Made by a program: the position numbers and the translations under genes
NCBI GenBank assembly: GCA_041738235.1
Contig: JBGSQF010000013.1
Span: 63,345-127,344 of the forward strand
DNA from: Minisyncoccia bacterium
Lineage (GTDB): Bacteria > Patescibacteriota > Minisyncoccia > Moranbacterales > GCA-2747515
Length of the DNA stretch: 64,000 nt
Direction: 5' to 3'
The notes under the pieces: generated by a model
Database searches by the model: none
Told to the model about the DNA's origin: nothing
What the model saw: only the letters and a program-made list of their open reading frames with translations
Shown here: piece after piece, positions 1 to 64,000 of the stretch
Position numbering within the stretch: position 1 is the first letter of the stretch
Layout of the letters: the number at the start of each line of letters is the position of its first letter

Positions 1-753
1 GGTATCGAGACATTGGGAGGAGTAGCAACGCCGCTCATCGACAAGAACACCACGATCCCCGCAACGAAATCACAGGTATTTTCTACTGCCGCGGACAATC
101 AGCCGAGCGTTGAGATCCATGTGGTGCAGGGAGAACGTGCGCAAGCATCGGACAACAAGTCTCTCGGACGATTCATTCTTGATGGTATTCCCCCTTCACC
201 AAGAGGTATTCCTCAGATCGAAGTGTCGTTCGATATCGATGCGAACGGGATTCTGAGCGTGAAGGCGCAGGACAAGGCGACGGGAAAAACCCAGTCGATC
301 CGTATCGAAGCATCCAGCGGTCTTTCCAAGGATGAGATCGAGCGAATGAAAAAGGATGCTGAAGCACACGCCGAAGAGGACAAGAAAAAGAAGGAGATGA
401 TCGAGGTGAAGAATATGGCAGACACACTCGCTTATACGACCGAAAAAGCGCTCAAAGATGCCGGAGACAAGATCACTGACGATGAGCGAAAGCCGGTCTT
501 GGAGAAACTTGAGGCGTTAAAACAGGTGAAAGATGGGAGTGACCCTGAAGCGATCAAGAAGGCAACGGAGGAACTCTCTACCGAAGCGCAGAAGATCGGA
601 GAGAAGCTCTATAAGGCGTCTCAGCCGGAGCAGGGTGCCCCACAGGGTCAAGCGACAGGGGACCCTTCGACAAGCTCAGGGCAGGCGACAAATGACCAAC
701 AGCAAACGACCGACGACAAGGGTCCGAAGGACGCAGAGACAGAGAAGAAGTAA
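1..753 (+). CDS. dnaK: Molecular chaperone DnaK, C-terminal fragment (5' end lies outside the window)
   Basis: The reading frame is open from base 1 ([20 protein letters not shown]...). It shows the conserved DnaK substrate-binding and lid regions, with a charged tail ending KDAETEKK. Confidence 0.9.
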
Positions 754-763
754 GACGATCGAA

Positions 764-790
764 AGGGCGGGGGCAACCCCGCCTTTTGTG
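764..790 (+). terminator. Rho-independent terminator after dnaK
   Basis: GC stem GGCGGGG / CCCCGCC with a GCAA loop, followed by TTTT; a TATAAT hexamer sits at 792-797. Confidence 0.6.
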
Positions 791-960
791 TTATAATAGG
801 TCTGCCTAAAGGACCATACATATTGTAATATTTGATATGCAAACTGTTGAGAATTATATGCGGGGGGAATGTAAGATGGAGTGTTTGGGTTGTATGAATA
901 CTGAAAAAAACGAGGAACGTTTGGAATATATAGAGACGCTAGTTCGGTTGCGAAAGGGGT

Positions 961-1194
961 ATGCGTGAAGCATTAGGTATTGAAACGGTTTACTTCTTTC
1001 AGAATGAAGATACCGACCACCATTTCCATCAATGGATGTTTCCACGATATGATTGGATGCTTTCGAAATTTGGGAAAAAGGTCGAGTCCGTACGTCCAAT
1101 TATGCGGTATACACAAGAACAAATGAAGACGCCGGAGAATATCTTGGTGGTAGAGAGCGCAGTAGAAAATATGCGGGGGTGGATGAGTAAGTAA
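961..1194 (+). CDS. Small hypothetical protein with a His-rich HIT-like C-terminal motif; possibly the 3' part of a frameshifted gene
   Basis: DHHFHQWMFPRY resembles the C-terminal region of HIT-family proteins. A 30-aa ORF in another frame (876-968, MECLGCMNTEK..., with CxxC) ends exactly where this ORF starts. Confidence 0.3.
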   Translation: MREALGIETVYFFQNEDTDHHFHQWMFPRYDWMLSKFGKKVESVRPIMRYTQEQMKTPENILVVESAVENMRGWMSK

Positions 1195-1203
1195 AATATT
1201 ATT

Positions 1204-1770
1204 GTGCAGATGAACCGTATGTCCCAACAACAAGAAGAATTCCTGGATGTCGTTGATAAAAACAATAACCCTACCGGAGAAGTGGTTTCAAGAAAGAGGG
1301 TGCATAGCGAGGGGCTTTGGCATCGGGTGGTGCATATGTATGTTTTTCGGAGAAGTAAGGACAGGGATGGTATTGAATTTTTAGTGCACCTCCGGTCACC
1401 ACATAAAGACCACAGTCCGAATAAGTGGGATACGCGCTTTGGAGGACACGTTCAGTCTGGAAAGACGCTTCACGAAAGCGTTGAGACTGAGCTCATGGAG
1501 GAGATAGGAGTGGACGCAAGGATATATGATCTTATTGAGGGAGACTGGATGAGTTGGGATGATTTCCCTAACCGAGAATTTCAGAAAGTATATTATCTTG
1601 AAGTGCAAGAAGAGGTATCAAATATGGTTTTTAACGATGGAGAGGTGCAGGAGGTAAGGTGGATGAGTACCGAGGAAATTCGCAGATCTATAAAGGTCGA
1701 TACTACAAAATGGACAACGAGTCTTGAATGGTTCGTTATAGTTTCGGAATATCTGCATTCAAAAATATAA
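1204..1770 (+). CDS. Nudix hydrolase (IDI-like subfamily)
   Basis: Nudix box variant GGHVQSGKTLHESVETELMEEIGV, plus a GLWHRVVH motif as in the isopentenyl-diphosphate isomerase-like Nudix clade. Confidence 0.75.
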   Translation: MQMNRMSQQQEEFLDVVDKNNNPTGEVVSRKRVHSEGLWHRVVHMYVFRRSKDRDGIEFLVHLRSPHKDHSPNKWDTRFGGHVQSGKTLHESVETELMEEIGVDARIYDLIEGDWMSWDDFPNREFQKVYYLEVQEEVSNMVFNDGEVQEVRWMSTEEIRRSIKVDTTKWTTSLEWFVIVSEYLHSKI

Positions 1771-1776
1771 ATAGTT

Positions 1777-2298
1777 ATGATTACACCTGACCAAAAAAAA
1801 TGGATCGATCATCTTTCGGATATTGATACGATTTGTGTTGTTCCGTATGATAAGGAGGTGGAAAGAATATTTGAAGATGTTCGGATAAAAATAGAGAAAT
1901 TGATCGGTAGCGAGTATTCTATTGAGCATCATGGGGCATCAAGCCTGGGTATTTCTGGGCAAGACGAGATTGATGTGTACGTTCCTGTCGCATCAAGATA
2001 CTTTGATGAGTTAGTATTGAAATTAACGAATTTTCTAGGGGAGCCCAAAAGTCACTATTCTTACAAAAGGGCGCGATTTTCTTTTGTGGAAAATGGGAAG
2101 CGAATCGATATTTTTCCTATAAATCAAGAGAGTGATGACTGGAAGAGAATGCTGACGTTTGAAAACTTTTTAAGAGAGAACACTGATGTGCTTGAGCAGT
2201 ATCGAATACTGAAAGAATCTGGGAATGGGTTGAGTATTCGAGAGTATTATCGACGGAAGATCGAATTTATCAATGATGTTTTGGAAGGTGATAAATAA
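1777..2298 (+). CDS. GrpB-family (UPF0157) nucleotidyltransferase-fold protein
   Basis: HHGASSLGISGQDEIDV matches the GrpB signature (H-[IV]-GST-[AS]-V-P-G...IDI). Confidence 0.55.
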   Translation: MITPDQKKWIDHLSDIDTICVVPYDKEVERIFEDVRIKIEKLIGSEYSIEHHGASSLGISGQDEIDVYVPVASRYFDELVLKLTNFLGEPKSHYSYKRARFSFVENGKRIDIFPINQESDDWKRMLTFENFLRENTDVLEQYRILKESGNGLSIREYYRRKIEFINDVLEGDK

Positions 2299-2317
2299 AT
2301 AATCTATAAATAAAAGT

Positions 2318-2629
2318 ATGAACAACGAAAAACAGAACGCTGGTGGGCAGATGCAGATCAAAGCATCCGACGAAGCGCTTAAAGGGGAGTATTCTAATGT
2401 GGCAAATATTCAACACACAAAGGAAGAGTTCGTACTCGATTTTCTGAATGTGTTTCCACCGACGGGGATACTCAGTAGTCGGGTGATCGTGTCTCCGGGA
2501 CACTTCAAGCGCATGGTTGGGGCGATGGCGGAGAATCTCAAGAAGTACGAAGAGAAGTTTGGTGTTCTTTCCATTTCTCAGTCACCTACTGAGTCAGAAA
2601 GGACGATAGGTTTTCACACCGGTGATTAA
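2318..2629 (+). CDS. DUF3467-family small protein
   Basis: About 100 aa, with the YSNVANIQHTKEEFVLDF motif typical of DUF3467. Confidence 0.5.
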   Translation: MNNEKQNAGGQMQIKASDEALKGEYSNVANIQHTKEEFVLDFLNVFPPTGILSSRVIVSPGHFKRMVGAMAENLKKYEEKFGVLSISQSPTESERTIGFHTGD

Positions 2630-2647
2630 AAAACTTTTCTGAAAAAG

Positions 2648-2947
2648 CTAACTCGACGTCTGGTATGGGCGTCGAGTGGGGGCGGAACATTCTCGAAGGG
2701 CATATTCAAATAAGTCTTCGAAATTCTCCGCGAAAGCCACAATATTCTTCGCGAAATTCTTTCTCATCCACCATGAGGAGCGTGTTTCCGATCGCTGTGG
2801 CCAAATCGGTGTTATAGGGTACGATGTAGTACCAGGATCGGTCGGAACGCCTGCGACTAATGAATCGCCAGCGAAGTACGCTATTTTCGCTACAGGGGAG
2901 GTTAAAAGCTCGATCACTTTTCTTTTTCCCTGGAACAAAAGTGACAT
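2648..2947 (-). pseudogene. Possible N-terminal remnant of an SGNH/GDSL hydrolase
   Basis: KIAYFAGDSLVAG fits the GDSxxxG block I near the N-terminus. The ORF stops after 99 aa with no room for blocks III/V. Several overlapping ORFs in 2650-3216 look like decayed coding sequence. Confidence 0.25.
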
Positions 2948-3334
2948 CCGCCGTGCCCTCGACGAGAATGCTTGGAAGACAAAACTTTACCAGAAAGGAT
3001 CCGTCCTGTTTGAAGCATTCCGCAGGAGTTTCTTTGTCTGATGCTCTTAAGAGGAGACATGCTTGTCTTTTGTGACACGGATCTGGTGAGACAAAGTAAC
3101 AATAGAACGTTGGCAACGTGTGCATAGGGATTTCTCCTCGTTAGGTGGTGCAGGGCGGGATTCGCGTTTTTTGTTAAGGATCTGGCAAGGGGTGGTACGG
3201 TGTATCTAAACATCATTAGAAGAGAGAAGCAGTAATACTGATACTTGTCTGGTTAAGGCAATATTTCATAATCATTGATTTTTTGTTTTAAAAGAGGTAT
3301 TTTAAAGGGGAGGTAATTTTTAAAAGAAAAGTTT

Positions 3335-4318
3335 ATGTTATTTTGGCAATCACTCAAAAGGAGCGTGCATGATCCTGAGTTTTATCGGGAAGTTTCAAAA
3401 CAGTCATTTTCTCAAGGATTTTCGTTCTTTATAAGATATATTCTGTTGCTTTCGGCAATGGTCTCATTGGTCATATTGACGTATTTAGGGATATTCCTTT
3501 TTGGTGGAAAGTTTGATGAAATGATGCGTGATGCTAAGTCATTTTACCCGGACGATCTAGTTGTAACGATCGTGAATGGAAAGATCTCGATCAACCAGGA
3601 GCAACCGTATGCTATTCCTTTGCCAGTGAGCGGAAATATAAAGGACAAAGAGGGTGATTTGAATTACCTAGCAGTTATCGATACGGAGTACCCGATCACG
3701 TTGGAGGCGCTTAAGGAGTACAAGACGGTAACGTTAGTAGGCGAGAGTAGTATCGGATTTCGAGATGACTCCGGAACGCTGAAGATCTATGAAATTCCGA
3801 AAGAAGTGAATATGGTGATCGATCGTTCTTGGGTTGACGGAACTGTTGATAAGGGTATAGGAGCTATTAAGAAAGTGGGTTTTGGAGTTGCTTTTGTAGG
3901 TGTTCCTCTCGCGATCTTTATAGGATTTACTATCGGGGTGATGATGTACCTGATATTTGCCGCACTTATCGTGTGGATTATCGCGCGGGTCAACAATCTT
4001 TCGTATAGTTACAAACAGTCCTATGTCGCGAGTATGTATCTTATTACGGTGCCACAGGCTCTCTCCGTCGTTTTCTTTTGGTTGGCGATAATCATTCCTT
4101 ATTTCCGAACGATCATTTTTATTGTATTGGCGATCCTGAATCTTAAAAAGGATGATCATCAATCAGCGGTAATGGGTCAGCAGCAGGATGGAACACAAAA
4201 CGTGGTAAGTAATACATCCCCGTTTTCTGAAGTTAGGACGGACCTTCCGAATACTCTACCGGAAAAGAACACTGATCGACCAGATGGATCTAAAGAACTT
4301 GAAAAGGAGAAGGAATAA
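3335..4318 (+). CDS. Integral membrane protein, hypothetical
   Basis: Multiple hydrophobic helices and a polar low-complexity C-terminal tail; a GGGGAGG RBS-like element lies upstream. Confidence 0.55.
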   Translation: MLFWQSLKRSVHDPEFYREVSKQSFSQGFSFFIRYILLLSAMVSLVILTYLGIFLFGGKFDEMMRDAKSFYPDDLVVTIVNGKISINQEQPYAIPLPVSGNIKDKEGDLNYLAVIDTEYPITLEALKEYKTVTLVGESSIGFRDDSGTLKIYEIPKEVNMVIDRSWVDGTVDKGIGAIKKVGFGVAFVGVPLAIFIGFTIGVMMYLIFAALIVWIIARVNNLSYSYKQSYVASMYLITVPQALSVVFFWLAIIIPYFRTIIFIVLAILNLKKDDHQSAVMGQQQDGTQNVVSNTSPFSEVRTDLPNTLPEKNTDRPDGSKELEKEKE

Positions 4319-4322
4319 CGCT

Positions 4323-5510
4323 ATGCATGAAAGTATCTCGGCGACAAAGCCAAGAAGAAAAACTCGTGTAGTGATGGTGGGTGATGTTGGCATTGGCGGA
4401 GATGAACCGATCCGAGTGCAGACCATGACCAACACCGATACGCTTGATATTGAGGCAACCGTAGAGCAGATCAAACGGTGCGTGGATGCCGGTTCAGAGT
4501 TGATCCGTTTGACCACTCAGTCGCCAAAACATGCTCGGGCACTTGAGGACATTCGTCAGCAACTCAAGAAGAAATATGCTGTCTCTATTCCTCTTATTGC
4601 TGATGTGCATTTTTCGCCCCCAGCTGCTTTTGAGGCGCTCAAGTGGGCGGATAAGGTGCGCCTTAATCCCGGGAATCTTCTTGATACAAAACTTTTCAAA
4701 AAATTAGAATACGAAACAGGATCGTATGAAAGAGAGCTTGCTCGGATCGAGGAACAGCTTCTGCCATTTATTCAAGCGGCAAAGGATTCTGGTAAATCGA
4801 TCCGTATAGGCGCTAATCACGGATCTCTTTCGGATCGAATATTAAGTCGTTATGGTGATACTCCGGAAGGGATGGTGGAAAGTGCGATGGAATATCTGCG
4901 CATCTTTCATAAAAATCATTACGACGAGATCGTGGTGGCAATGAAGGCGTCGGATCCGCTTATTATGATCGAGGCAAACCGACTCTTGGTGCAAAAGCTG
5001 GATGATGAAGGGATGGACTATCCAATACATTTGGGAGTAACGGAAGCGGGTAATGCAGAGGATGGACGTGCCAAGTCGACGATCGGTATTGGAACGTTGT
5101 TATTGGAAGGGGTGGGGGATACATTACGCGTATCGTTGACCGAGGATCCAGAAAGAGAGATATCGGTATGTTATAGTATCTTGCAGGCAACACGCAGGCG
5201 GATCACCAAAACGGAATTTATCTCATGTCCGTCGTGTGGGCGAACGCTGTACAACATTGAGGAGGTGACAAATAAGATCAAAGAACGAATGGGACATCTT
5301 AAAGGGGTGCGCATCGCAATTATGGGATGTATTGTCAATGGTCTGGGAGAGATGGCGGATGCTGACTTTGGGTATGTGGGAGGTGCACCGGGACAGGTGA
5401 GCTTATACTTCAAAAAAGAACTTGTCCGACGTGGCGTTCCTGAAGCGGAAGCTATTGATGCTTTGGAGGATCTGATCAAGGAGAAGGGATTGTGGGTGGA
5501 TAAAGGGTAA
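4323..5510 (+). CDS. ispG: 4-hydroxy-3-methylbut-2-enyl diphosphate synthase IspG/GcpE (MEP pathway)
   Basis: RKTRVVMVGDVGIGGDEPIRVQTMTNTDT and the C-terminal Fe-S ligands SCPSCGRT...GCIVNG. RBS AAGGAGAAGG precedes the ATG at 4323; the upstream in-frame ATG at 4284 overlaps the previous gene. Confidence 0.9.
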   Translation: MHESISATKPRRKTRVVMVGDVGIGGDEPIRVQTMTNTDTLDIEATVEQIKRCVDAGSELIRLTTQSPKHARALEDIRQQLKKKYAVSIPLIADVHFSPPAAFEALKWADKVRLNPGNLLDTKLFKKLEYETGSYERELARIEEQLLPFIQAAKDSGKSIRIGANHGSLSDRILSRYGDTPEGMVESAMEYLRIFHKNHYDEIVVAMKASDPLIMIEANRLLVQKLDDEGMDYPIHLGVTEAGNAEDGRAKSTIGIGTLLLEGVGDTLRVSLTEDPEREISVCYSILQATRRRITKTEFISCPSCGRTLYNIEEVTNKIKERMGHLKGVRIAIMGCIVNGLGEMADADFGYVGGAPGQVSLYFKKELVRRGVPEAEAIDALEDLIKEKGLWVDKG

Positions 5511-5877
5511 TGGACAAGTAATGGGAGATGGTTGGTGAGAGCGGGAGTGGGGATGAAGACTTGCCAAAAGGCGAGTTTTTTTGTATGAATAGTATACCCA
5601 AAACGAGTGGAGTATAGCCATGTACGATCCGAGTGACCCGAGTAACTTCCCTGTGGAGATCTCTGATCCCAGGATAGACGTTCGGTTGGTGATCAAGCCC
5701 TGTTGTCGGGGGGCTCAAGGACCCTTCATCCCGGGGGGTGACGATGGAACGCCGGACCATGAAGAGCTTATTGGTGCGGATGTGGGTGACGATTAGGATG
5801 TCGTCACGAGTTGGGGGAGAGGGGGTTGGTAGTATCCAGCCCCCTTGAAAGTTTTTGCCTTAAGGAGAGTTGTCAAC

Positions 5878-5906
5878 TTGCTTGCTTTTCCTGGTTTTGG
5901 TATAAT
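5878..5906 (+). promoter_or_regulatory. Sigma70-like promoter for murB (TTGCTT-17 nt-TATAAT)
   Basis: -35 TTGCTT at 5878-5883, a 17-nt spacer, -10 TATAAT at 5901-5906, only 6 nt before the murB ATG at 5913, so a leaderless or near-leaderless mRNA is likely. Confidence 0.45.
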
Positions 5907-5912
5907 TTTACT

Positions 5913-6842
5913 ATGATCACTATACAAGAAAACATACCTTTAGCGCCGTACACCACTTTTAAGATCGGTGGACCAGCGCGGTATTATTTTGAGGCCTCGG
6001 ATACTGAAGAGCTTAAGGAGGCTTTGCATTGGGCGCGAGAACAGAAACAGGAGGTATATATTCTTGGTGGAGGAAGCAATGTTCTTATTTCTGATTCAGG
6101 TTATCCTGGGCTGGTCATTCGACTTGTTGAAACGACGCCGATCGTGGTTGGAAATATGATAACAGCGTTTGCGGGGTGTCCGCTTATGATGGTGGTACAA
6201 ACAGCTCAAAAAAATGCGCTTGCTGGAATGGAACGTATGGCTGGGATTCCCGGGACCATTGGAGGAGCAGCTTATGGAAACGCTGGTGCCTTTGGAACGG
6301 AAATGAAAAATGTTGTGGCAAGTGTCACAGCTGTTCACCTTGAAACAGTGGAAGAAAGAAGGTTTCTTCATGGACAGTGTGAGTTTGGATATCGGAAAAG
6401 TTATTTTAAGACGAATCCGGAGTGGGTCATTGCTCAGGTGGAAGTTTCTTTGGAAGAGGGGAAGGATACAGAATTGTTGGCGATCATGGGGGATACGATC
6501 GCACAACGCAATGCTAAGCAAACCCAGGATGTCAAGAGTGCGGGATCCTATTTTGTAAATCCCGTGATCGAAGATGATATGCTGCGAAAGGAATTTGAGA
6601 AAGAGTCAGGAACAGCATCGAGAGAGAACAAGGTGCCAGCTGGGTGGATCATTGATAAAGCTGGACTTCGAGGGAAAAAGATCGGAGGAGCAATGGTGAG
6701 TCGTGAGCATCCAAACTATATTCTCAATGTTGAAAACGCCACAGCAGAAGACGTGGTGACATTGGAAAGCTTTATAAAACAACAAGTTCGCGACAAATAT
6801 AATGTAGAACTTGAACGAGAGGTTCGGTGTGTTGGATTTTGA
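5913..6842 (+). CDS. murB: UDP-N-acetylenolpyruvoylglucosamine reductase MurB
   Basis: FAD-binding N-terminus PLAPYTTFKIGGPARYYFEA...ILGGGSNVL, and a C-terminal MurB domain with GGAMVS..H. Confidence 0.85.
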   Translation: MITIQENIPLAPYTTFKIGGPARYYFEASDTEELKEALHWAREQKQEVYILGGGSNVLISDSGYPGLVIRLVETTPIVVGNMITAFAGCPLMMVVQTAQKNALAGMERMAGIPGTIGGAAYGNAGAFGTEMKNVVASVTAVHLETVEERRFLHGQCEFGYRKSYFKTNPEWVIAQVEVSLEEGKDTELLAIMGDTIAQRNAKQTQDVKSAGSYFVNPVIEDDMLRKEFEKESGTASRENKVPAGWIIDKAGLRGKKIGGAMVSREHPNYILNVENATAEDVVTLESFIKQQVRDKYNVELEREVRCVGF

Positions 6843-6960
6843 CGGTGGAGTTGTTGATTGCGCTTAAAAAAAGACCGCAGTGGCTGTTGTATTGAAAGAA
6901 ATATTTTATCTCGGATGTGCGTATTAACAGCAGGTAGGAATAATTTCTAGTAAAACACAT

Positions 6961-7320
6961 ATGATGGTACATTTTACATTTTTACGAGGAGTGGAGGTGG
7001 ATGCGGAGACTCGTGGGTACGTTGAAAAAAAGGTTCAGGCGGCAGGAAAGGCTTTGACGGAGGGTCTCGTGGAGGCAAACGTGGAGATCGGTCAGGATAA
7101 AAGAGAGCGATTTTCTGTGGAAGTAATGATTCGATCGGGAAAAGATGTTTTTCGCGCAAAAGAAGATAGAGCTGAAAGCACTGAAGAGGCAATTGATAAG
7201 GTTGAGGAGAAATTGCAAGTGCAGATACGGGAGAATCGTAAGAGAGTGGCGGATCTGGAGGAGCGGGGAGGTCGATCGGTTAAAAAAAGGTTAACGGTTG
7301 ATGAGGGAGCGAGGTTTTAG
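6961..7320 (+). CDS. hpf: Ribosome hibernation promoting factor / ribosomal subunit interface protein (HPF/RaiA)
   Basis: YfiA/HPF fold pattern: VEVDAETRGYVEKKV...ALTEGLVEANVEI......VEV...G. Confidence 0.8.
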   Translation: MMVHFTFLRGVEVDAETRGYVEKKVQAAGKALTEGLVEANVEIGQDKRERFSVEVMIRSGKDVFRAKEDRAESTEEAIDKVEEKLQVQIRENRKRVADLEERGGRSVKKRLTVDEGARF

Positions 7321-7365
7321 CGGATGTTTTGGAGGTCGTTGCGGGTGAGATGTATCAAAGTCTTT

Positions 7366-7393
7366 AAAAGGTGCCTTCTAAGGCACCTTTTTG
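7366..7393. terminator. Bidirectional rho-independent terminator between hpf (+) and the membrane protein gene (-)
   Basis: AAAGGTGCCTT...AAGGCACCTTTTT perfect hairpin flanked by A-runs and T-runs. Confidence 0.6.
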
Positions 7394-7477
7394 AGAAAAT
7401 AAAAAATCGCTTTGTGAGCGAAATATTTGGTTTGGGCGCGGGGGCGACGGATCGTTGATCCATCGCACCCCGCGGGG

Positions 7478-7930
7478 TTATGCGAGTAAGGCTCTGACGG
7501 GGACGGCCCAGAGGAGGGCAGAGCCTGCAAAGAACGCGATCGTGGAAAGCTCCTGCATCCACCGCCACTCCTTCTGAGCGCTTCCGACGGAAACGGGGAG
7601 GCCCATAAAGAACGTGATCACGGTGGCAGTGATCATGTTGACCGTGGTTCCCATCACCTCCCCGTTGTGGGTGAAGTGGAGTAGTAGGAGCCATGGGACC
7701 AAAAATCCGAAGAGAAATCTTGGAAGGGACCCCATGAATATTCCCGTGATCTCACCCCTGGTATCTTTGAGGGTAAGCCCCTTTTTTCCCGCAGTCTGGC
7801 TGTAAATCCAGGTGAGGATCCCTAGGCTTGCAGCTAGGGCCACGAATTGTAGAGCGTAGTTAAAGGTGACGATCAAAACAGCAATCGCCATCTCTTGGAA
7901 CAGTCCGAGGAGTTGGGACAGGATGTCCAT
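7478..7930 (-). CDS. Hypothetical membrane protein (4 predicted TM helices)
   Basis: Hydrophobic segments throughout; it converges on the hpf terminator. Confidence 0.5.
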   Translation of the reverse strand: MDILSQLLGLFQEMAIAVLIVTFNYALQFVALAASLGILTWIYSQTAGKKGLTLKDTRGEITGIFMGSLPRFLFGFLVPWLLLLHFTHNGEVMGTTVNMITATVITFFMGLPVSVGSAQKEWRWMQELSTIAFFAGSALLWAVPVRALLA

Positions 7931-8193
7931 TTTGAGATCCTTTATTTGGGTTTAACTGAGCCTCGGTCTAATGTCGAGGCACCGGTTCTTGTTAAAGAAC
8001 AGAATACTGTGGCATATATCCATAATCTTGTCAATAGTAGAGGCTTGTTGAAGGTTTACTTTAGGGGGAATGGTTGGTATTATGGTGATGGCTCACTCTA
8101 TCAAGAGTATGGGGAATCGTTTATGAAACCGTATTTTTCTAGTATGGGCAATGTTTGTTTTTTAAACAGGGTCATTAAATTATTTGGATCGCT

Positions 8194-10860
8194 ATGTTGA
8201 AATTTTTTACAAAAGTATTTGGTTCCAACGATCGTGAAGTGAACAAAATTCGTCCGATCGTTGAAAGGGTGAATGCTCTTGAGGAGGAAACAAAAAAACT
8301 CACTGATGAACAGCTTCAGGGTAAGACACAGGAGTTTCGAGATCGTATCAAAAAGGGTGAGACTTTGGATGACATTTTGCCGGAGGCGTTTGCGGTGGTC
8401 CGTGAAGGGGCACAGCGCGTGATCGGGCAACGACACTTCGATGTACAAATATTGGGAGGGATCGTACTTCATCGGGGGGCGATCGCTGAGATGAAGACGG
8501 GGGAAGGAAAGACGCTTACCTCAACGCTTGCGGTCTACTTGAATGCATTGACCGGGAAGGGTGTGCACGTAGTGACAGTGAACGATTATTTGGCTAAGCG
8601 TGACTGCAATTGGATGGGTTCGGTGTATCATTTTCTAGGACTCTCTACAGGGTGCATTTTACACGATGGAGGTTTTATCTATGAACCAAAGGTGATCGAT
8701 AAGAACGAGGTGAGCGTGGAACAGGAAAATCTGCGCACAGTAAGTCGTCGAGACGCATACGGCGCTGACGTTACCTACGGAACGAACAATGAATTTGGTT
8801 TTGACTATCTTCGTGACAATATGGTGAGCCGTGCTGAAGAGCGTGTGCAACGACCATTTTCTTTTGCTATCGTGGATGAGGTGGACTCGATATTGATCGA
8901 TGAGGCGCGTACCCCACTGATCATCAGTGCACCGGACAGTGAGTCAACGGATCTCTATAAGAAATTTTCTACGGCGGTACGACATTTGAAGGTTGATGCT
9001 GATTATACCGTTGATGAAAAAATGAAGGCGGTAGCACTGACCGATGAAGGGATTTCGCATGCCGAGAAAGTGTTGGGCATAGCGGATATGTACAGTCCGG
9101 GAAATATTCGTTATGTACATCACTTGGAACAGGCGCTTAAAGCAGAGGTGATCTTTCAGCGCGATCGGGATTATGTGGTAAAGGATGGACAGATCATAAT
9201 TGTGGATGACTTTACGGGAAGGCTCATGCCCGGACGTCGATATAGCGAAGGACTACATCAAGCATTGGAGGCAAAGGAAGGGGTGCAAGTGCAGAAAGAA
9301 TCAAAGACATTGGCTACGATCACATTCCAAAACTTCTTTCGTATGTACGAGAAGCTGTCTGGTATGACAGGGACGGCTCTCACAAGCGCTGAGGAATTTG
9401 CAAAGGTGTATAAATTGGATGTAGTAGAGATCCCAACTAATCAGCCGGCCATACGCAAAGATCTTCCGGATATTATTTACAAGACAGAAGAGGGAAAGTT
9501 CAAGGCGATCGCTGAGCGGATCAAAGAACTGAAAGAAAAGGGTCAGCCAGTGCTGGTGGGAACGATCGCCATCGAAAAGTCCGAATATCTTAGCGCACTT
9601 CTTATGCGTGAGGGAGTAAGTCATGAGGTTCTGAATGCCAAGAATCACGAACGTGAAGCGCAGATCATTTCTGATGCAGGACAAAAAGGATCGGTGACGA
9701 TCGCTACGAACATGGCAGGACGCGGAACCGATATCAAGCTTGGTGAAGGTGTTCGTGAGACCGGAGGGCTGTTTATTTTGGGAACAGAACGACATGAGGC
9801 ACGGCGCATCGATAATCAGTTACGAGGACGAGCCGGACGACAGGGGGACCCGGGTGTGTCGCAATTCTATATTTCTTTGGAAGATGAGCTTGTGCGACGA
9901 TTCGGTGGGGACAAGCTCAAAAATATGATGGACACATTGGGACTGCCTGACGATCAGCCGATCCAGAATGGGATCATCTCTAAGAGCATCGAAAGTGCGC
10001 AAACACGTATCGAGGGATTCAACTTTGACATCAGAAAACACGTCTTGGAATACGATGATGTCATGAACAAGCAGCGTGAAGTGGTATATAAGAAACGTTT
10101 GGAATTCGTTGAGAAATCGAACGTAAAACCGATCGTGTTGGATATGATGTCAGAGGAGGTGGAAACGATCGTGTCCGCGCGTTGTGTGGGAGAACCATAT
10201 GAGTGGGATATTGACGCACTGGTAGAAGACATGAATTTTGCGGGATTTTCCGAGAAAGAGAAAGAAGAGATCAATCGAATGCGGGAAGATACACATATGG
10301 ACGACGCGCACAAAAGGACGAAGGTTCATGAATATATTTTTGACCGCGTCAAGGCCGTATACAACAAGAAGGAAGAAAGTATCGGAGTTGAATCGGTGCG
10401 TCAAATGGAAAAGTATGTAGGTCTTCGAACGATCGATGAGATGTGGATGAATCATCTTGATGAAATGGACTATATGCGTCAAGGTATTGGACTTCGTGGG
10501 TATGCTCAACGCGATCCTCTCGTGGAGTATAAAAAAGAGGCCTTTGGGATGTTTGCGGGACTCATGGACACAGTGCGCAGAAATATCGTTTCGATCTTGA
10601 TGCGTATGGAGAAACAGGTTCAGGCACCTGTGCAACAGTTAGCTGTACAGCCGGCGCAGTTAGTGTATAGCGGTCCTGAAGGGCAACCAGCACAGTTCGG
10701 TGCGCTTGATCAGGGGTCTGGTCAGGTTGCTCAGGGGTCTGGAGAGAGTGCGAAGAAAGAGCAACCAAAACAAAAGCCGATCCATGCGGAACATATCGGT
10801 CGAAATGACCCTTGTCCATGCGGGTCAGGGAAGAAGTATAAGAAATGCCATGGGAAATAA
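8194..10860 (+). CDS. secA: Preprotein translocase ATPase SecA
   Basis: DEAD-like motor motifs ([25 protein letters not shown]) and the C-terminal zinc-binding tail [15 protein letters not shown]. Confidence 0.95.
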
Positions 10861-10861
10861 G

Positions 10862-11308
10862 ATGAAGGCGGTTATTGAGATTCCCAGAGGGGATGATAGA
10901 AGGAGACATCTCAGTAGGGACAAGACTGGGTTCGTTGATCTGGGGCCTCTGAGAGATGTTATTCCTGTCAATGAGGGTATCATGCCGGTTCATTACGGAT
11001 ACATTCCGGGGACGCTGAATGTCAGTGATGGTGATGAGGTTGATGTTCTGGTCTTATCAGGTGCTGAATTGAGGGTTGGACAGGAAGTTGAAATCAAGCC
11101 AATTGCTATAATCATGCGAGAAGACGGGGATGATAAGGTTGTTGCCGTGGATGGATCCAAAAGAAACCTTGAGCAGTGGTGGGAGGATGTAGCAATATCT
11201 GAGAGAGAGCTGATAGAAAAATTCTTTAGCTATCACCACAAAATTCTTTCTGTTAAGGGTGCAGAGCTTGCGGTGCATTATATACATAAAAGACGCCAGT
11301 ACATATGA
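10862..11308 (+). CDS. ppa: Inorganic pyrophosphatase (family I)
   Basis: IEIPRGDDRRRHLSRDKTGFVDLGPLRDVIPVNEGIMPVHYGYIPGTLNVSDGDEVDVLV matches the PPase active-site region. The ATG sits 1 nt after the secA stop. Confidence 0.85.
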   Translation: MKAVIEIPRGDDRRRHLSRDKTGFVDLGPLRDVIPVNEGIMPVHYGYIPGTLNVSDGDEVDVLVLSGAELRVGQEVEIKPIAIIMREDGDDKVVAVDGSKRNLEQWWEDVAISERELIEKFFSYHHKILSVKGAELAVHYIHKRRQYI

Positions 11309-11637
11309 TCACGTACGATGACTTTGAAAAGGTGGATATACGAGTAGGGGAGATTATAAAAGTAGAAGAATTTCCTGAAGCGCGAAAGCCAGCTTATAAA
11401 CTTACGATCGATTTTGGCGAGCATATCGGTGTAAAAAGATCCTCTGTTCAGGTCACAAAGCGCTATACAAGAGATGATCTTGTGGGAAAGATGGTGGTCG
11501 GTGTAGTGAACTTTCCATCAAAACAGATCGGGCCGTTCATTTCAGAAGTGCTGACATTGGGTCTTCCCGATGAAAATGGGGATGTGGCGCTTCTAGTTCC
11601 GGAAAAGAGTGTCCCGAAAGGGGGAAGGGTTTTCTAA
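11305..11637 (+). CDS. tRNA-binding protein (CsaA/Trbp111/EMAP-like OB domain)
   Basis: FEKVDIRVGEIIKVEEFPEARKPAYKLTIDFGE...QVTKRY pattern typical of Trbp111/CsaA. Confidence 0.75.
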   Translation: MITYDDFEKVDIRVGEIIKVEEFPEARKPAYKLTIDFGEHIGVKRSSVQVTKRYTRDDLVGKMVVGVVNFPSKQIGPFISEVLTLGLPDENGDVALLVPEKSVPKGGRVF

Positions 11638-11652
11638 TTGAAAAAAGTTTCT

Positions 11653-12071
11653 ATGGCCGATATAAACAAAAGCGCACTACTTATCTTTAATGAAGATAAA
11701 ACGAAATTCCTTGTGACCAGAAAATCTCCGGAAAGTGTGACGACACAATGGATCATGCCGGGTGGTAGTATCGAGGGGGGGAGACGATAGAAGGATCACT
11801 TGTTCGAGAAATACAAGAAGAACTGTCATGTGGGATCGATGTTTTTAGTCTTGAATTTGTTGGGGAGTACGAAGCGCCGGCAGCAGGACAAACTCACAAG
11901 ATCGTGAATATACAGCTCTATACGGGGACGATAATTGGTGTGCCGGTAGCCAGTTCTGAGATTGTTGATCTTACTTGGTTGGGGCGCGAGGATGTCCATA
12001 ATCAAGAAGCAAGTGAGATCATTCGAAACCATATCATACCGGAACTTATACAACGAAAAATTCTCAAGTAA
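11653..12071 (+). pseudogene. Nudix hydrolase gene interrupted by a frameshift in a G7 homopolymer (11775-11781)
   Basis: The N-terminal frame gives MADINKSALLIFNEDKTKFLVTRKSPESVTTQWIMPGGSIEGG, then hits a stop. Adding one G yields GGSIEGGETIEGSLVREIQEELSCGI (a perfect Nudix box) and continues to the stop at 12069-12071. Confidence 0.6.
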
Positions 12072-12076
12072 CTATT

Positions 12077-12511
12077 ATGTGTATGACCAAGGGTAATGAC
12101 ATTATTCAGGTAGGCGCGGGTGCTGTTATCGTTCGGGACGGGAAGGTTCTTCTCGCTAAGCGAAAGGGTTCTCATGGGGAGGGTTCATACGGTACTGCTG
12201 GAGGACATGTGGAATTCGGTGAAACTCCTACCGAGACAGTCAAACGTGAAGCGATGGAAGAGTTAGGAATAGAGCTCAAGAATGTTCGTTTTGCTTCATG
12301 CACGAATATGCAGAAGTATGGAAAACACTACATTGACATTTCCTTCGTGGCAGAGATCTTGAGGGGTGAGCCGAAGATAATGGAGAGGGAGAAGATCGCA
12401 AGTGTGGATTGGTATGACCTGGAAGATCTTCCGGAACCACTCTTTGAACCTGTACGCATCGTGCTTGAAGCGATGAAGAGTGGAGAGCGGTATTTCGAGA
12501 TACATGAGTAA
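12077..12511 (+). CDS. Nudix hydrolase (MutT-like)
   Basis: Nudix box GGHVEFGETPTETVKREAMEELGI. Confidence 0.85.
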   Translation: MCMTKGNDIIQVGAGAVIVRDGKVLLAKRKGSHGEGSYGTAGGHVEFGETPTETVKREAMEELGIELKNVRFASCTNMQKYGKHYIDISFVAEILRGEPKIMEREKIASVDWYDLEDLPEPLFEPVRIVLEAMKSGERYFEIHE

Positions 12512-12965
12512 TATGGAAGAATTCAAACCAAAACCTGGACAAGTGGATTTTGCTCATATCCGGTGGGCACCGGTGATCAATTATGTCGTTCGATATAAGG
12601 GGAAGATGTTATTGGTCAGACGAAGTAAGGATCTGCACTTTTATCCGGGATATTGGAATGGAGTATCGGGATTTTTGGATGACAAAAAAAGCCTTAAGCA
12701 AAAAGTGGAGGAGGAGATTCGGGAGGAGTTGGGTATTTCTCGGACACATATCCGCAAGATCTCTTTTGGGGCGATATTTCACCAAGACGCACCCAAATAC
12801 AAAAAAACATGGATCGTCCATCCAGTGCTTGTAGAGGTGGATATCGACAAGATCCAACTGGATCGGGAGGGTGTTGAGTATCAATGGGGGACATTCTTGG
12901 AGATACAAAAGTTGAGACTTCTTCCGGGATTGAGCAGGGTTATTGATGAGATAGCTAATCTTTAA
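12504..12965 (+). CDS. Nudix hydrolase
   Basis: Nudix-fold pattern WNGVSGFLDDKKSLKQKVEEEIREELGI; the start may be ATG 12504 or 12513. Confidence 0.75.
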   Translation: MSNMEEFKPKPGQVDFAHIRWAPVINYVVRYKGKMLLVRRSKDLHFYPGYWNGVSGFLDDKKSLKQKVEEEIREELGISRTHIRKISFGAIFHQDAPKYKKTWIVHPVLVEVDIDKIQLDREGVEYQWGTFLEIQKLRLLPGLSRVIDEIANL

Positions 12966-12968
12966 ACG

Positions 12969-13337
12969 TTGCATATGCAAACTATCGTGGTGCTTGGTGC
13001 AAGTAATAACCCTGAGCGATACTCCAATAAGGCGGTCAAGATCCTTAAAGAGAAGGGTTTTCATGTTGTTCCGGTGCACCCATTGCTCAAAGAGGTCGAG
13101 GGCTTGTCGGTTTCGGCATCACTTGATGATGTAAAGGATCCGATCGACGTCTTGTCGGTGTATGTTCGACCCGAGGTATTTTTGTCGATGATCACATCGG
13201 TTGAAGAAGTGAAGCCGAAACGTGTTATACTAAATCCTGGGACCGAATCGCCAGCTATTAAAATGGCGCTGGAGCGATCCTGCATTCCGTATCATACGGG
13301 ATGTACGATCACTATGGCGAAAAACGGGTTACTTTAG
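12969..13337 (+). CDS. CoA-binding domain protein (YccU/YneT family)
   Basis: IVVLGASNNPERYSNKAVKILKEKGFHVVPVHP...IDVLSVYVRPE matches the CoA_binding_2 Rossmann signature. Confidence 0.75.
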   Translation: MHMQTIVVLGASNNPERYSNKAVKILKEKGFHVVPVHPLLKEVEGLSVSASLDDVKDPIDVLSVYVRPEVFLSMITSVEEVKPKRVILNPGTESPAIKMALERSCIPYHTGCTITMAKNGLL

Positions 13338-13856
13338 ATGGGCATGCAAGGAAATTCAGATGTTGTTATGAACAAACTATTTAAATTGTTGTGGGCGTAC
13401 AGACCTTCGTTCGAGGTTTCGGCGGGCTGTGTACTTGTATACCGATCGTCTTTCGGTGCTCGGTATTTGCTACTTCGTTATCCTCACGGACACTGGGACT
13501 TTGTAAAGGGTCACATCGAGAGGGGTGAGAACGAGCAAGAGGCGCTACTGCGTGAGATCGAGGAAGAAACGGGCATATCGCAGGTGGCACTCTCGGTAGT
13601 GCCTGGATTTCGGAAAGACACTTTTTATTTTTATCGCGCCAAGGGATCGGAGTATGAGAAACGTGTCCGTGTTGGTAAGAGAGGCATATTTGTTTTTAAG
13701 CGGGTGATCTACTTTCTTGTCGAAACGACGCAATCAAGTGTCTCGATATCTCACGAACATACGGATTCTGAATGGCTTTCTTATGAACAGGCGTTGGGTC
13801 GACTCACCTTTGCAAGAGCAAAAGAGATATTAAAAGGTGTTGGAGAAAAAAAGTAG
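13338..13856 (+). CDS. Nudix hydrolase (Ap4A-hydrolase-like)
   Basis: Nudix box HWDFVKGHIERGENEQEALLREIEEETGI. Confidence 0.8.
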   Translation: MGMQGNSDVVMNKLFKLLWAYRPSFEVSAGCVLVYRSSFGARYLLLRYPHGHWDFVKGHIERGENEQEALLREIEEETGISQVALSVVPGFRKDTFYFYRAKGSEYEKRVRVGKRGIFVFKRVIYFLVETTQSSVSISHEHTDSEWLSYEQALGRLTFARAKEILKGVGEKK

Positions 13857-13867
13857 AAAAGGAGCAT

Positions 13868-14353
13868 ATGCCACATATTCACACAAAGGAAGGGGAGATC
13901 GACTTTACAGCAGATGTTTTTGTAGTGCATAAGAATAGAGTGCTATTACGAATGCACGACAAGTACCGCATGTGGCTTATGGTTGGGGGGCACATTGAAA
14001 CACATGAGACACCAGAAGAAACAGCTGTTCGTGAGGCAAAAGAAGAAGTGGGACTTGATATAACGATCTGGTCTGGGGATCAAGAAACGGTTCCTGAATC
14101 TTTCTTAAATTCCCAGTTTCGATCGCTTGTTCCACCTATTTTTTTGAATGTTCATAAAATATCCGATACGCATAGACATATTTCGATGATCTATTTTGCG
14201 TTTTCCGATTCAGATGTTATTATAGAGCCAGAAACGCATGAAAAAAGCGGTGGATGTGTCTGGTTTAGTAAGGAGGAACTCCTTGCGGATAAGGATATCG
14301 ATGCACCGATAAAGTACTATGCGCTTAAGGCGTTGGAAGTTTTGGGGAGTTAA
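13868..14353 (+). CDS. Nudix hydrolase
   Basis: Nudix box VGGHIETHETPEETAVREAKEEVGL. Confidence 0.85.
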   Translation: MPHIHTKEGEIDFTADVFVVHKNRVLLRMHDKYRMWLMVGGHIETHETPEETAVREAKEEVGLDITIWSGDQETVPESFLNSQFRSLVPPIFLNVHKISDTHRHISMIYFAFSDSDVIIEPETHEKSGGCVWFSKEELLADKDIDAPIKYYALKALEVLGS

Positions 14354-14377
14354 TACTAAATTGTTGACGTAACTGCT

Positions 14378-15529
14378 ATGATCGGTACTATTGTCTTATT
14401 TTTGGTTATTTTGAGCATCTTGGTCTTTGTGCATGAGGCGGGGCATTTTATTACGGCGCGACGAAATGGTATGCGTGTGGATGAGTTTGGGTTTGGCTTT
14501 CCCCCGAGAGTGGGGGGGTTTGTAAAGAACGAAAAAACTGGAAAATGGGATTTTGTGTGGGGTAATCCTGACAAAGAGTTCGCCAATACGATCTATTCTG
14601 TGAATTGGATCCCCTTGGGAGGATTTGTTCGCATCAAGGGAGAAGATGGTTCTGGTGCGACCGATCCAGATAGTTTTGCCTCCAAATCAACATGGAAGAG
14701 GTTAAAGGTTCTGGCAGCGGGAGTAGTCATGAACTTTGTTCTGGCGTGGGTACTCTTCACTATTATTGCCATGGTCGGTTTTCCAAGAGAGGTGGACACC
14801 TCTAAGGGCATACCGGCAGGATCGTCAGTACAGATATTGAACGTTGCTGATGATACGCCGGCAAAATCCATGGGACTTCAACTGGGAGATACGGTACGTG
14901 GATTTTCTGAAGGGGGCAATATGATACCAGCAAAGTCGGTGGATACTGTAAGGAATTATATCTTGGCACATAAGGGTACATCTATTACGCTATTGATCTC
15001 AAGAGGGAAAGAGCAACTTACGTTAACAGGAACGCCTCGTGTTGAGTATAGCCCAGATCAAGGATCACTTGGTATATCTCTGGCACAAGTAGAGGTAGTA
15101 AAAACACCCTTTTGGAAAGCGCCGTGGGAAGGACTTAAACAGGTGGGCATTCTTATTTGGTTGATCCTGTCATCTTTGTGGGGATTGCTTATTGCTTTGC
15201 TTACGGGGGCTGGAGTTGCTGGGGACGTTTCTGGTCCAGTGGGTATTGCATATATGACCAAGCAAGTATCAGATCTCGGATTCCTGTACCTCTTACAGTT
15301 TATGGCCATTCTCAGCGTCAACCTCGGAGTGCTCAATATTTTGCCAATTCCAGCACTTGATGGGGGAAGGATACTATTTGTTCTCATTGAGATGATCAAA
15401 GGTTCTCCTGTGAGTCAAAAAGCAGAACAATGGATCCATTCGACTGGTTTTATAGCATTGCTCCTTTTGATGCTTGTGGTGACCGTATATGATTTTAGTC
15501 GATTCCATATATTTGATAGGTTTTTCTAG
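14378..15529 (+). CDS. rseP: RIP site-2 zinc metalloprotease RseP with PDZ domain
   Basis: HEAGHF (HExxH) in TM1, a central PDZ-like segment, and C-terminal LNILPIPALDGG. Confidence 0.85.
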   Translation: MIGTIVLFLVILSILVFVHEAGHFITARRNGMRVDEFGFGFPPRVGGFVKNEKTGKWDFVWGNPDKEFANTIYSVNWIPLGGFVRIKGEDGSGATDPDSFASKSTWKRLKVLAAGVVMNFVLAWVLFTIIAMVGFPREVDTSKGIPAGSSVQILNVADDTPAKSMGLQLGDTVRGFSEGGNMIPAKSVDTVRNYILAHKGTSITLLISRGKEQLTLTGTPRVEYSPDQGSLGISLAQVEVVKTPFWKAPWEGLKQVGILIWLILSSLWGLLIALLTGAGVAGDVSGPVGIAYMTKQVSDLGFLYLLQFMAILSVNLGVLNILPIPALDGGRILFVLIEMIKGSPVSQKAEQWIHSTGFIALLLLMLVVTVYDFSRFHIFDRFF

Positions 15530-15609
15530 TGGGTCTGTAGATCTCACAAGGTCAAGGAGGATGAGTGGAATGTTTGTATATCTCTAACTTTTTAATCTTT
15601 GCTGTTTCT

Positions 15610-16878
15610 ATGCGCCAATCAGAGCTTTTTACTAAAACGAGAAAGGATTTTCCAAAGGATGAAACAAGCTGTAACGCTCAGCTTCTTATACGTGCTGGGT
15701 ATGTGTATAAGGAAATGGCGGGAGTGTATGCTTATCTTCCACTGGGACTCCGTGTACTGCATAATATAAAGAAGATTATACGGGAAGAGATGAACTCTAT
15801 AGGAGGGCAGGAGATCATTATGACCTCGCTACAGCGCAAGGATCTATGGGAAAAGACGGATCGCTGGAGTGATGACAAAGTGGATGTTTGGTTCAAGTCG
15901 AAACTCAAAAATGGTGTGGATGTTGGTTTTGGTTGGTCGCACGAAGAGCAGATCACAGAGATGATGCATTACTATGTTTCTGGGTTTCGTGATCTTCCTG
16001 TTTCGGTATATCAATTTCAAACGAAACTTCGTAACGAGCTTCGTGCCAAAAGTGGTATTATGCGTGGACGTGAGTTTTTGATGAAGGATCTGTATTCGTA
16101 TTCACGAAATGATAAAGAACATGACATTTTTTATCAACAGGTTATTGATGCGTATCTACGAATTTTTAGGCGTGTTGGACTTGGAGATGACACTTTTCTT
16201 ACTTTTGCTTCCGGGGGTGCATTTACACAGTTTAGTCATGAATTTCAGACGATCACAGACGCTGGAGAGGATATCGTATATCTTGATCGAAAAAGAAAAC
16301 TTGCAATAAATAAAGAGGTACTGACTGATAAAGTGCTGGAGCAACTGGATGTAAAAAGGGAGGATCTCGAAGAGGTAAAGACTTCTGAGGTGGGCAACAT
16401 ATTCAGTTTTGGGGGAAAGAAATGTGAGCAGTTGGGGCTTTATTTTATGGATGAACGGGGAGTGAAACAGCCTGTTGTTCTTGGATCGTACGGTATCGGA
16501 ATTACTCGTCTTATGGGGGTGATCGTAGAAAAGTTTCATGACGAAAGGGGTATTATTTGGCCTGAGACAGTAGCGCCTTATCAGGTGCATCTTCTCAAGA
16601 TCACCTCGGGGGGCAAGCAGTCAACGAGTACGGATAAGCAGGCGGAAGAGGTGTACCAAAAACTGAAACGTTCAAATATATGGGTTCTCTATGATGATCG
16701 CGAAGGAGTGAGCGCGGGAGAAAAATTTGCTGATGCCGACCTTTTAGGTTTGCCTACCCGTATTGTGGTAAGTGATCGATCTCTTGAAGCGGGAGGTGTT
16801 GAAGTAAAGAGGCGAACAGAAAAGGAGTCCAAGATAATGTCGGTTGAGGATTTTATCAAACAATTTGCCAATAACTAG
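15610..16878 (+). CDS. proS: Prolyl-tRNA synthetase (short bacterial form lacking the editing insertion)
   Basis: MRQSELFTKTRKDFPKDETSCNAQLLIRAGYV is the ProS N-terminal signature; class II motifs 2/3 and a C-terminal anticodon-binding domain follow. Confidence 0.85.
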   Translation: MRQSELFTKTRKDFPKDETSCNAQLLIRAGYVYKEMAGVYAYLPLGLRVLHNIKKIIREEMNSIGGQEIIMTSLQRKDLWEKTDRWSDDKVDVWFKSKLKNGVDVGFGWSHEEQITEMMHYYVSGFRDLPVSVYQFQTKLRNELRAKSGIMRGREFLMKDLYSYSRNDKEHDIFYQQVIDAYLRIFRRVGLGDDTFLTFASGGAFTQFSHEFQTITDAGEDIVYLDRKRKLAINKEVLTDKVLEQLDVKREDLEEVKTSEVGNIFSFGGKKCEQLGLYFMDERGVKQPVVLGSYGIGITRLMGVIVEKFHDERGIIWPETVAPYQVHLLKITSGGKQSTSTDKQAEEVYQKLKRSNIWVLYDDREGVSAGEKFADADLLGLPTRIVVSDRSLEAGGVEVKRRTEKESKIMSVEDFIKQFANN

Positions 16879-16887
16879 TGGCACGTT

Positions 16888-16916
16888 AAAAAAAGACGCA
16901 TAAGCGTCTTTTTTTA
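16888..16916. terminator. Bidirectional rho-independent terminator (proS / SPFH gene convergence)
   Basis: AAAAAAGACGC-ATAA-GCGTCTTTTTTT. Confidence 0.6.
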
Positions 16917-16953
16917 ATTTTCAAAAATAGAGTCTTATTTTTTAGGGTGTTAT

Positions 16954-17838
16954 TTATTCTTTTGTTTCCATTGAGGCGACAAGCTGTTGCATAAGGTCTT
17001 GGGTCTTTTTGATATTAGTGTCCATGAAGATCACCTTAGCGTTATTTCCCATCCCAATCGATTTGAGTGTATCAAGGTATTGCGTGAGATTCAGTATAGC
17101 GAGGATCTCACTAGAAGATTGTTTGGTTGCTTCTTGGACGGTTTCGATCGATTTCTTGAGTCCTTCAGCGATCGCTTCTCGTTCTAGGGCAATTCCTTCT
17201 CCCTGAAGACGTTTACGTTCTTTCTCTGCTTCAGCCTCTTTGATAGCTTGGATCTTTATGGCCTCCCCCTTATTTTCAGCCGCTTTGCGAAGCTGTTGGG
17301 AAGCAACTACCTCACTCATTGCGTCGGTTATGGTGGTGGGGAAGGTGACATTTGTTATTTGAAAACTGCGAATAAGCATTCCCCATTCGCTAAATTGTTT
17401 TTCGAGATCGCCTTGGATGTGAAGGGCGAGCTCCTCTTTCTTTTCGAGAATACCTTCGTGGGTCTCTTTGGCAATATAGGTTCGAAGAGAGTTTTCAATG
17501 ATGGCACCTATGGATCCGTGCGGATCAAGGAGAACATAGGTATATCGTTGTATACCATCTTCTGTTGGATTGACGGCATAGATGAGATTGGTAGTAATGT
17601 CCACGATCACTTTGTCTCCAGATGGATATTTGCCTTCATTGGAGAAATTTTGTTGACGAAGGGATACCCGGTTTGATACACGTTCAAAGAGGGGAATCTT
17701 CATATTGAAGCCTGCTGTCATAATTCGGCTGTATTTTCCCAGGAATTCGATAACATAAACATTGTTCTGTTGAACGATGCGGATACTTGTAACAAGCAGT
17801 AGTAAACACACGCCGAGGAATAGGTAGGATATGAACAT
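16954..17838 (-). CDS. SPFH/Band-7 (stomatin/prohibitin-like) membrane protein
   Basis: N-terminal TM helix followed by an SPFH domain and a coiled-coil EAEAEKERKRLQGEG region. Confidence 0.85.
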   Translation of the reverse strand: MFISYLFLGVCLLLLVTSIRIVQQNNVYVIEFLGKYSRIMTAGFNMKIPLFERVSNRVSLRQQNFSNEGKYPSGDKVIVDITTNLIYAVNPTEDGIQRYTYVLLDPHGSIGAIIENSLRTYIAKETHEGILEKKEELALHIQGDLEKQFSEWGMLIRSFQITNVTFPTTITDAMSEVVASQQLRKAAENKGEAIKIQAIKEAEAEKERKRLQGEGIALEREAIAEGLKKSIETVQEATKQSSSEILAILNLTQYLDTLKSIGMGNNAKVIFMDTNIKKTQDLMQQLVASMETKE

Positions 17839-18012
17839 AGAATTATATTGAGTGATTTATATTTTTAATAGTAGTCGTTCTTGGCTGAATAATCAAGCAG
17901 TTAAAAAGGGTTGGTCTTCCTATTTTTCTTGATTTTTTGGGTATTTTTCGCTATGGTGGGAGCGATGGTCATCTGAAGGGTGGCTCCGTATCTACAAACC
18001 GTGAGGTGTGCC

Positions 18013-18861
18013 ATGAGAAATTTCCGTTTGATGCTTGCAGCTCGAGTGAGCAAGGGATTTAGTGTCGTTGTCGGGCTAGATACTGAGTTTGATCGAATCC
18101 CTAAGCGATCGAACATTTGGGGGTGGGTCTACCTCCTTCTCGTGCTCATGGGCCTTCGTTGGATCGTGATCTATTGGTTCAATAGGCGTATTGTAGATGC
18201 TACGAGTGATAGTATTTGCGCCTACAAGATCAATAATGCTTTCTACGCGATGGAGGGAATGGGAGGTGTTATTGCATTGCTACTCACCGTCCGGTACATT
18301 CTTCGGGTTGCACCGGATATCCCGATACTTCTCGATGCCAAGTATGGGGATACTCGTAACACCAATGTTCGTAACGCGAGAACAGCGTTCGATGTCCTGG
18401 GTGTGGATGCGGTGACGGTGCTTCCGTACTTCGGGGGTGAGTCGCTTGAGCCGTTTCTTGAGCGGAGTGACAAGGGAGTATTCGTGACCTGTCATACGGC
18501 ATTTCCAGGGTCACAAGATTTTCAGGACAGGGTGGGTTATGAGAACGAGCCCCTCTATCGGGTTGTCGCACAACACGTCACCAGGCAATGGAATAAGAAT
18601 GGAAATTGTGCGGTGGTTGTCGGTTCGCCACAACCGTACGACTTGAGCAGGATTCGCGATGTGGTGGGCGAGATCCCAATTCTTGTTTTGGGTGAGGGTG
18701 CTAGGGCTGAGCATCTGGCGCAAACCGTCCCAGCGGGCGGATCAAAGGCTCTCTTTGGTCAATCCCGAGGCATCATCTACGCCTCGAGCGGTCCGGATTT
18801 TCCGGAAGCTGCTCATCGGGCAGTTGGAAAGCTCCAGACCCTCATTGATCAATATCGATAA
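18013..18861 (+). CDS. pyrF: Orotidine-5'-phosphate decarboxylase, type 2
   Basis: VVVGLDTEF near the N-terminus, ILLDAKYGDTRNT (catalytic Lys/Asp), and a length of about 280 aa. Confidence 0.7.
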   Translation: MRNFRLMLAARVSKGFSVVVGLDTEFDRIPKRSNIWGWVYLLLVLMGLRWIVIYWFNRRIVDATSDSICAYKINNAFYAMEGMGGVIALLLTVRYILRVAPDIPILLDAKYGDTRNTNVRNARTAFDVLGVDAVTVLPYFGGESLEPFLERSDKGVFVTCHTAFPGSQDFQDRVGYENEPLYRVVAQHVTRQWNKNGNCAVVVGSPQPYDLSRIRDVVGEIPILVLGEGARAEHLAQTVPAGGSKALFGQSRGIIYASSGPDFPEAAHRAVGKLQTLIDQYR

Positions 18862-18957
18862 GGGAGGACGGCTTATAGAACATGTGGGTTTGATCGAGGG
18901 GTTGCCCAGCGGGCCACCCCTCTTTCCTTTTTTAGAAAAAAGAGATACCTTGATGAT

Positions 18958-20169
18958 ATGAAGAATCAAGAAAATATTTTTTCTCAACCGCTGGCGGATC
19001 GGGTAAGACCGGGGCGACTTGATGATTTTATGGGACAGAAGAATGCCGTTGGCCCGGGGTCTTTTTTGCGTTCTGCCATTGAGACGGACGTTGTTCCATC
19101 GCTGATCTTGTGGGGCCCGCCGGGGACGGGAAAAACGACGCTTGCTCGTATTGTAGCCAACGAAACAAAGGCAAAGTTTGTTCAACTGTCGGCTACTTTA
19201 GCAGGAAAGAAAGATCTGAAAGCTGTTGTGGTTGAAGCAGAAGGATTGGTGCGGTCAGGAACACGAACGATCGTTTTTATCGATGAGATCCATCGTTGGA
19301 ACAAGGCGCAACAAGATGCACTACTTCCCAGTGTGGAAGATGGAACGGTGATCCTTATCGGCGCCACAACGGAAAATCCGAGTTTTCAAGTTAACGCTGC
19401 TTTGCTTTCTCGGTGCCGAGTCATTGTGCTCGATCGGTTGGAGGCTGAAGATATTGAAGAGATACTTTCGCGTGCACTCAAAGACAAAAAGACCGGGCTG
19501 GGAAATGTGTCCGTGAAGAAGGGGAAAGGCGTTTTGAGATTTCTTGCAAACCTCTCCAATGGAGATGCTCGGTTTGCTTTGAATGTTCTGGAAACGGCTG
19601 TGACCCAAAATACAAATCTTACAAAAGAGCTCCTCAAAAAAGTGCTTCAAAAGTCACATCTTTTGTACGACAAGAACGGTGAAGAACACTATAACATTAT
19701 TTCGGCTTTGCATAAATCGATGCGTGGAGGGGATGCTGATGCAGCGGTCTATTGGGTGGTGAGGATGCTTGAAGGTGGTGAGGATCCATTGTATATCGCG
19801 AGGCGTTTGGTACGGTTTGCGAGTGAGGACATTGGCTTGGCGAATAATACCGCTGTGCTTTTGGCCAATGCGGTCTTTGAGGTGTGCCATAAACTGGGCA
19901 TGCCGGAGTGTGGAGTGCATTTAGCACACTGTGCGATCTATCTTGCCAAGTCGCCCAAGAGTGTTTCTGCTTATGATGCCTATGAATTAGCTCGAAAGGA
20001 CGTTTTACAATACGGGAATCTTCCAATTCCTCTGCACATACGAAACGCTCCAACAAAACTTATGAAGGATCTGGGATATGGGAGGGGATATAAGTATACT
20101 CCGAAGGAAGAGAGTGCGGGACAAGAATATCTGCCGGGGCAACTTAAAGGGAGAAAATATGTGAAGTAG
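18958..20169 (+). CDS. rarA: Replication-associated recombination protein A (AAA+ ATPase RarA/MgsA)
   Basis: LADRVRPGRLDDFMGQ, Walker A GPPGTGKTT, Walker B IVFIDEIHRWNKAQQDALLP, and a C-terminal MgsA helical domain. Confidence 0.9.
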   Translation: MKNQENIFSQPLADRVRPGRLDDFMGQKNAVGPGSFLRSAIETDVVPSLILWGPPGTGKTTLARIVANETKAKFVQLSATLAGKKDLKAVVVEAEGLVRSGTRTIVFIDEIHRWNKAQQDALLPSVEDGTVILIGATTENPSFQVNAALLSRCRVIVLDRLEAEDIEEILSRALKDKKTGLGNVSVKKGKGVLRFLANLSNGDARFALNVLETAVTQNTNLTKELLKKVLQKSHLLYDKNGEEHYNIISALHKSMRGGDADAAVYWVVRMLEGGEDPLYIARRLVRFASEDIGLANNTAVLLANAVFEVCHKLGMPECGVHLAHCAIYLAKSPKSVSAYDAYELARKDVLQYGNLPIPLHIRNAPTKLMKDLGYGRGYKYTPKEESAGQEYLPGQLKGRKYVK

Positions 20170-20202
20170 GAAATATGAGTTAATGATGCTAAGAAGTTTA
20201 CG

Positions 20203-20964
20203 ATGGGCATAGGTTTTATGAACATGCAATTTATACCAATTAAAACGAGAACGATGATGCCACCGAAAGATGATATTTTTTCGGTATTAGACGAATCACT
20301 GATGGAGATCCGCGAGAGGGATATTGTGATGATCACTTGCAAGGTGTTGTCGATCCATCAGGGAAGATGTGTAAAGAAAGATGGGCAGGTGTCGCGTGTA
20401 GGGTTGGGAAAACAAGAGTCTGATTGGTATATCAATTATGGAAATGATAGAGACCATGGTCATATTCCTACGATCAAAAAGTATGCGTTTCTTGGTTCTG
20501 CAGGTGTGGATGCGAGTAATGGGAATGGGTATTTTATTCTTCCTCCGGAAAATGTTAGTGATCTTTGTCAGAAAGTGTGGGCTTATCTTCGAAAGAAATT
20601 TAATTTGAAGGAACTGGGAGTTATGGCTGTGGACAGTCACACATTGCCGTTTCGATATGGTGTGACAGGTGTGACATTGGGACTCTTTGGACTTGATCCA
20701 ATTCGTCGATATAGGTATGCGCGGGACATATTTGGAGGAAAATTCAAAGAAACAGTGAACATTGCTGATGCGCTCGCAGCCACCACGACGCTTCTATTTG
20801 GTGAAGGAGATGAAAAAACCCCGATACTTATTGCTCGGGGTATTGAAGGAGTGGAGTTTGTCCAACGGGAATCATTTTCGTCTTTGTGTGTTCCAGAGGA
20901 AAAGGATATCTTTTGGCCAATATTTCAAGTGTTTCGGAAGGGGGGGAGGCGAGAGGAGAGGTAG
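20203..20964 (+). CDS. CofE/F420-0:gamma-glutamyl ligase-like protein (PF01996 homolog)
   Basis: VMITCKVLSIHQGR...LGSAGVDASNGNGYFILPPENVSD matches the CofE family AGIDxSN / LP motifs. Confidence 0.6.
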   Translation: MGIGFMNMQFIPIKTRTMMPPKDDIFSVLDESLMEIRERDIVMITCKVLSIHQGRCVKKDGQVSRVGLGKQESDWYINYGNDRDHGHIPTIKKYAFLGSAGVDASNGNGYFILPPENVSDLCQKVWAYLRKKFNLKELGVMAVDSHTLPFRYGVTGVTLGLFGLDPIRRYRYARDIFGGKFKETVNIADALAATTTLLFGEGDEKTPILIARGIEGVEFVQRESFSSLCVPEEKDIFWPIFQVFRKGGRREER

Positions 20965-20969
20965 TTGTA

Positions 20970-21197
20970 TCATGCTTTTTGTTCATCATTTTTTTCTGCT
21001 GTGGCTCTGTCGGCACCTGAACCGTTTTTCCAACGTCCCAGTTCTTTCTTTTGGGTTCCTTGTGCGGGTTGGGGCGTTGTCTCCGAGGCAGCGGGATAGT
21101 TCTTGCTATCGGCAGCAAGGAGTTCTGCTTCGCGTATCTCTTGTTCGATCTCTTCTCTTCTTTCGGGAGTGATATCGCCTAGTGTTTCTTTTGCCAT
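20970..21197 (-). CDS. Small acidic hypothetical protein
   Basis: AGGAGG RBS 13 nt upstream of the ATG (MAKETLGDITPERREEIEQ...); the stop faces the end of the CofE-like gene. Confidence 0.4.
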   Translation of the reverse strand: MAKETLGDITPERREEIEQEIREAELLAADSKNYPAASETTPQPAQGTQKKELGRWKNGSGADRATAEKNDEQKA

Positions 21198-21345
21198 ACG
21201 TAGCCACCTACCTCCTGGATCTGTCATAGGATTCTGTTACAGATTATAACTTTAGTATACCATATACAATATGATACAATGAAAAAGAATATCACTGAAA
21301 TGTAGAAAATTTAGCTAAAATCCTTATGACCTAGTCGATAAAGTA

Positions 21346-22251
21346 ATGTCAAAAACAGGCAAAAAAAATTCTTTTGAACAAAGGGTACTTGAGGTGGTTT
21401 CACGCATCCCTCGGGGTCTTGTTATGACCTATCGTGAGGTGGCGGAAGTCATCAATGATTCGAAGAGCGCTCGAGCAGTTGGTTCTGTACTGAGAAAGAA
21501 CAGGAATCCGGATACCCCTTGTTTTCGTGTGGTCAGATCAGATGGGTCTCCGGGACAATATAATCGGGGAAAGAAAAAAAAAGAACTTCTTTTGCGTGCA
21601 GAAGGATCATTGGACTCTCGCGGTAGGGTCCGTCGATACTTTTCTGATAGGTTTACACCGCTTTCTCAGGAAGCGGCGATGCAAAAATTACGATCGGGAG
21701 GTGTTGGGGTTATTCCAACAGACACGATCTATGGGGTGGTGTGTCGTGCAGAAGATTCGATCTCTGTCGCACGTGTTTACCAACTCAGAAAAAGGAATCC
21801 GCATAAGCCTTGCATCATTCTTATTTCTGACTATCGGGAGATGAACAACTTTGGAGTGTCGATGGATGCTGTTGACAAGCGTGTGTTTCGGGCAGTATGG
21901 CCCGGTCCAGTGAGCGTTATCGTTCCGTGTACGGAGGAACGATTTACGTATTTGCATCGTGGTGTACAAGCGCTCGCTTTTCGTTTGCCTGACGATGAAG
22001 ACCTTTTGGGGATATTGCGTGCGACAGGTCCGCTTTTGGCGCCGAGTGCTAATATTGAAGGACGGCCAGCAGCCAAAACAGTTCGGGAGGCTTATACTGT
22101 ATTTGGTCGTGGGGTAGATGTGTACATTGACGGCTTGGTTCGGGTTGGTCAATGGTCCACATTGATTGCCTGTGAAAAAGGTGGTATAGTGCTAAAACGT
22201 CCTGGAAAGGTGGATTTTTCGGATATTCAGAAGAAACTAAAGAAACTATAA
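21346..22251 (+). CDS. Fusion protein: N-terminal Ogt/MGMT-like methylated-DNA-protein-cysteine methyltransferase DNA-binding domain + C-terminal L-threonylcarbamoyladenylate synthase TsaC/YrdC domain
   Basis: N-terminal domain IPRGLVMTYREVAEVI...AVGSVLRKNRNPDTPCFRVVRSDGS is the MGMT fold with PCFR in place of PCHR. C-terminal domain GVGVIPTDTIYGVVCRAEDSISVARVYQLRKRNPHKPCIILISD is the YrdC/Sua5 signature. Confidence 0.7.
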   Translation: MSKTGKKNSFEQRVLEVVSRIPRGLVMTYREVAEVINDSKSARAVGSVLRKNRNPDTPCFRVVRSDGSPGQYNRGKKKKELLLRAEGSLDSRGRVRRYFSDRFTPLSQEAAMQKLRSGGVGVIPTDTIYGVVCRAEDSISVARVYQLRKRNPHKPCIILISDYREMNNFGVSMDAVDKRVFRAVWPGPVSVIVPCTEERFTYLHRGVQALAFRLPDDEDLLGILRATGPLLAPSANIEGRPAAKTVREAYTVFGRGVDVYIDGLVRVGQWSTLIACEKGGIVLKRPGKVDFSDIQKKLKKL

Positions 22252-22255
22252 AAAT

Positions 22256-22705
22256 ATGAAAAAAGGAGTTTTTTCTCGGGTTGGTGCTATCGTTGTTTTC
22301 TCATGTGCGGCGATCGGAACTCTTTATTCAGGAATCTTGGCGTATGGGAAATTGACGACGGGTGTATGCGTTCTTGGGTCCTCATGTCCTCTTCTTTTTG
22401 GGATACCCGTATGCGTATTTGGTTTCTTTGGATTTTTGAGCGTGCTGCTTCTGTTCGGTGCGTCATACTATACTAATCGGTGGAGATCAAAAGGGGTGGT
22501 AGTCGAACTTTTCTGGATATCTTTGGCAGGAACCTTGTTTGCGCTCTACTTTTTGATTCAGGAGCTATTTTTTATTCCGGGTGCGAGTAGTGGTTTTTCA
22601 AATATTGGTCTCGGGTACCCAAGTTGCTTATATGGTCTGGTACTATTTGGAATAATATTCTTGTTCTCTCGATATGCCCTTATACATTCGGAAGATAATC
22701 TGTAA
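22256..22705 (+). CDS. VKOR-like (vitamin K epoxide reductase family) membrane protein with a degenerate CxxC
   Basis: The loop GVCVLGSSCPLLFGIPVCVFG matches the VKOR Cys-pair / FGIPxA motif. The usual TM4 CxxC is reduced to a single Cys (YPSCLYG). Confidence 0.4.
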   Translation: MKKGVFSRVGAIVVFSCAAIGTLYSGILAYGKLTTGVCVLGSSCPLLFGIPVCVFGFFGFLSVLLLFGASYYTNRWRSKGVVVELFWISLAGTLFALYFLIQELFFIPGASSGFSNIGLGYPSCLYGLVLFGIIFLFSRYALIHSEDNL

Positions 22706-22716
22706 CAAATACTGCT

Positions 22717-24126
22717 ATGAAGTTTCGAACAATAACTCAACTGGCCAAAGAGAAGGGTGCGCAGATTCGATTTCATGAAGGGAACAATGTACACCGTTTA
22801 ACGACAGAGAAATCGGGAGATATTTTGGATATTGCAGTTCCCAAAAAAGAGGAACGTACTCGATGGAAGATGATGATGCTAGCAAGAACGATCGTAACGG
22901 TCGCTCGCCGATATGAGATAGTTAAGCTTATTCTTGTTTGGAAGGATTTCGTAGCGCTTTTTGAGGAGGAGGGGTATGACGCACAAGATCTTTTGGAGGC
23001 CTTCGTGGTCAATGCCGATATGGCGAACTATCAGTACAATCGTTACAAAGAAAAGCCGAAGGAGGGGTGGAAGATCGTGGAAGATATAGCAATACTTGTG
23101 TCATCTCAAGGACGAACAAAATTGGAAGAAACTCTCGGGCATGCAAAAAAAGTGGCTGAGGCGGTGACCATCTCGCGTGATCTCTCCAATACACCTGGTG
23201 GACACATGACGCCTGATATTTTGGCACAATCGATCAAGCGAATTATTCACGGATTACCCATACGATATAAAGTTCTCAAGGATAAGGAAATGAAACGCCT
23301 TGGTATGGGTGGAGTATTGGGTGTGGCTCAGGGTTCAAAGGCTCGTCCACGATTTATTGTTTTAGAGTACACTGGGTCCAAGAATTTGAAAGAAAAGCCG
23401 GTGGTACTTGTGGGAAAGGGTGTAACATACGATTCTGGCGGAATTGATATCAAGCCTTCCCCATATGGTCTTGAGATGAATATGGATATGTCTGGTGGGG
23501 CGGCCGTAGCTGCTTCGCTTGTAGCGCTGGCAAGGATGAAAGTAAAGAAGAATATCGTGGTGTTGATCCCTGCTGTAGAAAATATGCCTTCCGGGGAGAG
23601 CTATCGTCCGGGAGATGTGCTCAAATCCCTTTCCGGGAAAACGATCGAAGTGCTGAATACGGATGCAGAAGGAAGGATTATCTTGGCAGATGCTTTGGCA
23701 TATGCTAAGCGGTACGATCCGAAAGCCGTGATCGATGTAGCGACACTTACAGGGGCCGCGGAGGTGGCTTTGGGAAAGCGGGCTTCGGCAATATTTTCAC
23801 CCCAAGAAGATCTTTTGGAAGAGGCAAAGAAGTGTGGGGAAGAGTCAGGGGATCGTGTATGGCCCCTTCCTCTCTGGGAAGAATATGAAGGGGATGTCGC
23901 GGGTAATTTTGGAGATGTAGCTAATATGCAGACCAAGGGGTCTTGGCGTGAAGGGGGTACGATAATTGGTGCGGTATTCTTGTGGCAGTTTGCGAAGGAT
24001 CTTCGTAGGTGGTTGCACGTTGATATGGCACCTCGAATGACCCCATCGCATGACGAAATGCTCGCAAAGGGAGCAGCTGGCGCGCCAGTTCGATTTCTTA
24101 TAAGATTTGTAGAGCATTACCTCTAA
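22717..24126 (+). CDS. pepA: Leucyl aminopeptidase (M17)
   Basis: NTDAEGRIILADALAYA and VGKGVTYDSGGIDIKP signatures. Confidence 0.9.
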   Translation: MKFRTITQLAKEKGAQIRFHEGNNVHRLTTEKSGDILDIAVPKKEERTRWKMMMLARTIVTVARRYEIVKLILVWKDFVALFEEEGYDAQDLLEAFVVNADMANYQYNRYKEKPKEGWKIVEDIAILVSSQGRTKLEETLGHAKKVAEAVTISRDLSNTPGGHMTPDILAQSIKRIIHGLPIRYKVLKDKEMKRLGMGGVLGVAQGSKARPRFIVLEYTGSKNLKEKPVVLVGKGVTYDSGGIDIKPSPYGLEMNMDMSGGAAVAASLVALARMKVKKNIVVLIPAVENMPSGESYRPGDVLKSLSGKTIEVLNTDAEGRIILADALAYAKRYDPKAVIDVATLTGAAEVALGKRASAIFSPQEDLLEEAKKCGEESGDRVWPLPLWEEYEGDVAGNFGDVANMQTKGSWREGGTIIGAVFLWQFAKDLRRWLHVDMAPRMTPSHDEMLAKGAAGAPVRFLIRFVEHYL

Positions 24127-24136
24127 ACTATTTTGT

Positions 24137-24853
24137 ATGGATCAAGATCAAACACAAAATGAAGCAATCGTGCAGAGCACACCAAAGAGAGAGCCAGGAT
24201 CTCGGGAACGTCTGTTGCGTATTGCGGATGAGATGGAAAAAGGATTTCGTTTTGCGGAAACATTTGATGAAACACGTGTCGTGACGGTGTATGGAAGTGC
24301 AAGAACCAAACCTGAGGAGCAATGTTATAAAGCTGCATACGAATTAGGTAAATTGCTCGTGCAAGATGATAGCTCTATATCAGTGGTAACTGGAGGTGGT
24401 CCCGGCATCATGGAGGCAGCAAATAAGGGTGCTTTTGAGGGTGGGGGATTTTCTGTAGGATTGGGTATTCAGTTGGATCACATAGTGGAGAAACCAAATC
24501 CTTACACGACACATCGACTCGACTTTTACTATTTTTTTGCGCGAAAGGTGATCTTAGCACATATCGCACAAGGTTATGTTTTTTTCCCTGGTGGGTTTGG
24601 TACTATGGATGAGTTCTTTGAATTATCGACACTGGTAGCGACCAAGAAGATCGAGACGGTGCCAACTATTATCTTGGTCGGAAAGACCTATTGGGAAGGG
24701 TTATTTGATTGGGTTCAAAGATGTCCAATAGAAAAGTACCGCACCATATCGGAAGGTGCGCTTGATATATATACCATCACCGATGATGTTGAGGAGGCAT
24801 ATCATCTGCTTGATAAGATGCCTCTTCGTATCGGTCGTTCAGATGTTGTGTAA
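24137..24853 (+). CDS. LOG-family (TIGR00730) cytokinin-riboside-5'-monophosphate phosphoribohydrolase-like protein
   Basis: VTVYGSAR...VVTGGGPGIMEAANKGA...FPGGFGTMDEF (PGGxGTxxE motif). Confidence 0.85.
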   Translation: MDQDQTQNEAIVQSTPKREPGSRERLLRIADEMEKGFRFAETFDETRVVTVYGSARTKPEEQCYKAAYELGKLLVQDDSSISVVTGGGPGIMEAANKGAFEGGGFSVGLGIQLDHIVEKPNPYTTHRLDFYYFFARKVILAHIAQGYVFFPGGFGTMDEFFELSTLVATKKIETVPTIILVGKTYWEGLFDWVQRCPIEKYRTISEGALDIYTITDDVEEAYHLLDKMPLRIGRSDVV

Positions 24854-24886
24854 GAGGAGATTCATAATTATGCATAGGTCTATTGT

Positions 24887-25738
24887 ATGGTCTATATTGG
24901 CGCGCACGTATCGGCATCTGGAGGTGTAGATAAATCTATCCAAAATGCTCTAGAGATCGGTGCGAATGCGGTACAAATTTTTGGTTCTTCTCCAAGGCAA
25001 TGGGCTGTTCGGCAGATCCCAGAACAAGAGATAGGGGAATTCAAGCGCGCCTCTCTGCGTGCTAAGATGGGACCTACTTTTTTTCATGCCCCGTATCTTA
25101 TCAATCTAGGTAGTCCAAATGTAGAACTTCGAAAGAAATCGGAGAAAATGCTTTTAGAAAACTATCAAAATGCGGTAAATCTTGGTATTGCGGGGGTAAT
25201 ATTTCACATCGGTTCACGAAAAGAACTTCCTTGGGAGGAGGCAAAAGGATACGTAGTAGGATCACTCAGGCAGATATTGAAGACCGTTCCTGGGAATACG
25301 TTCCTGGCGATAGAAAATAGTGCCGGGGGAGGAAATACGGTCGGATCCACGTTGGAAGAGGTGGGAGAGGTCGTGCAGTTAGTAGATGATGAACGCCTTG
25401 CTTTTTGTTATGATACAGCGCACGGATTTGAGTCTGGTATGATCGAGCAATACACTCCAGGATCAGTGAAGGATCTCTTTTCTCGGATAGAGTATATCGT
25501 GGGAAAAGGGCGTCTTGTTGCGGTACACCTCAATGATAGTAAAACCCCATACAAGTCCAATAGCGATCGACATGAGAATATTGGAGAGGGACACATTGGT
25601 AGAGAGGGAATCAAAGCATTTGTTCAGAATAAAGATTTTCAAAAGGTTCCTTGGTATTTGGAGGTTCCCGGATTTGATGGCACAGGACCGGATAAAAAAA
25701 ATATCGAAAGAGTAAAGAATCTCATGATGGGTAAATAA
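24887..25738 (+). CDS. nfo: Endonuclease IV (AP endonuclease family 2)
   Basis: IGAHVS, HAPYLINLGSP, AIENSAGGGN, DTAHGFESG, HLNDSK: the metal-binding signature of Nfo. Confidence 0.9.
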   Translation: MVYIGAHVSASGGVDKSIQNALEIGANAVQIFGSSPRQWAVRQIPEQEIGEFKRASLRAKMGPTFFHAPYLINLGSPNVELRKKSEKMLLENYQNAVNLGIAGVIFHIGSRKELPWEEAKGYVVGSLRQILKTVPGNTFLAIENSAGGGNTVGSTLEEVGEVVQLVDDERLAFCYDTAHGFESGMIEQYTPGSVKDLFSRIEYIVGKGRLVAVHLNDSKTPYKSNSDRHENIGEGHIGREGIKAFVQNKDFQKVPWYLEVPGFDGTGPDKKNIERVKNLMMGK

Positions 25739-25745
25739 GATCCTT

Positions 25746-26084
25746 ATGTGTCCCATAATACGCAAGATCCTTCTTTTCTTCTTGGGAGTCTTCTTCTTTT
25801 TCTTGGGGGTTGTTGTGGTATTATTTGTGTTCTTTGTGAGGGTGATCGACGCAAATCACACAGAGATATATAAAACAGAAAAAGCTATTACAGTTATTCA
25901 CGATGGAGGGCATGTGAGATCGGTCATTATGTCTAATGAGGTGAAACCATGGTTCAAGTGGGTTGTGCAGAATATGGCTGGATTCATTTATCACGAGGCG
26001 ACCATCCATAATCCCAAGGGTGATGTGTTGCCGGACTCGATCGATGATACGCTTAAGGGATACATAAAAGAAAAGGTGCAATAA
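25746..26084 (+). CDS. Hypothetical membrane-anchored protein
   Basis: An N-terminal Phe-rich TM segment followed by a soluble domain. Confidence 0.4.
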   Translation: MCPIIRKILLFFLGVFFFFLGVVVVLFVFFVRVIDANHTEIYKTEKAITVIHDGGHVRSVIMSNEVKPWFKWVVQNMAGFIYHEATIHNPKGDVLPDSIDDTLKGYIKEKVQ

Positions 26085-26088
26085 GCCT

Positions 26089-26310
26089 ATGATTATAAAG
26101 GTAGAGGTCAAAACGGGTCGATCCAAAGAAAGCGTGCAAGAGATAGAAAAGGGGCGATATGTTGTTTCATTGATTGTTCGTCCTATTGAGGGAAAGGCAA
26201 ATAAAGCTCTTCAAGGGCTTATTGCTCAGTATTTTGGGGTAGCTCCTTCTTGTGTGGTGATCAATAAGGGAAAGAACAGCCGAGTAAAGAGTATCGAAGT
26301 GACTTTCTAA
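26089..26310 (+). CDS. DUF167/YggU-family protein
   Basis: 73 aa, IKVEVKTGRSKESV......VSLIVRPIEGKANKAL...FGVAPSCVVINKGKNSRVK matches UPF0235. Confidence 0.7.
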   Translation: MIIKVEVKTGRSKESVQEIEKGRYVVSLIVRPIEGKANKALQGLIAQYFGVAPSCVVINKGKNSRVKSIEVTF

Positions 26311-26391
26311 AGACTTGCCTTTTATCTTAAAATAGTATATTCTCTTAAAAGAACGGAGCTTCGTGTTTTTTGTTTTTATTGCCAGATGTAT

Positions 26392-26465
26392 AGCGGGGTA
26401 GAGCAGCCAGGCAGCTCGTCGGGCTCATAACCCGGAGGTCGTGGGTTCGAATCCCACCCCCGCAA
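26392..26465 (+). tRNA. Initiator tRNA-Met (CAU)
   Basis: Cloverleaf AGCGGGG-TA-GAGC...GCTC; anticodon arm with three G-C pairs (GGG-CTCATAA-CCC); A1:A72 mismatch; T-arm GTGGG-TTCGAAT-CCCAC; very close to E. coli tRNA-fMet; no encoded CCA. Confidence 0.8.
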
Positions 26466-26512
26466 CAAAATGTGACAATTAAAGAGGTTGGGTGAAGAAC
26501 CTGTTTGTTCTT

Positions 26513-26586
26513 GGCAGGGTAGCTCAGTTGGTTAGAGCGTGGGACTCATAAGCCCGAGGTCGAGAGTTCGAATCTCTCCCCTGCTA
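26513..26586 (+). tRNA. tRNA with CAU anticodon (elongator Met or lysidine-modified Ile2)
   Basis: GGCAGGG-TA-GCTC-AGTTGGTTA-GAGC, anticodon loop CTCATAA, T-arm GAGAG-TTCGAAT-CTCTC, acceptor CCCTGCT; one A31:G39 mismatch in the anticodon stem. Confidence 0.75.
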
Positions 26587-26609
26587 CAAAGAGGAGAGAG
26601 GATATAATA

Positions 26610-27026
26610 GTGATTTACGACTCAAGTATGTCTTTTGACAAGGGACCAAGAAAAGAAACGGTAAGTGGACTGTATGTACACGGTCTCGCCGACAGTAGAA
26701 AGTCTGTGGGTGCTGAGGATCGGGAAGGAAAAAAGCTTTCCGTAACGGAGCAGGTACTGGCCTCATTTAGAAATAATGAGCTCCCATCATTGGATGGAGC
26801 CCGGGTTGCTGTTGATCACATGTTGGCTCATTCCGGTATTAGTGAGAAGGACTTTTTGGAGTTTGCTACGACACATCAGGAGTCGATGAAAGAGTTTATA
26901 GAACAAGCATTACGGATCATGAGTCGAATTGATGGAGGAAGAGAGAAGGATTCCAAGGTGTTATTTGAACGATTGAGAAATACGATACCCTCCTCTGAGG
27001 AAGTTGATTATAGAAAGGCAGCCTAG
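26610..27026 (+). CDS. Hypothetical soluble protein
   Basis: GTG start preceded by a strong GAGGAGAGAGGA RBS; no recognisable motif. Confidence 0.5.
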   Translation: MIYDSSMSFDKGPRKETVSGLYVHGLADSRKSVGAEDREGKKLSVTEQVLASFRNNELPSLDGARVAVDHMLAHSGISEKDFLEFATTHQESMKEFIEQALRIMSRIDGGREKDSKVLFERLRNTIPSSEEVDYRKAA

Positions 27027-27048
27027 AATAGAAGTGTTTTGAAAATTT

Positions 27049-27125
27049 GGACCGGTAGCTCAGTTGGTTACCCGCCCGTACCGAACGGACTCGGTACGTT
27101 CGGGCGGGGATCATCGCCCTGTCAC
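27049..27125 (+). pseudogene. Degenerate partial copy of tRNA-Asp (5' half to the anticodon loop) with a 39-nt hairpin replacing part of the D-arm
   Basis: GGACCGGTAGCTCAGTTGGTTA is identical to positions 1-22 of the tRNA-Asp at 27379. A perfect hairpin follows at 27071-27109 (CCCGCCCG...CGGGCGGG). Then ATCGCCCTGTCAC matches the anticodon-stem 5' strand plus loop, and the copy ends there. Confidence 0.6.
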
Positions 27126-27136
27126 TGTATGGTTCT

Positions 27137-27373
27137 ATGTACACCGTTTATGTTTTGCAAGATGATTCTGGAAAGTTATACAAAGGTATGACGAGTGATC
27201 TGAACAGAAGATTTGCAGAACATAGCCGGGGTAAAACGAAGACAACGAGCAAAATGAAAGATATTTTCGTTGTCTACACTGAAGAATACGTTACTCGGCT
27301 GGAAGCGCGCGCAAGAGAGAAATACCTCAAGACAGCTGCAGGTAGAAGATTTTTGAAGAAAAAGTTGCAATAA
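27137..27373 (+). CDS. GIY-YIG nuclease family protein (small UPF0213/YhbQ-like)
   Basis: YTVYVLQDDSGKLYKGMTSDLNRRFAEH is the GIY-YIG catalytic motif (GIY...YxG...R...E...H/N). The ORF fills the 253-bp gap between the partial and intact tRNA-Asp copies. Confidence 0.8.
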   Translation: MYTVYVLQDDSGKLYKGMTSDLNRRFAEHSRGKTKTTSKMKDIFVVYTEEYVTRLEARAREKYLKTAAGRRFLKKKLQ

Positions 27374-27378
27374 TATTT

Positions 27379-27452
27379 GGACCGGTAGCTCAGTTGGTTA
27401 GAGCATCGCCCTGTCACGGCGAGGGTCGCGAGTTCGAGTCTCGTCCGGTCCG
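27379..27452 (+). tRNA. tRNA-Asp (GUC)
   Basis: GGACCGG-TA-GCTC-AGTTGGTTA-GAGC-A-TCGCC-CTGTCAC-GGCGA-GGGTC-GCGAG-TTCGAGT-CTCGT-CCGGTCC-G; canonical cloverleaf; no encoded CCA. Confidence 0.9.
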
Positions 27453-27462
27453 CAGAAATCTA

Positions 27463-27495
27463 AAAACGGAGTCCTTAGGGATTCCGTTTTTAGTT
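27463..27495 (+). terminator. Hairpin plus T-run after tRNA-Asp
   Basis: AAAACGGAGTCC-TTA-GGGATTCCGTTTTT (one G-U pair). Confidence 0.5.
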
Positions 27496-27499
27496 TCCT

Positions 27500-27720
27500 T
27501 GAGGAGACGGAACGAGACGAGAACAGGGAAAGGAATCGGGGGAAAACGGGAGTTTTTCCGTTGCGGAAAGTAGGACGAAGTCCGCTCCAAACCGAGGGGT
27601 TTTTAAGGAGCGAAGCGACGTGAGATCGTCTCGTCTGTCTTACCGAAGTTTTACGTAGGCAGGTCCGGTCCGCTAAACGCGAAAGCAGTACCAAGAGGTG
27701 CTATTTTTGGATTTTGAACA
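27500..27720 (+). ncRNA. Candidate structured ncRNA (possible SRP-RNA-like element)
   Basis: About 220 nt with no ORF. It shows 9-bp long-range complementarity (ACGAGACGA at 27512-27520 with TCGTCTCGT at 27626-27634), a duplicated GTCCGCT(C/A)AAAC motif, and CAGGUCCGG...GAAAGCAG resembling SRP RNA domain IV. Confidence 0.25.
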
Positions 27721-27760
27721 GCGAGTAGAATCTTTTTTTGCTTTATGATACTATTAAGAT

Positions 27761-28162
27761 ATGGAAAATTATGCTGAGTATCAACAGCTCATAAGACCGT
27801 CTTGGGCACCGACTTCTTGGCTGTTTGGTCCCGTTTGGACCGTACTGTATGCTGTAATTGCGGTTACTTTTGGATATGTTGCCTATCTTTTTATTAAAAA
27901 ACAGATTCCCTTTATAGTCCTTTTTCCCTTCGCTCTCAACCTTTTGTTTAATGTTGCATTCACTCCAATACAATTTGGTTTGAAGAATAATTACTTGGCC
28001 ACCATTGATATCGTGTTTGTCCTTATTACATTGATTTGGGCGCTTACCTCGATCCATCCCCATGCTCGTTGGGTGTCGTATGCCAATATTCCCTATCTTC
28101 TTTGGGTTGTGTTTGCGACAGGGCTCCAAATCACAATAACCTTTATGAACTGGAAGCTGTAG
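27761..28162 (+). CDS. tspO: TspO/MBR (translocator protein) family membrane protein
   Basis: Trp-rich five-TM pattern PSWAPTSWLFGPVWTVLYAVIA...NLLFNVAFTPIQFG...ANIPYLLWVVFATGL characteristic of TspO. Confidence 0.8.
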   Translation: MENYAEYQQLIRPSWAPTSWLFGPVWTVLYAVIAVTFGYVAYLFIKKQIPFIVLFPFALNLLFNVAFTPIQFGLKNNYLATIDIVFVLITLIWALTSIHPHARWVSYANIPYLLWVVFATGLQITITFMNWKL

Positions 28163-28274
28163 GTGGAGGAAAATAATAGCTGTATAAGTGCGTAGCTCAG
28201 GAAAGAGAGGAAATATTGAAAATAATACGAGACACTGGAAAATTCAATAGGATGACTCTTGATACAATGGGGAT

Positions 28275-28781
28275 ATGAGAAAAAAAGTATTTGTCAACGA
28301 TGCGTTCCAAAAAAACTATACATACGAACGGGTTGAGCCAGTTGGAAAAAATTTTCATCGAGATTTTGCGCCACATCTTACCCCACAACAAATGCTGGCG
28401 CTCGGTGTCTTCGATGGTGTCTATTTTGGCGATAAACCAAAAGAGTTTCCGGTGACCTGGTTTAGGAAAGCGAAGCTGGCAAAAAATCATAAGCGAGACC
28501 AATCGATCAACTATTTTGGTGTTTCAGCAAGTAAACCGCTCTCGTATTGGCGCGAAAAGGGATGGATTCATCCGGATGATCCGCGCGGGTGGTTTCAGTG
28601 GTACGCTCGCTATTACCTCGGGCGACGTCACGAAGATGATGCGCGTCAGATCAAAAGATGGAAAGCATTTCGCAGACATTGGGTGCCCGTAGAAAAAATG
28701 TGCCGAACAGGAGATTTTTCGTGTCGCACAAGGCAACGACAAGCTCTCTTGCATTGGGCATACGATAGTCGTAAGATCTAG
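28275..28781 (+). CDS. Conserved hypothetical protein (W/Y/R-rich motif GWFQWYARYYLGRR...RQIKRW)
   Basis: A distinctive aromatic/arginine motif resembling an uncharacterised DUF, which I cannot name with certainty. Confidence 0.5.
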   Translation: MRKKVFVNDAFQKNYTYERVEPVGKNFHRDFAPHLTPQQMLALGVFDGVYFGDKPKEFPVTWFRKAKLAKNHKRDQSINYFGVSASKPLSYWREKGWIHPDDPRGWFQWYARYYLGRRHEDDARQIKRWKAFRRHWVPVEKMCRTGDFSCRTRQRQALLHWAYDSRKI

Positions 28782-28809
28782 TGCTTGTCAAAAGTAAAGA
28801 GTATTATAT

Positions 28810-29592
28810 ATGGAATATCGACTATTGAAGGCACGGGTGCAACATCGGCGAGAGAAACCGACAAAAAATGCCTTCGCCTATAATGTTTTCTATGTGTCTG
28901 TTCCTATTGAGAAAAAAACAAATCCGGGAGTGAGACTGTTCTCTTGGAACCGGTTTAATGTGTTGAGCGTTTCTGCACGGGATCATGGTAGGCGTGATGG
29001 GTCATCTCTTTATGCGTGGATTCATGAAAGCTTTCGGAAAGTCGGCGTGGACATAAGGGAGGATGACTTGGTAGAACTGATCACGCACCCGCGGATCTTC
29101 GGGTATGTCTTTAACCCGATATCGTTTTGGGTGTTGCGAAATGCGGAGAATCTTGTAAAAGCGGTGCTTTGCGAAGTGAATAATACATTTGGCGACGACC
29201 ATAACTATATACTTGCTCGGAGTGGTGGTGCGACGATAACCGCTCGAGACCGATTTCGCGCTGAAAAAAAACTTTTTGTCTCTCCCTTTACTCCTATGGA
29301 GGGGCATTATATATTCAATCTATCGATAGAAGAAAATCATTTTGGGGTAACGATTGTATATTATACAGGAGAAGAAGTGACACTCTCAACGCATATGGGG
29401 GGAAAATATATCCCTATGCAAAATAGGACAATCTTGAGGATGTTTTTGACACACCCTCTGATGACATGCATGGTTGTTGGACGCATCCATTGGCAAGCTA
29501 TAAAACTCTTTTTTAAGAGAGTGCCTCCGCAACTGACAACTCGTCCGGGAAAAATGCACGGAGGAGTAACGCTCGCAAGATTAGTAGAATAA
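28810..29592 (+). CDS. DUF1365-family protein (usually in cfa / amine-oxidase operons)
   Basis: YNVFYVSVPI...HPRIFGYVFNPISFW...FVSPFTPMEGHY pattern of DUF1365; it sits immediately upstream of cfa as in proteobacterial clusters. Confidence 0.75.
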   Translation: MEYRLLKARVQHRREKPTKNAFAYNVFYVSVPIEKKTNPGVRLFSWNRFNVLSVSARDHGRRDGSSLYAWIHESFRKVGVDIREDDLVELITHPRIFGYVFNPISFWVLRNAENLVKAVLCEVNNTFGDDHNYILARSGGATITARDRFRAEKKLFVSPFTPMEGHYIFNLSIEENHFGVTIVYYTGEEVTLSTHMGGKYIPMQNRTILRMFLTHPLMTCMVVGRIHWQAIKLFFKRVPPQLTTRPGKMHGGVTLARLVE

Positions 29593-29603
29593 AAAGAATA
29601 TGT

Positions 29604-30743
29604 ATGACGGGAGTGGAGAAATTTAAACATTCGCTCAATACCATACTTGGTGAGTCGGACGTTATAATAAATGGTGAACGTCCATGGGATCCGCAGATTC
29701 GGGATAACCGCGTTTTTGAGGAGATCATGCAAAAGGGGTATCTCGCAGTGGGTGAGTCTTTTGTGGATGGTATGTGGGATGTTGAATCATTGGACGCATT
29801 GGTGGCGAGGGTGCATAGAAATGATGATCGTTGGGAATCGCTTTTCTCGGCAGGGCTTTTTTGGCATTGGCTCAAGGGAAAAATATGGAACCGACAAAAA
29901 AAGAGTCGTGCTTTTGATGTGGGGGAACAGCACTATGATCTCGGTAATGATTTGTATTCGGTGATGCTTGATGCGAGAATGACCTATACGTGCGCCTATT
30001 GGAAAAATGCGAACACGCTGGATTCTGCGCAAGAAGCTAAGCTGGATCTTATTTGTCGCAAACTCAATCTTCAGCCGGGGCAACATATTCTTGATATTGG
30101 TTGCGGGTGGGGAAGTTTTATGCGGTTTGCAGTTGAGCGCTATGGTGTTCGGTGCGCCGGCCTTACCGTCTCGAAAGAACAGGCGAAAATGGGGCGTGAG
30201 ATGTGTAAGGGACTTCCAATCGAATTTATTATTCAGGATTATCGTGAATATGCTCCGGCTGAGCCGTTTGACCATATTGTCTCTATAGAAATGTTTGAGG
30301 CTGTGGGGCATAAGAATTTCCGTGAATATATGAGAAGGGCACATGAGTGGCTGAAGCCCGGGGGATTGTTCTTGCTCCAAACGATTACTTCTACAGCAAA
30401 GCGACAGGTTTCTGACCCATGGATTGATAAATATATTTTTCCCAACGGAATTTTGCCCCACAAGAGGCAAGTAGAGGCTTCTGCGCGAGGTTTGTTTGAT
30501 GTGATAGATTTGCACGAGATTGGAAAGAATTATGATCCAACGCTTATGGCATGGTGGAGAAATTTTAGCGAAAACTATTCTTCATTGGATCATGCAAGAT
30601 ATAACAAGACGTTTTATCGTGTGTGGAAATATTATCTCCTTTCGTGTGCAGGTGGGTTCCGAAGCGGAGTGTGGAACGACTGGCAAATGCTTATGATGCG
30701 CGTAGAAGATGAAGACAAAATAAAATATAACAAAATCAGATGA
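29604..30743 (+). CDS. cfa: Cyclopropane-fatty-acyl-phospholipid synthase
   Basis: GESFVDGMWDVESLD, SAM-binding LDIGCGWGSF, and a C-terminal CFA-synthase region. Confidence 0.9.
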   Translation: MTGVEKFKHSLNTILGESDVIINGERPWDPQIRDNRVFEEIMQKGYLAVGESFVDGMWDVESLDALVARVHRNDDRWESLFSAGLFWHWLKGKIWNRQKKSRAFDVGEQHYDLGNDLYSVMLDARMTYTCAYWKNANTLDSAQEAKLDLICRKLNLQPGQHILDIGCGWGSFMRFAVERYGVRCAGLTVSKEQAKMGREMCKGLPIEFIIQDYREYAPAEPFDHIVSIEMFEAVGHKNFREYMRRAHEWLKPGGLFLLQTITSTAKRQVSDPWIDKYIFPNGILPHKRQVEASARGLFDVIDLHEIGKNYDPTLMAWWRNFSENYSSLDHARYNKTFYRVWKYYLLSCAGGFRSGVWNDWQMLMMRVEDEDKIKYNKIR

Positions 30744-32023
30744 CACAGAAAAGAATTGCCATCATTGGAACGGGAATAGCGGGAATAACGACCGCATGGT
30801 TTTTGAAAGACGCCCATGACATTGAGGTTTTTGAAAAGAATGACTATATAGGCGGGCACACTAATACGCGTGAAGCTCGTTTTGGAGATGTAACCGTTCA
30901 CGCTGATACCGGATTTATGGTTTTTAACAAGGCGACCTATCCTCACTTTACAAAACTTCTCGAATATCTCGATATTCCGGCAATTAAAACGGATATGTCG
31001 TTTGGAATAGCGTTGCCTCATGAGAATTTTGAATTCTATTCCGATTCGGCCTTTGCCAAAAAAAGTGATTTTGTAAACATACGACATTGGCGAATACTTT
31101 TGGACATTGTGCGGTTTAATCGTGATTCTGAGCGGGTTGTTTCACATATGGAGAAGGGAAGTACGCTTGGTGAGCTGGCAAATACGATGCATCTCTCAAA
31201 AGATTTTCTCCATCGGTATCTTTTACCTATGGCCGGGGCAATATGGAGTACGGACCAGAAGAATATGGCCGAATATCCAGCAAGAAGCTTTGTAACGTTT
31301 TTTCAAAACCACGGACTTTTAACACCAAAAAGTGTAAACCCCTTTAAGATGGAGGAGGGAAGGGTTCAGTGGTATACTATACCGCGCGGTGCGCAGACAT
31401 ATGTCCAAAAGATTGTACGTGATATCGAGAGGCATGTGCATCTGAGTCGGGGAGTTCGTTCGGTAAATCACGTGAAGGGTCATATAGAAATTGTGGACGA
31501 ACAAGGTATAAAAAGCTCTTTTGATGCGGTGGTCCTTGCTTGTCATCCTGATCAAGCGAGAAACATCTTGAGCGATGAATTTGGTCAACACAAAAAAGCC
31601 CTAGCGCCATTTCATTACAGTAATCATGATGTTGTCATGCATAGCGATGTTAGTTGTATGATGAAAAAAAAGAAATTATGGCCTTCCTGGACGTATCGTG
31701 AGGGGGACTCCGGTTCGGTCGAACTGTCGTACAATATGAATAAGCTACAACACATTGATGGGCAATATCCTACTTTTGTGACACTTGATCCCAAGAAGAA
31801 TATTCCGGAAAAGAATATTTTTTACCAAGTACAGTATGAACATCCATTATTTACCCCTGACACCGAAGAGGGTCAGAAACAAATCGAACGCATACAGGGA
31901 AAACAGGGGATATATTTTTGTGGAGCATGGCTTCGATATGGATTTCATGAGGATGGGCTTGTATCGGCTGTGCGTCTGAGTAATTTATTAGGAGGCCACG
32001 TCCCATGGGATAAAAAAGGGTAG
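30740..32023 (+). CDS. FAD/NAD(P)-dependent amine-oxidase-like oxidoreductase
   Basis: N-terminal dinucleotide fold IAIIGTGIAGITTAWFL...EVFEKNDYIGGHTNT, about 430 aa. A 4-nt overlap with cfa suggests translational coupling. Confidence 0.85.
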   Translation: MTQKRIAIIGTGIAGITTAWFLKDAHDIEVFEKNDYIGGHTNTREARFGDVTVHADTGFMVFNKATYPHFTKLLEYLDIPAIKTDMSFGIALPHENFEFYSDSAFAKKSDFVNIRHWRILLDIVRFNRDSERVVSHMEKGSTLGELANTMHLSKDFLHRYLLPMAGAIWSTDQKNMAEYPARSFVTFFQNHGLLTPKSVNPFKMEEGRVQWYTIPRGAQTYVQKIVRDIERHVHLSRGVRSVNHVKGHIEIVDEQGIKSSFDAVVLACHPDQARNILSDEFGQHKKALAPFHYSNHDVVMHSDVSCMMKKKKLWPSWTYREGDSGSVELSYNMNKLQHIDGQYPTFVTLDPKKNIPEKNIFYQVQYEHPLFTPDTEEGQKQIERIQGKQGIYFCGAWLRYGFHEDGLVSAVRLSNLLGGHVPWDKKG

Positions 32024-32102
32024 GGAATGGGCGAGGGCGGAAGATCGACGCAAGGACGCGTTTTTTGCCAAACGGATTTTCCGGGATAAGGAAGATCTGA
32101 TG

Positions 32103-32150
32103 TGAGCAGGGATGCCCGACAATCAACTGATTGCCGGGCTCGTTTTATTG
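32103..32150 (+). repeat. Repeat element copy 1 (GTGAGCAGGGAYGCYCG + hairpin + T-run)
   Basis: GTGAGCAGGGATGCCCGACAATCAACTGATTGCCGGGCTCGTTTT; other copies at 32537 and 34222. Confidence 0.45.
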
Positions 32151-32536
32151 TAAAGAGTCTTTTTGGAGATATTCTTAGGGGGTTGACAAAATCCTCTATT
32201 CTGGTAATTTCTCTCTATCGTCCGCCGGACGATCATGAATCTTTTAGAGGTGGGATATCGTGGAAACAAAAAAAACCAGCCTAACCTATTTCCAACTCCT
32301 TGATGAGTGTTCAAAACATCCAAACAATTTGATGACTGTCGTCTGTCACCAGCCATCCTCATTGACGAGAATGCGTTTCATGTACGTGAGTTGCGCCAAG
32401 GTGGGCGAAGTGACCATTTCGGTGGATGGAATGTGTTGGGACAGAGGAGACGCCGGCAGCAGGCACTTTGTCCCGTGTACCATTCGTGACGTTCCCCCCT
32501 GTGGGTACGAGATCGTCGAACAGTAGAAGGAGAAGC

Positions 32537-32588
32537 GAAGTGAGCAGGGACGCTCGGACAATGATCCGTAGCGTTCATTGTTTTTGTA
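32537..32588 (+). repeat. Repeat element copy 2
   Basis: GTGAGCAGGGACGCTCGGACAATGATCCGTAGCGTTCATTGTTTTT; the first 11 nt are identical to copy 1 and a hairpin CAATGA/TCATTG follows. Confidence 0.45.
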
Positions 32589-32722
32589 GGGGTTTTTAGG
32601 TAAATATGATCTTTTGAGAACACCAGAGTATTAATAAATAAGTGGTAACGGATCTTTTTTGGAAGCTGGGGTATGCTAGTTTATATAATAAGTTGGTTGG
32701 ATAATGGGAAATTGTAGAAAGT

Positions 32723-32980
32723 ATGTATTATCTTTATATTCTTCAGTGTGCTGATGGGACGCTCTATGTTGGGATCACTACTGATCTGGCACGCAGGATA
32801 AAAGAACATAATAGCTCTACGCTTGGGGCAAAATACACTCGGACTCGACGGCCGGTTAAAGTGGTTTTTTCGAAGTCATTCCCCGATCGGTCACTTGCTT
32901 CACGGGAAGAGTTTCGTGTTAAGAAGCTCTCTCGCGTTGAAAAGCTTGAATTGATCCGAAAAAGCAAGAGTAACAATTGA
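32723..32980 (+). CDS. GIY-YIG nuclease family protein (UPF0213/YhbQ-like)
   Basis: YYLYILQCADGTLYVGITTDLARRIKEHN...AKYTRTRRPVKVVF is the canonical COG2827 GIY-YIG signature; TATAAT at 32683. Confidence 0.85.
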   Translation: MYYLYILQCADGTLYVGITTDLARRIKEHNSSTLGAKYTRTRRPVKVVFSKSFPDRSLASREEFRVKKLSRVEKLELIRKSKSNN

Positions 32981-33160
32981 AAGAAGAATAGGATAAAGGA
33001 CATTATTTTTTCGGGGTCTTGTAAGGGCTATATATGTGAAAGCCAACAGTGGGTTGCTGTCGGCTTTATGTTGACGGGTCTTTTTGGGGCCAACCGAGCT
33101 CGGCTGGTCCTATGCGGTTCTGCGATTTCTTTCTATCGGGTCGGTTCAATACCGCCTCGA

Positions 33161-33649
33161 TTATCTGGGAGGCTTTCCTGGCCCGCCACCACCGGGACCT
33201 CTTTGTGGGGGTCCAGCGTGGGGTCGTTGAGGTTGGGGCCTTTGCTGGGGTGGTCTGAAGCCACCTCCGCCGGGACCTCGCTGTGGCCGATGTTGTGCCG
33301 GTGGCGGTCCCCCGGGAGGAACTCTCCGTGGGGGTCTCGGTCTGAGTTCCAAACCAGGAGGGCGATGTTCTGGGCCTACTCCGATCTGGATTCCTGGTCC
33401 AGACGAAACCAAGCGATCCTGGACGACGTTGATGGTCAACGCCTTCCTGATTCGTTTCTTGCTGATGTAGACCTGATCCGTTCCATTAATCGGGTAGTAA
33501 TACAGCCCGTCCTTCTGGACGTAGGTGTCCCCCGGATTGATGGTGTATGCTACCGTCTCCCTGACGGCATACACGCAACCAGTGAGCACCATGACGGTCA
33601 ATACGAGGATTGCGATCGCCAGACCCCTGGCGGTGTTATTCGTCTGCAT
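33161..33649 (-). CDS. Lipoprotein with a Pro/Gly/Arg-rich C-terminal tail (high-GC island)
   Basis: Signal peptide with lipobox LTGC, GGGGGAGAG RBS, and a tail of PGGGG/PQRP repeats. Confidence 0.5.
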   Translation of the reverse strand: MQTNNTARGLAIAILVLTVMVLTGCVYAVRETVAYTINPGDTYVQKDGLYYYPINGTDQVYISKKRIRKALTINVVQDRLVSSGPGIQIGVGPEHRPPGLELRPRPPRRVPPGGPPPAQHRPQRGPGGGGFRPPQQRPQPQRPHAGPPQRGPGGGGPGKPPR

Positions 33650-33858
33650 CGTTTTCTCTCCCCCGGTTCTTCCGGTTTTGTTGATGCACGCGAACTATTA
33701 GCCATAAAGATGAGTTTGTCAAGGGTAGGCAGTATGTTTTGTAAGTTACTTTTGGGAGGGATATCTTGACGGAAATACAAAGTTGGTGTTATTTTATGGT
33801 ATCGTCCAGCTCTGGGCGATCGTGATAATTCACGACACTTTTTGTTTAGGGGGTTTTT

Positions 33859-34179
33859 ATGGACGGTTCGACGGGTATGGCTGTTGGGATCGATCGGCGG
33901 CCCTGGCAACGGGATCGGCACACCTTCTTCCAGATGGAGGCGGGGTGCATCGGAGCCAAGAACATTACACTTCGGTTCTCCTATGTTCCTAAGGGCGGGG
34001 GTGAGGAAAGCCGGACCACTCTGGGCTTCCGATGGGTCGAGGAAGATCTCACCGCCACGGATGGGACCCGAGTGAAGGTTTCGGGTCTCTATGTTGAAGG
34101 GCACAGCGGGGTCATGGAACCCCTCAATGAGAAGGCGTTTCCGGCAAACGGGTACGTCCTCGTCGAGAAGGGGGACTAG
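33859..34179 (+). CDS. Hypothetical protein (high-GC island)
   Basis: AGGGGG RBS 7 nt upstream, and TTGACG at -35 distance. Confidence 0.4.
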   Translation: MDGSTGMAVGIDRRPWQRDRHTFFQMEAGCIGAKNITLRFSYVPKGGGEESRTTLGFRWVEEDLTATDGTRVKVSGLYVEGHSGVMEPLNEKAFPANGYVLVEKGD

Positions 34180-34221
34180 GCTCAGGCCCGAACAATGGTT
34201 GCTGCCTATGGATGGGCAGTA

Positions 34222-34265
34222 GAGAAAAAGCAGGGACGCTCAAGAACCATTGGGCGTTCTTTTTG
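34222..34265 (+). repeat. Repeat element copy 3
   Basis: GCAGGGACGCTCAAGAACCATTGGGCGTTCTTTTTGT shares a 12-mer and the hairpin + T-run architecture with copies 1-2. Confidence 0.4.
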
Positions 34266-34349
34266 TTCGTACGGGGGCGAGATTTGATACTCCAAAAGAA
34301 TGAATCGTGTTATGATTAAAAGGCTTAGGGGTCTTATAAATAAAAACCT

Positions 34350-34628
34350 ATGCTACGTTGTTATTGGTTTCGACCGAAGAGATTTTGGGGATATTTTGCT
34401 TTTTATTATCCCTCCTCAAAAGAGGGATGGATAATAACGCTTGTTTTGGTCGTAAGCGCTTCAGAGATATTTTTGTTCATCGATGGGCGGTCACACTCGG
34501 TATCGGATACTTTGATCGGATTTGCGCCTTGGGGTGTTGTTATGGCAGCGTTATTTGACCTGCTCTGTTTTCGCTTTGGGGAGTATCCGAGTTGGTGGAA
34601 GCGCCATGGGAAGAAATTGGAGAAGTAG
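34350..34628 (+). CDS. Small hypothetical membrane protein
   Basis: Two hydrophobic helices; no RBS seen. Confidence 0.35.
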   Translation: MLRCYWFRPKRFWGYFAFYYPSSKEGWIITLVLVVSASEIFLFIDGRSHSVSDTLIGFAPWGVVMAALFDLLCFRFGEYPSWWKRHGKKLEK

Positions 34629-34804
34629 TAGATGGGATCTTGTTGTTTTAAGTATAACGAAAGAACGATATTTGGGGTGCGTATAGTAAAAGCGTACGAG
34701 GTAAGATAGGAAGAGTTTTTCATTTTCAGTGAGAGAGCGTGTCTATCTGAAAAACAGGTAATTTTCTGAGTATATAAATACAATTTAATAGATACAACAG
34801 ATGT

Positions 34805-36010
34805 ATGGTAGGAAAGATCTTTTCATTGTCGGGGAGAAAAAAATATGTATGGGCGGTGGTCGTGATTTTTGTAGTGATCGGAGGGTATTATTGGCATGCC
34901 AAGAGTCAAACTACTACAACACAGCCTCAATATGTTACGGGGCAAGTGGAGAAAGGAACAGTAGTGCAGTCTGTTTCTACGAGTGGAAATGTTGTCGTTG
35001 ATCAGTTGGCGTCTGTTGATCCAACGATCTCGGGGACGGTAGAAAATCTTTCGGTCAATGTCGGAGACTCTGTTAAAAAAGGACAAGCGCTCTTTGATAT
35101 CAAAAATGATCAGTTGAGTGTGAGTGCAGCACAGGCAGTTGCTTCTCTTCAGCAGTCACAGAATTCTTTGAAAAATGCAAAGATATCCCTTGATCAAGCA
35201 AGGGTAGATTATAAAACTATCAAAGATCAAAGTGTTTCCGTTCTAAAAAAAAATATAGCGGAGGATAAAGTGAGTGCTGCAAAAGATGGTGTAATGGGGG
35301 CAGAAAAGAGTTATGCAGCAGCTCAGGAAAGTTATAATAACCAGATCTCGACGGCCAATGAGCGTCATGTAGTTTCTCCTATTAGTGGAACGGTCAATGA
35401 AGTAAATATCAAAAATGGTGATGATCTTGGGGCATCCTCGAATTCTACGCATCAGGCGCCGATCATTGTGGGTGATCTTACAACGATGAAGGTTCAGGTT
35501 CAGGTCAATGAAGTAGATATTCCAAACATTTCTGTTGGGCAGAGAGCCATTCTGACATTTGACGCGATTGATAGTTTGAGTTTGACGGGAAAGGTAGAAA
35601 AGATGGATTCATTGGGGACGGTGACCCAGGGTGTTGTGACATATAATGTTGTTATCGGACTTGATACGATCGATCCACGTATTAAGCCTGGGATGAGTGC
35701 TACCGCTGCTATCACGACACAAGTAAAACAGGACGTGCTGATGGTTCCCAATAGTGCTGTGAAGAGTCAAGGAGGGAGTTCTTATGTGGAAGTGCTGAGT
35801 AATGGTGCTCCACAACAAAAGTTGGTAGAGGTGGGCATATCCAACGATATGGATACAGAGATCGTGAATGGTTTAAATGCTGGTGATTTGGTGATCACTC
35901 AAACAATACTTCCTTCCACAACAATAGCTTCGCCCGCAGCATCAAGCACATCCCGATCTTCTCAGAATTCCAGTATTCGTATCCCAGGTCTTACTGGGGG
36001 AGGTAGGTAA
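34805..36010 (+). CDS. HlyD/MacA-type periplasmic adaptor (membrane fusion protein)
   Basis: N-terminal TM anchor, biotinyl-lipoyl-like hairpin (GTVENLSVNVGDSVKKGQALFDI), a long coiled-coil, and a beta-barrel C-terminal domain. Confidence 0.85.
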   Translation: MVGKIFSLSGRKKYVWAVVVIFVVIGGYYWHAKSQTTTTQPQYVTGQVEKGTVVQSVSTSGNVVVDQLASVDPTISGTVENLSVNVGDSVKKGQALFDIKNDQLSVSAAQAVASLQQSQNSLKNAKISLDQARVDYKTIKDQSVSVLKKNIAEDKVSAAKDGVMGAEKSYAAAQESYNNQISTANERHVVSPISGTVNEVNIKNGDDLGASSNSTHQAPIIVGDLTTMKVQVQVNEVDIPNISVGQRAILTFDAIDSLSLTGKVEKMDSLGTVTQGVVTYNVVIGLDTIDPRIKPGMSATAAITTQVKQDVLMVPNSAVKSQGGSSYVEVLSNGAPQQKLVEVGISNDMDTEIVNGLNAGDLVITQTILPSTTIASPAASSTSRSSQNSSIRIPGLTGGGR

Positions 36011-36021
36011 AGAAAAACCAT

Positions 36022-36705
36022 ATGGCCCTCATTGAATGCAAGGACATAAAAAAGATCTACCGGAGCGGGGACGTTGAAACGATGGCGCTCAAAGGGGTTA
36101 CCTTTTCGATCGAGAAGGGGGAGTTTGTGGCGATCATTGGACCATCTGGTTCGGGAAAGTCAACATTAATGCATATTCTTGGTGCTTTGGATACCCCGAC
36201 GAGCGGGACGTATTTTCTGGAAGGACAAGAGGTTTCGAAATTGGATGACGATCAACTGTCGGAATTTCGGCGTGATAAGATAGGGTTTGTGTTCCAGTCA
36301 TTTAATCTTCTCCCGCGAGCCACGGTGCTTCGTAATGTGATGTTACCACTCTTATACAGTTCGGTTTCTGAGAAGGATCGAGAAAAGAGGGCTCGGGCGT
36401 CACTTCAGTATGCTGGACTTGAGGAAAATAAATATTATAATCTTTCCAACCAACTTTCAGGAGGGCAGATGCAGCGTGTGGCGATTGCACGTGCGTTGAT
36501 CAATGAGCCCGCTATTATATTAGCGGACGAACCAACGGGGAACCTGGATACCAAGACAAGTCACGTGGTGATGTCGACACTCCAAGAACTTCATCAGAAG
36601 GGGCATACAGTCATACTGATCACGCATGAAGACGAAGTGGCGGCATTTGCTCGGCGGTCTATTTCCATCCGAGATGGTCTAATTGAAAAAGACATAAAGC
36701 AATGA
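36022..36705 (+). CDS. ABC transporter ATP-binding protein (MacB/LolD-like)
   Basis: Walker [10 protein letters not shown], signature [15 protein letters not shown], Walker [12 protein letters not shown]. Confidence 0.9.
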
Positions 36706-37916
36706 TCAGCGATCTTTTTAAAGAAATACTTTGGTCTCTGTCGGGCAATAAGGTAAGATCCGGATTGACCATCTTGGGTATTGTTATTGGGATCGCTTCG
36801 GTGATCACTATGGTATCTATTGGTCAGGGTGCCAAAAATTCGATAGAAAGTAATATTGAGGCAATCGGGTCAAATCTTATTATTGTTATGCCTGGAACAC
36901 AACGCAACGGGGGTTTTTCTGGTGGGCGCGGAAGTGCGCAGACACTGACCATGGCGGATGTGACTGCTTTGCAAAAAGATGCAGTGGATGTTTCAGCTGT
37001 GGCGCCAGATATTAGTCGACGGTATCAAGTGACCGCAAAAGGTACAAATACGAATACGGAAGTAGTCGGCACTACAGCGGATTATCTGGTGGCTCGAAAT
37101 ATCAAAATGGATACGGGAACATTTATCACTGAAAGGAATATTCAAACGTCGGCCAAAATTGCCATTCTTGGTCCAACCACGCGTGATGATCTTTTTGGTG
37201 TAGGCGCCAACCCCATAGGACAAACGGTCCGTATCAATAACGTGAACTTCAACGTTGTGGGGGTAGCACAGGCAAAAGGGGGATCAGGGTTTAATAATCC
37301 TGATGATGCTATCTACATTCCTGTTACAACAGCGCAGCACTTTCTTGCTGGAAGCGAGTATGTGAACACGATCAGTGTTTCGGCCCAAAGTCAGTCGGTG
37401 ATGGCTCAGGCGCAACAAGAAGTTCAAGACATCCTTTTGAGACAACATAAGATCTCTGACATGGCTTCGGCAGATTTCAATATTCTCAATCAAAATGATA
37501 TTATCGCTACTGCAACGAGCGTAACTGGGACCTTTACTATTCTTCTTGCTTCTATTGCGGGTATATCTCTTTTGGTGGGAGGAATTGGTATTATGAATAT
37601 GATGCTTACTACAGTAACGGAGCGAACGAGGGAAATAGGTTTACGAAAGGCTATGGGAATCAAGAAGTTTTATATAAACATGCAGTTTTTGGGAGAAGCG
37701 GTTGTATTGACCTTCTTGGGTGGGGGTATTGGGGTTTTGTTGGGGTGGTTGGCATCTATCGGTATTTCTCGCTTTGCCGGACTTTCTACACAAATATCCT
37801 TTTCAGCTATTCTTCTGGCTTTCGGTGTTTCGGCTGCGGTAGGGATCGTGTTTGGTTTTTATCCGGCACGACGGGCAGCTAATCTCAGTCCGATCGAGGC
37901 ATTGCGATACGAGTAG
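36702..37916 (+). CDS. ABC transporter permease (FtsX/MacB-type)
   Basis: N-terminal TM helix, a large periplasmic domain, a C-terminal FtsX 3-TM bundle, and a 4-nt overlap with the ATPase gene. Confidence 0.9.
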   Translation: MISDLFKEILWSLSGNKVRSGLTILGIVIGIASVITMVSIGQGAKNSIESNIEAIGSNLIIVMPGTQRNGGFSGGRGSAQTLTMADVTALQKDAVDVSAVAPDISRRYQVTAKGTNTNTEVVGTTADYLVARNIKMDTGTFITERNIQTSAKIAILGPTTRDDLFGVGANPIGQTVRINNVNFNVVGVAQAKGGSGFNNPDDAIYIPVTTAQHFLAGSEYVNTISVSAQSQSVMAQAQQEVQDILLRQHKISDMASADFNILNQNDIIATATSVTGTFTILLASIAGISLLVGGIGIMNMMLTTVTERTREIGLRKAMGIKKFYINMQFLGEAVVLTFLGGGIGVLLGWLASIGISRFAGLSTQISFSAILLAFGVSAAVGIVFGFYPARRAANLSPIEALRYE

Positions 37917-37987
37917 ATCCTGCATGTTGAAAGAATTTTTATCGAGTTGCGTATCGAAGTGTGCAAACTAACAAATAATATAAGGGT

Positions 37988-38437
37988 ATGAATGTAAGAT
38001 ATGTTTCTGCGGTGACGGGACTGGTGGTTCTTGTTGGTGCAGGAGCTTTCTATGGGGGGGCAGCCTACGAAAAAAGTAGCCTGTCGAGTCAAGGACTTCT
38101 GAGAAGCGGAACTTCTAACGGGGCCAACTTTCAGCGAGGTTCGGGTCCAGATGGACAACCAGGACAGAGAATTCCCGGACAACGTCCTAGTCGGAATGGT
38201 GGTGGCAACTTTATCATGGGTGAGGTGCTTTCTAAAGATGATAAAAGTATTACCATAAAAACACAGGACGGGAGTTCGAGAGTTGTTTATTTCTCAGGTT
38301 CTACTATGATTGGGAAGGCAACGGCTGGGAGTATTGATGATGTGACAAACGGTGAACAGGTGACGGTGGGGGGGACGTCCAACCCGGATGGAAGTTTGTC
38401 GGCCCAAAACATACAGATCCGTCCAATACAGCAGTAA
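37988..38437 (+). CDS. Secreted/anchored Gly-rich protein with a DUF5666-like beta-rich C-terminal domain
   Basis: N-terminal hydrophobic segment, a Gly/Gln/Pro-rich linker, and a SITIKTQDGSSRVVYFSG...GEQVTVGG...DGSLSAQNIQI repeat pattern. Confidence 0.5.
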   Translation: MNVRYVSAVTGLVVLVGAGAFYGGAAYEKSSLSSQGLLRSGTSNGANFQRGSGPDGQPGQRIPGQRPSRNGGGNFIMGEVLSKDDKSITIKTQDGSSRVVYFSGSTMIGKATAGSIDDVTNGEQVTVGGTSNPDGSLSAQNIQIRPIQQ

Positions 38438-38457
38438 CGGTTAGCCTTTAGGTAATG

Positions 38458-38488
38458 CAAAAACAGGGATTTCGTATCCCTGTTTTTG
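38458..38488 (+). terminator. Rho-independent terminator
   Basis: AAAACAGGGAT-TTCGT-ATCCCTGTTTTT. Confidence 0.7.
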
Positions 38489-38540
38489 TATGATATACTA
38501 ATATGATATATTTAAATATAATAAGTTTAATAAGATATAT

Positions 38541-38912
38541 ATGAGCACTATTCTTATTGTTGAGGATGAAAGCGTTTTGAGAAAGGCATTGAGAATGAAA
38601 CTTGAAGGAAGTAAATATTCTGTCTTAGAGGCGCGAGATGGAGTGGAAGCGCTTGAGGTGCTTTCTCGAGAAACGCCTGATGTTATTTTGCTCGATGTGG
38701 TCATGCCGAGAATGGATGGGATTACGTTTTTGCGTCAGTGGAGAACACAACAAAACGAGAAGCAAAATATTCCAATCATCATTCTCAGTAATCTTGCTGA
38801 TGGAGAAAAGGTAAAAAATTGTATTGAAAATGGCGTGTATGATTATCTGATTAAGTCAGATTGGTCTTTGGAGGATGTTTTGGAAAAGGTCGAATCAAAA
38901 TTGAAAAAATAA
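38541..38912 (+). CDS. Single-domain response regulator (CheY-like receiver)
   Basis: ILIVEDE...DVILLDVVMPRMDG...PIIILSN...K are the receiver-domain Asp/Lys residues. Confidence 0.9.
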   Translation: MSTILIVEDESVLRKALRMKLEGSKYSVLEARDGVEALEVLSRETPDVILLDVVMPRMDGITFLRQWRTQQNEKQNIPIIILSNLADGEKVKNCIENGVYDYLIKSDWSLEDVLEKVESKLKK

Positions 38913-38928
38913 AAAGTATTAGTCTTTT

Positions 38929-40269
38929 ATGAAGATAAAACCTCTTCCTCCCTATCTGGATGCCTGTTTTTTTTTGAGTGTCCTATTCGCTTTGCTTCCT
39001 ATATTTACGGTTGTCTACGCGGAATTTATAGGTCTTACATCGCTCCTGAGTGTCCTGATATTGATTCTTTATGTTGTAATGGCACTGCTATTTTTATCGC
39101 TTTCTCTTTCGCTCAAACGAAAAATGTTCTCAAAGCTCGCACATCAGGAGCAAACGCTCAAAGCCTCTGTTCAGGAGCTTAAGAAATTTAAACTTGCTGT
39201 GGATAATGCGTCAGACCATATTGCTATTACAGACGAAAATGGAATGATCCTGTATGCTAACAAGGCGGTCGAAAATGTTACGGGATTCTCTCAGAGTGAG
39301 ACGATAGGAAAGAAAGCTGGTGGAAAAGATCTATGGGGGGGAAGTATGGGTTCTGGTTTTTATAGGAAGCTTTGGGAAACTATCAAGGAAAAGAAACAAG
39401 TTTTTCGCGGAGAAGCTCACAATAGAAGAAAAAACGGAGATGAATATGTGGCGGCTCTAAGTATTGCGCCCGTTCTTGATAAAGAAAGGAACGTGGGGTT
39501 CTTTGTAGGCATTGAAAGAGATATTACAAAAGAAAAAGAGATCGACAAAGCAAAGACAGAATTTGTGTCTCTTGTGGCTCATCAGTTACGTTCCCCGTTG
39601 ACTGTTGTTCGTTGGTATGTGGAAATGTTGCTTAACCGAGAGCAGGGCGATATTACTAAGGAGCAAAAGCAGTCATTGCAGGAGATACAAGAAGGAAACC
39701 AAAGAATGACAGACCTGGTCAATATGTTTCTTAATATCTCACGTATCGAGATGGGAACGTTCTCTGTTTCTCCCGAGGAAGTACGCCCAAGTTTGGTCGT
39801 GAAGAGCGTGCTTGACGAGCTCAAGAGCATATATCAAAAGAAGCAGGTATCTATTGAGACGGAACTCGTGTCTGCCGAACGTGTGTATCTGCTTGATGTT
39901 GTTTTATTTCGTATTATAGTCCAGAACTTGATATCAAATGCGGTAAAGTATACTCCGGTAGAGGGTTCTGTTAGAATCCGGATCTACGAGGGGGAGGAGT
40001 CTTTGGTCTTTTCCGTCTCGGATACGGGCATAGGTATTCCGGAGAAGGATAGAAAATTCTTGTTTTCAAGAATGTTTCGTGCCAAGAACGCAGTTAATAT
40101 AGATGCTCAAGGGAATGGACTTGGGCTATACATTGTGAAGGAGATAGTAGAAACTTCTGGGGGATCTATTACTTTCACTTCGGAAGAGAACAAAGGATCC
40201 ACTTTTATCGTCCAGTTTCCAGTGACGGGAATGCGACGCAAAGAGGGGACAAAAAAGTTATCAGTGTAA
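38929..40269 (+). CDS. Sensor histidine kinase (TM - PAS - HisKA - HATPase_c)
   Basis: Two N-terminal TM helices, a PAS domain (ITDENGMILYANKA), H-box LVAHQLRSPLT, N-box NLISNAVKYT, G-boxes DTGIGI and GNGLGLYIV. Confidence 0.9.
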   Translation: MKIKPLPPYLDACFFLSVLFALLPIFTVVYAEFIGLTSLLSVLILILYVVMALLFLSLSLSLKRKMFSKLAHQEQTLKASVQELKKFKLAVDNASDHIAITDENGMILYANKAVENVTGFSQSETIGKKAGGKDLWGGSMGSGFYRKLWETIKEKKQVFRGEAHNRRKNGDEYVAALSIAPVLDKERNVGFFVGIERDITKEKEIDKAKTEFVSLVAHQLRSPLTVVRWYVEMLLNREQGDITKEQKQSLQEIQEGNQRMTDLVNMFLNISRIEMGTFSVSPEEVRPSLVVKSVLDELKSIYQKKQVSIETELVSAERVYLLDVVLFRIIVQNLISNAVKYTPVEGSVRIRIYEGEESLVFSVSDTGIGIPEKDRKFLFSRMFRAKNAVNIDAQGNGLGLYIVKEIVETSGGSITFTSEENKGSTFIVQFPVTGMRRKEGTKKLSV

Positions 40270-40311
40270 AATTTCTTGATTAATTGCTTTTTTTACTATA
40301 GCGTTAAACGT

Positions 40312-41778
40312 ATGAGAGAAGACATATTACAAACACGACTTCAAAAACTTGAAATGTTTCGTCAATCCGGACGTGATCCGTATCCGGAGAAGACAGACCG
40401 AAATACGATCGTGGCGGATGTAGCCGCATCGTTTTCCGCGTGGTCGGAATCGGGAAAAGAAGTGATATTAGCAGGTCGGGTACGATCGATGCGTGTTATG
40501 GGAGCAGTGGCATTTGCACATGTCGAGGACGAATCGGGTAAGATGCAGATCTTTTGTAAAAAGGATATTTTAGGCGTTGATGAGTTCGGTCTTTTGAAAA
40601 GCACTGTTGAGATCGGGGATTTTATTGAAGTGACCGGGATACTTTTTTTAACCAAGCAAGAGGAAAAAACTGTAGAAGTACATTCTTGGAAGATGCTTGC
40701 GAAAGCCACGCGTCCTATACCTACGGAACATTTTGGGATCAAAGATGAGGAAATACTTTTGCGAAAACGATATTTGGATCTTTTACTCAATCCTGAAACG
40801 CGCGAATTGTTTCGTAAGAAGAACATATTTTGGCAAACAGTTCGTACGTTCCTTGCGGAGCGAGGATTTCTTGAGGTGCAAACGCCGGTTTTGGAGAATA
40901 TTCCTGGTGGCGCTGATGCGGAACCATTTACTACTCATCACAATGCCCTAGATCGTGATTTTTATATGCGTATCTCCTTGGAACTTTCCTTAAAGCGTCT
41001 TTTGGTGGGAGGATACGAAAAGGTATTTGAGATCGGGAGGCTTTTTCGAAATGAAGGAGTGGATCGGGAACATTTGCAGGAATATGATGATGTGGAATTT
41101 TACTGGGCATACGGGGATCTTGAGAAGGGAATGAAACTTTGTGAGGATCTGTTCCGATCTCTTGTAAAAAATGTTTTGGGCGGATATGAACATACCTTTG
41201 AGGGAGAAACGATCGATTGGGAGAAGCCGTTCTTAATGATCGATTATTTTGAGGCTTTTAAGAATGAAACAGGGATCGACCTTTCCAGGGATGTGTCCAT
41301 AGAAGATCTCAAAAAGAAGGCGGATGCATTAGGGATCAAATATGAGGCATCATATGGGAAGGGCAGAATGATCGATACTCTGTATAAAAAAACCGTTCGA
41401 CAAAAGCTTATCCAGCCGTGTTTTTTGGTAGGTCATCCTATTGAGGTGTCACCGTTGGCTAAAGCTGATCCCCAAAATCCTAAACGAGTTCTTCGCATGC
41501 AGATCGTAGCAGGGAGATCGGAGCTGTGTAATACTTTTGCCGAATTGAATGATCCGATCGAGCAGCGTCGTCGATTTGAGGATCAAATGAAACTTCGTGA
41601 AGCGGGGGACGCTGAGGCGCAGATGCTCGATGAGGACTTTGTAGAGGCTTTGGAATATGGCATGCCCCCAGCATTTGGTTTTGGGATGAGCGAGCGATTT
41701 TTTGCCTTTCTTGTGGGTCGGTCAGTGCGAGAGACGGTCATATTTCCTCCAATGAGAGAGGCGGAGAATGATAAGTAA
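40312..41778 (+). CDS. lysS: Lysyl-tRNA synthetase (class II)
   Basis: LRKRYLDLLLNPE...FLEVQTPVLENIPGGADAEPFTTHHNALDRDFYMRISLELSLKRLLVGGYEKVFEIGRLFRNEG is near-identical in pattern to bacterial LysS. A TTG at 40276 is in frame, but the ATG at 40312 is preferred. Confidence 0.9.
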   Translation: MREDILQTRLQKLEMFRQSGRDPYPEKTDRNTIVADVAASFSAWSESGKEVILAGRVRSMRVMGAVAFAHVEDESGKMQIFCKKDILGVDEFGLLKSTVEIGDFIEVTGILFLTKQEEKTVEVHSWKMLAKATRPIPTEHFGIKDEEILLRKRYLDLLLNPETRELFRKKNIFWQTVRTFLAERGFLEVQTPVLENIPGGADAEPFTTHHNALDRDFYMRISLELSLKRLLVGGYEKVFEIGRLFRNEGVDREHLQEYDDVEFYWAYGDLEKGMKLCEDLFRSLVKNVLGGYEHTFEGETIDWEKPFLMIDYFEAFKNETGIDLSRDVSIEDLKKKADALGIKYEASYGKGRMIDTLYKKTVRQKLIQPCFLVGHPIEVSPLAKADPQNPKRVLRMQIVAGRSELCNTFAELNDPIEQRRRFEDQMKLREAGDAEAQMLDEDFVEALEYGMPPAFGFGMSERFFAFLVGRSVRETVIFPPMREAENDK

Positions 41779-41798
41779 ATTTTTGGGTCCTTAATGTT

Positions 41799-42788
41799 AT
41801 GAAGACCGTGATGATATTTGGGACATTCGATGGTTTGCATGAGGGGCATCGATCACTTTTTCGCCAGGCTAAGAAGCATGGCGATTTTTTGATCGTTGTA
41901 GTGGCGCGTGACACGACCGTGATGTTGGTGAAAAAACGCTTGCCTAAATATCGTGAGTGCGTTCGATACGCGATGCTTTGTGGTGAAGAACACGTCGATA
42001 AAGTGGTCCTAGGTGATGAGAAGGATAAATACGCAGTTATAAGAGCTCATAATCCGGATGTAATATGTTTAGGTTATGACCAAGAGAAGTTTGTTCAGAA
42101 ATTATATGAAAAGTTTCCCGGGGAGATCGTTCGACTTCTGCCATTTCAACCAGAAAAGTATAAATCTTCTAAGATAGAAAAAGAGGATCATATTTACCCA
42201 GCAGCTAAGAATGTTTTGCGCAGACATCTTTTTATCAAAAGAACGGAAATCCCCTTGGAAAAGAGAAAGAGAGATTCTCAATCGATAGTCTCTGCACTTT
42301 TCTCTCTTTCAGAAATACGGCGAGCTTCTGTCATTGCTCTTTATTATCCTATGCGGGCTGAAGTAGATATACGCGAACTTTTATGGAAATTCTTAGAAGA
42401 GGAAAAAATAGTCCTTGTTCCTTTGATGAAAAGAGGGGATCAAATGATCTTTTCTCAAATTACGAAGGAAACAGAATTTAGAAAAGGCGAGGGTGGATTT
42501 AGAGTTCCGCTTCACGTATCTCCGTACAATGGCGATATAGATGTCTGTATTGTTCCATGTGTGGGCTTTGACGCACGGGGAAATCGTCTGGGTCGTGGAA
42601 AGGGATGTTATGATCGTATCTCAGCGGAGTATCTTAGGACTTTTTTTGTAGGAGTTGCTTTTGAGGAGCAGGAGGTTTTGTGTCTTCCAGTTGAGTCTCA
42701 TGACAAGCGAATGGATGTTCTTTGTACTGCAGAAAAGGGTTTGCCTGTGATACGAAGATATGATACTCTCGTTACGGAAAACGCTTAA
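41799..42788 (+). CDS. Fusion: cytidylyltransferase-like nucleotidyltransferase (HxGH, FAD-synthetase/RibL-like) + 5-formyltetrahydrofolate cyclo-ligase
   Basis: N-terminal IFGTFDGLHEGH...IVVVARD (HxGH nucleotidyltransferase). C-terminal YYPMRAEVD...PCVGFDARGNRLGRGKGCYDR (5-FTHF cyclo-ligase GxGxGYYD motif). Confidence 0.7.
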   Translation: MKTVMIFGTFDGLHEGHRSLFRQAKKHGDFLIVVVARDTTVMLVKKRLPKYRECVRYAMLCGEEHVDKVVLGDEKDKYAVIRAHNPDVICLGYDQEKFVQKLYEKFPGEIVRLLPFQPEKYKSSKIEKEDHIYPAAKNVLRRHLFIKRTEIPLEKRKRDSQSIVSALFSLSEIRRASVIALYYPMRAEVDIRELLWKFLEEEKIVLVPLMKRGDQMIFSQITKETEFRKGEGGFRVPLHVSPYNGDIDVCIVPCVGFDARGNRLGRGKGCYDRISAEYLRTFFVGVAFEEQEVLCLPVESHDKRMDVLCTAEKGLPVIRRYDTLVTENA

Positions 42789-42804
42789 CAATAAGTTATT
42801 TTGT

Positions 42805-43254
42805 ATGGAATTTAGGCATCAGCCCGAAAAGACACCATTGAGGATCCTTACGTCACCGTTTATCTTATTTATGATCGTGCCTTTTGTTTTTCTTGATATT
42901 TGTTTGGAAGTGTATCATCGAATATGTTTTCCTGTTTACGGTATTTCACTTGTAGATCGAAGGAAATATATTCGTATTGATCGGCATAAACTTTCTTATC
43001 TTAAGGGGGTTGAAAAGGTATTTTGTGTATATTGTGGATATGCAAATGGACTTTTGCAGTATGCAACAACTGTTGCGGCCGAAACCGAGAGATACTGGTG
43101 TGGGATCAAGCATAGCCCAGCAGTGGGACTTATAGATCCCCCGCACCATAAGGATTTTCTTCCCTATGCGGATAAGGGAGCATTTGAAAATTTCGTCTCT
43201 CAGAAGGTTCCTACGCGGGAAAAAGACGCCCACTCAGCGGTTGAAGAAACATAA
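42805..43254 (+). CDS. Hypothetical protein with an N-terminal TM segment and a Cys-rich (CVYCGY...C) region
   Basis: Coding-like ORF filling the gap before the AlkD-like gene; no family assignment. Confidence 0.45.
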   Translation: MEFRHQPEKTPLRILTSPFILFMIVPFVFLDICLEVYHRICFPVYGISLVDRRKYIRIDRHKLSYLKGVEKVFCVYCGYANGLLQYATTVAAETERYWCGIKHSPAVGLIDPPHHKDFLPYADKGAFENFVSQKVPTREKDAHSAVEET

Positions 43255-43310
43255 TATCTGGAGAGTCTAGTCATGAACACCCATCGCACATGTGTGCACA
43301 AATAAAAAAA

Positions 43311-44018
43311 ATGAGTGGTCAGATATACAAAGAGCTCAAATTGTATGCAGATCCTACGAGGGCCAAACATTCATTGAGATTTTTTAAGTGTGGAAAGGGA
43401 CAGTATGGGGAAGGAGACCTTTTTCTGGGAATAACAGTGCCCCAGTTACGAAAAACTGCGAAGAAATATTTTCAAGACATTTCATTTGAACCTGTTCAGG
43501 AGCTTTTGGAGAGTGTATACCACGAACATCGCTTGTTAGGTCTACTCTTTTTGGTGTACAAGTTTGATAGATCTACTGAAAAAGAGCAGGCGAAAATATA
43601 CCGTTTTTATAAAAAGAACATTCGTCGGATCAATAACTGGGACCTAGTCGATGTTACCACACCTCGCATTGTAGGAGAGTATCTTTGGGATCACGTTGGT
43701 GAACGAAAGATCTTGAAGCGATGGACCACTGCGAAGAATATGTGGGAAAGGCGTATTGCAGTACTCGCTACATTCGCTTTCATAAAAAGAGGAAGATTCC
43801 AGGAGTCCTTCGATATCGCCAAGGCACTTTTACAAGATCCGGAGGATCTTTTGCACAAAGCCGTTGGTTGGATGTTACGAGAAGTGGGCAAGCGTGATCA
43901 GGTCGTATTGGAAAAGTTTCTTCTTGAGCGTGGGGCGCATATGCCACGCACAACACTTCGATATGCTATTGAGAGGTTTGATGAGAAGAAGAGAAAAGAA
44001 TATCTTTTATTAAAATAA
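43311..44018 (+). CDS. DNA alkylation repair protein (AlkD/AlkC-like HEAT-repeat glycosylase family)
   Basis: VPQLRKTAKKY...NWDLVDV...PRIVGEYL...WERRIAVLATFAFIKRG...HKAVGWMLREVGKRD matches the DNA_alkylation family. Confidence 0.7.
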   Translation: MSGQIYKELKLYADPTRAKHSLRFFKCGKGQYGEGDLFLGITVPQLRKTAKKYFQDISFEPVQELLESVYHEHRLLGLLFLVYKFDRSTEKEQAKIYRFYKKNIRRINNWDLVDVTTPRIVGEYLWDHVGERKILKRWTTAKNMWERRIAVLATFAFIKRGRFQESFDIAKALLQDPEDLLHKAVGWMLREVGKRDQVVLEKFLLERGAHMPRTTLRYAIERFDEKKRKEYLLLK

Positions 44019-44029
44019 AAATACTTACC

Positions 44030-44758
44030 ATGAAAGGAAAAAATGGTGAACAAGACGGGATAAAGATATTCTTGTCAACTCGAGATGACGGGAATATGGC
44101 TTTTTATGCAGGGGAAGAGCGTGGGAGGTCTTTTGAGAATAGAGAATGTTTTTTTCAAGAGAGGGGCCTTGATCTTTCTCGGGCTGTTTTCTTGCAGCAA
44201 ACGCATAGTGATCATATTTTGGTGGTTGGAAAAGAAAATGCTGGACGAGGGGTGAGTAGTCATGAAGACGCCTTGTCAGACGCGGACGCACTTGTAACTG
44301 ATGTTCCTGGAATCACCTTGTGTGTTCAGGTGGCTGATTGCGCGCCTATATTGCTTTTTGATCCGGTCCGTCGAGTGATCGCCGCGGTGCATTCCGGGTG
44401 GCGAGGCACCTTACAGAACATTGTAGGAAAAACTGTCTTGAAAATGGCTGACACTTTTGGCTCGGAGGCAAAGGATATACAAGTGTGGATCGGTCCAGCC
44501 ATAGAAGGTTCTTGTTTTGTTGTCGACGATCGGATCGCTGATCCAGTGAAAGCGAATGGTTTTTTAGGGCTTTCTGATGATGAAACGCATTGGGACATTT
44601 CGGTAGCTTGTAGGGGGCAACTTGTTCGGGAGGGCGTCAGAGAAGAGAACATCGATATGTCAGGGGAGTGTACGGTATGTAACAAAGAACAATATTTTTC
44701 TTATAAAAGGGAAGGAGATCATGCGGGTAGAATGTTGGGGGGTATCGTGCTTATTTAG
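44030..44758 (+). CDS. pgeF: PgeF/YfiH (DUF152, LACC1-like) purine-nucleoside-processing / peptidoglycan-editing factor
   Basis: LQQTHSDHILVV...ADALVTDVPGITLCVQVADCAPILLFDP...AAVHSGWRGT, with the conserved C/H metal-site residues. Confidence 0.85.
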   Translation: MKGKNGEQDGIKIFLSTRDDGNMAFYAGEERGRSFENRECFFQERGLDLSRAVFLQQTHSDHILVVGKENAGRGVSSHEDALSDADALVTDVPGITLCVQVADCAPILLFDPVRRVIAAVHSGWRGTLQNIVGKTVLKMADTFGSEAKDIQVWIGPAIEGSCFVVDDRIADPVKANGFLGLSDDETHWDISVACRGQLVREGVREENIDMSGECTVCNKEQYFSYKREGDHAGRMLGGIVLI

Positions 44759-44858
44759 GGTATGTGGACTGTGATATACTAAAGTGCATGGTGGGGGGAG
44801 ATTTATGAGCTGGTGGTAAGCCGTGGAGGTTAGCGCGACATAGATAGCTAAAAACCTT

Positions 44859-45362
44859 ATGAAACTTCTTCAAGAACTTCGAGAATCAGATCTGGGAATA
44901 GAGCCGAAAGAAAGCGCGGGTTTTTTGGAGGTGCGTAATGCGGTGCGAGCAGTGGTGTTTGATGCGGAGGGTCGGGTGGGCGTGGCGCATGTGGCCGATG
45001 GAAATTATTGGAAGATCCCCGGAGGGGGCGTTGAGAAGGGAGAGAGTTTTGTGCAAGCCCTGGAAAGAGAGCTTATGGAGGAGGCGGGAGTGAAGGCAAC
45101 CGTGGAGGGAGAGATCGGGGTAATCATCGAGCATCGCGATCAATGGAAGCAACTGCAAATTTCATACTGCTATCGGGCGCGTGTAGAGGGGGAAAAGCAG
45201 GTCCCAAAATTTGATGAGACAGAACGGGAAGAAGGATTTTCGTTTCACTGGTTACCCTACGGGGAAGCACTGCAAAAGTTTCGAGGAAACACCTCGCTAA
45301 CCTATGAATCACAATTTATGCAAACGCGGGATGGGATCTTTTTAAAGAAGGTCCCTATATAG
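44859..45362 (+). CDS. Nudix hydrolase
   Basis: Nudix box GGGVEKGESFVQALERELMEEAGV. Confidence 0.8.
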   Translation: MKLLQELRESDLGIEPKESAGFLEVRNAVRAVVFDAEGRVGVAHVADGNYWKIPGGGVEKGESFVQALERELMEEAGVKATVEGEIGVIIEHRDQWKQLQISYCYRARVEGEKQVPKFDETEREEGFSFHWLPYGEALQKFRGNTSLTYESQFMQTRDGIFLKKVPI

Positions 45363-45371
45363 AGCAACTTT

Positions 45372-45719
45372 ATGAGAGCATTTCTGAGAAAAATTTATAC
45401 TTGGCATAGAAACAACGGATGGGCTCCGGCACTATGCCTAATGATTACCTTTTTTCTCGTGGGGCAGGTTACGCAGATATTTGTAGGGTCTCCTCGTAGA
45501 TCAAGCGAGACATTGTTTCCTGTTTACCTTGCTCTTTTTAGTTTTTTCTTTGTGCTGATCGCGGTACAGGCAATTGGAACTGCATTATCAGGGGTATATC
45601 AGTTTCGACAAAATCGGTTACTCGTTGGGGCCTTGAATATTTTATTAGGCATCGGTATTATATTACTTTTTGGGTTCGTGATATTGGTATTTGTAATTCA
45701 TCCGCCAGGAGTAAACTAA
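45372..45719 (+). CDS. Hypothetical membrane protein (3 TM helices)
   Basis: Hydrophobic helices only. Confidence 0.45.
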   Translation: MRAFLRKIYTWHRNNGWAPALCLMITFFLVGQVTQIFVGSPRRSSETLFPVYLALFSFFFVLIAVQAIGTALSGVYQFRQNRLLVGALNILLGIGIILLFGFVILVFVIHPPGVN

Positions 45720-45731
45720 AAAGCAAGGCAT

Positions 45732-47024
45732 ATGGAAATTCTTTTTCATGGAGCGGGGAGAGAGATCGGGAAGAGTTGTATTGAGATCAAGAGTCAAGGG
45801 CAGCGTTATTTGTTAGATGCCGGAGTGAAGTTTGTCGGTGGAGGGATACAATATCCTCAATATCTTGAAGAGGTGGAGGAGGTGGATGCGGTATTCCTTT
45901 CACATGCACATCTCGACCATTCCGGAGCGCTGGCGTTCTTTGAGCATAAACGCTTGGGATCTTCGATATATAGTACGGAGTTGACCTGGACGATCACGCG
46001 GATGTTACTTGAAGACACACGGCATCTTGAGCAACTTCGTCGTGTTCGACCAACGTTTAGTGCTAAGGATATTGATCGAGTTGAGCAAGACATCGTGTAT
46101 GTAGAGTATGATAAACGGTATCAAACCAAAGATGGAAAGGTGAATTTTCAGTTTCTTAACTCTGGACATATACCTGGGGGCGCTTCAGTTCTTCTTGAAT
46201 TGGAAGGGAAGAAAGTTCTCTATACGTCAGATATAAATACACAGGAGACTCGGCTAATGATACCGTCGGTAGTTCCTACACAATGCCCTGAGGTGGATGC
46301 ATTGATCATTGAAGGGACCTACGGCGCGCGCAGTCATCCTGATCGAAAACTTACGGAGGAAGGGTTCATCAAGTCTATCCGGACATGTATGGAAGGTGGC
46401 GGATCGGCACTTGTTCCAGTTTTTGGAGTAGGAAGAAGTCAGGAAGTACTTATGGTGCTTGATGCCTTGCGAGGGGAATACCCGATCTATTTGGACGGTA
46501 TGGCCCGTGGACTTCTTGATGAAACACTGCGATCGGACGATCCCTATATTCGTGGAAATGATGTATTGCGTAAGATGGCTCGATATGTAAAGAAGGTACA
46601 ACGTCATGATCGTGAGAGGCTTCTTAAAGAAAAAAATGCTATCATTGTCTCTACTTCGGGTATGGTAGAGGGCGGTCCTTCTACCTTTTATGCGAGGAGT
46701 TTTATAGAAAAGAAGGAAAACTTTATCATCCTTACGGGATACCAAGCCAATGGTACACAGGGAAGGTCGCTCTACGATGACCATGTGTTCTTTGAAAACG
46801 GTGAGCCGATCCCCGCTAAATGCCATATGCGCAAGTTTAGTTTTTCGGCACATCTTGACCAGGGGGCACTCCACGATTTTGTGAATGCGATCAAACACAA
46901 GGACCTTATTTTGCAGCACGGAGATACGGACTCTTTGGATGTATTTTCGGCTTATGCCGTGGAGAATCTTCCTTCAACGAAAGTACATGTTCCGCATGTG
47001 GGCGAGACGATCCGTATTGAATAA
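45732..47024 (+). CDS. MBL-fold beta-CASP ribonuclease (CPSF/RNase J-like)
   Basis: MBL motif SHAHLDHSGAL, IEGTYG, beta-CASP motifs, and a C-terminal H..H. Confidence 0.8.
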   Translation: MEILFHGAGREIGKSCIEIKSQGQRYLLDAGVKFVGGGIQYPQYLEEVEEVDAVFLSHAHLDHSGALAFFEHKRLGSSIYSTELTWTITRMLLEDTRHLEQLRRVRPTFSAKDIDRVEQDIVYVEYDKRYQTKDGKVNFQFLNSGHIPGGASVLLELEGKKVLYTSDINTQETRLMIPSVVPTQCPEVDALIIEGTYGARSHPDRKLTEEGFIKSIRTCMEGGGSALVPVFGVGRSQEVLMVLDALRGEYPIYLDGMARGLLDETLRSDDPYIRGNDVLRKMARYVKKVQRHDRERLLKEKNAIIVSTSGMVEGGPSTFYARSFIEKKENFIILTGYQANGTQGRSLYDDHVFFENGEPIPAKCHMRKFSFSAHLDQGALHDFVNAIKHKDLILQHGDTDSLDVFSAYAVENLPSTKVHVPHVGETIRIE

Positions 47025-47035
47025 CGTAAAAGGGT

Positions 47036-47695
47036 ATGAAGAAAATCAAGGGAGTGTTATTTGATTTTGATGGGGTGATCCACAATACCTTTCATACGCA
47101 CCTCAGAAATATACGTGAGTTTTCAGGGTATCCTCTTACGGAACAGGAATATCGTGATATGCATAATGGGAATTTTCATGGGCATTCTCTTGATGGTTTA
47201 AAGGATATGGATTGGTTGGCCTACCGAAATTTTGTTCGAAAACATTTTGGAGAGCTTGTGATCGATCCAGAGGTGCAAAACTCTCTCAGGGAACTTGCGA
47301 GGGAACGGGAATTGTTTATTGTGAGTTCTGGTGGAGAGAGTGTTATACGAGAATATCTTGAGAGGAATGGTGTTTTGGAGATCTTTCGGACAGTGCTGGG
47401 AAGGGAATTCCATGCGTCCAAAGTGGATAAGTTCAAGTATATTTTTCAGCATTATGGATTTGGAAGTCGTGAAAGCGTGTTTGTGACGGATACTTTGGGG
47501 GATATTTTGGAGGCGAACGTTGTAGGACTCGAAACGATCGCCGTGGATTTTGGTTTTCATTCGAGAGAAAAGTTGCAAGAAGGAAATCCTTATTCGATCG
47601 TTTCTGACTTTAAAGACATAATTACTGTCGTAGAATCCTATGAATCAAGAGAGCAGACCGAGCGTTGGGATCGGAGTGATCATTCTCCGAGATAA
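47036..47695 (+). CDS. HAD-superfamily hydrolase
   Basis: Motif I VLFDFDGVI; motifs II/III present (S.G....D). Confidence 0.75.
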   Translation: MKKIKGVLFDFDGVIHNTFHTHLRNIREFSGYPLTEQEYRDMHNGNFHGHSLDGLKDMDWLAYRNFVRKHFGELVIDPEVQNSLRELARERELFIVSSGGESVIREYLERNGVLEIFRTVLGREFHASKVDKFKYIFQHYGFGSRESVFVTDTLGDILEANVVGLETIAVDFGFHSREKLQEGNPYSIVSDFKDIITVVESYESREQTERWDRSDHSPR

Positions 47696-48053
47696 TAAGG
47701 TGCTTATGGGACTTCGGAAGGGACCTCATGGGAAAGGGGCGTGGTCCTTTCCCGGAGGACACTTGGAGCATGGAGAGACCCCGGAGGAGTGTGCCGTTCG
47801 TGAAACGTTGGAGGAAACAGGCGTGCATATAGGAACGGTTCAACGGGGACCATTTACGAATGATATTTTTGAGGAAAGTGGGAAACATTACGTAACGCTC
47901 TATATGATCGCTTTTGGCATACAGGGAGATCCGAAGGTAATGGAACCGGAAAAGTGGGATCGATGGGAGTGGTTTCCGTGGGACACAATGCCTGAGAACC
48001 TATTCCTTCCGATACAGCATCTTTTGGAGTTGGGGTATCATCCAAAGAATTGA
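47640..48053 (+). CDS. Nudix hydrolase (MutT-like)
   Basis: Nudix box GGHLEHGETPEECAVRETLEETGV; it overlaps the HAD gene by 56 nt. Confidence 0.85.
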   Translation: MNQESRPSVGIGVIILRDNKVLMGLRKGPHGKGAWSFPGGHLEHGETPEECAVRETLEETGVHIGTVQRGPFTNDIFEESGKHYVTLYMIAFGIQGDPKVMEPEKWDRWEWFPWDTMPENLFLPIQHLLELGYHPKN

Positions 48054-48100
48054 CGAAGGAGTGCTTACGCGGTAATATTGTTCTATAGAATCAAAAAAAT

Positions 48101-49402
48101 ATGCTTGATATCCAATTCATTCGAGAAAATCCCGATGTGGTACAGCGCGCCATCGAGCATAAGCGAATTTCATTGCATATAGACGATGTGCTTTCGGCAG
48201 ACAAGAAACGCATTGACCTTCAGAAAGAGATAGAAGAACTTAAGGCGGAAAAGAATCGCTTGAGCGAACGGATCGCCCAGGCCTCTTTGGAAGATCGCCC
48301 CGCTTTGATCGACGGGGGTAAGAAAGTCAAGGAAAAATTGGATGCTTTGGAACCGACGTTTCGTGATGCAGAACTGATCTATCAGGAGATCATGCTTCGG
48401 GTTCCTAATATCCCTTCAGAAGATACGCCGGTGGGAAATGATGAAAATGGGAATGTCGTGATCCGGCAGGTGGGAAAGAAACCGGAGTTTCATTTTGCGC
48501 CCAAGGAGCACTGGGAGATTGGAGAAGCGCTTGATCTCATTGATTCTGAGCGGGCAGTGAAGGTAAGTGGTGCACGTTTCAATTATCTCAAAGGAGATCT
48601 AGTAATGCTAGAGTTTGCTTTAATGCAATTTGGATTGTCTGTATTGACGAGCGAAGAAAAGATCCGAGAAATCTCCAAGAATGCTGGGCTGGATATTTCC
48701 ACAAAACCTTTTGTTCCAGTGTTGCCTCCAGTGATGATGCGGCCTGAGATGATGATGCGTATGGCACGTCTTAATCCAGAGGAAATGTATCAAATGAAAG
48801 AGGATGATCTGGTGCTTGTAGGAAGTGCTGAGCATACTTTAGGTTCGATGTATGCCGATGAGATATTGGAAGAAAACGATCTGCCGATCCGTATGGTAGG
48901 CTTTTCGACGGCCTTTCGTCGGGAGGCGGGAACGTATGGAAAGGACACGAAGGGCATGCTTCGCGTGCACCAATTCAATAAGCTTGAAATAGAGACCTTT
49001 TCTACTCCGGAAATGGCCCGCGCTGAGCAGGATCTTAATGTGGCTATCCAGGAATATTTGATGCAGCAACTTGGTATTCCGTACCAGGTGGTGGCAGTGT
49101 GCACCGGGGATATGGGAAAGCCGGATGTCCGACAGATGGATATTGAGGCATGGATGCCGGGACAGAACACATATCGAGAAACCCACACCGCTGATCTTAT
49201 TGGGGAGTTTCAGGCACGACGCTTGAACACGCGTGTGCGACGATCGGATGGAATGTTACAATGTGTACATATGAATGACGCAACGGCCTTCTCTGAGAGA
49301 CCATTGATCGCAATATTGGAAAATTATCAACAGGAAGACGGCAGCGTATTGGTACCAGAGGTGTTGCAGAAATGGGCAGGAAAAGATACAATACGACTAT
49401 GA
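48101..49402 (+). CDS. serS: Seryl-tRNA synthetase
   Basis: N-terminal coiled-coil tRNA-binding arm plus a class II core (motif 2 FRREAG..G.D..G..RVHQF). Confidence 0.9.
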   Translation: MLDIQFIRENPDVVQRAIEHKRISLHIDDVLSADKKRIDLQKEIEELKAEKNRLSERIAQASLEDRPALIDGGKKVKEKLDALEPTFRDAELIYQEIMLRVPNIPSEDTPVGNDENGNVVIRQVGKKPEFHFAPKEHWEIGEALDLIDSERAVKVSGARFNYLKGDLVMLEFALMQFGLSVLTSEEKIREISKNAGLDISTKPFVPVLPPVMMRPEMMMRMARLNPEEMYQMKEDDLVLVGSAEHTLGSMYADEILEENDLPIRMVGFSTAFRREAGTYGKDTKGMLRVHQFNKLEIETFSTPEMARAEQDLNVAIQEYLMQQLGIPYQVVAVCTGDMGKPDVRQMDIEAWMPGQNTYRETHTADLIGEFQARRLNTRVRRSDGMLQCVHMNDATAFSERPLIAILENYQQEDGSVLVPEVLQKWAGKDTIRL

Positions 49403-49493
49403 AATATTTTTGCGTCCAAAACAACAACAGTATCATTATTATAAGCTCCTCTATCGGAAGGTTGTTTTGAGATGTTTTCCCCCAGACACTTCA

Positions 49494-49524
49494 AAAGAGC
49501 CCTCCGAGTCGAGGGCTTTTTTTT
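49494..49524 (+). terminator. Rho-independent terminator after serS
   Basis: AAGAGCCCTC-CGAGTC-GAGGGCTTTTTTTT. Confidence 0.7.
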
Positions 49525-49545
49525 CATCCTAACTTTGGAGGAGAT

Positions 49546-49740
49546 GTGAACGTGAGCGAGCAAGGTGGGATAAAGCGAGAAGTGCGTCCCATAAGAATGC
49601 CGCAGTGTAGTACCTGTTGGCATCGTGGGCACAGCACTTGCCAGTCTATCAATTGTCCAAAGCCATCTCATACCTCGGAGATAAACCAGGCAGTGACCTG
49701 GCAAAGTGCCGTACGGACAGCATCAATGGATTGGGAATGA
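49546..49740 (+). CDS. Candidate small Cys/His-rich protein (64 aa)
   Basis: GTG start 6 nt after GGAGGAG, a CSTCWHRGHSTCQSINC motif (C-x2-C-x-H-x2-H-x2-C-x4-C), and its own hairpin (GCGCAAC/GTTGCGC) downstream. Confidence 0.3.
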   Translation: MNVSEQGGIKREVRPIRMPQCSTCWHRGHSTCQSINCPKPSHTSEINQAVTWQSAVRTASMDWE

Positions 49741-49799
49741 TTCTCTAAACGGGGCGCAACTTATCACGGTTGCGCTTCTTCTTATTGTGTCTTAGGCTA

Positions 49800-49828
49800 T
49801 TGACAGGAAGTGATAAATATGCTATATT
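49800..49828 (+). promoter_or_regulatory. Sigma70-like promoter (TTGACA-17-TATATT) for the Wzz-like gene
   Basis: Consensus -35, a 17-nt spacer, and a good -10, 28 nt before the ATG at 49856. Confidence 0.45.
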
Positions 49829-49855
49829 ATACGGTTATTTACTAATCATATCACT

Positions 49856-50635
49856 ATGTCGATATTTTCCCTTATGAAAGCCAATAAAGCGAATATGGTA
49901 CTTTCGGGGTTGGCAGTCGCAACGGCGGTATTTTTGGGATTGGTGTTCCTGGCGAATGATTATTCTGTGCAAACCGATTATTTGGTGATCCAAGGATCGG
50001 CAGACAAGCAGGACTTCTATACGCTTTCTAAGAGTGTTGAGTATTCAGGAAATATTCTTAAGGAAGCGATCGCGAGTGACTTATTCTTCTCTGAGGCCGC
50101 TAACACCAAATACTTTGACGCTTCTGTATTTCCGAGTGATGAGCTTGAAAAGTTGAAGGAGTGGCGCAAGTCGATCAAGGTGACGCAACGATCCGGCGCA
50201 GGTATCTTGGAGGTCACCGTTAAGCGTCGTACGCAATCTGAAGCATTAGGCATCGCACGCGCCGTTTCTGATGTGCTGATTCAAAAAAATAATCTTTTTC
50301 GATCCGGTACGCCGGAGAGTCTTACGATCAAAACCATATCTGGACCGATCGTAGAACAGAACCCAACTATCAAACAGTTGATCACTGGATCGGTCGCAGG
50401 GTTTATTCTTGGAGTAGCGCTCTTTCTTCTTTGGAAGTTGTCGCGAGGACCAACCGTCTCAAAGAAATCGGATCAACTGTTCTTCTCTTCTGAGAGAGAA
50501 TTGGATGAGTATCGTAATCGTTTGCAGGTATCATTAGAAATCTCAAAGGGACCGTTCGATGAAAGTTTAGTAGGGGAGGGTAATGCGGTTCCTGAGAATT
50601 TGCCACACTTGACCCAAACGGGGTATACTCAGTAG
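49856..50635 (+). CDS. Wzz/chain-length-determinant-like protein (polysaccharide co-polymerase topology)
   Basis: N-terminal and near-C-terminal TM helices flanking a periplasmic domain; ILEVTVKRRTQSEALGIARAVSDVLI resembles the Wzz N-terminal motif. Confidence 0.55.
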   Translation: MSIFSLMKANKANMVLSGLAVATAVFLGLVFLANDYSVQTDYLVIQGSADKQDFYTLSKSVEYSGNILKEAIASDLFFSEAANTKYFDASVFPSDELEKLKEWRKSIKVTQRSGAGILEVTVKRRTQSEALGIARAVSDVLIQKNNLFRSGTPESLTIKTISGPIVEQNPTIKQLITGSVAGFILGVALFLLWKLSRGPTVSKKSDQLFFSSERELDEYRNRLQVSLEISKGPFDESLVGEGNAVPENLPHLTQTGYTQ

Positions 50636-50781
50636 TTCTTAAAAAAACGCATAGTGGTATATCTGCGAGAAGGAGAGAAGAGGATTCTCTCTTTCCGCGG
50701 GCATAGCCCCGAAGGTTCGTTAACAACTTCTTTCTTTTTCGTAAAATCAGAAGACCCCCAATGGGGGCAGGAGGCATAACC

Positions 50782-51528
50782 ATGGATAAAACCATGGCGA
50801 AACTCATTAGCATCATCTTCGCCGGGCTGGTCCTGGTGGGGTGTGCGACGACTCCCCCCGGGGAGACGTTGGGTTTGAAGGGCGAGGCGATGGAACGCCT
50901 TGCCAACGCGACGACGTTCGTGGCTCCGCCGCCGGTCGAAACGGCGCGGGGCTTCGAGATCGCTCTGCCACAGGATGTGGCACGAGAAATGGGGTGCAAG
51001 GAGTACCCCACGATAGACCACTCGACCGTTTCGGTGTGTCGGAAGTCATTTCGCGCGCGCCTGGACGGTTTGGAGGCGTCTGCTTACCCCTTCGGGGGGA
51101 AGTGGTATGTCTTCATTGCTGGGAAACCCTCTCGGGTGGAGATCCTCTCCGCTCGGGGGGCGAGGCATAACGCTTCGGTCGTCGGTGAGATCGGTCGCTC
51201 CCAAGTAACCGAAATCTATGCCGACATCGGCGCGACATTCCCGTCCGTTTCCGGGGTCATTCCCGGGACGGCGGGGACGCGCCTGCTTTATGGGCAGGAT
51301 GCCCTGAATGCGCTCCGCGTCCCGTCGCTTGTCGATTGGAAGGAGCGTGCGGCGGTGTGTGGGTTGGGGTCCGTGTCGTCCACTGAGCTAATCGGTGTGG
51401 CGACCGGGAACCCCTTGCCCGCAGTTGGGAAGGTTTTGCAGGGCGTTTGTGCCCTGCGCCAAGAACCCCGGCTCCTCGTGGGGTCGGGATCCGCAACACA
51501 ACCCGGGGCAACCCCCCAGGAGAAGTAA
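50782..51528 (+). CDS. Lipoprotein, hypothetical (high-GC island)
   Basis: AGGAGG RBS 7 nt upstream; signal peptide with LVGC lipobox; about 60% GC. Confidence 0.55.
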   Translation: MDKTMAKLISIIFAGLVLVGCATTPPGETLGLKGEAMERLANATTFVAPPPVETARGFEIALPQDVAREMGCKEYPTIDHSTVSVCRKSFRARLDGLEASAYPFGGKWYVFIAGKPSRVEILSARGARHNASVVGEIGRSQVTEIYADIGATFPSVSGVIPGTAGTRLLYGQDALNALRVPSLVDWKERAAVCGLGSVSSTELIGVATGNPLPAVGKVLQGVCALRQEPRLLVGSGSATQPGATPQEK

Positions 51529-51529
51529 G

Positions 51530-53269
51530 ATGAAACGCTTGAATGCGTTCTTCGTCCTCGCGGGGCTCGTCCTCGCGTTGACGATCACTACCACCCCCGC
51601 GGAGGCGGGGAGCTACACGGTGTCCAAGTCGGACTACCGTGGATTGTCCTCTATCGGGCGCAAGCTCGGTGTGGATTGGCTTTCGATCGCGAAGACGAAC
51701 GGGATTAAACCCCCGTATCGGATTCGGGTCGGTCAGGTGCTCACCATTCCGGAAGGCGAAAGCCAACCGGCGGTGGCACAGACCGAAGCAACCCCCGCCA
51801 AGGCCCCCGTGGCCACGGCGGAGATCCCTGCCTCTCCTGCTGGCGTCCGCCAGTGGAAGAAGGTAGGTGGAGACCCCCTCCTTCCGCTCCGTATGCGGAA
51901 GGCTTGGCACAAGGCCGAGGAGCTTCGGCTCACCTCGGAGCAAGCCAACCGGCTGGCTCAATTTGGGCTCTCTGAGTCCCAGATCGAGCAGGTCCGCAAG
52001 GATCTGGCTGGCGGCCAGTGCCAAGCGACGGCTCGTCCCGTAGGGTATCCTTGGGACGGCATGGCGATGGGGCGTGGCAATTGGAACGCCACAGAGAATG
52101 CAACTGGCGACAGCATCATGGTCTGGGCTTGCCCGGAACAGGATGACATACAGGTCGACATCGCGATGGGCTGTGGCAATGTGGCGTGGAAACGTCATGC
52201 GCCCAAGCCCGTAACGCCAACCCCGCAGGAGAAAAAGGCGGGGCTCGAGTGTGAGATGGTCGGAGCCTTGTGGGCGCAGGTCGGAGGGCATGGTGAGTCG
52301 GGTTCGGCCCGGTTCAGCTGTCTTGTCCCGGTCGGCGATCACTGGAAGGTCGGACCGTCTGTTGGTATGTCTGGGTCTCGGTTCGGCAATGGCGAGTGGG
52401 TAGAGGTATCCAACTTCGTCGGCGCCGGTATCGAGGCGCGGGGATCCGATATCGCCGGCCTGGACGCCGTCGAATTCGTGGTTCTCGTGGGGCAAGGGTC
52501 GGCACGTGGTTACTCCACCGATGGAATGGTGGAAAAGCTCAAAGCGTCCGGTATGGACGCTCGTCTCGCGATCCAACTCCGGAAGCGTTTCGCGATCTCC
52601 CCTCAAACGGGAGTGACCGTGCGCTTTATGCCCTGGGTGGACGTGCCACTCACGGGCGCTTCGACCGACATCCTCTGGAAGGGGGGTAAAGTTGGAGAGG
52701 AGCGCGGAAGGCATGTGGTCGTAGGAGCGATCCTGCGGCTTGAGATGGATCGGGCTGACTGGAACGTCAAGCCTGAGCTTACCCTGGGCGTCTGGCACAT
52801 CTCGGATGTGCAAGAGCCGATTGGCGCGAAGATCCTCCTCGGTGTCGCCACGAAGGATGACGTGTGGCGTATCGGAGCGGGCGTACAGTTCCCCAATCCC
52901 CACTGGATAGTGGAGGTTGAGTGGAATCCTGGTCTGGGATGGCTTCATGCCAATACCCAGGTTGCCACCACGGCACTGCTTGCGGGGTCAACACCCACGG
53001 AGCAGTACCTCGGCGTCAAGGCCTCTAAATCGGCCAAAACGTCGCAACCCACAACCGCAACCCCCGCCAAGGCCGAGACGCAAGTCAAGGTCAAGGCGGA
53101 GAAATCTGGAAGTAGCCCGTTTGGTTGGGCTGCCGATATCCAGACAGCAGCACAGTCCACCAGTTCCGGAGCTTCTGGAAATGGCGGACACACAACTTCC
53201 TTAACCTCAACCCCGACAGGATCGTCGGGTTCGACAGTCGACGCGGCCCTCGGGCTGTTCGCCGGCTGA
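51530..53269 (+). CDS. Secreted LysM-domain protein (high-GC island)
   Basis: ATG 1 nt after the preceding stop, a signal peptide MKRLNAFFVLAGLVLALTITTTPAEA, LysM YTVSKSDYRGLSSIGRKLGVDWLSIAKTNGIKPPYRIRVGQVLTIP, and a Thr/Ser-rich tail. Confidence 0.6.
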   Translation: MKRLNAFFVLAGLVLALTITTTPAEAGSYTVSKSDYRGLSSIGRKLGVDWLSIAKTNGIKPPYRIRVGQVLTIPEGESQPAVAQTEATPAKAPVATAEIPASPAGVRQWKKVGGDPLLPLRMRKAWHKAEELRLTSEQANRLAQFGLSESQIEQVRKDLAGGQCQATARPVGYPWDGMAMGRGNWNATENATGDSIMVWACPEQDDIQVDIAMGCGNVAWKRHAPKPVTPTPQEKKAGLECEMVGALWAQVGGHGESGSARFSCLVPVGDHWKVGPSVGMSGSRFGNGEWVEVSNFVGAGIEARGSDIAGLDAVEFVVLVGQGSARGYSTDGMVEKLKASGMDARLAIQLRKRFAISPQTGVTVRFMPWVDVPLTGASTDILWKGGKVGEERGRHVVVGAILRLEMDRADWNVKPELTLGVWHISDVQEPIGAKILLGVATKDDVWRIGAGVQFPNPHWIVEVEWNPGLGWLHANTQVATTALLAGSTPTEQYLGVKASKSAKTSQPTTATPAKAETQVKVKAEKSGSSPFGWAADIQTAAQSTSSGASGNGGHTTSLTSTPTGSSGSTVDAALGLFAG

Positions 53270-53870
53270 GCACAAGGAAGTACTGAAGTAACCACCCCCT
53301 CATAGGAGAGGGGAGACGTCAGTCGAAGAACTGACGAAGGAGTAGTGAAACGCAACACCGCCCGTCTGGAAGACCGGCGAGATAAGTAAAGGCGAGAACA
53401 CTCCGCCTTTCGCCCCTGAGAAATCAAGGGTTCGGGCACGGTGCCCAAGAGTGCTCCCTTTTCGGTTGTGAAAAGGGTACCCGTTCCAGTGAGGACGGTT
53501 GAAAAAGGAAAGAAGGGATCGTAGCATATCCCTTGACAAGCCTGTCAAAGTATGCTAGGATTGAACATTAAATAAGGAAAGAACCTTGTATCTATGGACG
53601 CCCAGGAAAGAGTATTTGTAAATCGGTCGACACGATTTACTTATGTTCTTTCCTTGGGCATTAGCTTTAGCTTTTGATATTTTGTGTTCAGTATTTTGTA
53701 TCTTCTTATGAGGGTGCAAATAGGGAATACAAGAGAGTGAGTTTTTCGAGAGATCAACGGATATACGCATGAAGCGCGTGTCCATCGTCCCCCGAAAAGG
53801 AGGTCGAGAATAGTTACAGGAGTTTTTTAAAACCATGGCCATTTGAGGGAAACCCCCTCGGGAGAACGCC

Positions 53871-54224
53871 ATGAACCGCAAGTACTTGATCCTGATCGCC
53901 GCCCTGATCGCCACCGCCGCCAGTACCACCGCCATCGCCGGCAAGTACGACGGGGCCTCCTGGGGCACCGCCTCGAACAATGTCCAGGTCATCAACTACG
54001 ACCCGGTCCGGTGTGAGGTGTGCCGGGCCGAAAACGGCCAGGCTACCATGACCGAGTGCAACAGCCCCTCGGCCATGCAGGCCGGCCTACCGTACGTCAT
54101 CTATTGCGGGGGCGGGGTCTGGGGGGAGGCTGGCTCCGCGCCCGGGACGACCCGCGTCGGACCCGGCGGACATGTCGGCTCGTTCCGGGCCGGCCAGAAG
54201 GACTACTGGACGGTCAAGCAGTAA
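53871..54224 (+). CDS. Small secreted Cys-containing protein (high-GC island)
   Basis: Signal peptide MNRKYLILIAALIATAASTTAIAG and six Cys residues. Confidence 0.5.
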   Translation: MNRKYLILIAALIATAASTTAIAGKYDGASWGTASNNVQVINYDPVRCEVCRAENGQATMTECNSPSAMQAGLPYVIYCGGGVWGEAGSAPGTTRVGPGGHVGSFRAGQKDYWTVKQ

Positions 54225-54409
54225 CGCTGCCGAACCGCCCCTAGAAGTCCGAGACCGTCGGAGAGATTCAGAATGTCAATGCAAAGCGCAACGCGCTTCT
54301 GCCACGACTTCTGTCTCCTCTCCGACGGTCTTTAAATTGTTTCTCAAAATTCCGATCTTGCCAGAAACAATTAACCCCGCTGTATGGCGGGGTATTCTCT
54401 TTTGTGAAT

Positions 54410-55762
54410 TTATTTTTCTTCTGCCGTTCTTCCATAAACGCTTAGCGCCCCCCCGATCATTGCCCAGAGGATCCACTGCACCATAGTAGAGCGCAGTACG
54501 TGGTCGGTTGCACTGAGAAGAAGAAGTGAAATTGTAAGACAAAGAAGAATAAGGAAGGTATCGTGCTCAACCGGTGTTTTGGAAGCTTTCCAATTTTTAT
54601 AGAGGATGAAAATAGGAGCGAAGGAAAAGAAGAGAAAAACAGCGAGTCCAACCACACCTCCTTCTACGAAGGAACGGACGAATTCATTATGTGGGGCATT
54701 GACGACAAAACGGATCCCACGAACGCTTTCGGCGATGATCTCGAATGTACCAAGTCCGTACCCAAGGAGCGTATTTTGGTCGGCGATCGTTTTATGGATG
54801 GTGTCATTCCAAATGGTTATGCGCCACGCGAGAGAACTGGAAGGACCGAGGTTCAGTCCTTCGGTGATCCGTCCCTGTATGCTGGGTAAGGCAAGGAACA
54901 GTACGATAGGAATAAGTAAAAGAGCCGGGAGTATCTTGAAGTATTTGACCGAGGCGATAAGACCAAGAAAGAGAAAAAATGTTGCCCAAGCTGCCCGAGC
55001 GTAGGTCATTATAAGGATCGCAGTAACGGTAAAGAAGGCAACAAGAGAAATGTTTTTTGCTCTTTCTTTCGTGTACGTAAAGAACATAAGTAGAAGCGCC
55101 GCAAGGACCACCACTAGATAGAGGGCAAATATGTTGGGATGAGCAAATGTTCCATAGATGCGCGGAACCGCAAAAGCATCGTCGACATAACCAATATTGA
55201 AGATAAACTGATACATGGCTGTGGCAATGGGAATGATCGCCGATAAAGAGGAGATCAGCAGAAGTTTGAAAAATCTTTCTTTGGTGTTGATGACAAAGTA
55301 AGAAAGGAGGAATATAAAGAGTATTGAAAAGAGACGAAGGATCTCATAGAGCGTTTGGGAAAAACTGACCGAATAGAGAAGTGTTCCTGTGCCCCATAGA
55401 AGCAGTACCAGGAACGGATAAAAAAGAGGGACATTCAAGACCTTCTGTATTCGGGGGGCGAGATAGAGGATCCCAAGAAATACCGTAAGTAAGCCAAATG
55501 CTTGGGCCACTGTAATGATCCGGGTTGGGTCAAAAGGCATTGAAAAGTTGAGTATCTCAGAGAGTCGATCAAGGGAGGGTCGAATGAAGATCAGAGAAAA
55601 AAGAAGGAGATAGGGAGAATAGAGCAAAAGAAAAAATGACCAAGGAAATAGTCCGGCGAGCACGGATCCAGTAATTGACAATCCCAAGAAAAGAGAGACG
55701 ATAATAAGACCGACTGAAGCGATGAGGGTTATGATAAAAATTCGGGAAAATCGAGCATTCAT
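54410..55762 (-). CDS. O-antigen ligase / Wzy-type polymerase family membrane protein
   Basis: More than 10 TM helices; Wzy_C-like YGTFAHPNIFALYL and a periplasmic loop NAPHNEFV. Confidence 0.8.
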   Translation of the reverse strand: MNARFSRIFIITLIASVGLIIVSLFLGLSITGSVLAGLFPWSFFLLLYSPYLLLFSLIFIRPSLDRLSEILNFSMPFDPTRIITVAQAFGLLTVFLGILYLAPRIQKVLNVPLFYPFLVLLLWGTGTLLYSVSFSQTLYEILRLFSILFIFLLSYFVINTKERFFKLLLISSLSAIIPIATAMYQFIFNIGYVDDAFAVPRIYGTFAHPNIFALYLVVVLAALLLMFFTYTKERAKNISLVAFFTVTAILIMTYARAAWATFFLFLGLIASVKYFKILPALLLIPIVLFLALPSIQGRITEGLNLGPSSSLAWRITIWNDTIHKTIADQNTLLGYGLGTFEIIAESVRGIRFVVNAPHNEFVRSFVEGGVVGLAVFLFFSFAPIFILYKNWKASKTPVEHDTFLILLCLTISLLLLSATDHVLRSTMVQWILWAMIGGALSVYGRTAEEK

Positions 55763-55768
55763 AGTATA

Positions 55769-56992
55769 ATGGAGAGTATGAAAATATTACTGGTCAACAA
55801 ATATCACTATGTAAAGGGTGGTGCCGAACGGGCCTATTTTGATACGGCTCGTGTTCTAGAAGATCACGGACACGAAGTGGCATTTTTTTCTATGCATCAT
55901 CCGATGAACGTGAAAACTCGATGGTCGAAGTACTTTATCGACTCGGTCGATTATCACGATAATCCAAGCATACGCCAAAAAGTGAGAATTGTGAAGAATA
56001 TCCTTTGGAATAGACAGGCACAAGAAAATCTCAGGTCTCTGATTGAGGAATTCCAACCTGACGTAGCGCATCTCCATAATGTTTACCACCAGATCTCTCC
56101 TTCGATCATCGCTACTCTCAAAAGGCATCGCGTACCTGTGGTGATGACACTTCATGACTATAAGCTTATTTGTCCCAACTACTCGATGTATGTTCGAGGT
56201 CGTATTTGGGAAGGCGGCGCGTTACGTTGCGCTCTCGATCGATGTGTGCAGGATTCATATTCAAAAAGTCTTGTATGTGCCGTGGAGTCGATGTTTCATC
56301 AATTGATCGGGATATATGACCGGGTAGATGCTTATATTGCACCCAGTCAGTTTCTAAAGGAAAAATTTAGGGAGCATGGTTTTCAGAAGAAGATCACTCA
56401 TATCGCACAGCCTTTGTTCAAGGAGGATCTTCTTGAAAGTGTTCCATTCGATGTTTCGGCGCCAATCCTTTTTGCTGGGAGATTGTCTATCGAGAAAGGG
56501 GTTGAAACGATCATTCGAGCGATGGCTTTATGTCCCGGTGAAAAACTGGAGATCGCTGGATCTGGTCCTGAAGAAAGAGCCCTGAAGGAACTTGTCCGAT
56601 CTTTAGGGGTTCAAGAACGAGTGTCCTTTTTGGGACACCTTTTGGGTAAAGATCTTCGCCCAAGGATCCAGAAAGCCAAAGCCGTTATCATAACATCGGT
56701 GTGGTTTGAGAATATGCCGTATGCACTTTTGGAGGCGTTGGGCGCAGGAAAAGTAGTGATCGCTTCTCGTATTGGAGGAATGACTGAACGTATCGTTGAT
56801 GGTGAGAACGGTTTTCTTTTCACAGCGGGGGATGTGGAAGATCTTGCGCATACCATAGAGAAGATAAGCCCAAAGAATGTGGAAGATATTCAATACAAAG
56901 CGAGACAAAGCGTTCAAGATATCTCTCCAGAGGAGTATTACAAAAAGGTACTCTCTGTGTACCAAAAGGTTGTGGGGAAAAATAAGAAATAA
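55769..56992 (+). CDS. Glycosyltransferase family 4
   Basis: GT-B fold; FAGRLSIEKGVETIIRAM (EX7E region); the alternative start 55778 (MKILLV) follows GGAGAG. Confidence 0.9.
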   Translation: MESMKILLVNKYHYVKGGAERAYFDTARVLEDHGHEVAFFSMHHPMNVKTRWSKYFIDSVDYHDNPSIRQKVRIVKNILWNRQAQENLRSLIEEFQPDVAHLHNVYHQISPSIIATLKRHRVPVVMTLHDYKLICPNYSMYVRGRIWEGGALRCALDRCVQDSYSKSLVCAVESMFHQLIGIYDRVDAYIAPSQFLKEKFREHGFQKKITHIAQPLFKEDLLESVPFDVSAPILFAGRLSIEKGVETIIRAMALCPGEKLEIAGSGPEERALKELVRSLGVQERVSFLGHLLGKDLRPRIQKAKAVIITSVWFENMPYALLEALGAGKVVIASRIGGMTERIVDGENGFLFTAGDVEDLAHTIEKISPKNVEDIQYKARQSVQDISPEEYYKKVLSVYQKVVGKNKK

Positions 56993-57006
56993 ATTGATAT
57001 AAAAAA

Positions 57007-57036
57007 AGGCTCTACAAAGCCTTTTTTTAGTTGCAG
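57007..57036 (+). terminator. Rho-independent terminator
   Basis: AAAAAAGGCT-CTACA-AGCCTTTTTTT. Confidence 0.6.
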
Positions 57037-57099
57037 TTGGGGTATTGACAAGGAACTAGAAATATGCTATGTTTCTAGGTTAATTTCTATTACTTAATT

Positions 57100-58038
57100 A
57101 TGCATATATCTTTACGGAGCAGGGTGTTTTTGGCGGTTGGTGCGTTCGCGTTCCTGGGTGCAGTTGTTTTCCCGTTCGTTTCTATGGGAAGTAGTCGCCA
57201 TGAGTTGTATGTTGATAAGAATGTGAGTGGTGATCAGGATGGATCTTCTGCTCATCCATACAAGACAATCTGGCAGGCTTTGGACAAGGCTGATGAGGGA
57301 ACCGATATATTTGTAGCGAAAGGAGAATATAAAGAAAATATCACCATTGGAAAAGATATACGCGTGTATGGAGCTGGTGCCGACAAAACAACTATCAAGG
57401 CCAAGGAGGATGATGATGCCGTGGTGACCATGAAACACAAAGCTCGCTTGGAAAGTGTAACGGTCAAAGGTGGTGATGAAGGCATCTTGGTAAAGGAAGA
57501 CAGTCGAGCCAATATCGTCAAGGTAACTGTCAAGGATAATGACAGTGAAGGAATACTTATTTTGAAGGGTGATACCGACAGTGATCACAAAGTGAGCATT
57601 GTTGACTCTTTGATCAAGGAAAATGGTAAGGCTGGAGTTTATTCAAGAAAGCGAAATGTGGTAGTAACCGATTGCACCATTCAGGACAATAGTGGTGACG
57701 GGATCGTTTTCGAGAAAGATGTTACCGCATGGCTTGAGAATAACACCATCAAGGAAAACAAGAAGAGTGGGATCGTGGCTATTTTGGATAAGTCGGATAT
57801 CGGGATCAAGAAGAACAGTGTGTATCGAAATGGTCGAGAGGGTATGGAGATCTCAACGTATGGAGAAGCAGGAAAGATCAATCTTGATAAATCAAAATTT
57901 TACGAGAATGGTCGTTATGGAGTTGCTCGTGTTTCACGATCAGGATCTTCGACGGTTTGGAATGGACTTACCATTCAAGTAAATGTTGAGTATTGGGGGA
58001 ATGTATTTGGGAGTTTGTCGAGAATCCTCTGGATATAA
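57100..58038 (+). CDS. Secreted right-handed parallel beta-helix (PbH1/DUF1565-like) protein
   Basis: Signal peptide, GSSAHPYKTIWQAL (DUF1565-like motif), then repeated ..G..V....I..N...GI.. beta-helix coils. Confidence 0.7.
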   Translation: MHISLRSRVFLAVGAFAFLGAVVFPFVSMGSSRHELYVDKNVSGDQDGSSAHPYKTIWQALDKADEGTDIFVAKGEYKENITIGKDIRVYGAGADKTTIKAKEDDDAVVTMKHKARLESVTVKGGDEGILVKEDSRANIVKVTVKDNDSEGILILKGDTDSDHKVSIVDSLIKENGKAGVYSRKRNVVVTDCTIQDNSGDGIVFEKDVTAWLENNTIKENKKSGIVAILDKSDIGIKKNSVYRNGREGMEISTYGEAGKINLDKSKFYENGRYGVARVSRSGSSTVWNGLTIQVNVEYWGNVFGSLSRILWI

Positions 58039-58078
58039 TAGGGGATAGTCGGTATTTGTAGGTCTGTATTGTACTTGT

Positions 58079-59269
58079 ATGAAAATTGCTTTTATTGGAC
58101 AAAAAGGAATACCCACGAAGTCTGGAGGTGTGGAGCGACATGTTGAAGAGCTCGCGCTGAGACTTCGTCGTGAAGGACATGCTGTGACCGTCTACGGACG
58201 TCAGAGTTATGGTCTTCCAAAAGAAAGCTTTTATAAAGGCGTTCGTGTTTTGGCTGTGCCGAGTATTTCAACGAAGAACCTAGATGCTATTACAGCGACC
58301 TTTCTGGGCATACTGCATATCTTGTTCCATTCATATGATGTAGTACATTTTCATTCTATTGGTCCAGCATCGCTTGCTTGGATCGTTCGATTGCTGAAAC
58401 GCCGTACTGTGATCATCGGAACGTTCCACAGTCAGGATTACGATCATGCGAAGTGGGGGTGGTTTGCTAAGAAGTATCTTCATTTTGGGGAGTACGTTAT
58501 GTGTACTGTTCCTCACAAGACGATCGCCATTAGTCGATCTATGCGCCGATATGCGTTCAAAAAGCATGGAAAACATACGGTATATATTCCAAATGGATGC
58601 AATGCTCAACCGATCGATTCGGAGAAGGCTTTGCAACGATATGGACTTAAAAAGCAACGCTATCTGCTTTCTGTAAGTCGATTGGTAAAGCACAAGGGAA
58701 TCCATTTTTTGATAGAGGCTTTCAAAAGATTGGAGGATACGAATAAGATCCCCAATAACTTTAAGTTGGTCATTGTAGGAACTTCTTCACAAACAGATGA
58801 ATATGTAAAATATCTCAAATTCATCAGCCGAGGTCGAAAGAATATCATCTTTACCGGGGAAAAGTCAGGTGTTGCACTTCGAGAGATCTTTTCACATGCT
58901 TACGCTTTTGTGCAGCCATCAATGGCTGAAGGTCTTTCGATAGCGCTGTTGGAAGCAATGGGATACGGACTTGCCCCACTTGTGAGTGACATTGTGGAAA
59001 ATAAAGAAGCAATTGGAGAATGTGGTTTTGAATTCCGATCGGGAAATACCGACTCCCTTCAAGAAAAACTTGCTTATGTTCTCAATAAGCCAAAAGAGGT
59101 GGAACGTGTTGCAAAACTTGCCCAGAAGAGAGCTCTCACTGAATATCATTGGGATGCTATTGCTAAGAAGACCGGAAGTCTTTATCGTGAAGTTTGGAAA
59201 GAGCGCTTTGGTCAAAAATTAAAAAATAATAGAACGCAGCTTGTAAAACTTGGAACTCATAACTCCTAA
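58079..59269 (+). CDS. Glycosyltransferase family 4
   Basis: KIAFIGQKGIP..SGGVERHVEEL and a C-terminal EGLSIALLEAMGYGLAPLVSD motif. Confidence 0.9.
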   Translation: MKIAFIGQKGIPTKSGGVERHVEELALRLRREGHAVTVYGRQSYGLPKESFYKGVRVLAVPSISTKNLDAITATFLGILHILFHSYDVVHFHSIGPASLAWIVRLLKRRTVIIGTFHSQDYDHAKWGWFAKKYLHFGEYVMCTVPHKTIAISRSMRRYAFKKHGKHTVYIPNGCNAQPIDSEKALQRYGLKKQRYLLSVSRLVKHKGIHFLIEAFKRLEDTNKIPNNFKLVIVGTSSQTDEYVKYLKFISRGRKNIIFTGEKSGVALREIFSHAYAFVQPSMAEGLSIALLEAMGYGLAPLVSDIVENKEAIGECGFEFRSGNTDSLQEKLAYVLNKPKEVERVAKLAQKRALTEYHWDAIAKKTGSLYREVWKERFGQKLKNNRTQLVKLGTHNS

Positions 59270-59281
59270 TGTGAGAATAGT

Positions 59282-60310
59282 ATGAGTCAAGAATGGCAAA
59301 AAATCCTTATCCGAGTTGTGTTGATCTTTTCGATAGTCTCTCTTGGGATTCTTTTTGTCTTGGGCGAAACAGGATCATCAAACTACCAAGGTTCTACGAT
59401 ATTTGTGGTTTTTGCGAGAACCGAGGTGGCCGCACAGCAATTGTCCACAACAACCCAGAACATAGGGCTTATACTGAAAAGTGATCTTTTTAAGAGATCG
59501 GTATCCGGAGATCTCTATCAGGCAACGGAGGAATGGAAACAGTTTTTACTTGATATAAAAAATCCTGCTGGATCGGTTTTTGTGATCTCTTATAGGGACA
59601 ATTCGACCGATCCGCATGCTGTTCGTGAGGCCTTACAGATCGCTCGTATGGAGGCGGTTAGAACGATCGCCAAAAACTATGATCTTTCTCGGGATCTTTC
59701 TCTACGTTTTCTAGATGAGGGGATCGTTGCAGAGTCAAAGGAAAGTACTCGCACTATCTATATCGCTTTCCTTGTGGCCTTTGCGGCTGTTTTGATCGTT
59801 GAGGGTGGAGTGTATTGGCGATCTACAAAAGAGTTGGAGGAGAAGTTTCGCTTGGCAGTGGAAGAACGATTGAAGGAGAAGAGCGAACTGCCAGAATGGT
59901 GGAGGAACTATGAACCTAAAAATACGGAGAAAGAACTACTCCCGACCTTTGAGGATAAGCACGAGATAAAGAGAGTGATTCCAGAGGAAGAGGTAAACAC
60001 ATCCTTGCCAAGCGACACTGTGATCTTAGAGTCGTCGACTCCGGAGGTTCCAAAAGCTCGAGTAGTTTTGCCACGAAGGTCGGCAACTGCGGCTGCACCA
60101 GCTAATCTTCCCATTGCTACAGAGATGCCAGAGGTGTTTAAATCGTACACGAAAACTATCAAATCGGAAGATATTTCCACAGATGAACTGCCTGATCCGG
60201 ACGTGATGGTGTCACATAGAGCTATCGTAGAAGCTCCTGTTGTCAACCCTGAACCTTCAGTAGAAGAACTTAAGGCGCGACTCAATAAATTGCTTCGAGG
60301 TGAGTTATAA
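59282..60310 (+). CDS. Hypothetical membrane protein (2 TM helices, acidic C-terminal region)
   Basis: Topology reminiscent of polysaccharide co-polymerases; no motif. Confidence 0.5.
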   Translation: MSQEWQKILIRVVLIFSIVSLGILFVLGETGSSNYQGSTIFVVFARTEVAAQQLSTTTQNIGLILKSDLFKRSVSGDLYQATEEWKQFLLDIKNPAGSVFVISYRDNSTDPHAVREALQIARMEAVRTIAKNYDLSRDLSLRFLDEGIVAESKESTRTIYIAFLVAFAAVLIVEGGVYWRSTKELEEKFRLAVEERLKEKSELPEWWRNYEPKNTEKELLPTFEDKHEIKRVIPEEEVNTSLPSDTVILESSTPEVPKARVVLPRRSATAAAPANLPIATEMPEVFKSYTKTIKSEDISTDELPDPDVMVSHRAIVEAPVVNPEPSVEELKARLNKLLRGEL

Positions 60311-60368
60311 TGGTTAGGTGTGAATACATATTTTGTAATGGGCATAGTTACAGAAGAGCATACTATTT

Positions 60369-61739
60369 ATGAAAAAACATTCGACACGATTCTGGATCAT
60401 ATTTTGGGTAGTATCTGCTATTCTCCTTTCGATATGGTATGTTTTTTTGCAAGTCTATAATAAGGGTTTTTCGGGTCTCCGCTCTTCTGTGGGGGTACTT
60501 CCTCTTTCTTCAGAAATGAAAGGTGATCTACAGGCCACTCTTTCTCTTATGGATTATGCGCTTGCCGCTGATGAAAAACCCAAGACATTTCTTCTTTTAT
60601 TTCAGAATAACTGGGAGCTTCGACCGGGGGGCGGTTTTATCGGATCTTTCGGGATCCTTACCATCAAGAACGGGCATATTGAAAAGTTGGAGATTCACGA
60701 TACGGGAAACTTTGATGGTCGCATTCCAAATGTTGAGCAACCCCCTTATCCAATGAAAGAATATCTTCGTATACCTTCTTGGCAGATGCGAGATTCTAAC
60801 TACTCTCCGGATTTCCCAACGAATGCTCAGAAGGCGGAATATTTCTATCACCTTGGCCAAGGAGAGGAGCAATTTGATGGTGTGGTAGGGGTTACCACCA
60901 ATGTGCTCATCGCACTTCTTCGTGTGACGGGTCCTGTGCAGTTGGAGGGGTATCCTGGAACGTATGATTCCGAGAATGCTATTTACACGCTTGAGCATCA
61001 AGTAGAGCAGGCGTATTTGGAACAAGACATTCAGAAGGGCGATAGGAAAGAGGTGATGCGGGCTCTTGCTGAGGCTATACTACAAAAGTTACAACCCCTA
61101 ACATTGTCACAAAAAATACGTTTGGCACAAGTTGCTTTGGAAGAACTGAAAAATAAGAATATTCAGGTATTTTTTCACGACGAAAATATCCAAAAGGTCG
61201 TAGCAGGGCGGGGATGGTCAGGCAGTGTGGATCCTCTCTGGCAGAATGATTTTCTTATGCTTGTAGATGCTAACCTTGGAGCATTTAAGAGCGATTCGCT
61301 TATGAAGCGTGAAATACATTACACATTGGATATGTCTGGTGAGTCGTCTCAGGCAACGGTGGAAGTAACCTATTCTCATACGGGGACCGAAAAGAATTGG
61401 CTTATCAACAACTATACTTCTTATCTTCGACTGTATACCCCAAAGGGAAGTTGGTTGGATTCGATCGAGGGAGGCGAGGGAAAAACGCAGTATGGGGAAG
61501 AATTCAACAAGCGTGTTTTTGGAACGGTAGTTCGGGTTTCTATTGGTTCTTCTAAAACGATAGTTTTTCACTACACACTTCCCAAGACCATCGATCCTGA
61601 TTTCTATGATCTGAAGGTCCAGAAACAGGCTGGTCTCATGGACCCAAACTATACTATTACCACAATTGATAAGAAGGGAATGAAAAAAGAGCAACAGTTC
61701 GTGCTTTCTCATGATCAGGTCTTGAGCGAAGAGCTGTAG
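60369..61739 (+). CDS. DUF4012-domain protein (cell-wall polysaccharide locus associated)
   Basis: N-terminal TM; QNNWELRPGGGFIGSFG is the hallmark DUF4012 motif. Confidence 0.75.
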   Translation: MKKHSTRFWIIFWVVSAILLSIWYVFLQVYNKGFSGLRSSVGVLPLSSEMKGDLQATLSLMDYALAADEKPKTFLLLFQNNWELRPGGGFIGSFGILTIKNGHIEKLEIHDTGNFDGRIPNVEQPPYPMKEYLRIPSWQMRDSNYSPDFPTNAQKAEYFYHLGQGEEQFDGVVGVTTNVLIALLRVTGPVQLEGYPGTYDSENAIYTLEHQVEQAYLEQDIQKGDRKEVMRALAEAILQKLQPLTLSQKIRLAQVALEELKNKNIQVFFHDENIQKVVAGRGWSGSVDPLWQNDFLMLVDANLGAFKSDSLMKREIHYTLDMSGESSQATVEVTYSHTGTEKNWLINNYTSYLRLYTPKGSWLDSIEGGEGKTQYGEEFNKRVFGTVVRVSIGSSKTIVFHYTLPKTIDPDFYDLKVQKQAGLMDPNYTITTIDKKGMKKEQQFVLSHDQVLSEEL

Positions 61740-61776
61740 AGTATCGGTGGTTATTTTAGAAAAAAAGTGGTATAAT

Positions 61777-61808
61777 AAAGACACCCTATTAAGTGTCTTT
61801 ATTATTTT
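61777..61808 (+). terminator. Hairpin plus T-rich tract after the DUF4012 gene
   Basis: AAAGACAC-CCTATTAA-GTGTCTTT followed by ATTATTTT. Confidence 0.55.
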
Positions 61809-61810
61809 GT

Positions 61811-62452
61811 ATGAAAGAATATCTCAAGAAAAATGCATTGGTCGTGATCGCTTTTTCTGTCCCTATTGTTTTTGTGGGGATTATTTTTTTGATGACAGCA
61901 TTGCCGTCAATGTTCTTTTCAACACAATACAATTTTGTGTATGCGGTATGTAACGACCCTACATCGATCGATCATTATAACAATCAGCGTTGTCAAGAAT
62001 ATCTCAAAAAGAAGGTGTCTGTTGTTGATGGGCGGATCTCTATAAAAGAGGATCCTACCTATACTGATACTGCCTATGGATATCCTGATGCTTTCATCGA
62101 TGAAGTGGGACCAAGAAGGATGATCCCCATTGAAAGAACGTATTCTTACGAGAAAGAGCTTGGATATAAGCTTCGACTTCTTTTGTATGATGTTCGTATC
62201 GGACAGTCTCGAGAGATATCTCAAGAAGAAGCGAAGAGTATGCATTTCAGTGACCTTATTACGTCGCCTGAGGGCGTTTCGATAGAATCAGGATATGATT
62301 CCACTTATAATTCTCCTTTCTTTTTTGACACCTCATCTTCTTACAATCGCTACCTCAAAAAGGGAAATCAAAAGAAAAAACTCAATCTTCTGGATCAATC
62401 GGATCGATATTATAATGGTAACTTTCAATTTGTGGGATGGGTAATCCCTTAA
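61811..62452 (+). CDS. Hypothetical membrane-anchored protein
   Basis: N-terminal TM then a Tyr/Ser-rich domain; start taken as MKEYLKK because the earlier ATG lies inside the terminator hairpin. Confidence 0.45.
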   Translation: MKEYLKKNALVVIAFSVPIVFVGIIFLMTALPSMFFSTQYNFVYAVCNDPTSIDHYNNQRCQEYLKKKVSVVDGRISIKEDPTYTDTAYGYPDAFIDEVGPRRMIPIERTYSYEKELGYKLRLLLYDVRIGQSREISQEEAKSMHFSDLITSPEGVSIESGYDSTYNSPFFFDTSSSYNRYLKKGNQKKKLNLLDQSDRYYNGNFQFVGWVIP

Positions 62453-62462
62453 GTGTAACTAT

Positions 62463-63464
62463 ATGGATAATAAAGAGTTGCTTCAAGAAGTGCTTGCGCG
62501 GCTTGAGCGAGGGGAGATACAAAAGAGCGAGATACAAGAGATCTTGAATCTCATTGCTCCAAGTGAGAATATTCGTTTAAAGGACCAAAAAGCTGGCTGG
62601 AGAAATCTTGACCTCACGAAGGTGCTTTATATTATCGGTGCGGCCATAGTGCTTTTGGGTATTGTGTTCTTTGTGGGGCAGCTTTGGGACGACATGGGGT
62701 CCTTTGGAAGGATATTCGTAACGTTCATTTTGGGAGTTGTTTTGGTTGGAACAGGTTCATTATTGCATCAGAAACAAGAGAGAGTTTCTCTGGGGAATGT
62801 TTTCCATGCGATGGGATCGATCCTGCTTTTGGGAGGGTCCTTCGTGGTTGTCGATGAGATGGGTCTTGACGTAACGGCCGGAGTCGCTACATTTCTTTTT
62901 GGTGCACTTTTTGTTTTTCACGTATTGCTTGCTTTGTACCACAAAAGTGTGTTGCATAGTTTTTTTTCGGTGGCTTACGGTACGAGTTTTCTTTATGCTC
63001 TCATTGAGTTTATTTTGCCTGGGTATGCGTATGAACATGATGCCGTATATGTTTATCTGACAATGCTCTTTGGGGGGAGCTATCTTTTGCTTTCGCGAGC
63101 TCTTCGATATACCTGGAACGTGGCACTCGTGGGGTTGCTTAATTTCTTTGGAACACTTGGTTTTATGGGGGCTATGGCCAATCGAGCTTGGGAAGGATCG
63201 GGTTTTTGGGAGGTCTTCTACTTTCTTTTCCTTTTTGGGGGAGTATACCTTTCGATATATCTCAAGAGTCGGGCGGTGCTTGTTGTGAGTGTTCTTTTTC
63301 TTATTGCACATATTATTTATATCACAAGCAACTATTTCGCGGACTCTTTGGGATGGCCCATCTCTTTGGTGTTTCTTGGAATGGTGATATTGGGACTGGC
63401 CTATTTCTCTGTCAATCTCAATAAAAAATACTTGCAAGCAGGGTCTTCTGACACAGTTTTATGA
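62463..63464 (+). CDS. Polytopic membrane protein (DUF2157-like)
   Basis: Soluble N-terminal approx. 50 aa followed by about 9 TM helices. Confidence 0.55.
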   Translation: MDNKELLQEVLARLERGEIQKSEIQEILNLIAPSENIRLKDQKAGWRNLDLTKVLYIIGAAIVLLGIVFFVGQLWDDMGSFGRIFVTFILGVVLVGTGSLLHQKQERVSLGNVFHAMGSILLLGGSFVVVDEMGLDVTAGVATFLFGALFVFHVLLALYHKSVLHSFFSVAYGTSFLYALIEFILPGYAYEHDAVYVYLTMLFGGSYLLLSRALRYTWNVALVGLLNFFGTLGFMGAMANRAWEGSGFWEVFYFLFLFGGVYLSIYLKSRAVLVVSVLFLIAHIIYITSNYFADSLGWPISLVFLGMVILGLAYFSVNLNKKYLQAGSSDTVL

Positions 63465-63548
63465 GGGCACACAGTTAAAGAAAGAAGAGCAGATGACGAA
63501 AACAGCACCCAAGGGGGTGCGTTTTTATCTGTATAAAAGGTGTCTGTC

Positions 63549-63609
63549 CGCGCCGCGTTTTGGGTTTTTGGGGAGAGCTCTCCTCATATTCCAAAATGCG
63601 GCGCGGTGC
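63549..63609. repeat. GC-rich 16-bp inverted repeat (long hairpin)
   Basis: CCGCGCCGCGTTTTGG...27 nt...CCAAAATGCGGCGCGG (one G-U). Confidence 0.4.
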
Positions 63610-64000
63610 CATAGCCCCTAGTCAGTCGTCATCATCGGGAAGGTAGGCGAGTCTTGTCCTTGGTGATGTGGTACCCAGCCGGCAGCCTCTTGCTGTGCCA
63701 GCGTTACTGGTTGGTAGACCATTTTCCAACGATGGTCTCGCGATACCTCATCTTCGACGACGATCGGGGGTTCACTTGTGGACGCATCCACGGATGTTTC
63801 TCCTGTTTGAGCCGAAATGGCCTTCTTACTGTACCTCTTATGAGGCACTATCGTCAAGAAACGAGATAGAGAACAAGGTGTACGCTATTACACCGAACAG
63901 TAGGTGTTTAGATGCTCACACAGTTTTCTATACGTAATGGTGGCAACTCCCGTCACTTTATCGGCGCCACCATAGTACACAAAAAGTTTCTTTCCTCGCA

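Follow-up and report, generated by a model that had tools for sequence, protein, structure and literature searches.

Three related terminator-like elements and a putative duplicated small-gene cassette in an uncultured bacterium

Three elements, each composed of a hairpin and a T-run and designated here as c1, c2, and c3, were recognized in the analyzed stretch of DNA (the window, 64,000 nucleotides) from an uncultured bacterium of ~45% GC. They appear to be terminators related by descent, and two of the small genes closed by them, orf88 and orf106, appear to be copies of one duplicated cassette of promoter, hairpin, ORF, and terminator; the probability of this reading as a whole is estimated at roughly 0.6. 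The segment at 32.0–34.3 kb would consist of four small, separately transcribed genes, coding for orf88, a GIY-YIG protein, a lipoprotein, and orf106, placed between a cfa/amine-oxidase operon and a macAB-type efflux operon. The original prediction had described the three elements either as small REP/MITE-type repeats or as shared terminators, marking the boundaries of inserted DNA.

Sequence and fold of the three elements

The motif GAGCAGGGAYGCYC is found at 32104–32117, at 32542–32555, and, with one mismatch, at 34228–34241, in all cases on the + strand and within 2.2 kb. Three matches with at most one mismatch were obtained from the 64 kb against 0.03 expected, a number reached by 0 of 100 shuffles, which bears out the claim that three related elements are present. 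A fourth copy was not found in the window at 3 mismatches when a hairpin and a T-run were required. The count covers 64 kb of a 408-kb contig, and further copies may lie elsewhere on it.

In each element, the motif comprises the 5' shoulder and the 5' arm of a hairpin that is followed by a T-run. The element c1 (32102–32151) has the shoulder GTGAGCAGGGA, a stem at 32111–32141 (GAuGCCCGaCAATC / GATTGcCGGGCTC), and the tail CGTTTTATTG. The same shoulder is found in c2 (32540–32586), together with the stem GGACGCTCGGA / TCCGtAGCGTTC and the tail ATTGTTTTTG. The element c3 (34226–34269) has an A-tract and the shoulder AAAAGCAGGGA, a stem at 34232–34261 (AGGGACGCTCAA / TTGGGCGTTCTT) and the tail TTTGTTCG, whose T-rich part reads (TTCTT)TTTGTT. 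The predicted fold energies are −16.6 to −17.7 kcal/mol for c1, −21.2 for c2 (z −2.6), and −19.5 for c3. All three follow a + strand stop codon, at distances of 79 nt from the amine oxidase gene (c1), 14 nt from orf88 (c2), and 47 nt from orf106 (c3), and they close the cfa/amine-oxidase operon, the 88-aa ORF, and the 106-aa ORF, respectively. Rfam returned no match in 31900–34500, either at the gathering score or with E up to 1. The elements have the form of canonical intrinsic (Rho-independent) terminators, with termination predicted from the consensus.

The similarity score between c1 and c2 was matched by 0 of 1000 dinucleotide shuffles and that between c2 and c3 by 2 of 1000, while the similarity between c1 and c3 taken alone was not significant. 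The 5' arm of 13 nt, the 3' arm GCGTTC, and a TTTTTGT..GTA.GGGG tail are common to c2 and c3, whose inner stems differ. The element c2 looks chimeric, its 5' part being like c1 and its 3' part like c3. In each element the 3' arm complements its own 5' arm, and the inner stem and the loop have diverged. Clear terminators elsewhere in the window have sequences unrelated to c1, c2, or c3. The 5' shoulder and the stem base (GAGCAGGGAYGCYC) are judged to be shared because the three elements are homologous copies, and of the two earlier descriptions that of shared terminators is the one upheld.

It is very unlikely that the likeness is a coincidence among three independent GC-rich stems that begin alike. 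By a rough count that ignores position, ~10 triples of 13-mers with 11 agreeing positions and transitions at the other 2 are expected per 64 kb, the c1–c3 pair is not significant alone, and many families of two copies in the repeat listing of the window are comparable in length and identity. However, all three elements lie within 2.2 kb, on one strand, and in the same register to the hairpin and the T-run; the c1–c2 score exceeds 1000 of 1000 and the c2–c3 score 998 of 1000 shuffles; c2 and c3 are again similar beyond the loop, both in the 3' arm and in the tail; and a second, independent element, a 5' hairpin described below, links orf88 and orf106.

Potential peptides (M/V)SRDAR had been noticed at the starts of c1 and c2. 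They merely reflect how the common DNA motif is translated: past it, the frames part at once, and c3 has no start codon. A 60-aa ORF at 32102–32284 is present in the public gene calls.

A 'collapsed' copy (c0) at 32047–32066, GCAAGGACGC / GTTTTTTG, has one mismatch to the 10-mer core. It was not counted, as the 10-mer occurs at 1 mismatch at a chance level (6 found, 4.6 expected) and the fold is not that of a canonical terminator.

The orf88 and orf106 units

The unit closed by c2 has a putative promoter at 32183–32210 of the + strand, recognized by consensus match (TTGACA, a 16-nt spacer, and the extended −10 TGgTAATTT), which is 73% similar, as an inverted repeat, to the promoter of the lipoprotein gene. 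The predicted 5'-terminal leader hairpin ATCGTCCgccGGACGAT (32217–32233, + strand) is followed by CATGA, and orf88 (32260–32526, + strand), with a GTG start and the Shine-Dalgarno sequence GAGGTGGG, encodes a cysteine-rich protein of 88 aa that lacks a signal peptide. Its GC3 is 0.60, and its status as a coding sequence is based on the start signals and the codon-position GC. The search for homologs among 5.8 billion proteins returned only orf88 itself.

The unit closed by c3 shares a predicted divergent promoter region (33694–33795, both strands) with the lipoprotein gene. Its own promoter is predicted from the consensus at 33766–33795 of the + strand (TTGACG-18-TATTTT, with TG upstream). The leader (33801–33835, + strand) consists of a 5'-terminal hairpin ATCGTCCAgctcTGGGCGAT, a second hairpin TCGTGAtaatTCACGA, and then CACTTTTTG. 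With a GGGGG Shine-Dalgarno sequence, orf106 (33859–34179, + strand) encodes 106 aa, has no signal peptide, and shows a GC3 of 0.71. A single ortholog (P0002) is 69% identical, and 48 of the 81 nucleotide differences from the only known relative (L010) are at third codon positions. Sequence conservation of this kind marks orf106 as a real coding gene, in agreement with the original prediction of a 106-aa + strand ORF with a good ribosome binding site.

Beyond this ortholog, a full HMMER scan of 1.84 billion representatives found only a CARDB-repeat protein and a junk repeat protein. An assignment of orf106 to the CARDB / Ig-like beta-sandwich (PF07705) was considered and rejected; orf106 itself has no Pfam match, and the profile match to the CARDB-repeat protein, at E 4.5e-11, is the sum of 9 weak repeat matches. 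The AlphaFold2 model is all-beta but, with a pLDDT of 42, unusable, and the protein is predicted to be all-beta. Homolog searches for the small proteins found nothing meaningful in PHROGs, NCBIfam, and PADLOC, nothing among PDB sequences, and no homologs in phages and plasmids by tblastn. The three proteins are orphans.

The pattern ATCGTCC-N(2-10)-GGRCGAT is present at only two loci in the window, the leaders of orf88 and orf106, against 0.01 expected, and in both units the hairpin begins 5–6 nt after the −10. This shared 5' leader hairpin had been overlooked in the original prediction.

At the protein level, the similarity of orf88 and orf106 is weak but non-random. The profile of orf106 and its ortholog matches orf88 with 3.5 bits (E 0.0037 as a single comparison), a score matched by 0 of 500 shuffles. 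BLASTP between orf88 and orf106 aligns only a 17-residue stretch with E 0.024. Shuffle z-scores of 3–4 for this pair are obtained with soft gap penalties only, and orf88 against P0002 gives z ~1. The C-terminal codons GGGTAC...TCGTCGA are common to both genes at p about 0.05. The genes orf88 and orf106 are probable diverged paralogs, and the sharing of the leader hairpin in addition to the terminator points to duplication of the whole expression cassette.

The cassette would start with a promoter of near-consensus −35 and extended −10. Its mRNA would have a stem-loop (AUCGUCC..GGRCGAU) at the very 5' terminus, and behind this would come a strong Shine-Dalgarno sequence, a small ORF for what is probably a cytoplasmic all-beta protein, and the terminator. 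The 5' hairpin may shield the short mRNA from 5'-end-dependent decay, and the terminator would block read-through into the neighboring gene and shield the 3' end. With both ends protected and read-through stopped in this way, each small gene would be an insulated monocistron, probably stable and well expressed.

No cassette is found upstream of c1. A decayed ORF, the relic of a third paralog, was suggested by eye between c1 and the stop codon of the amine oxidase gene (RFLPNGFSGIRKI resembling AFPANGYVLVEKGD, both ending at a stop), but it was dismissed when this interval was aligned locally, as DNA, with the 3' ends of orf106 (z −0.25) and orf88 (z −0.43). As for the order of the duplication events, the family may have arisen from c1 as the terminator already present in the operon, or c1 may be what is left, on its own, of a duplication junction.

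Small ORFs with an imperfect palindrome behind each are also typical of integron gene cassettes with attC sites. If an integron-like or other site-specific system of cassettes had used the hairpins for recombination and had inserted orf88 and the lipoprotein/orf106 pair in succession, then the small orphan ORFs, their palindromes, and the chimeric look of c2 would be accounted for. We consider such a system extremely improbable, however, as each unit has its own predicted promoter, one gene lies on the opposite strand, the 3' ends (GTTTTAT, GTTCATT, and GTTCTTT) contain no RYYYAAC/GTTRRRY core boxes, T-runs of this kind are usual in terminators, no tyrosine recombinase or Phage_integrase match was obtained in the large ORFs of the window, and the arrangement is stable across the divergence from the relative.

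The GC-rich patch and its conservation

The GC-rich patch is the divergent pair of the lipoprotein gene and orf106. Its GC content had been put at about 60% over 33050–34200; the content is indeed raised, but that figure was an overstatement, the measured value being 55.9% (62% in 33050–33400, 48% in 33400–33860, and 60% in 33860–34200). The high GC is due to the Pro, Gly, and Arg codons of the lipoprotein tail together with a GC3 of 0.71–0.76, compared with 0.35–0.49 in the neighbors.

The left neighbor of the patch is a gene for a small stand-alone GIY-YIG protein (32723–32980, + strand, 85 aa; Pfam PF01541, E 5.6e-17), which has its own predicted TTGGAA-17-TATAAT-like promoter, a normal GC3 of 0.41, and a 37%-identical paralog at 27137–27373. 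This gene is outside the repeat family. Behind it, the hairpin AAGCCAACAG/CTGTCGGCTT (33039–33090), with T-rich sequence on either side, is a probable bidirectional terminator for the GIY-YIG gene on the + strand and the lipoprotein gene on the − strand. Its tail shows a weak likeness to c1, matched by 16 of 1000 shuffles and therefore only suggestive, and it has no similarity to c2 or c3. It was not adopted as a fourth family member and is left as 'possible'.

The lipoprotein gene (33161–33649, − strand) is preceded by a promoter predicted from the consensus at 33722 to 33694 (− strand, TTGACA-17-AATAGT). The protein of 162 aa has an N-terminal signal peptide with the lipobox LTGC (MQTNNTARGLAIAILVLTVMV-LTGC), in accordance with the pattern L-[ASTV]-[GAS]-C, from which lipidation is predicted, and the ortholog in the relative retains the lipobox (...LLLISS-LTGC). 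A conserved domain of ~60 aa (VYAVRETVAYTINPGDTY..DGLYYYPI) is followed by a basic low-complexity tail of Pro, Gly, Arg, and Gln of the PGGGG/PQRP type with two PQRGPGGGG repeats. No homologs were found for the N-terminal domain, nor for the whole protein in any library (Pfam, PHROGs, NCBIfam, and PDB sequences, with phages and plasmids by tblastn). Against the relative, the lipoprotein frame shows 31 synonymous and 15 non-synonymous codon differences, indicating purifying selection, whereas the + strand ORF on the opposite strand shows 6 and 40. On this comparison the minus-strand lipoprotein gene is real and the opposite ORF is antisense noise, as both had been judged in the original prediction. 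The public gene calls have the + strand ORF at 33365–33769, and the lipoprotein is missing from the protein collection; they are to be corrected, the true gene at 33161–33649 being that of the minus-strand lipoprotein.

The relative shows 25–30% nucleotide divergence and is about as diverged in the patch and c3 as in core genes. It retains the lipoprotein/orf106 pair, the raised GC3, and the terminator c3, which indicates that the patch is old and not a recent insertion; judging from these comparisons, it predates the split of the two lineages. The c3 ortholog is 85% identical, compared with 46–58% in the flanks, and folds at −20.5 kcal/mol (z −4.1); a one-sided G-to-A change turns a G.U into an A-U and preserves the pair. 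In the divergent promoter region, the −35/−10 blocks are 80% conserved, and identity is 55% in the spacer that separates the two −35 boxes. The orf106 leader is 82% identical, with both stems conserved and the loops alone different.

The patch genes share ATC, CTC, AAG, CAG, and TTC with DnaK and also use GTC, ACC, GGG, and CGG; the counts are too small for a choice between horizontal transfer and high expression. The high GC3 persists across a divergence that has altered about half of the third codon positions. This high GC3 of a few small envelope genes in a 45% GC genome raises the question of selection for expression or an old foreign origin.

One synteny break was found in comparison with the relative, a difference of ~4 kb beginning just right of c3. 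It looks like a deletion in the relative, since it removes the 5' part of a gene there. The amine oxidase of the resident operon gave a best match of 38% identity in GTDB genomes (Poribacteria MAGs), with no close relative.

These results bear on the proposal that the elements are mobile or dispersed palindromic repeats of the REP/BIME or MITE type, acting as terminators and marking the borders of inserted DNA. Three related hairpins do lie between transcription units of differing composition, c1 and c2 are direct repeats 438 nt apart that flank the orf88 unit, and the 4-kb difference begins just right of c3. The proposal is nevertheless quite improbable. The 64 kb contain only three copies, which are confined to 2.2 kb of the + strand and each of which lies at the end of a + strand transcription unit, and there are neither terminal inverted repeats nor target-site duplications around them. 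The pattern GCAGGGACGCTC-N10-16-GCGTTCWTT gave 7 matches in the JGI metagenomes (241 million records), about the chance number and all from unrelated contigs of 53–67% GC, and 0 matches in IMG/VR. The search beyond the locus yielded nothing above chance, and in the only true relative the copy occupies the orthologous position. Among the window ORFs scanned with Pfam, which are of 150 aa or more, there was neither a transposase or RAYT-like gene nor an integrase. In the relative, patch and c3 are orthologous and about as diverged as core genes, and the break right of c3 is apparently a loss in that genome.

The expected placement of the elements at the edges of the patch and of the cfa block is correct for c1, which follows the cfa/amine-oxidase operon, and for c3, which closes the patch; it fails for c2, which lies behind orf88, 500 nt left of the patch, and the left edge itself (33039–33067) carries a different hairpin. 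Boundary marking by a recent insertion is contradicted by the conservation of the pair, c3, and the raised GC3.

Relation to known systems and implications

As in intrinsic terminators, including the A-tract/U-tract 'bidirectional' types, the elements have a GC-rich stem of 12–17 pairs, a loop of 4–6 nt, and a U-rich tail, and in c1–c3 and the c3 ortholog an upstream purine- or A-rich tract can pair with the tail. Terminators of neighboring genes are normally without shared sequence; here, in contrast, three units have a homologous 5' shoulder and stem base, and two of them also share a leader hairpin. REP/BIME, ERIC, and Correia/RUP/BOX-type repeats are likewise short, imperfect intergenic palindromes in more than one copy, and some act as terminators. 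They differ in being dispersed in tens to hundreds of copies, whereas the three copies here are local, on one strand, and at gene 3' ends, and unlike MITEs these have no terminal inverted repeats, target duplications, or cognate transposase. Integron cassettes resemble the units in their small ORFs of no known function, each with an imperfect palindrome behind, but the units have their own promoters and mixed orientation, the core boxes of attC are lacking, and the ORFs scanned include no integrase.

The 5'-terminal stem-loops of the Escherichia coli ompA and the Bacillus subtilis aprE leaders and of the ermC leader protect against RNase E or RNase J and RppH-dependent decay. The orf88 and orf106 leaders similarly have a hairpin of 7–8 bp within a few nt of the predicted start, the window includes an RNase J-like beta-CASP/RMMBL gene (45732–47024), and the stem of the orf106 hairpin is conserved in the relative. 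They differ in that there is no sequence relationship, and the start sites and the stabilization are predicted. A role of the leader hairpin as a DNA operator for a repressor is less likely, because the spacing of the arms differs (17 vs. 20 bp) and the sole arm mismatch is a G.U that is tolerated in RNA.

Braun's lipoprotein Lpp is an abundant small envelope lipoprotein with a stable monocistronic mRNA. By analogy only, the lipoprotein gene described here shares with it the short length, a near-consensus predicted promoter, its own predicted terminator, and biased codons. It has no sequence similarity to Lpp, and a long basic Pro/Gly/Arg tail sets it apart from Lpp.

The likeness of the ends of the units could also be functional and not merely inherited. 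The shoulder (GCAGGGAYGC) and the leader hairpin would then be under selection because a single trans-acting factor, such as an RNA-binding protein or small RNA, binds to them, and the units would make up a small post-transcriptional regulon. GCAGGGA is invariant in 4 of 4 copies, including the c3 ortholog, although it is unpaired or weakly paired in c1 and the adjacent intergenic DNA is only 46–58% identical; orf88 and orf106 share both a 5' and a 3' RNA element; and CAGGGAUG in c1 resembles the CsrA SELEX core CARGGAUG, a lead only. However, four sequences are available, for which inheritance and ordinary selection for terminator strength suffice. The window yielded no candidate binding protein, each element has a single GGA motif, which is located at the base of the stem and not in a loop, and Rfam gave no family match. 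Such a regulon is unlikely.

In a related and still more speculative view, to which we give little credence, the matched 5' hairpin and the terminator with its conserved, unpaired shoulder could be lineage-specific RNA 'bookends' for one trans-acting factor, which might be a ribonuclease adaptor or a GGA-binding protein like CsrA, or could form a portable expression module. Bookends would mean co-regulation of GC3-rich small envelope or stress genes, and a portable module would be re-used by the lineage to domesticate newly acquired small genes.

Under the preferred reading of a duplicated cassette, what looked like a suspicious repeat would be a group of ordinary terminators connected through local duplication, and neither a mobile element nor the border of an island. 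If this reading is true, the regulatory ends have stayed recognizable after a divergence that has left the enclosed coding sequences barely detectable as related, and the leader hairpin and terminator would help to detect paralogy among orphan small genes.

Gene organization and coding strands

The window comes from an NCBI contig of 407,907 bp. Two Logan contigs (runs SRR28170473 and SRR28170474) match it with 100% identity, at 29455-33956 and 30427-32059. Its GC content is 45.5%, nearly every gene lies on the + strand, and the GC skew is strongly positive. The genes with Pfam matches are housekeeping ones, encoding DnaK, GcpE, MurB, SecA, several aminoacyl-tRNA synthetases, glycosyltransferases, an RNase J-like beta-CASP protein and five NUDIX proteins. 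The NUDIX hydrolases are encoded by separate genes within the 64 kb (1204-1770, 12480-12965, 13338-13856, 13868-14353 and 44859-45362), two of which are adjacent.

A DUF1365 gene (28810-29592, +), cfa (29604-30743, +) and an FAD amine oxidase gene (30740-32023, +) form an operon in this order. Among 185,579 species-representative genomes, no relative of the amine oxidase exceeds 38% identity. The amine oxidase gene is followed by the putative terminator c1 (32102-32151, +) and then by the orf88 unit, which is composed of a predicted promoter (TTGACA at 32183 and extended -10 TGgTAATTT, +), a leader hairpin (32217-32233, +), the 88-aa orf88 (32260-32526, +) and the closing terminator c2 (32540-32586, +). 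A small GIY-YIG gene with its own promoter (32723-32980, +) converges with a lipoprotein gene (33161-33649, -), and a hairpin (33039-33067) lies between them. A divergent promoter region of 209 nt separates the lipoprotein gene from the orf106 unit, in which leader hairpins (33801-33835, +) precede the 106-aa orf106 (33859-34179, +), closed by terminator c3 (34226-34269, +). A 92-aa ORF (orf92) and an HlyD/MacB-type efflux operon (34805-37916) are found downstream of c3.

The only relative found is L010 (ERR14790927), a Logan contig of 3,853 nt. It carries the lipoprotein/orf106 divergent pair, and the strand and frame of both genes can be read directly from the comparison. The lipoprotein frame contains 31 synonymous and 15 non-synonymous codon differences, with 36 of the 57 base differences at third codon positions, versus 6 synonymous and 40 non-synonymous in the frame of the opposite + strand ORF (33068-33769). 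Thus, the original prediction, which accepted the minus-strand lipoprotein and dismissed the ORF facing it, was correct on the strands. The 106-aa ORF, also proposed there, is coding as well (31 synonymous and 30 non-synonymous differences; 48 of 81 at third positions). The L010 lipoprotein retains the LTGC lipobox and the core VYAVRETVAYT.NPGDTY..DG.YYYPI. Public gene calls on one of the matching Logan contigs include a 134-aa + strand ORF (33365-33769) antisense to the lipoprotein, and a 60-aa ORF (32102-32284, +) which begins in c1 and crosses the orf88 promoter and leader. Neither call looks genuine, and the 134-aa one is wrong for the lipoprotein locus. A 15-billion-protein collection does not contain the lipoprotein in its exact sequence.

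The proteins encoded by orf88, orf106 and the lipoprotein gene are all orphans in sequence and profile searches of protein, phage/plasmid, family and PDB collections, orf106 having P0002 as its single ortholog. The orf106 protein is predicted to be all-beta, with an unusable structure model (pLDDT 42), and its sole distant match, to CARDB repeats, is a sum of weak scores. The orf106 profile matches nine repeats of P0006, a public giant CARDB-repeat protein of 2038 aa, via TLRFYWSxDxxITTTD, a motif resembling TLGFRWVEEDLTATDG of orf106. This likeness hints at a possible beta-sandwich fold.

Composition of the GC-rich patch

The region 33050-34200 is GC-rich, as originally described, at 55.9% rather than about 60%; it consists of three parts with 62%, 48% and 60% GC. 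The composition of the lipoprotein tail is driven by amino acids (GC1 0.84, GC2 0.73, GC3 0.40). GC3 is 0.76 in the lipoprotein N-terminal domain, 0.71 in orf106, 0.60 in orf88, and 0.35-0.49 in neighbouring genes. The corresponding values in L010 are 0.61 for the lipoprotein/orf106 orthologs and 0.34-0.38 for the neighbouring genes. Third-position divergence between the window and L010 is 46% for orf106 versus 54% for the flanking histidine kinase, which indicates by sequence comparison that the pair is older than the split from the relative and has kept its high GC3 since.

Further genes with high GC3 are dispersed over the window: a 150-aa membrane protein gene (7478-7930, -; 0.69), a second lipoprotein gene with an LVGC lipobox (50761-51528, +; 0.73), a gene for a 624-aa LysM protein (51395-53269, +; 0.70), and DnaK (0.60). 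The first three, isolated on a GC3 background of about 0.42, all encode envelope proteins, and their preferences for CTC, GTC, ACC and ATC codons match those of the lipoprotein/orf106 pair. Codon tables did not separate translational selection from an old foreign origin of the high GC3.

Relationships among the three putative terminator copies

The repeat itself was confirmed: GAGCAGGGAYGCYC with at most one mismatch has 3 matches against 0.03 expected, a number reached in 0 of 100 shuffles. A search that tolerated as many as 3 mismatches in the 12-nt core GCAGGGAYGCYC and required a hairpin and a T-run revealed no fourth copy on either strand of the window. In local alignments against dinucleotide shuffles, c1-c2 gave z 6.6 (0 of 1000 shuffles as good), c2-c3 z 5.3 (2 of 1000) and c1-c3 only z 1.3; therefore, the three copies constitute a chain with c2 in the middle. 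GA.GTGAGCAGGGA.GC.CG.ACAAT is common to c1 and c2. The copies c2 and c3 share AGCAGGGACGCTC, diverge in the inner stem and loop, and match once more over the 3' arm GCGTTC and the tail TTTTTGT..GTA.GGGG. In all three, the 3' arm is complementary to its own 5' arm and a T-run follows, with fold energies of -17.7 (c1), -21.2 (c2) and -19.5 (c3) kcal/mol. In an independent consensus scan, c3 came second among the terminators of the 12-kb region, and the remaining clear terminators of the window are unrelated in sequence to these copies. The proposal of shared terminators is upheld by the relatedness of c1-c2 and c2-c3 and by the hairpin and T-run of every copy.

The other proposal, REP/MITE-type repeats marking insertion boundaries, received no support. 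A metagenome scan for the c2/c3-type element revealed 7 loci, four of which represent one locus; this is approximately the number expected by chance, and the matches fall on unrelated contigs of 53-67% GC, several within apparent coding sequence. The IMG/VR scan for this type gave 0 matches, and the elements match no Rfam family. No integrase or transposase was recognized with Pfam among the scanned ORFs of at least 150 aa in the window, and attC core boxes are absent at the elements. The sole synteny difference is to the right of c3, where L010 (911-1010) lacks window positions 34346-38298, covering orf92, the efflux operon and the 5' portion of a gene for a small secreted protein (37988-38437). 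The 3' part of this gene survives in L010; thus, the difference looks like sequence lost from the relative rather than gained by the window. The L010 remnant of this gene has an internal AT-rich stretch of about 590 nt. The L010 response-regulator gene has an in-frame stop and is called as 43-aa and 66-aa pieces.

A separate locus (27049-27453) contains a partial 5' copy of tRNA-Asp(GTC) upstream of the intact gene. The partial copy is composed of GGACCGGTAGCTCAGTTGGTTA, a 39-nt GC-rich palindromic insert and ATCATCGCCCTGTCAC, which reaches the anticodon loop. It is followed by a 78-aa GIY-YIG ORF (27137-27373), whose product is 37% identical to the GIY-YIG protein encoded at 32723-32980, and by the intact tRNA-Asp (27379-27453), whose 3' end GTCCGGTCCGC is repeated at 27663-27673. 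The arrangement suggests that a GIY-YIG element or an intron-like insertion has split the tRNA-Asp gene or copied part of it.

Leader hairpins and a probable cassette duplication

The orf88 and orf106 leaders both open with a hairpin, ATCGTCC-N-GGRCGAT followed by C(A/G)TGA, 5-6 nt past the predicted -10. This palindrome occurs at just these two loci in 64 kb versus 0.01 expected. It could be read as a protein operator or as an RNA hairpin, and the latter is favoured from sequence because the arm spacing differs (17 versus 20 bp in total) and because the lone arm mismatch, on the orf106 side, forms a G.U pair retained in the relative. The orf106 leader has a second hairpin (33820-33845, TCGTGAtaatTCACGA) followed by CACTTTTTG; the scan flagged it as terminator-like, and its stem is kept in L010. 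This hairpin may act as an attenuator or be mere leader structure.

Comparison of the window with L010 gives 85% identity in the c3 core, where one stem position changes from G.U to A-U, versus 58% and 46% in the two flanks. Identity is 82% in the leader hairpins and 80% in the promoter boxes, versus 55% in the spacer between the two -35 boxes. Such a pattern would be expected if terminators and leaders were functional and under purifying selection.

Protein comparisons give mixed evidence for kinship of orf88 and orf106. BLASTP aligned only a C-terminal P..GY.[IL]VE stretch (E 0.024), and shuffle tests gave z 3-4 with soft gap penalties for orf88 against orf106 and about 1 against P0002. The profile of orf106 and its ortholog scored orf88 at 3.5 bits (E 0.0037 in a one-sequence search), exceeding 500 of 500 shuffles and aligning the motifs C..(I/L)T.RF.YV..GE..G..W. 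The C-terminal codons GGGTAC...TCGTCGA are common to both (p about 0.05). Protein similarity would be insufficient by itself. The promoter type, leader hairpin, ORF, C-terminus and terminator signals are collinear, and therefore the best reading is that the two units are probably diverged paralogs of one entire expression cassette.

Homology, the strand and frame of the genes, and conservation are shown by the sequences; from these we infer that the promoters, terminators and stabilisers are active and in what order the units arose. Each small gene would be an insulated monocistron, in which a near-consensus promoter drives a transcript opening with a stem-loop. The 5' stem-loop may block 5'-end-dependent decay, by analogy with the ompA, aprE and ermC leaders; an RNase J-like gene is present in the window. 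The strong terminator would stop read-through and shield the 3' end. Duplication of the cassette would have generated orf88 and orf106, so that their terminators are alike. The further copy c1, now ending the amine-oxidase operon, may have been resident there from the start or be left over from a duplication junction. The original observation as a whole was mostly correct, right in its shared terminators and unsupported in its REP/MITE boundaries. The terminator set is an ordinary feature, and the duplicated-cassette relationship is a minor point.

Follow-up and report, generated by a model that had tools for sequence, protein, structure and literature searches.

Within the 64,000-nt stretch of DNA analysed here (the window), three genes encoding a lipoprotein, a LysM protein and a small secreted protein form a GC-rich island between a candidate polysaccharide co-polymerase gene and a Wzy_C-family gene (Table 1). 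The lipobox, the signal peptides and the LysM domain bear out the first-pass annotation of this DNA, in which all of the island's products were read as exported. The left-flank gene matched NCBIfam TIGR01006 with an E-value of 4.1e-5 (23 bits against a cut-off of 296); it had no Pfam hit, Wzz included, and its two-TM topology fits the assignment.

Table 1. Genes and sequence features of the island and its flanks, in positions of the window
Feature	Position	Strand	Basis and description
CpsC/Wzz-like polysaccharide co-polymerase candidate	49856..50635	+	TIGR01006; left flank, two terminal TM segments, GC 0.46
Promoter-like site P1, TTAACA-16-TAAAAT	50720..50747	+	Consensus scan only; AT-rich gap before lipoprotein gene
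Lipoprotein gene	50782..51528	+	ORF; 248 aa, lipobox LVGC, GC 0.63, GC3 0.73
563-aa antisense ORF	51257-52948	-	Codon-aligned antisense frame
LysM beta-barrel protein gene (barrel predicted)	51530..53269	+	579 aa; translationally coupled to lipoprotein gene
GC-rich hairpin-dense 3' region after barrel gene	53270..53500	+	Window and closest relative L007 only
Promoter P2, TTGACA-17-TAGGAT, TG extension	53533..53561	+	Consensus scan; conserved
20-bp conserved hairpin	53745..53796	+	RNAalifold; inside ~310-nt 5' leader 53562-53870 of small gene
Small secreted protein gene	53871..54224	+	ORF; 117 aa, signal peptide, 4 Cys, CxxC
Bidirectional terminator-like hairpin	54374..54393	.	Between small gene and convergent Wzy_C gene
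Wzy_C-family polymerase/ligase	54410..55762	-	Pfam Wzy_C E 7.8e-13; right flank, normal GC
GT4 glycosyltransferase	55769..56992	+	NCBIfam GT4 matches; divergent from Wzy_C gene; syntenic in relatives

Coding and noncoding features of the island

The best start of the lipoprotein gene, at 50782, has an AGGAGG 7 nt upstream, and the Cys is invariant in a 12-member alignment of the family. The lipoprotein belongs to a two-domain family, divided in relative L013 into two separate lipoproteins, that gave no consistent Pfam match and none in a profile search of PDB sequences. The long ORF on the opposite strand had been judged an artefact, rightly so: its frame would carry stops but for the rarity of TTA/CTA/TCA codons in the sense gene (3 of 579), and relatives have it disrupted, which rules out an overlapping antisense gene as the source of the high GC.

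The first-pass annotation also described about 600 nt of GC-rich structured noncoding DNA with two hairpins. Both hairpins are present (53318-53335 and 53434-53446), and the description holds for 53270-53500 (~230 nt, GC-rich and hairpin-dense); it fails for 53500-53870, where GC is at or below genome level and a promoter and a 5' leader are located. The RNA fold z-score of the 3' region is -3.0 in the window and -6.3 in L007, hairpin positions being retained between the two while the sequence has changed, and Rfam gave no match for it. The promoter-like site P2 is real and is kept in relatives as TTGACA-17-TATAAT; its -35 box lies inside a TTGACA-N4-TGTCAA palindrome that is unique within the window.

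In the leader downstream of P2, 93% of cells in the conserved hairpin are paired, compared with at most 59% in slid controls, and compensatory changes are seen. A covariance model found non-training copies also before the small genes of L002 and L016, and a second leader hairpin adjoins the Shine-Dalgarno sequence of the small gene, whose orthologues are 57-68% identical. At gathering thresholds, Rfam identified three tRNAs and nothing else across the whole window, and at permissive E-values nothing credible in 50.6-54.45 kb or 32.8-34.5 kb. The island has two predicted transcription units, with P1 driving the lipoprotein gene and the coupled LysM protein gene, and P2 driving the structured leader and the small gene.

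The LysM protein and its predicted barrel

The LysM protein begins with a signal peptide (residues 1-26, ending AEA), followed by a LysM domain at residues 29-74 (51614-51751; Pfam E 2.6e-7), a helical and Cys-rich beta domain at residues ~107-222, a predicted barrel at residues 242-465 (52253-52924) and a helix at residues 467-484. Residues 485-579 form a low-complexity, Ser/Thr-rich tail that is disordered (pLDDT <50) and without a Pfam domain. AF2 run on residues 100-509 with 18 diverse sequences gave a pLDDT of 83.8, exceeding 90 over the barrel; with the whole protein and 8 close sequences as input, the value was 42. The predicted barrel is approximately 12-stranded (DSSP gives 13 strand segments), and the faces of its strands alternate between hydrophobic, of the lipid-facing type, and polar. 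A Foldseek search with it reached E 6e-7, and the best 50 matches were all outer-membrane barrels. The protein is thus predicted, from a model built on only 18 sequences, to join a peptidoglycan-binding domain to a ~12-stranded outer-membrane-type beta-barrel, a helix and a ~95-residue Ser/Thr-rich tail.

All sequence matches of the 18 family members to barrel families fell below curated thresholds. PF03797 matched 7 of the 18 (E 0.0017-0.1), the best at 16.8 bits against a cut-off of 26; the IAT_beta/invasin_beta Pfam model was unmatched in 18/18 members at E<=5, and in the full protein at E<=0.1. The profile of the barrel family had no match among PDB sequences, and no sequence relative of the family was detected outside it. 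The family comprises 21 clusters among 1.84 billion representatives, was enlarged by only a few members in a profile-based word search, and lies in the same kind of locus in all four clusters with genomic context.

In its predicted domain order, the LysM protein resembles the inverse autotransporters (type Ve; intimin, invasin and YeeJ), whose layout is described in PMC4943183. It differs in its disordered Ser/Thr-rich tail, where theirs is a folded Ig-like/Big passenger with a lectin tip; in the extra helical and Cys-rich domain in the LysM-to-barrel interval; in its host, a Patescibacterium rather than a proteobacterium; and in its gene, which is embedded in a glycan locus next to dedicated partner genes for a lipoprotein and a small protein. 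Unlike in classical autotransporters (PF03797; BrkA, Hbp, NalP, EspP and AIDA-I), all of whose scores here are below gathering, no passenger lies N-terminal to the barrel, and the helix comes after the barrel rather than before it. Tethers of the OmpM and OmpA type likewise combine a wall-binding domain and a beta-barrel in one polypeptide, and OmpM, an SLH domain with a barrel, is proposed as the ancestral tether in Terrabacteria (PMC10628300); in the present protein LysM takes the place of SLH or OmpA_C as wall-binding domain, and no sequence relationship was found.

Inverse autotransporters are inserted by BAM into the outer membrane of a diderm cell. Patescibacteria are reported without an outer membrane (PMC12102498, PMC8871954), and their usual scoring as monoderm rests on few observations (PMC8871954, PMC12102498). 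The predicted cell-wall-anchored, outer-membrane-style barrel would be unexpected in bacteria thought to be single-membraned. Our literature searches found nothing joining Moranbacteria with LysM, and Patescibacteria were absent from the top-ranked matches on autotransporters, porins or outer membrane proteins in that group. The reported lack of an outer membrane would suit a domain that is not membrane-embedded, either a beta-rich domain that is soluble or associated with the wall, or a pore-former secreted to act on a host cell membrane; a host-directed role would also suit the variable-cassette behaviour described below and the episymbiotic life of many Patescibacteria (PMC12102498). However, the strong structural matches are all integral outer-membrane barrels, the strands pair a lipid-facing-type hydrophobic face with a polar one, and the N-terminal LysM domain and partner lipoprotein point to anchoring in the cell's own envelope. 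We regard this alternative as rather unlikely.

Conservation and origin of the cassette

GC at 50.76-54.23 kb of the window is 60.1% (0.601), compared with 44.6 +/- 1.6% in the other 3.47-kb segments (n=108; mean 0.446, sd 0.016, maximum 0.477). The sliding profile, which confirms the jump from 43% to 60% noted at first pass, runs at 0.55-0.64 over 50.6-53.4 kb and 0.62-0.65 over 53.8-54.4 kb, with 0.40-0.49 on either side, and falls to 44% in the promoter/leader (53.45-53.85 kb). The first-pass annotation had offered horizontal acquisition or a chimeric assembly as explanations. Neither stands: the GC-rich stretch is neither misassembled nor recently brought in from outside, but is a surface-protein cassette conserved among ultra-small bacteria of the Moranbacteria type.

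The gene order common to relatives is CpsC/Wzz-like, lipoprotein, LysM protein, small secreted protein, Wzy_C and GT4, with order and strand varying between them. From genomic contexts obtained by exact-protein look-ups, we found the module at 11/11 related loci (L002/L003, L004-L007, L009, L010, L011, L013, L014 and L016), L002/L003 being two independent assemblies, one of them closed (CP065011.1, a 1.19-Mb Moraniibacteriota genome). The CpsC/Wzz-like gene precedes the module at every locus examined, and the Wzy_C and GT4 genes lie beside it at all loci extending that far. Genome-contig and metagenome-contig scans returned no relatives, and the diverse alignment was too variable for patterns. 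Relatives carrying the same island at raised GC, which the first-pass annotation had itself named as evidence against its explanations, were thus recovered: nine independent assemblies from different samples show the same gene order and GC step, and in most of them the three module genes lie 12-18 GC points above the flanks. Island and flank GC are 0.48-0.66 and 0.30-0.49 in L002-L010, and 0.61-0.65 and 0.38-0.54 in L016. The strong offset is not universal: in three distant lineages (L011, L013 and L014), GC of the lipoprotein and barrel genes exceeds that of the genome by just 3-5 points.

Joining of another organism's high-GC fragment into a Moranbacteria contig might be suspected from the metagenome-assembled source, the abrupt change in composition and the Logan contig L001, which breaks at both island edges. 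Yet the junction from the Wzz-like gene to the lipoprotein gene is spanned, with its GC step, in L002/L003, L004-L007, L009, L010 and L016, the window's Wzy and GT4 genes share the allele class of its barrel gene, and promoter and terminator elements are located at the junctions, which leaves a chimera scarcely credible. The window's right junction, in which the small gene adjoins Wzy without an M48 peptidase gene, has no duplicate in other assemblies.

If the three-gene surface module had recently been acquired from outside the clade, from a high-GC donor, and its composition were not yet ameliorated, this would explain the 15-point step with edges sharp at gene boundaries, the extent of L001, which spans the GC-rich part only, and the position in a polysaccharide locus, as such loci are known to exchange genes. 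Against this, the module occupies the same place in every related locus recovered, and in most relatives divergence of the island genes keeps pace with that of their neighbours in the flanks. The GC-normalised dinucleotide signature is in the native range (delta* 0.045 for the island, 0.041 +/- 0.013 in other segments), and AT-to-GC (W>S) and GC-to-AT (S>W) changes are balanced. We detected no mobility genes or integrase at the island (PHROGs gave LysM-type matches only), and flanking direct repeats were limited to short, chance-level matches. The nearest tRNA is 23 kb off, and tblastn of the family matched no phage or plasmid. Recent acquisition is hence very improbable.

If, long ago, a diderm high-GC bacterium had passed an outer-membrane barrel module to an ancestor of this Patescibacteria group, its composition since being frozen by constraint, this would account for a fold otherwise typical of diderm outer membranes and for the narrowness of the barrel family; inverse autotransporters are themselves patchily distributed, and horizontal transfer has been proposed for them (PMC4943183). 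However, no sequence relative is detectable outside the family, and synonymous sites are saturated between lineages, so an original composition could have persisted only through an active force; the origin of the module must be distinguished from the maintenance of its composition. Such a transfer appears unlikely to us.

Within the clade, sequence comparison suggests that related lineages exchange the cassette in the form of divergent alleles. Compared with the window, L002-L010 are 51-59% identical in the flanks and 56-59% in the barrels, whereas L016 is 62-78% identical in the flanks and only 31% in the barrel, 44% in the lipoprotein and 29% in Wzy. For L004-L010, dS stays at 0.27-0.30 in the Wzz-like and GT4 genes but reaches 0.46-0.67 in the lipoprotein, barrel, small and Wzy genes. 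Because the module tree and the flank trees disagree, the module acts as a variable cassette with deep allele classes, and the Wzy_C gene, whose divergence follows the barrel allele class, is probably part of it. Wzy-dependent capsule and O-antigen loci likewise place conserved flanks, here the co-polymerase-like gene on one side and NosD-like, GT4 and DUF4012 genes on the other, around deeply divergent alleles including Wzy. The variable stretch here adds three exported proteins with strongly raised GC, whereas the GC of classical serotype cassettes usually lies below that of the genome around them.

Maintenance of high GC and a working model

The high GC is tied to particular genes and has long been maintained, and it comes partly from amino-acid content and partly from a general preference for G/C-ending codons. 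The surplus is located in GC2 (0.52 in the window's island, compared with 0.33-0.39) and GC3 (0.70-0.73, compared with 0.37-0.49), with the same direction in relatives, and the small gene has the top GC3 of the module in every lineage (0.53-0.83). Gly and Ala make up 24% of the island proteins and 14% of those in the flanks; Trp, Pro and Thr are raised, and Lys, Glu, Ile and Phe lowered. C-ending and G-ending codons are affected alike, and C/(C+T) at two-fold codons is 0.47-0.60 in the island, 0.22-0.29 in the flanks and 0.10 in ribosomal-protein genes. This opposite preference of ribosomal-protein genes rules out translational optimisation of highly expressed genes. Island dS is close to flank dS among close relatives (0.4-0.8), deep pairs being saturated, and these ordinary values rule out constraint of synonymous sites by an embedded element. 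Polarised third-position changes number 76 W>S and 70 S>W in the island, as counted by parsimony, which may be biased, on an assumed quartet topology that recombination may violate; because they are balanced, the island is at compositional equilibrium, with a GC3* of 0.57 against a present 0.55, while GC3* of the flanks is 0.35.

GC3 may be upheld by selection on the coding sequence or mRNA, possibly for slow decoding of exported proteins or for mRNA stability, or by biased gene conversion. GC-biased conversion at a recombination hot spot, which would concern only the mechanism maintaining GC3, could raise GC through allele exchange without selection on GC. It agrees with the conflict of gene trees within the locus (L004-L010 dS) and of allele classes with the flanks, with the equal shift of C- and G-ending codons at equilibrium, and with the high GC of the noncoding 3' region (53270-53500). 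Yet Wzy and GT4 are equally mosaic and ordinary in GC, and GC returns to the genomic level over the 400 nt of promoter/leader that separate two GC-rich genes, so the effect tracks coding sequences rather than the region. We regard gene conversion as a rather unlikely mechanism.

In summary, we consider it probable, taking the parts jointly, that this is a native, long-resident module of a Wzy-type surface-glycan locus in Moranbacteria-like Patescibacteria, with a predicted LysM-barrel and a maintained gene-specific GC. The barrel would be placed in a layer outside the wall and tethered to peptidoglycan by LysM, with the lipoprotein and small protein as partners. Synteny suggests that it might join the co-polymerase-like and Wzy_C proteins in glycan export or anchoring or, alternatively, that its Ser/Thr tail may be the displayed, possibly glycosylated product. 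Module and Wzy would be swapped among lineages as divergent alleles because they are presumably surface-exposed. More tentatively, and with doubt outweighing confidence, we propose for Moranbacteria and their relatives that a peptidoglycan-tethered outer-membrane-type barrel and its partners form the variable surface core of the glycan locus, with GC decoupled from the genome.

For genome scanning, a sharp GC step alone is insufficient to show horizontal transfer or misassembly. The cassette offers a clean natural example of GC set gene by gene and kept at equilibrium, with GC3 15-30 points over the genome at saturating divergence, and could serve to tell biased gene conversion apart from selection acting on codons or mRNA. 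A conserved family combining LysM and a predicted outer-membrane-type barrel, with a lipoprotein partner encoded in the same glycan locus, offers a concrete target for cryo-ET, proteomics and heterologous expression. If the fuller proposal is true, these 'monoderm' ultra-small bacteria would possess a lipid-containing layer outside the wall, or such barrels could be assembled and put to use where BAM and a classical outer membrane are lacking, a host membrane being one example; in addition, a force on coding sequences would keep the GC of the envelope-protein genes independent of that of the genome.

Composition and gene content of the island

The analysis confirmed the jump in composition that the first-pass annotation had described in the polysaccharide locus, and the step is large. 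Measured in 400-nt windows, GC is 0.45 at 50.4-50.8 kb and has reached 0.63 by 50.8 kb; it remains at 0.58-0.64 as far as 53.4 kb, falls to 0.445 at 53.4-53.8 kb and climbs to 0.62-0.65 at 53.8-54.4 kb before returning to 0.46. The whole island (50760-54230) has a GC of 0.601, compared with a mean of 0.446 (sd 0.016, maximum 0.477) across 108 equally long windows elsewhere in the 64-kb sequence. Both GC2 (island 0.52-0.53, flanks 0.33-0.39) and GC3 (island 0.70-0.73, flanks 0.37-0.49) contribute to the excess. Amino-acid content is part of the cause: island proteins contain 23.7% Gly+Ala versus 13.9% and 2.5% Trp versus 0.9%, with lowered Lys, Glu, Ile, Phe and Leu. The rest is a general shift toward C- and G-ending codons alike. 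Elsewhere in the window, a second, smaller GC-rich patch (33068-34179, GC 0.56-0.60, no Rfam match) also encodes a lipoprotein, which hints that raised GC may be common to several envelope genes of this genome. A hydrophobic 150-aa ORF on the minus strand (7478-7930) has a GC3 of 0.69, far above its neighbours.

All three genes for exported proteins that had been named in the island are present, and a single base separates the lipoprotein stop codon from the start codon of the LysM protein. The lipoprotein start is supported by alignment of the N-terminus with orthologues. In an alignment of 12 members of the lipoprotein family, the lipobox Cys never varies and the protein has two conserved halves, which in the distant relative L013 correspond to two adjacent genes (9136-9992), each with its own signal peptide and lipobox. 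Pfam and PDB sequence searches revealed no known relatives of this family. The small protein is 57-68% conserved inside an allele class and carries a CxxC motif and two further Cys, and those of other classes are very divergent, with a few Trp, Pro and Gly positions in common. The upstream two-TM protein matched CpsC-family chain-length determinants weakly (E 4e-5, far below cut-off). The 563-aa antisense ORF is an artefact, as previously suspected: stops in this codon-aligned antisense frame arise only from sense TTA, CTA and TCA codons, of which there are 3 among 579. In relatives this frame stays open over just 122-411 codons, which also rules out an overlapping antisense gene as the cause of the high GC3.

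Features of the island and related loci (window coordinates unless a relative's locus, L-number, is given)
Feature	Location	Strand	Details
Promoter-like site before lipoprotein gene	50720-50747		
Lipoprotein gene	50782 (best start)-51528	+	AGGAGG 7 nt upstream; lipobox LVGC
LysM protein gene	51530-53269	+	579 aa; signal peptide; Pfam LysM E 2.6e-7
Small secreted protein gene	53871-54224	+	117 aa; signal peptide; four cysteines
Small-gene-to-Wzy interval	54225-54409		185 nt, without M48 peptidase gene
Terminator-like hairpin between small gene and Wzy	54374-54393		bidirectional
Lipoprotein gene, second GC patch	33161-33649	-	162 aa; lipobox LTGC; Pro/Gly/Arg-rich tail
ORF divergent from the latter	33859-34179		106 aa; GC3 0.71
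M48 peptidase gene	L002 13419-14306; L004 7454-8347; L005 12741-13634; L006 12688-13581; L010 4355-5248		
Raised-GC ORF past GT4	L004 11200-11544; L005 16518-16904; L006 16501-16869; L010 8112-8459	- (all)	
Second leader-motif copy before second small gene	L002 12564-13096; L009 6439-6941		small proteins of 136 aa (L002) and 133 aa (L009)

A protein search recovered eight close relatives of the LysM protein (56-69% identity), two of which carry the NCBI names Candidatus Moranbacteria or Moraniibacteriota, a phylum within the Patescibacteria/Parcubacteria group. An exhaustive HMMER search of 1.84 billion representatives placed the family in only 21 clusters. Each fetched relative contig has the same gene order, namely a two-TM ('Wzz-like') protein and a lipoprotein (each ~230-250 aa), the LysM protein and the small secreted protein, usually followed by an M48 peptidase and then by convergent Wzy_C and divergent GT4 genes. 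One of these loci lies in a closed 1.19-Mb genome (CP065011.1) and was reproduced by an independent Logan assembly. Four more distant members (24-54% identity) carry the same module adjoining Wzy_C and GT4, which makes the module a fixed part of such loci in these bacteria.

The M48 peptidase gene lies between the small gene and Wzy in five relatives, with 94-97% conservation among the four closest; like the window, the distant locus L016 does not have it. Just past GT4, four relatives carry a 114-128-aa ORF with no Pfam matches (GC 0.47-0.51, GC3 0.46-0.52, in genomes of 39-40% GC). In L006, a JGI contig, the barrel (LysM protein) gene appears frameshifted near its 3' end, the Wzy gene appears truncated and the GT4 gene is split in two pieces (10001-11700 and 13960-16305), reflecting either assembly errors or a decaying cassette.

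In each close relative, the island genes lie 12-18 GC points above their surroundings: 0.48-0.57 against a locus mean of 0.36-0.40 in L002-L006, 0.48-0.56 against flanks of 0.34-0.44 in L009 and L010, and 0.57-0.66 against 0.34-0.49 in the closest relative, L007. Distant L016 shows 0.61-0.65 against 0.38-0.54. In three further distant lineages (L011, L013 and L014) the lipoprotein and barrel genes are only 3-5 points over the genome, but the GC3 of the small gene is still 0.60-0.67. GC3 in low-GC relatives is 0.42-0.62 in the island and 0.17-0.35 in the flanks. Relatives carry the same island at similarly raised GC, the very observation that the first-pass annotation had named as refuting its proposal, and the step is inherited.

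Origin of the island and maintenance of its GC content

The first-pass annotation had proposed either a chimeric assembly or a horizontally acquired module. A chimera is not borne out, as the same module order and GC step are found in relatives, including the closed CP065011.1. Recent foreign acquisition fares no better, given co-divergence, a native signature, balanced substitutions and no marks of mobility. Identities to close relatives are similar for flank proteins (Wzz-like, Wzy and GT4; 46-60%) and island proteins (48-68%), so both sets diverged together. The GC-normalised dinucleotide delta* between the island and the rest of the window is 0.045, within the range of native windows (0.041 +/- 0.013, maximum 0.073). 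The island has no convincing flanking repeats, no tRNA nearby and no phage-type proteins, and tblastn found no phage or plasmid relatives. Two tRNA-Met genes and one tRNA-Asp gene (26392-27453) are the sole Rfam-level RNA genes in the window.

As the most direct test, third-position synonymous changes were polarised among four close relatives, L004 + L010 versus L005 + L006. Island genes showed 76 AT-to-GC versus 70 GC-to-AT changes, compared with about 52 and 115 expected at flank rates. The implied equilibrium GC3 is 0.57 versus 0.55 at present, and 0.35 for the flanks by the same method. The island is therefore at its own equilibrium, with no decay toward genome composition, ruling out amelioration as its state.

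What stands of the horizontal proposal is allele exchange within the group, rather than import of a foreign module. The L016 flanks are the nearest of all relatives to the window (Wzz-like 78%, second GT4 71%, DUF4012 protein 65%, NosD-like 62%), yet its barrel is 31%, lipoprotein 44% and Wzy 29% identical, and its small protein has no detectable similarity; by contrast, relatives with more distant flanks (Wzz-like 51-59%) have barrels 56-59% identical to that of the window. Similarly, within the set of the four closest relatives, the Wzz-like and GT4 genes group L004 with L010 (dS 0.27-0.30), a sister relationship that the lipoprotein, barrel, small-protein and Wzy genes do not recover (dS 0.46-0.67). 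These discordant histories indicate that module and Wzy together behave as the variable centre of a serotype-type locus, in which, judging from the sequences, deep allele classes appear to be exchanged between related lineages. Allele exchange of this kind could also account for the breakpoints of an independent short-read assembly of the same sample, which lie exactly at both island edges. Its 2605-bp contig (L001, Logan SRR28170474, about 50680-53284) contains only the lipoprotein and LysM genes, at 100% identity, and ends at both GC boundaries, which fits assembly-graph branching at the edges of the cassette and may reflect co-existing cassette alleles.

Island dS is ordinary, at 0.4-0.8 between close relatives and reaching saturation in deep pairs, which rules out synonymous constraint from an embedded element as the reason for the high GC3. 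Codon optimisation as in highly expressed genes is likewise ruled out because the codon preference of ribosomal-protein genes in L005 runs the other way (C/(C+T) at two-fold sites 0.10, versus 0.47 for the island and 0.22 for its flanks). Biased gene conversion fits in part: it matches the recombination signal in the module, but the equally mosaic Wzy and GT4 genes have normal GC, and the 400-nt leader between two GC-rich genes has genome-level GC. A candidate force that would fit the gene-by-gene GC boundaries is selection acting on the coding sequences of these exported proteins or on their mRNAs, which could operate through slow decoding via non-preferred codons or through mRNA stability.

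Noncoding DNA and the leader RNA

The roughly 600 nt of GC-rich structured noncoding DNA described previously holds for 53270-53500, which is GC-rich and folds into successive hairpins, several of them closed by GNRA-like loops (z-score -3.0); 53500-53870 is at or below genome GC. In the L007 homologue of 53270-53500, hairpin positions are kept while the sequence changes (z -6.3). This stretch is absent from the other relatives, has no Rfam match and, as seen in these two sequences, could be a 3' stabiliser or terminator array.

The TTGACA-17-TAGGAT promoter-like site (53533-53561), which has a TG extension, proved to be conserved, with relatives carrying the full consensus TTGACA-17-TATAAT. 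Its -35 box lies within a TTGACA-N4-TGTCAA palindrome that occurs once in the window. The ~310-nt leader that follows holds a 20-bp hairpin (53745-53796), with 93% of cells paired versus at most 59% when partners were slid and 14 double-change cells versus 3.9 in shuffles; a further, short hairpin lies directly against the Shine-Dalgarno sequence. Searching with a covariance model trained on eight loci recovered non-training copies at the second small gene of L002 (42 bits) and the small gene of L016 (37 bits), each directly upstream of the small secreted-protein gene. With the added copies, 13 pairs showed compensatory changes versus 4.5 in shuffles, a count favoured by an alignment fitted to the model. 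The leader looks like a dedicated cis-regulatory element.

A second leader copy also precedes a second small gene in L009 (26 bits); from the copies in L002 and L009, the leader-plus-small-gene unit was therefore duplicated in that lineage. In the 5' half of the leader, the block TTTTGTATCTTCT...GGGTGCAAAT...GGAATACAAG is common to the window (53660-53745), L007 (~7560-7660) and L016 (11950-12190). A purine-rich GAAT/GGAA repeat tract follows it in L007 and L016 and is absent from other relatives. Outgroup cassettes have a different conserved leader before the small gene (L011 3880-4030, L014 6840-7000, L013 12010-12180), comprising a CCCCCTTAACAGAGC...GAGATCTCTGCGGAGGG stem, whose changes in L013 are compensatory, then a hairpin and U-tract; it is possibly a second RNA motif related to the first.

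A predicted LysM-tethered barrel in a glycan locus

Profile searches of Pfam, NCBIfam and PDB gave the LysM protein no sequence-family match beyond LysM. An AlphaFold model from the eight close sequences was useless (pLDDT 42), whereas one of residues 100-509 from 18 sequences down to 25% identity reached a pLDDT of 83.8, and above 90 across the C-terminal part. Residues 242-465 are predicted to form a barrel of long antiparallel strands, with one face hydrophobic and the other polar or glycine-rich. Foldseek supported this fold (E 6e-7), and its top 50 matches were all outer-membrane barrels. Sub-threshold matches to the Pfam autotransporter beta-domain over the last strands in 7 of the 18 family members (best E 0.0017) lend the fold support that is independent of Foldseek. 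From the N-terminus, a signal peptide and LysM lead into a helical, Cys-rich domain and the barrel; a helix (467-484) and a Ser/Thr-rich disordered tail of ~95 residues, whose end is conserved, complete the protein. We describe the protein as a predicted LysM-tethered outer-membrane-type barrel, its fold and location resting on prediction.

Such a barrel is unexpected here, since published descriptions of Patescibacteria give them no outer membrane (PMC12102498, PMC8871954). Patescibacteria went unmentioned in the best-ranked literature matches to their name combined with autotransporter, porin and outer membrane protein. The group of inverse autotransporters, to which intimin belongs, is defined by LysM, a 12-stranded barrel and a C-terminal exported segment (PMC4943183), and the LysM protein shares the order of LysM, predicted barrel and C-terminal segment. 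It also resembles OmpM and OmpA tethers in fusing a wall-binding domain to a barrel (PMC10628300). However, the family did not match the inverse-autotransporter barrel model, its autotransporter score is below threshold and the protein has no folded passenger, leaving membership in either group unsupported; it is built like these proteins rather than being one of them.

The unbroken linkage to Wzy_C and GT4 and the allele co-variation with Wzy suggest, from synteny, that the module proteins work with the glycan machinery. On the same basis, the glycan might pass through the barrel or be anchored by it. Another possibility is that the Ser/Thr tail is itself the displayed product, possibly glycosylated, given that the protein O-oligosaccharyltransferases PglL and PilO are among the Wzy_C-domain enzymes.

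Collectively, the explanations first offered for the island are largely refuted and the GC observation is confirmed. The island is an envelope cassette that is conserved yet variable and decoupled from genome GC; its core protein is predicted to be a LysM-tethered outer-membrane-type barrel, in a phylum supposed to have a single membrane, and the cassette carries a new leader RNA motif.
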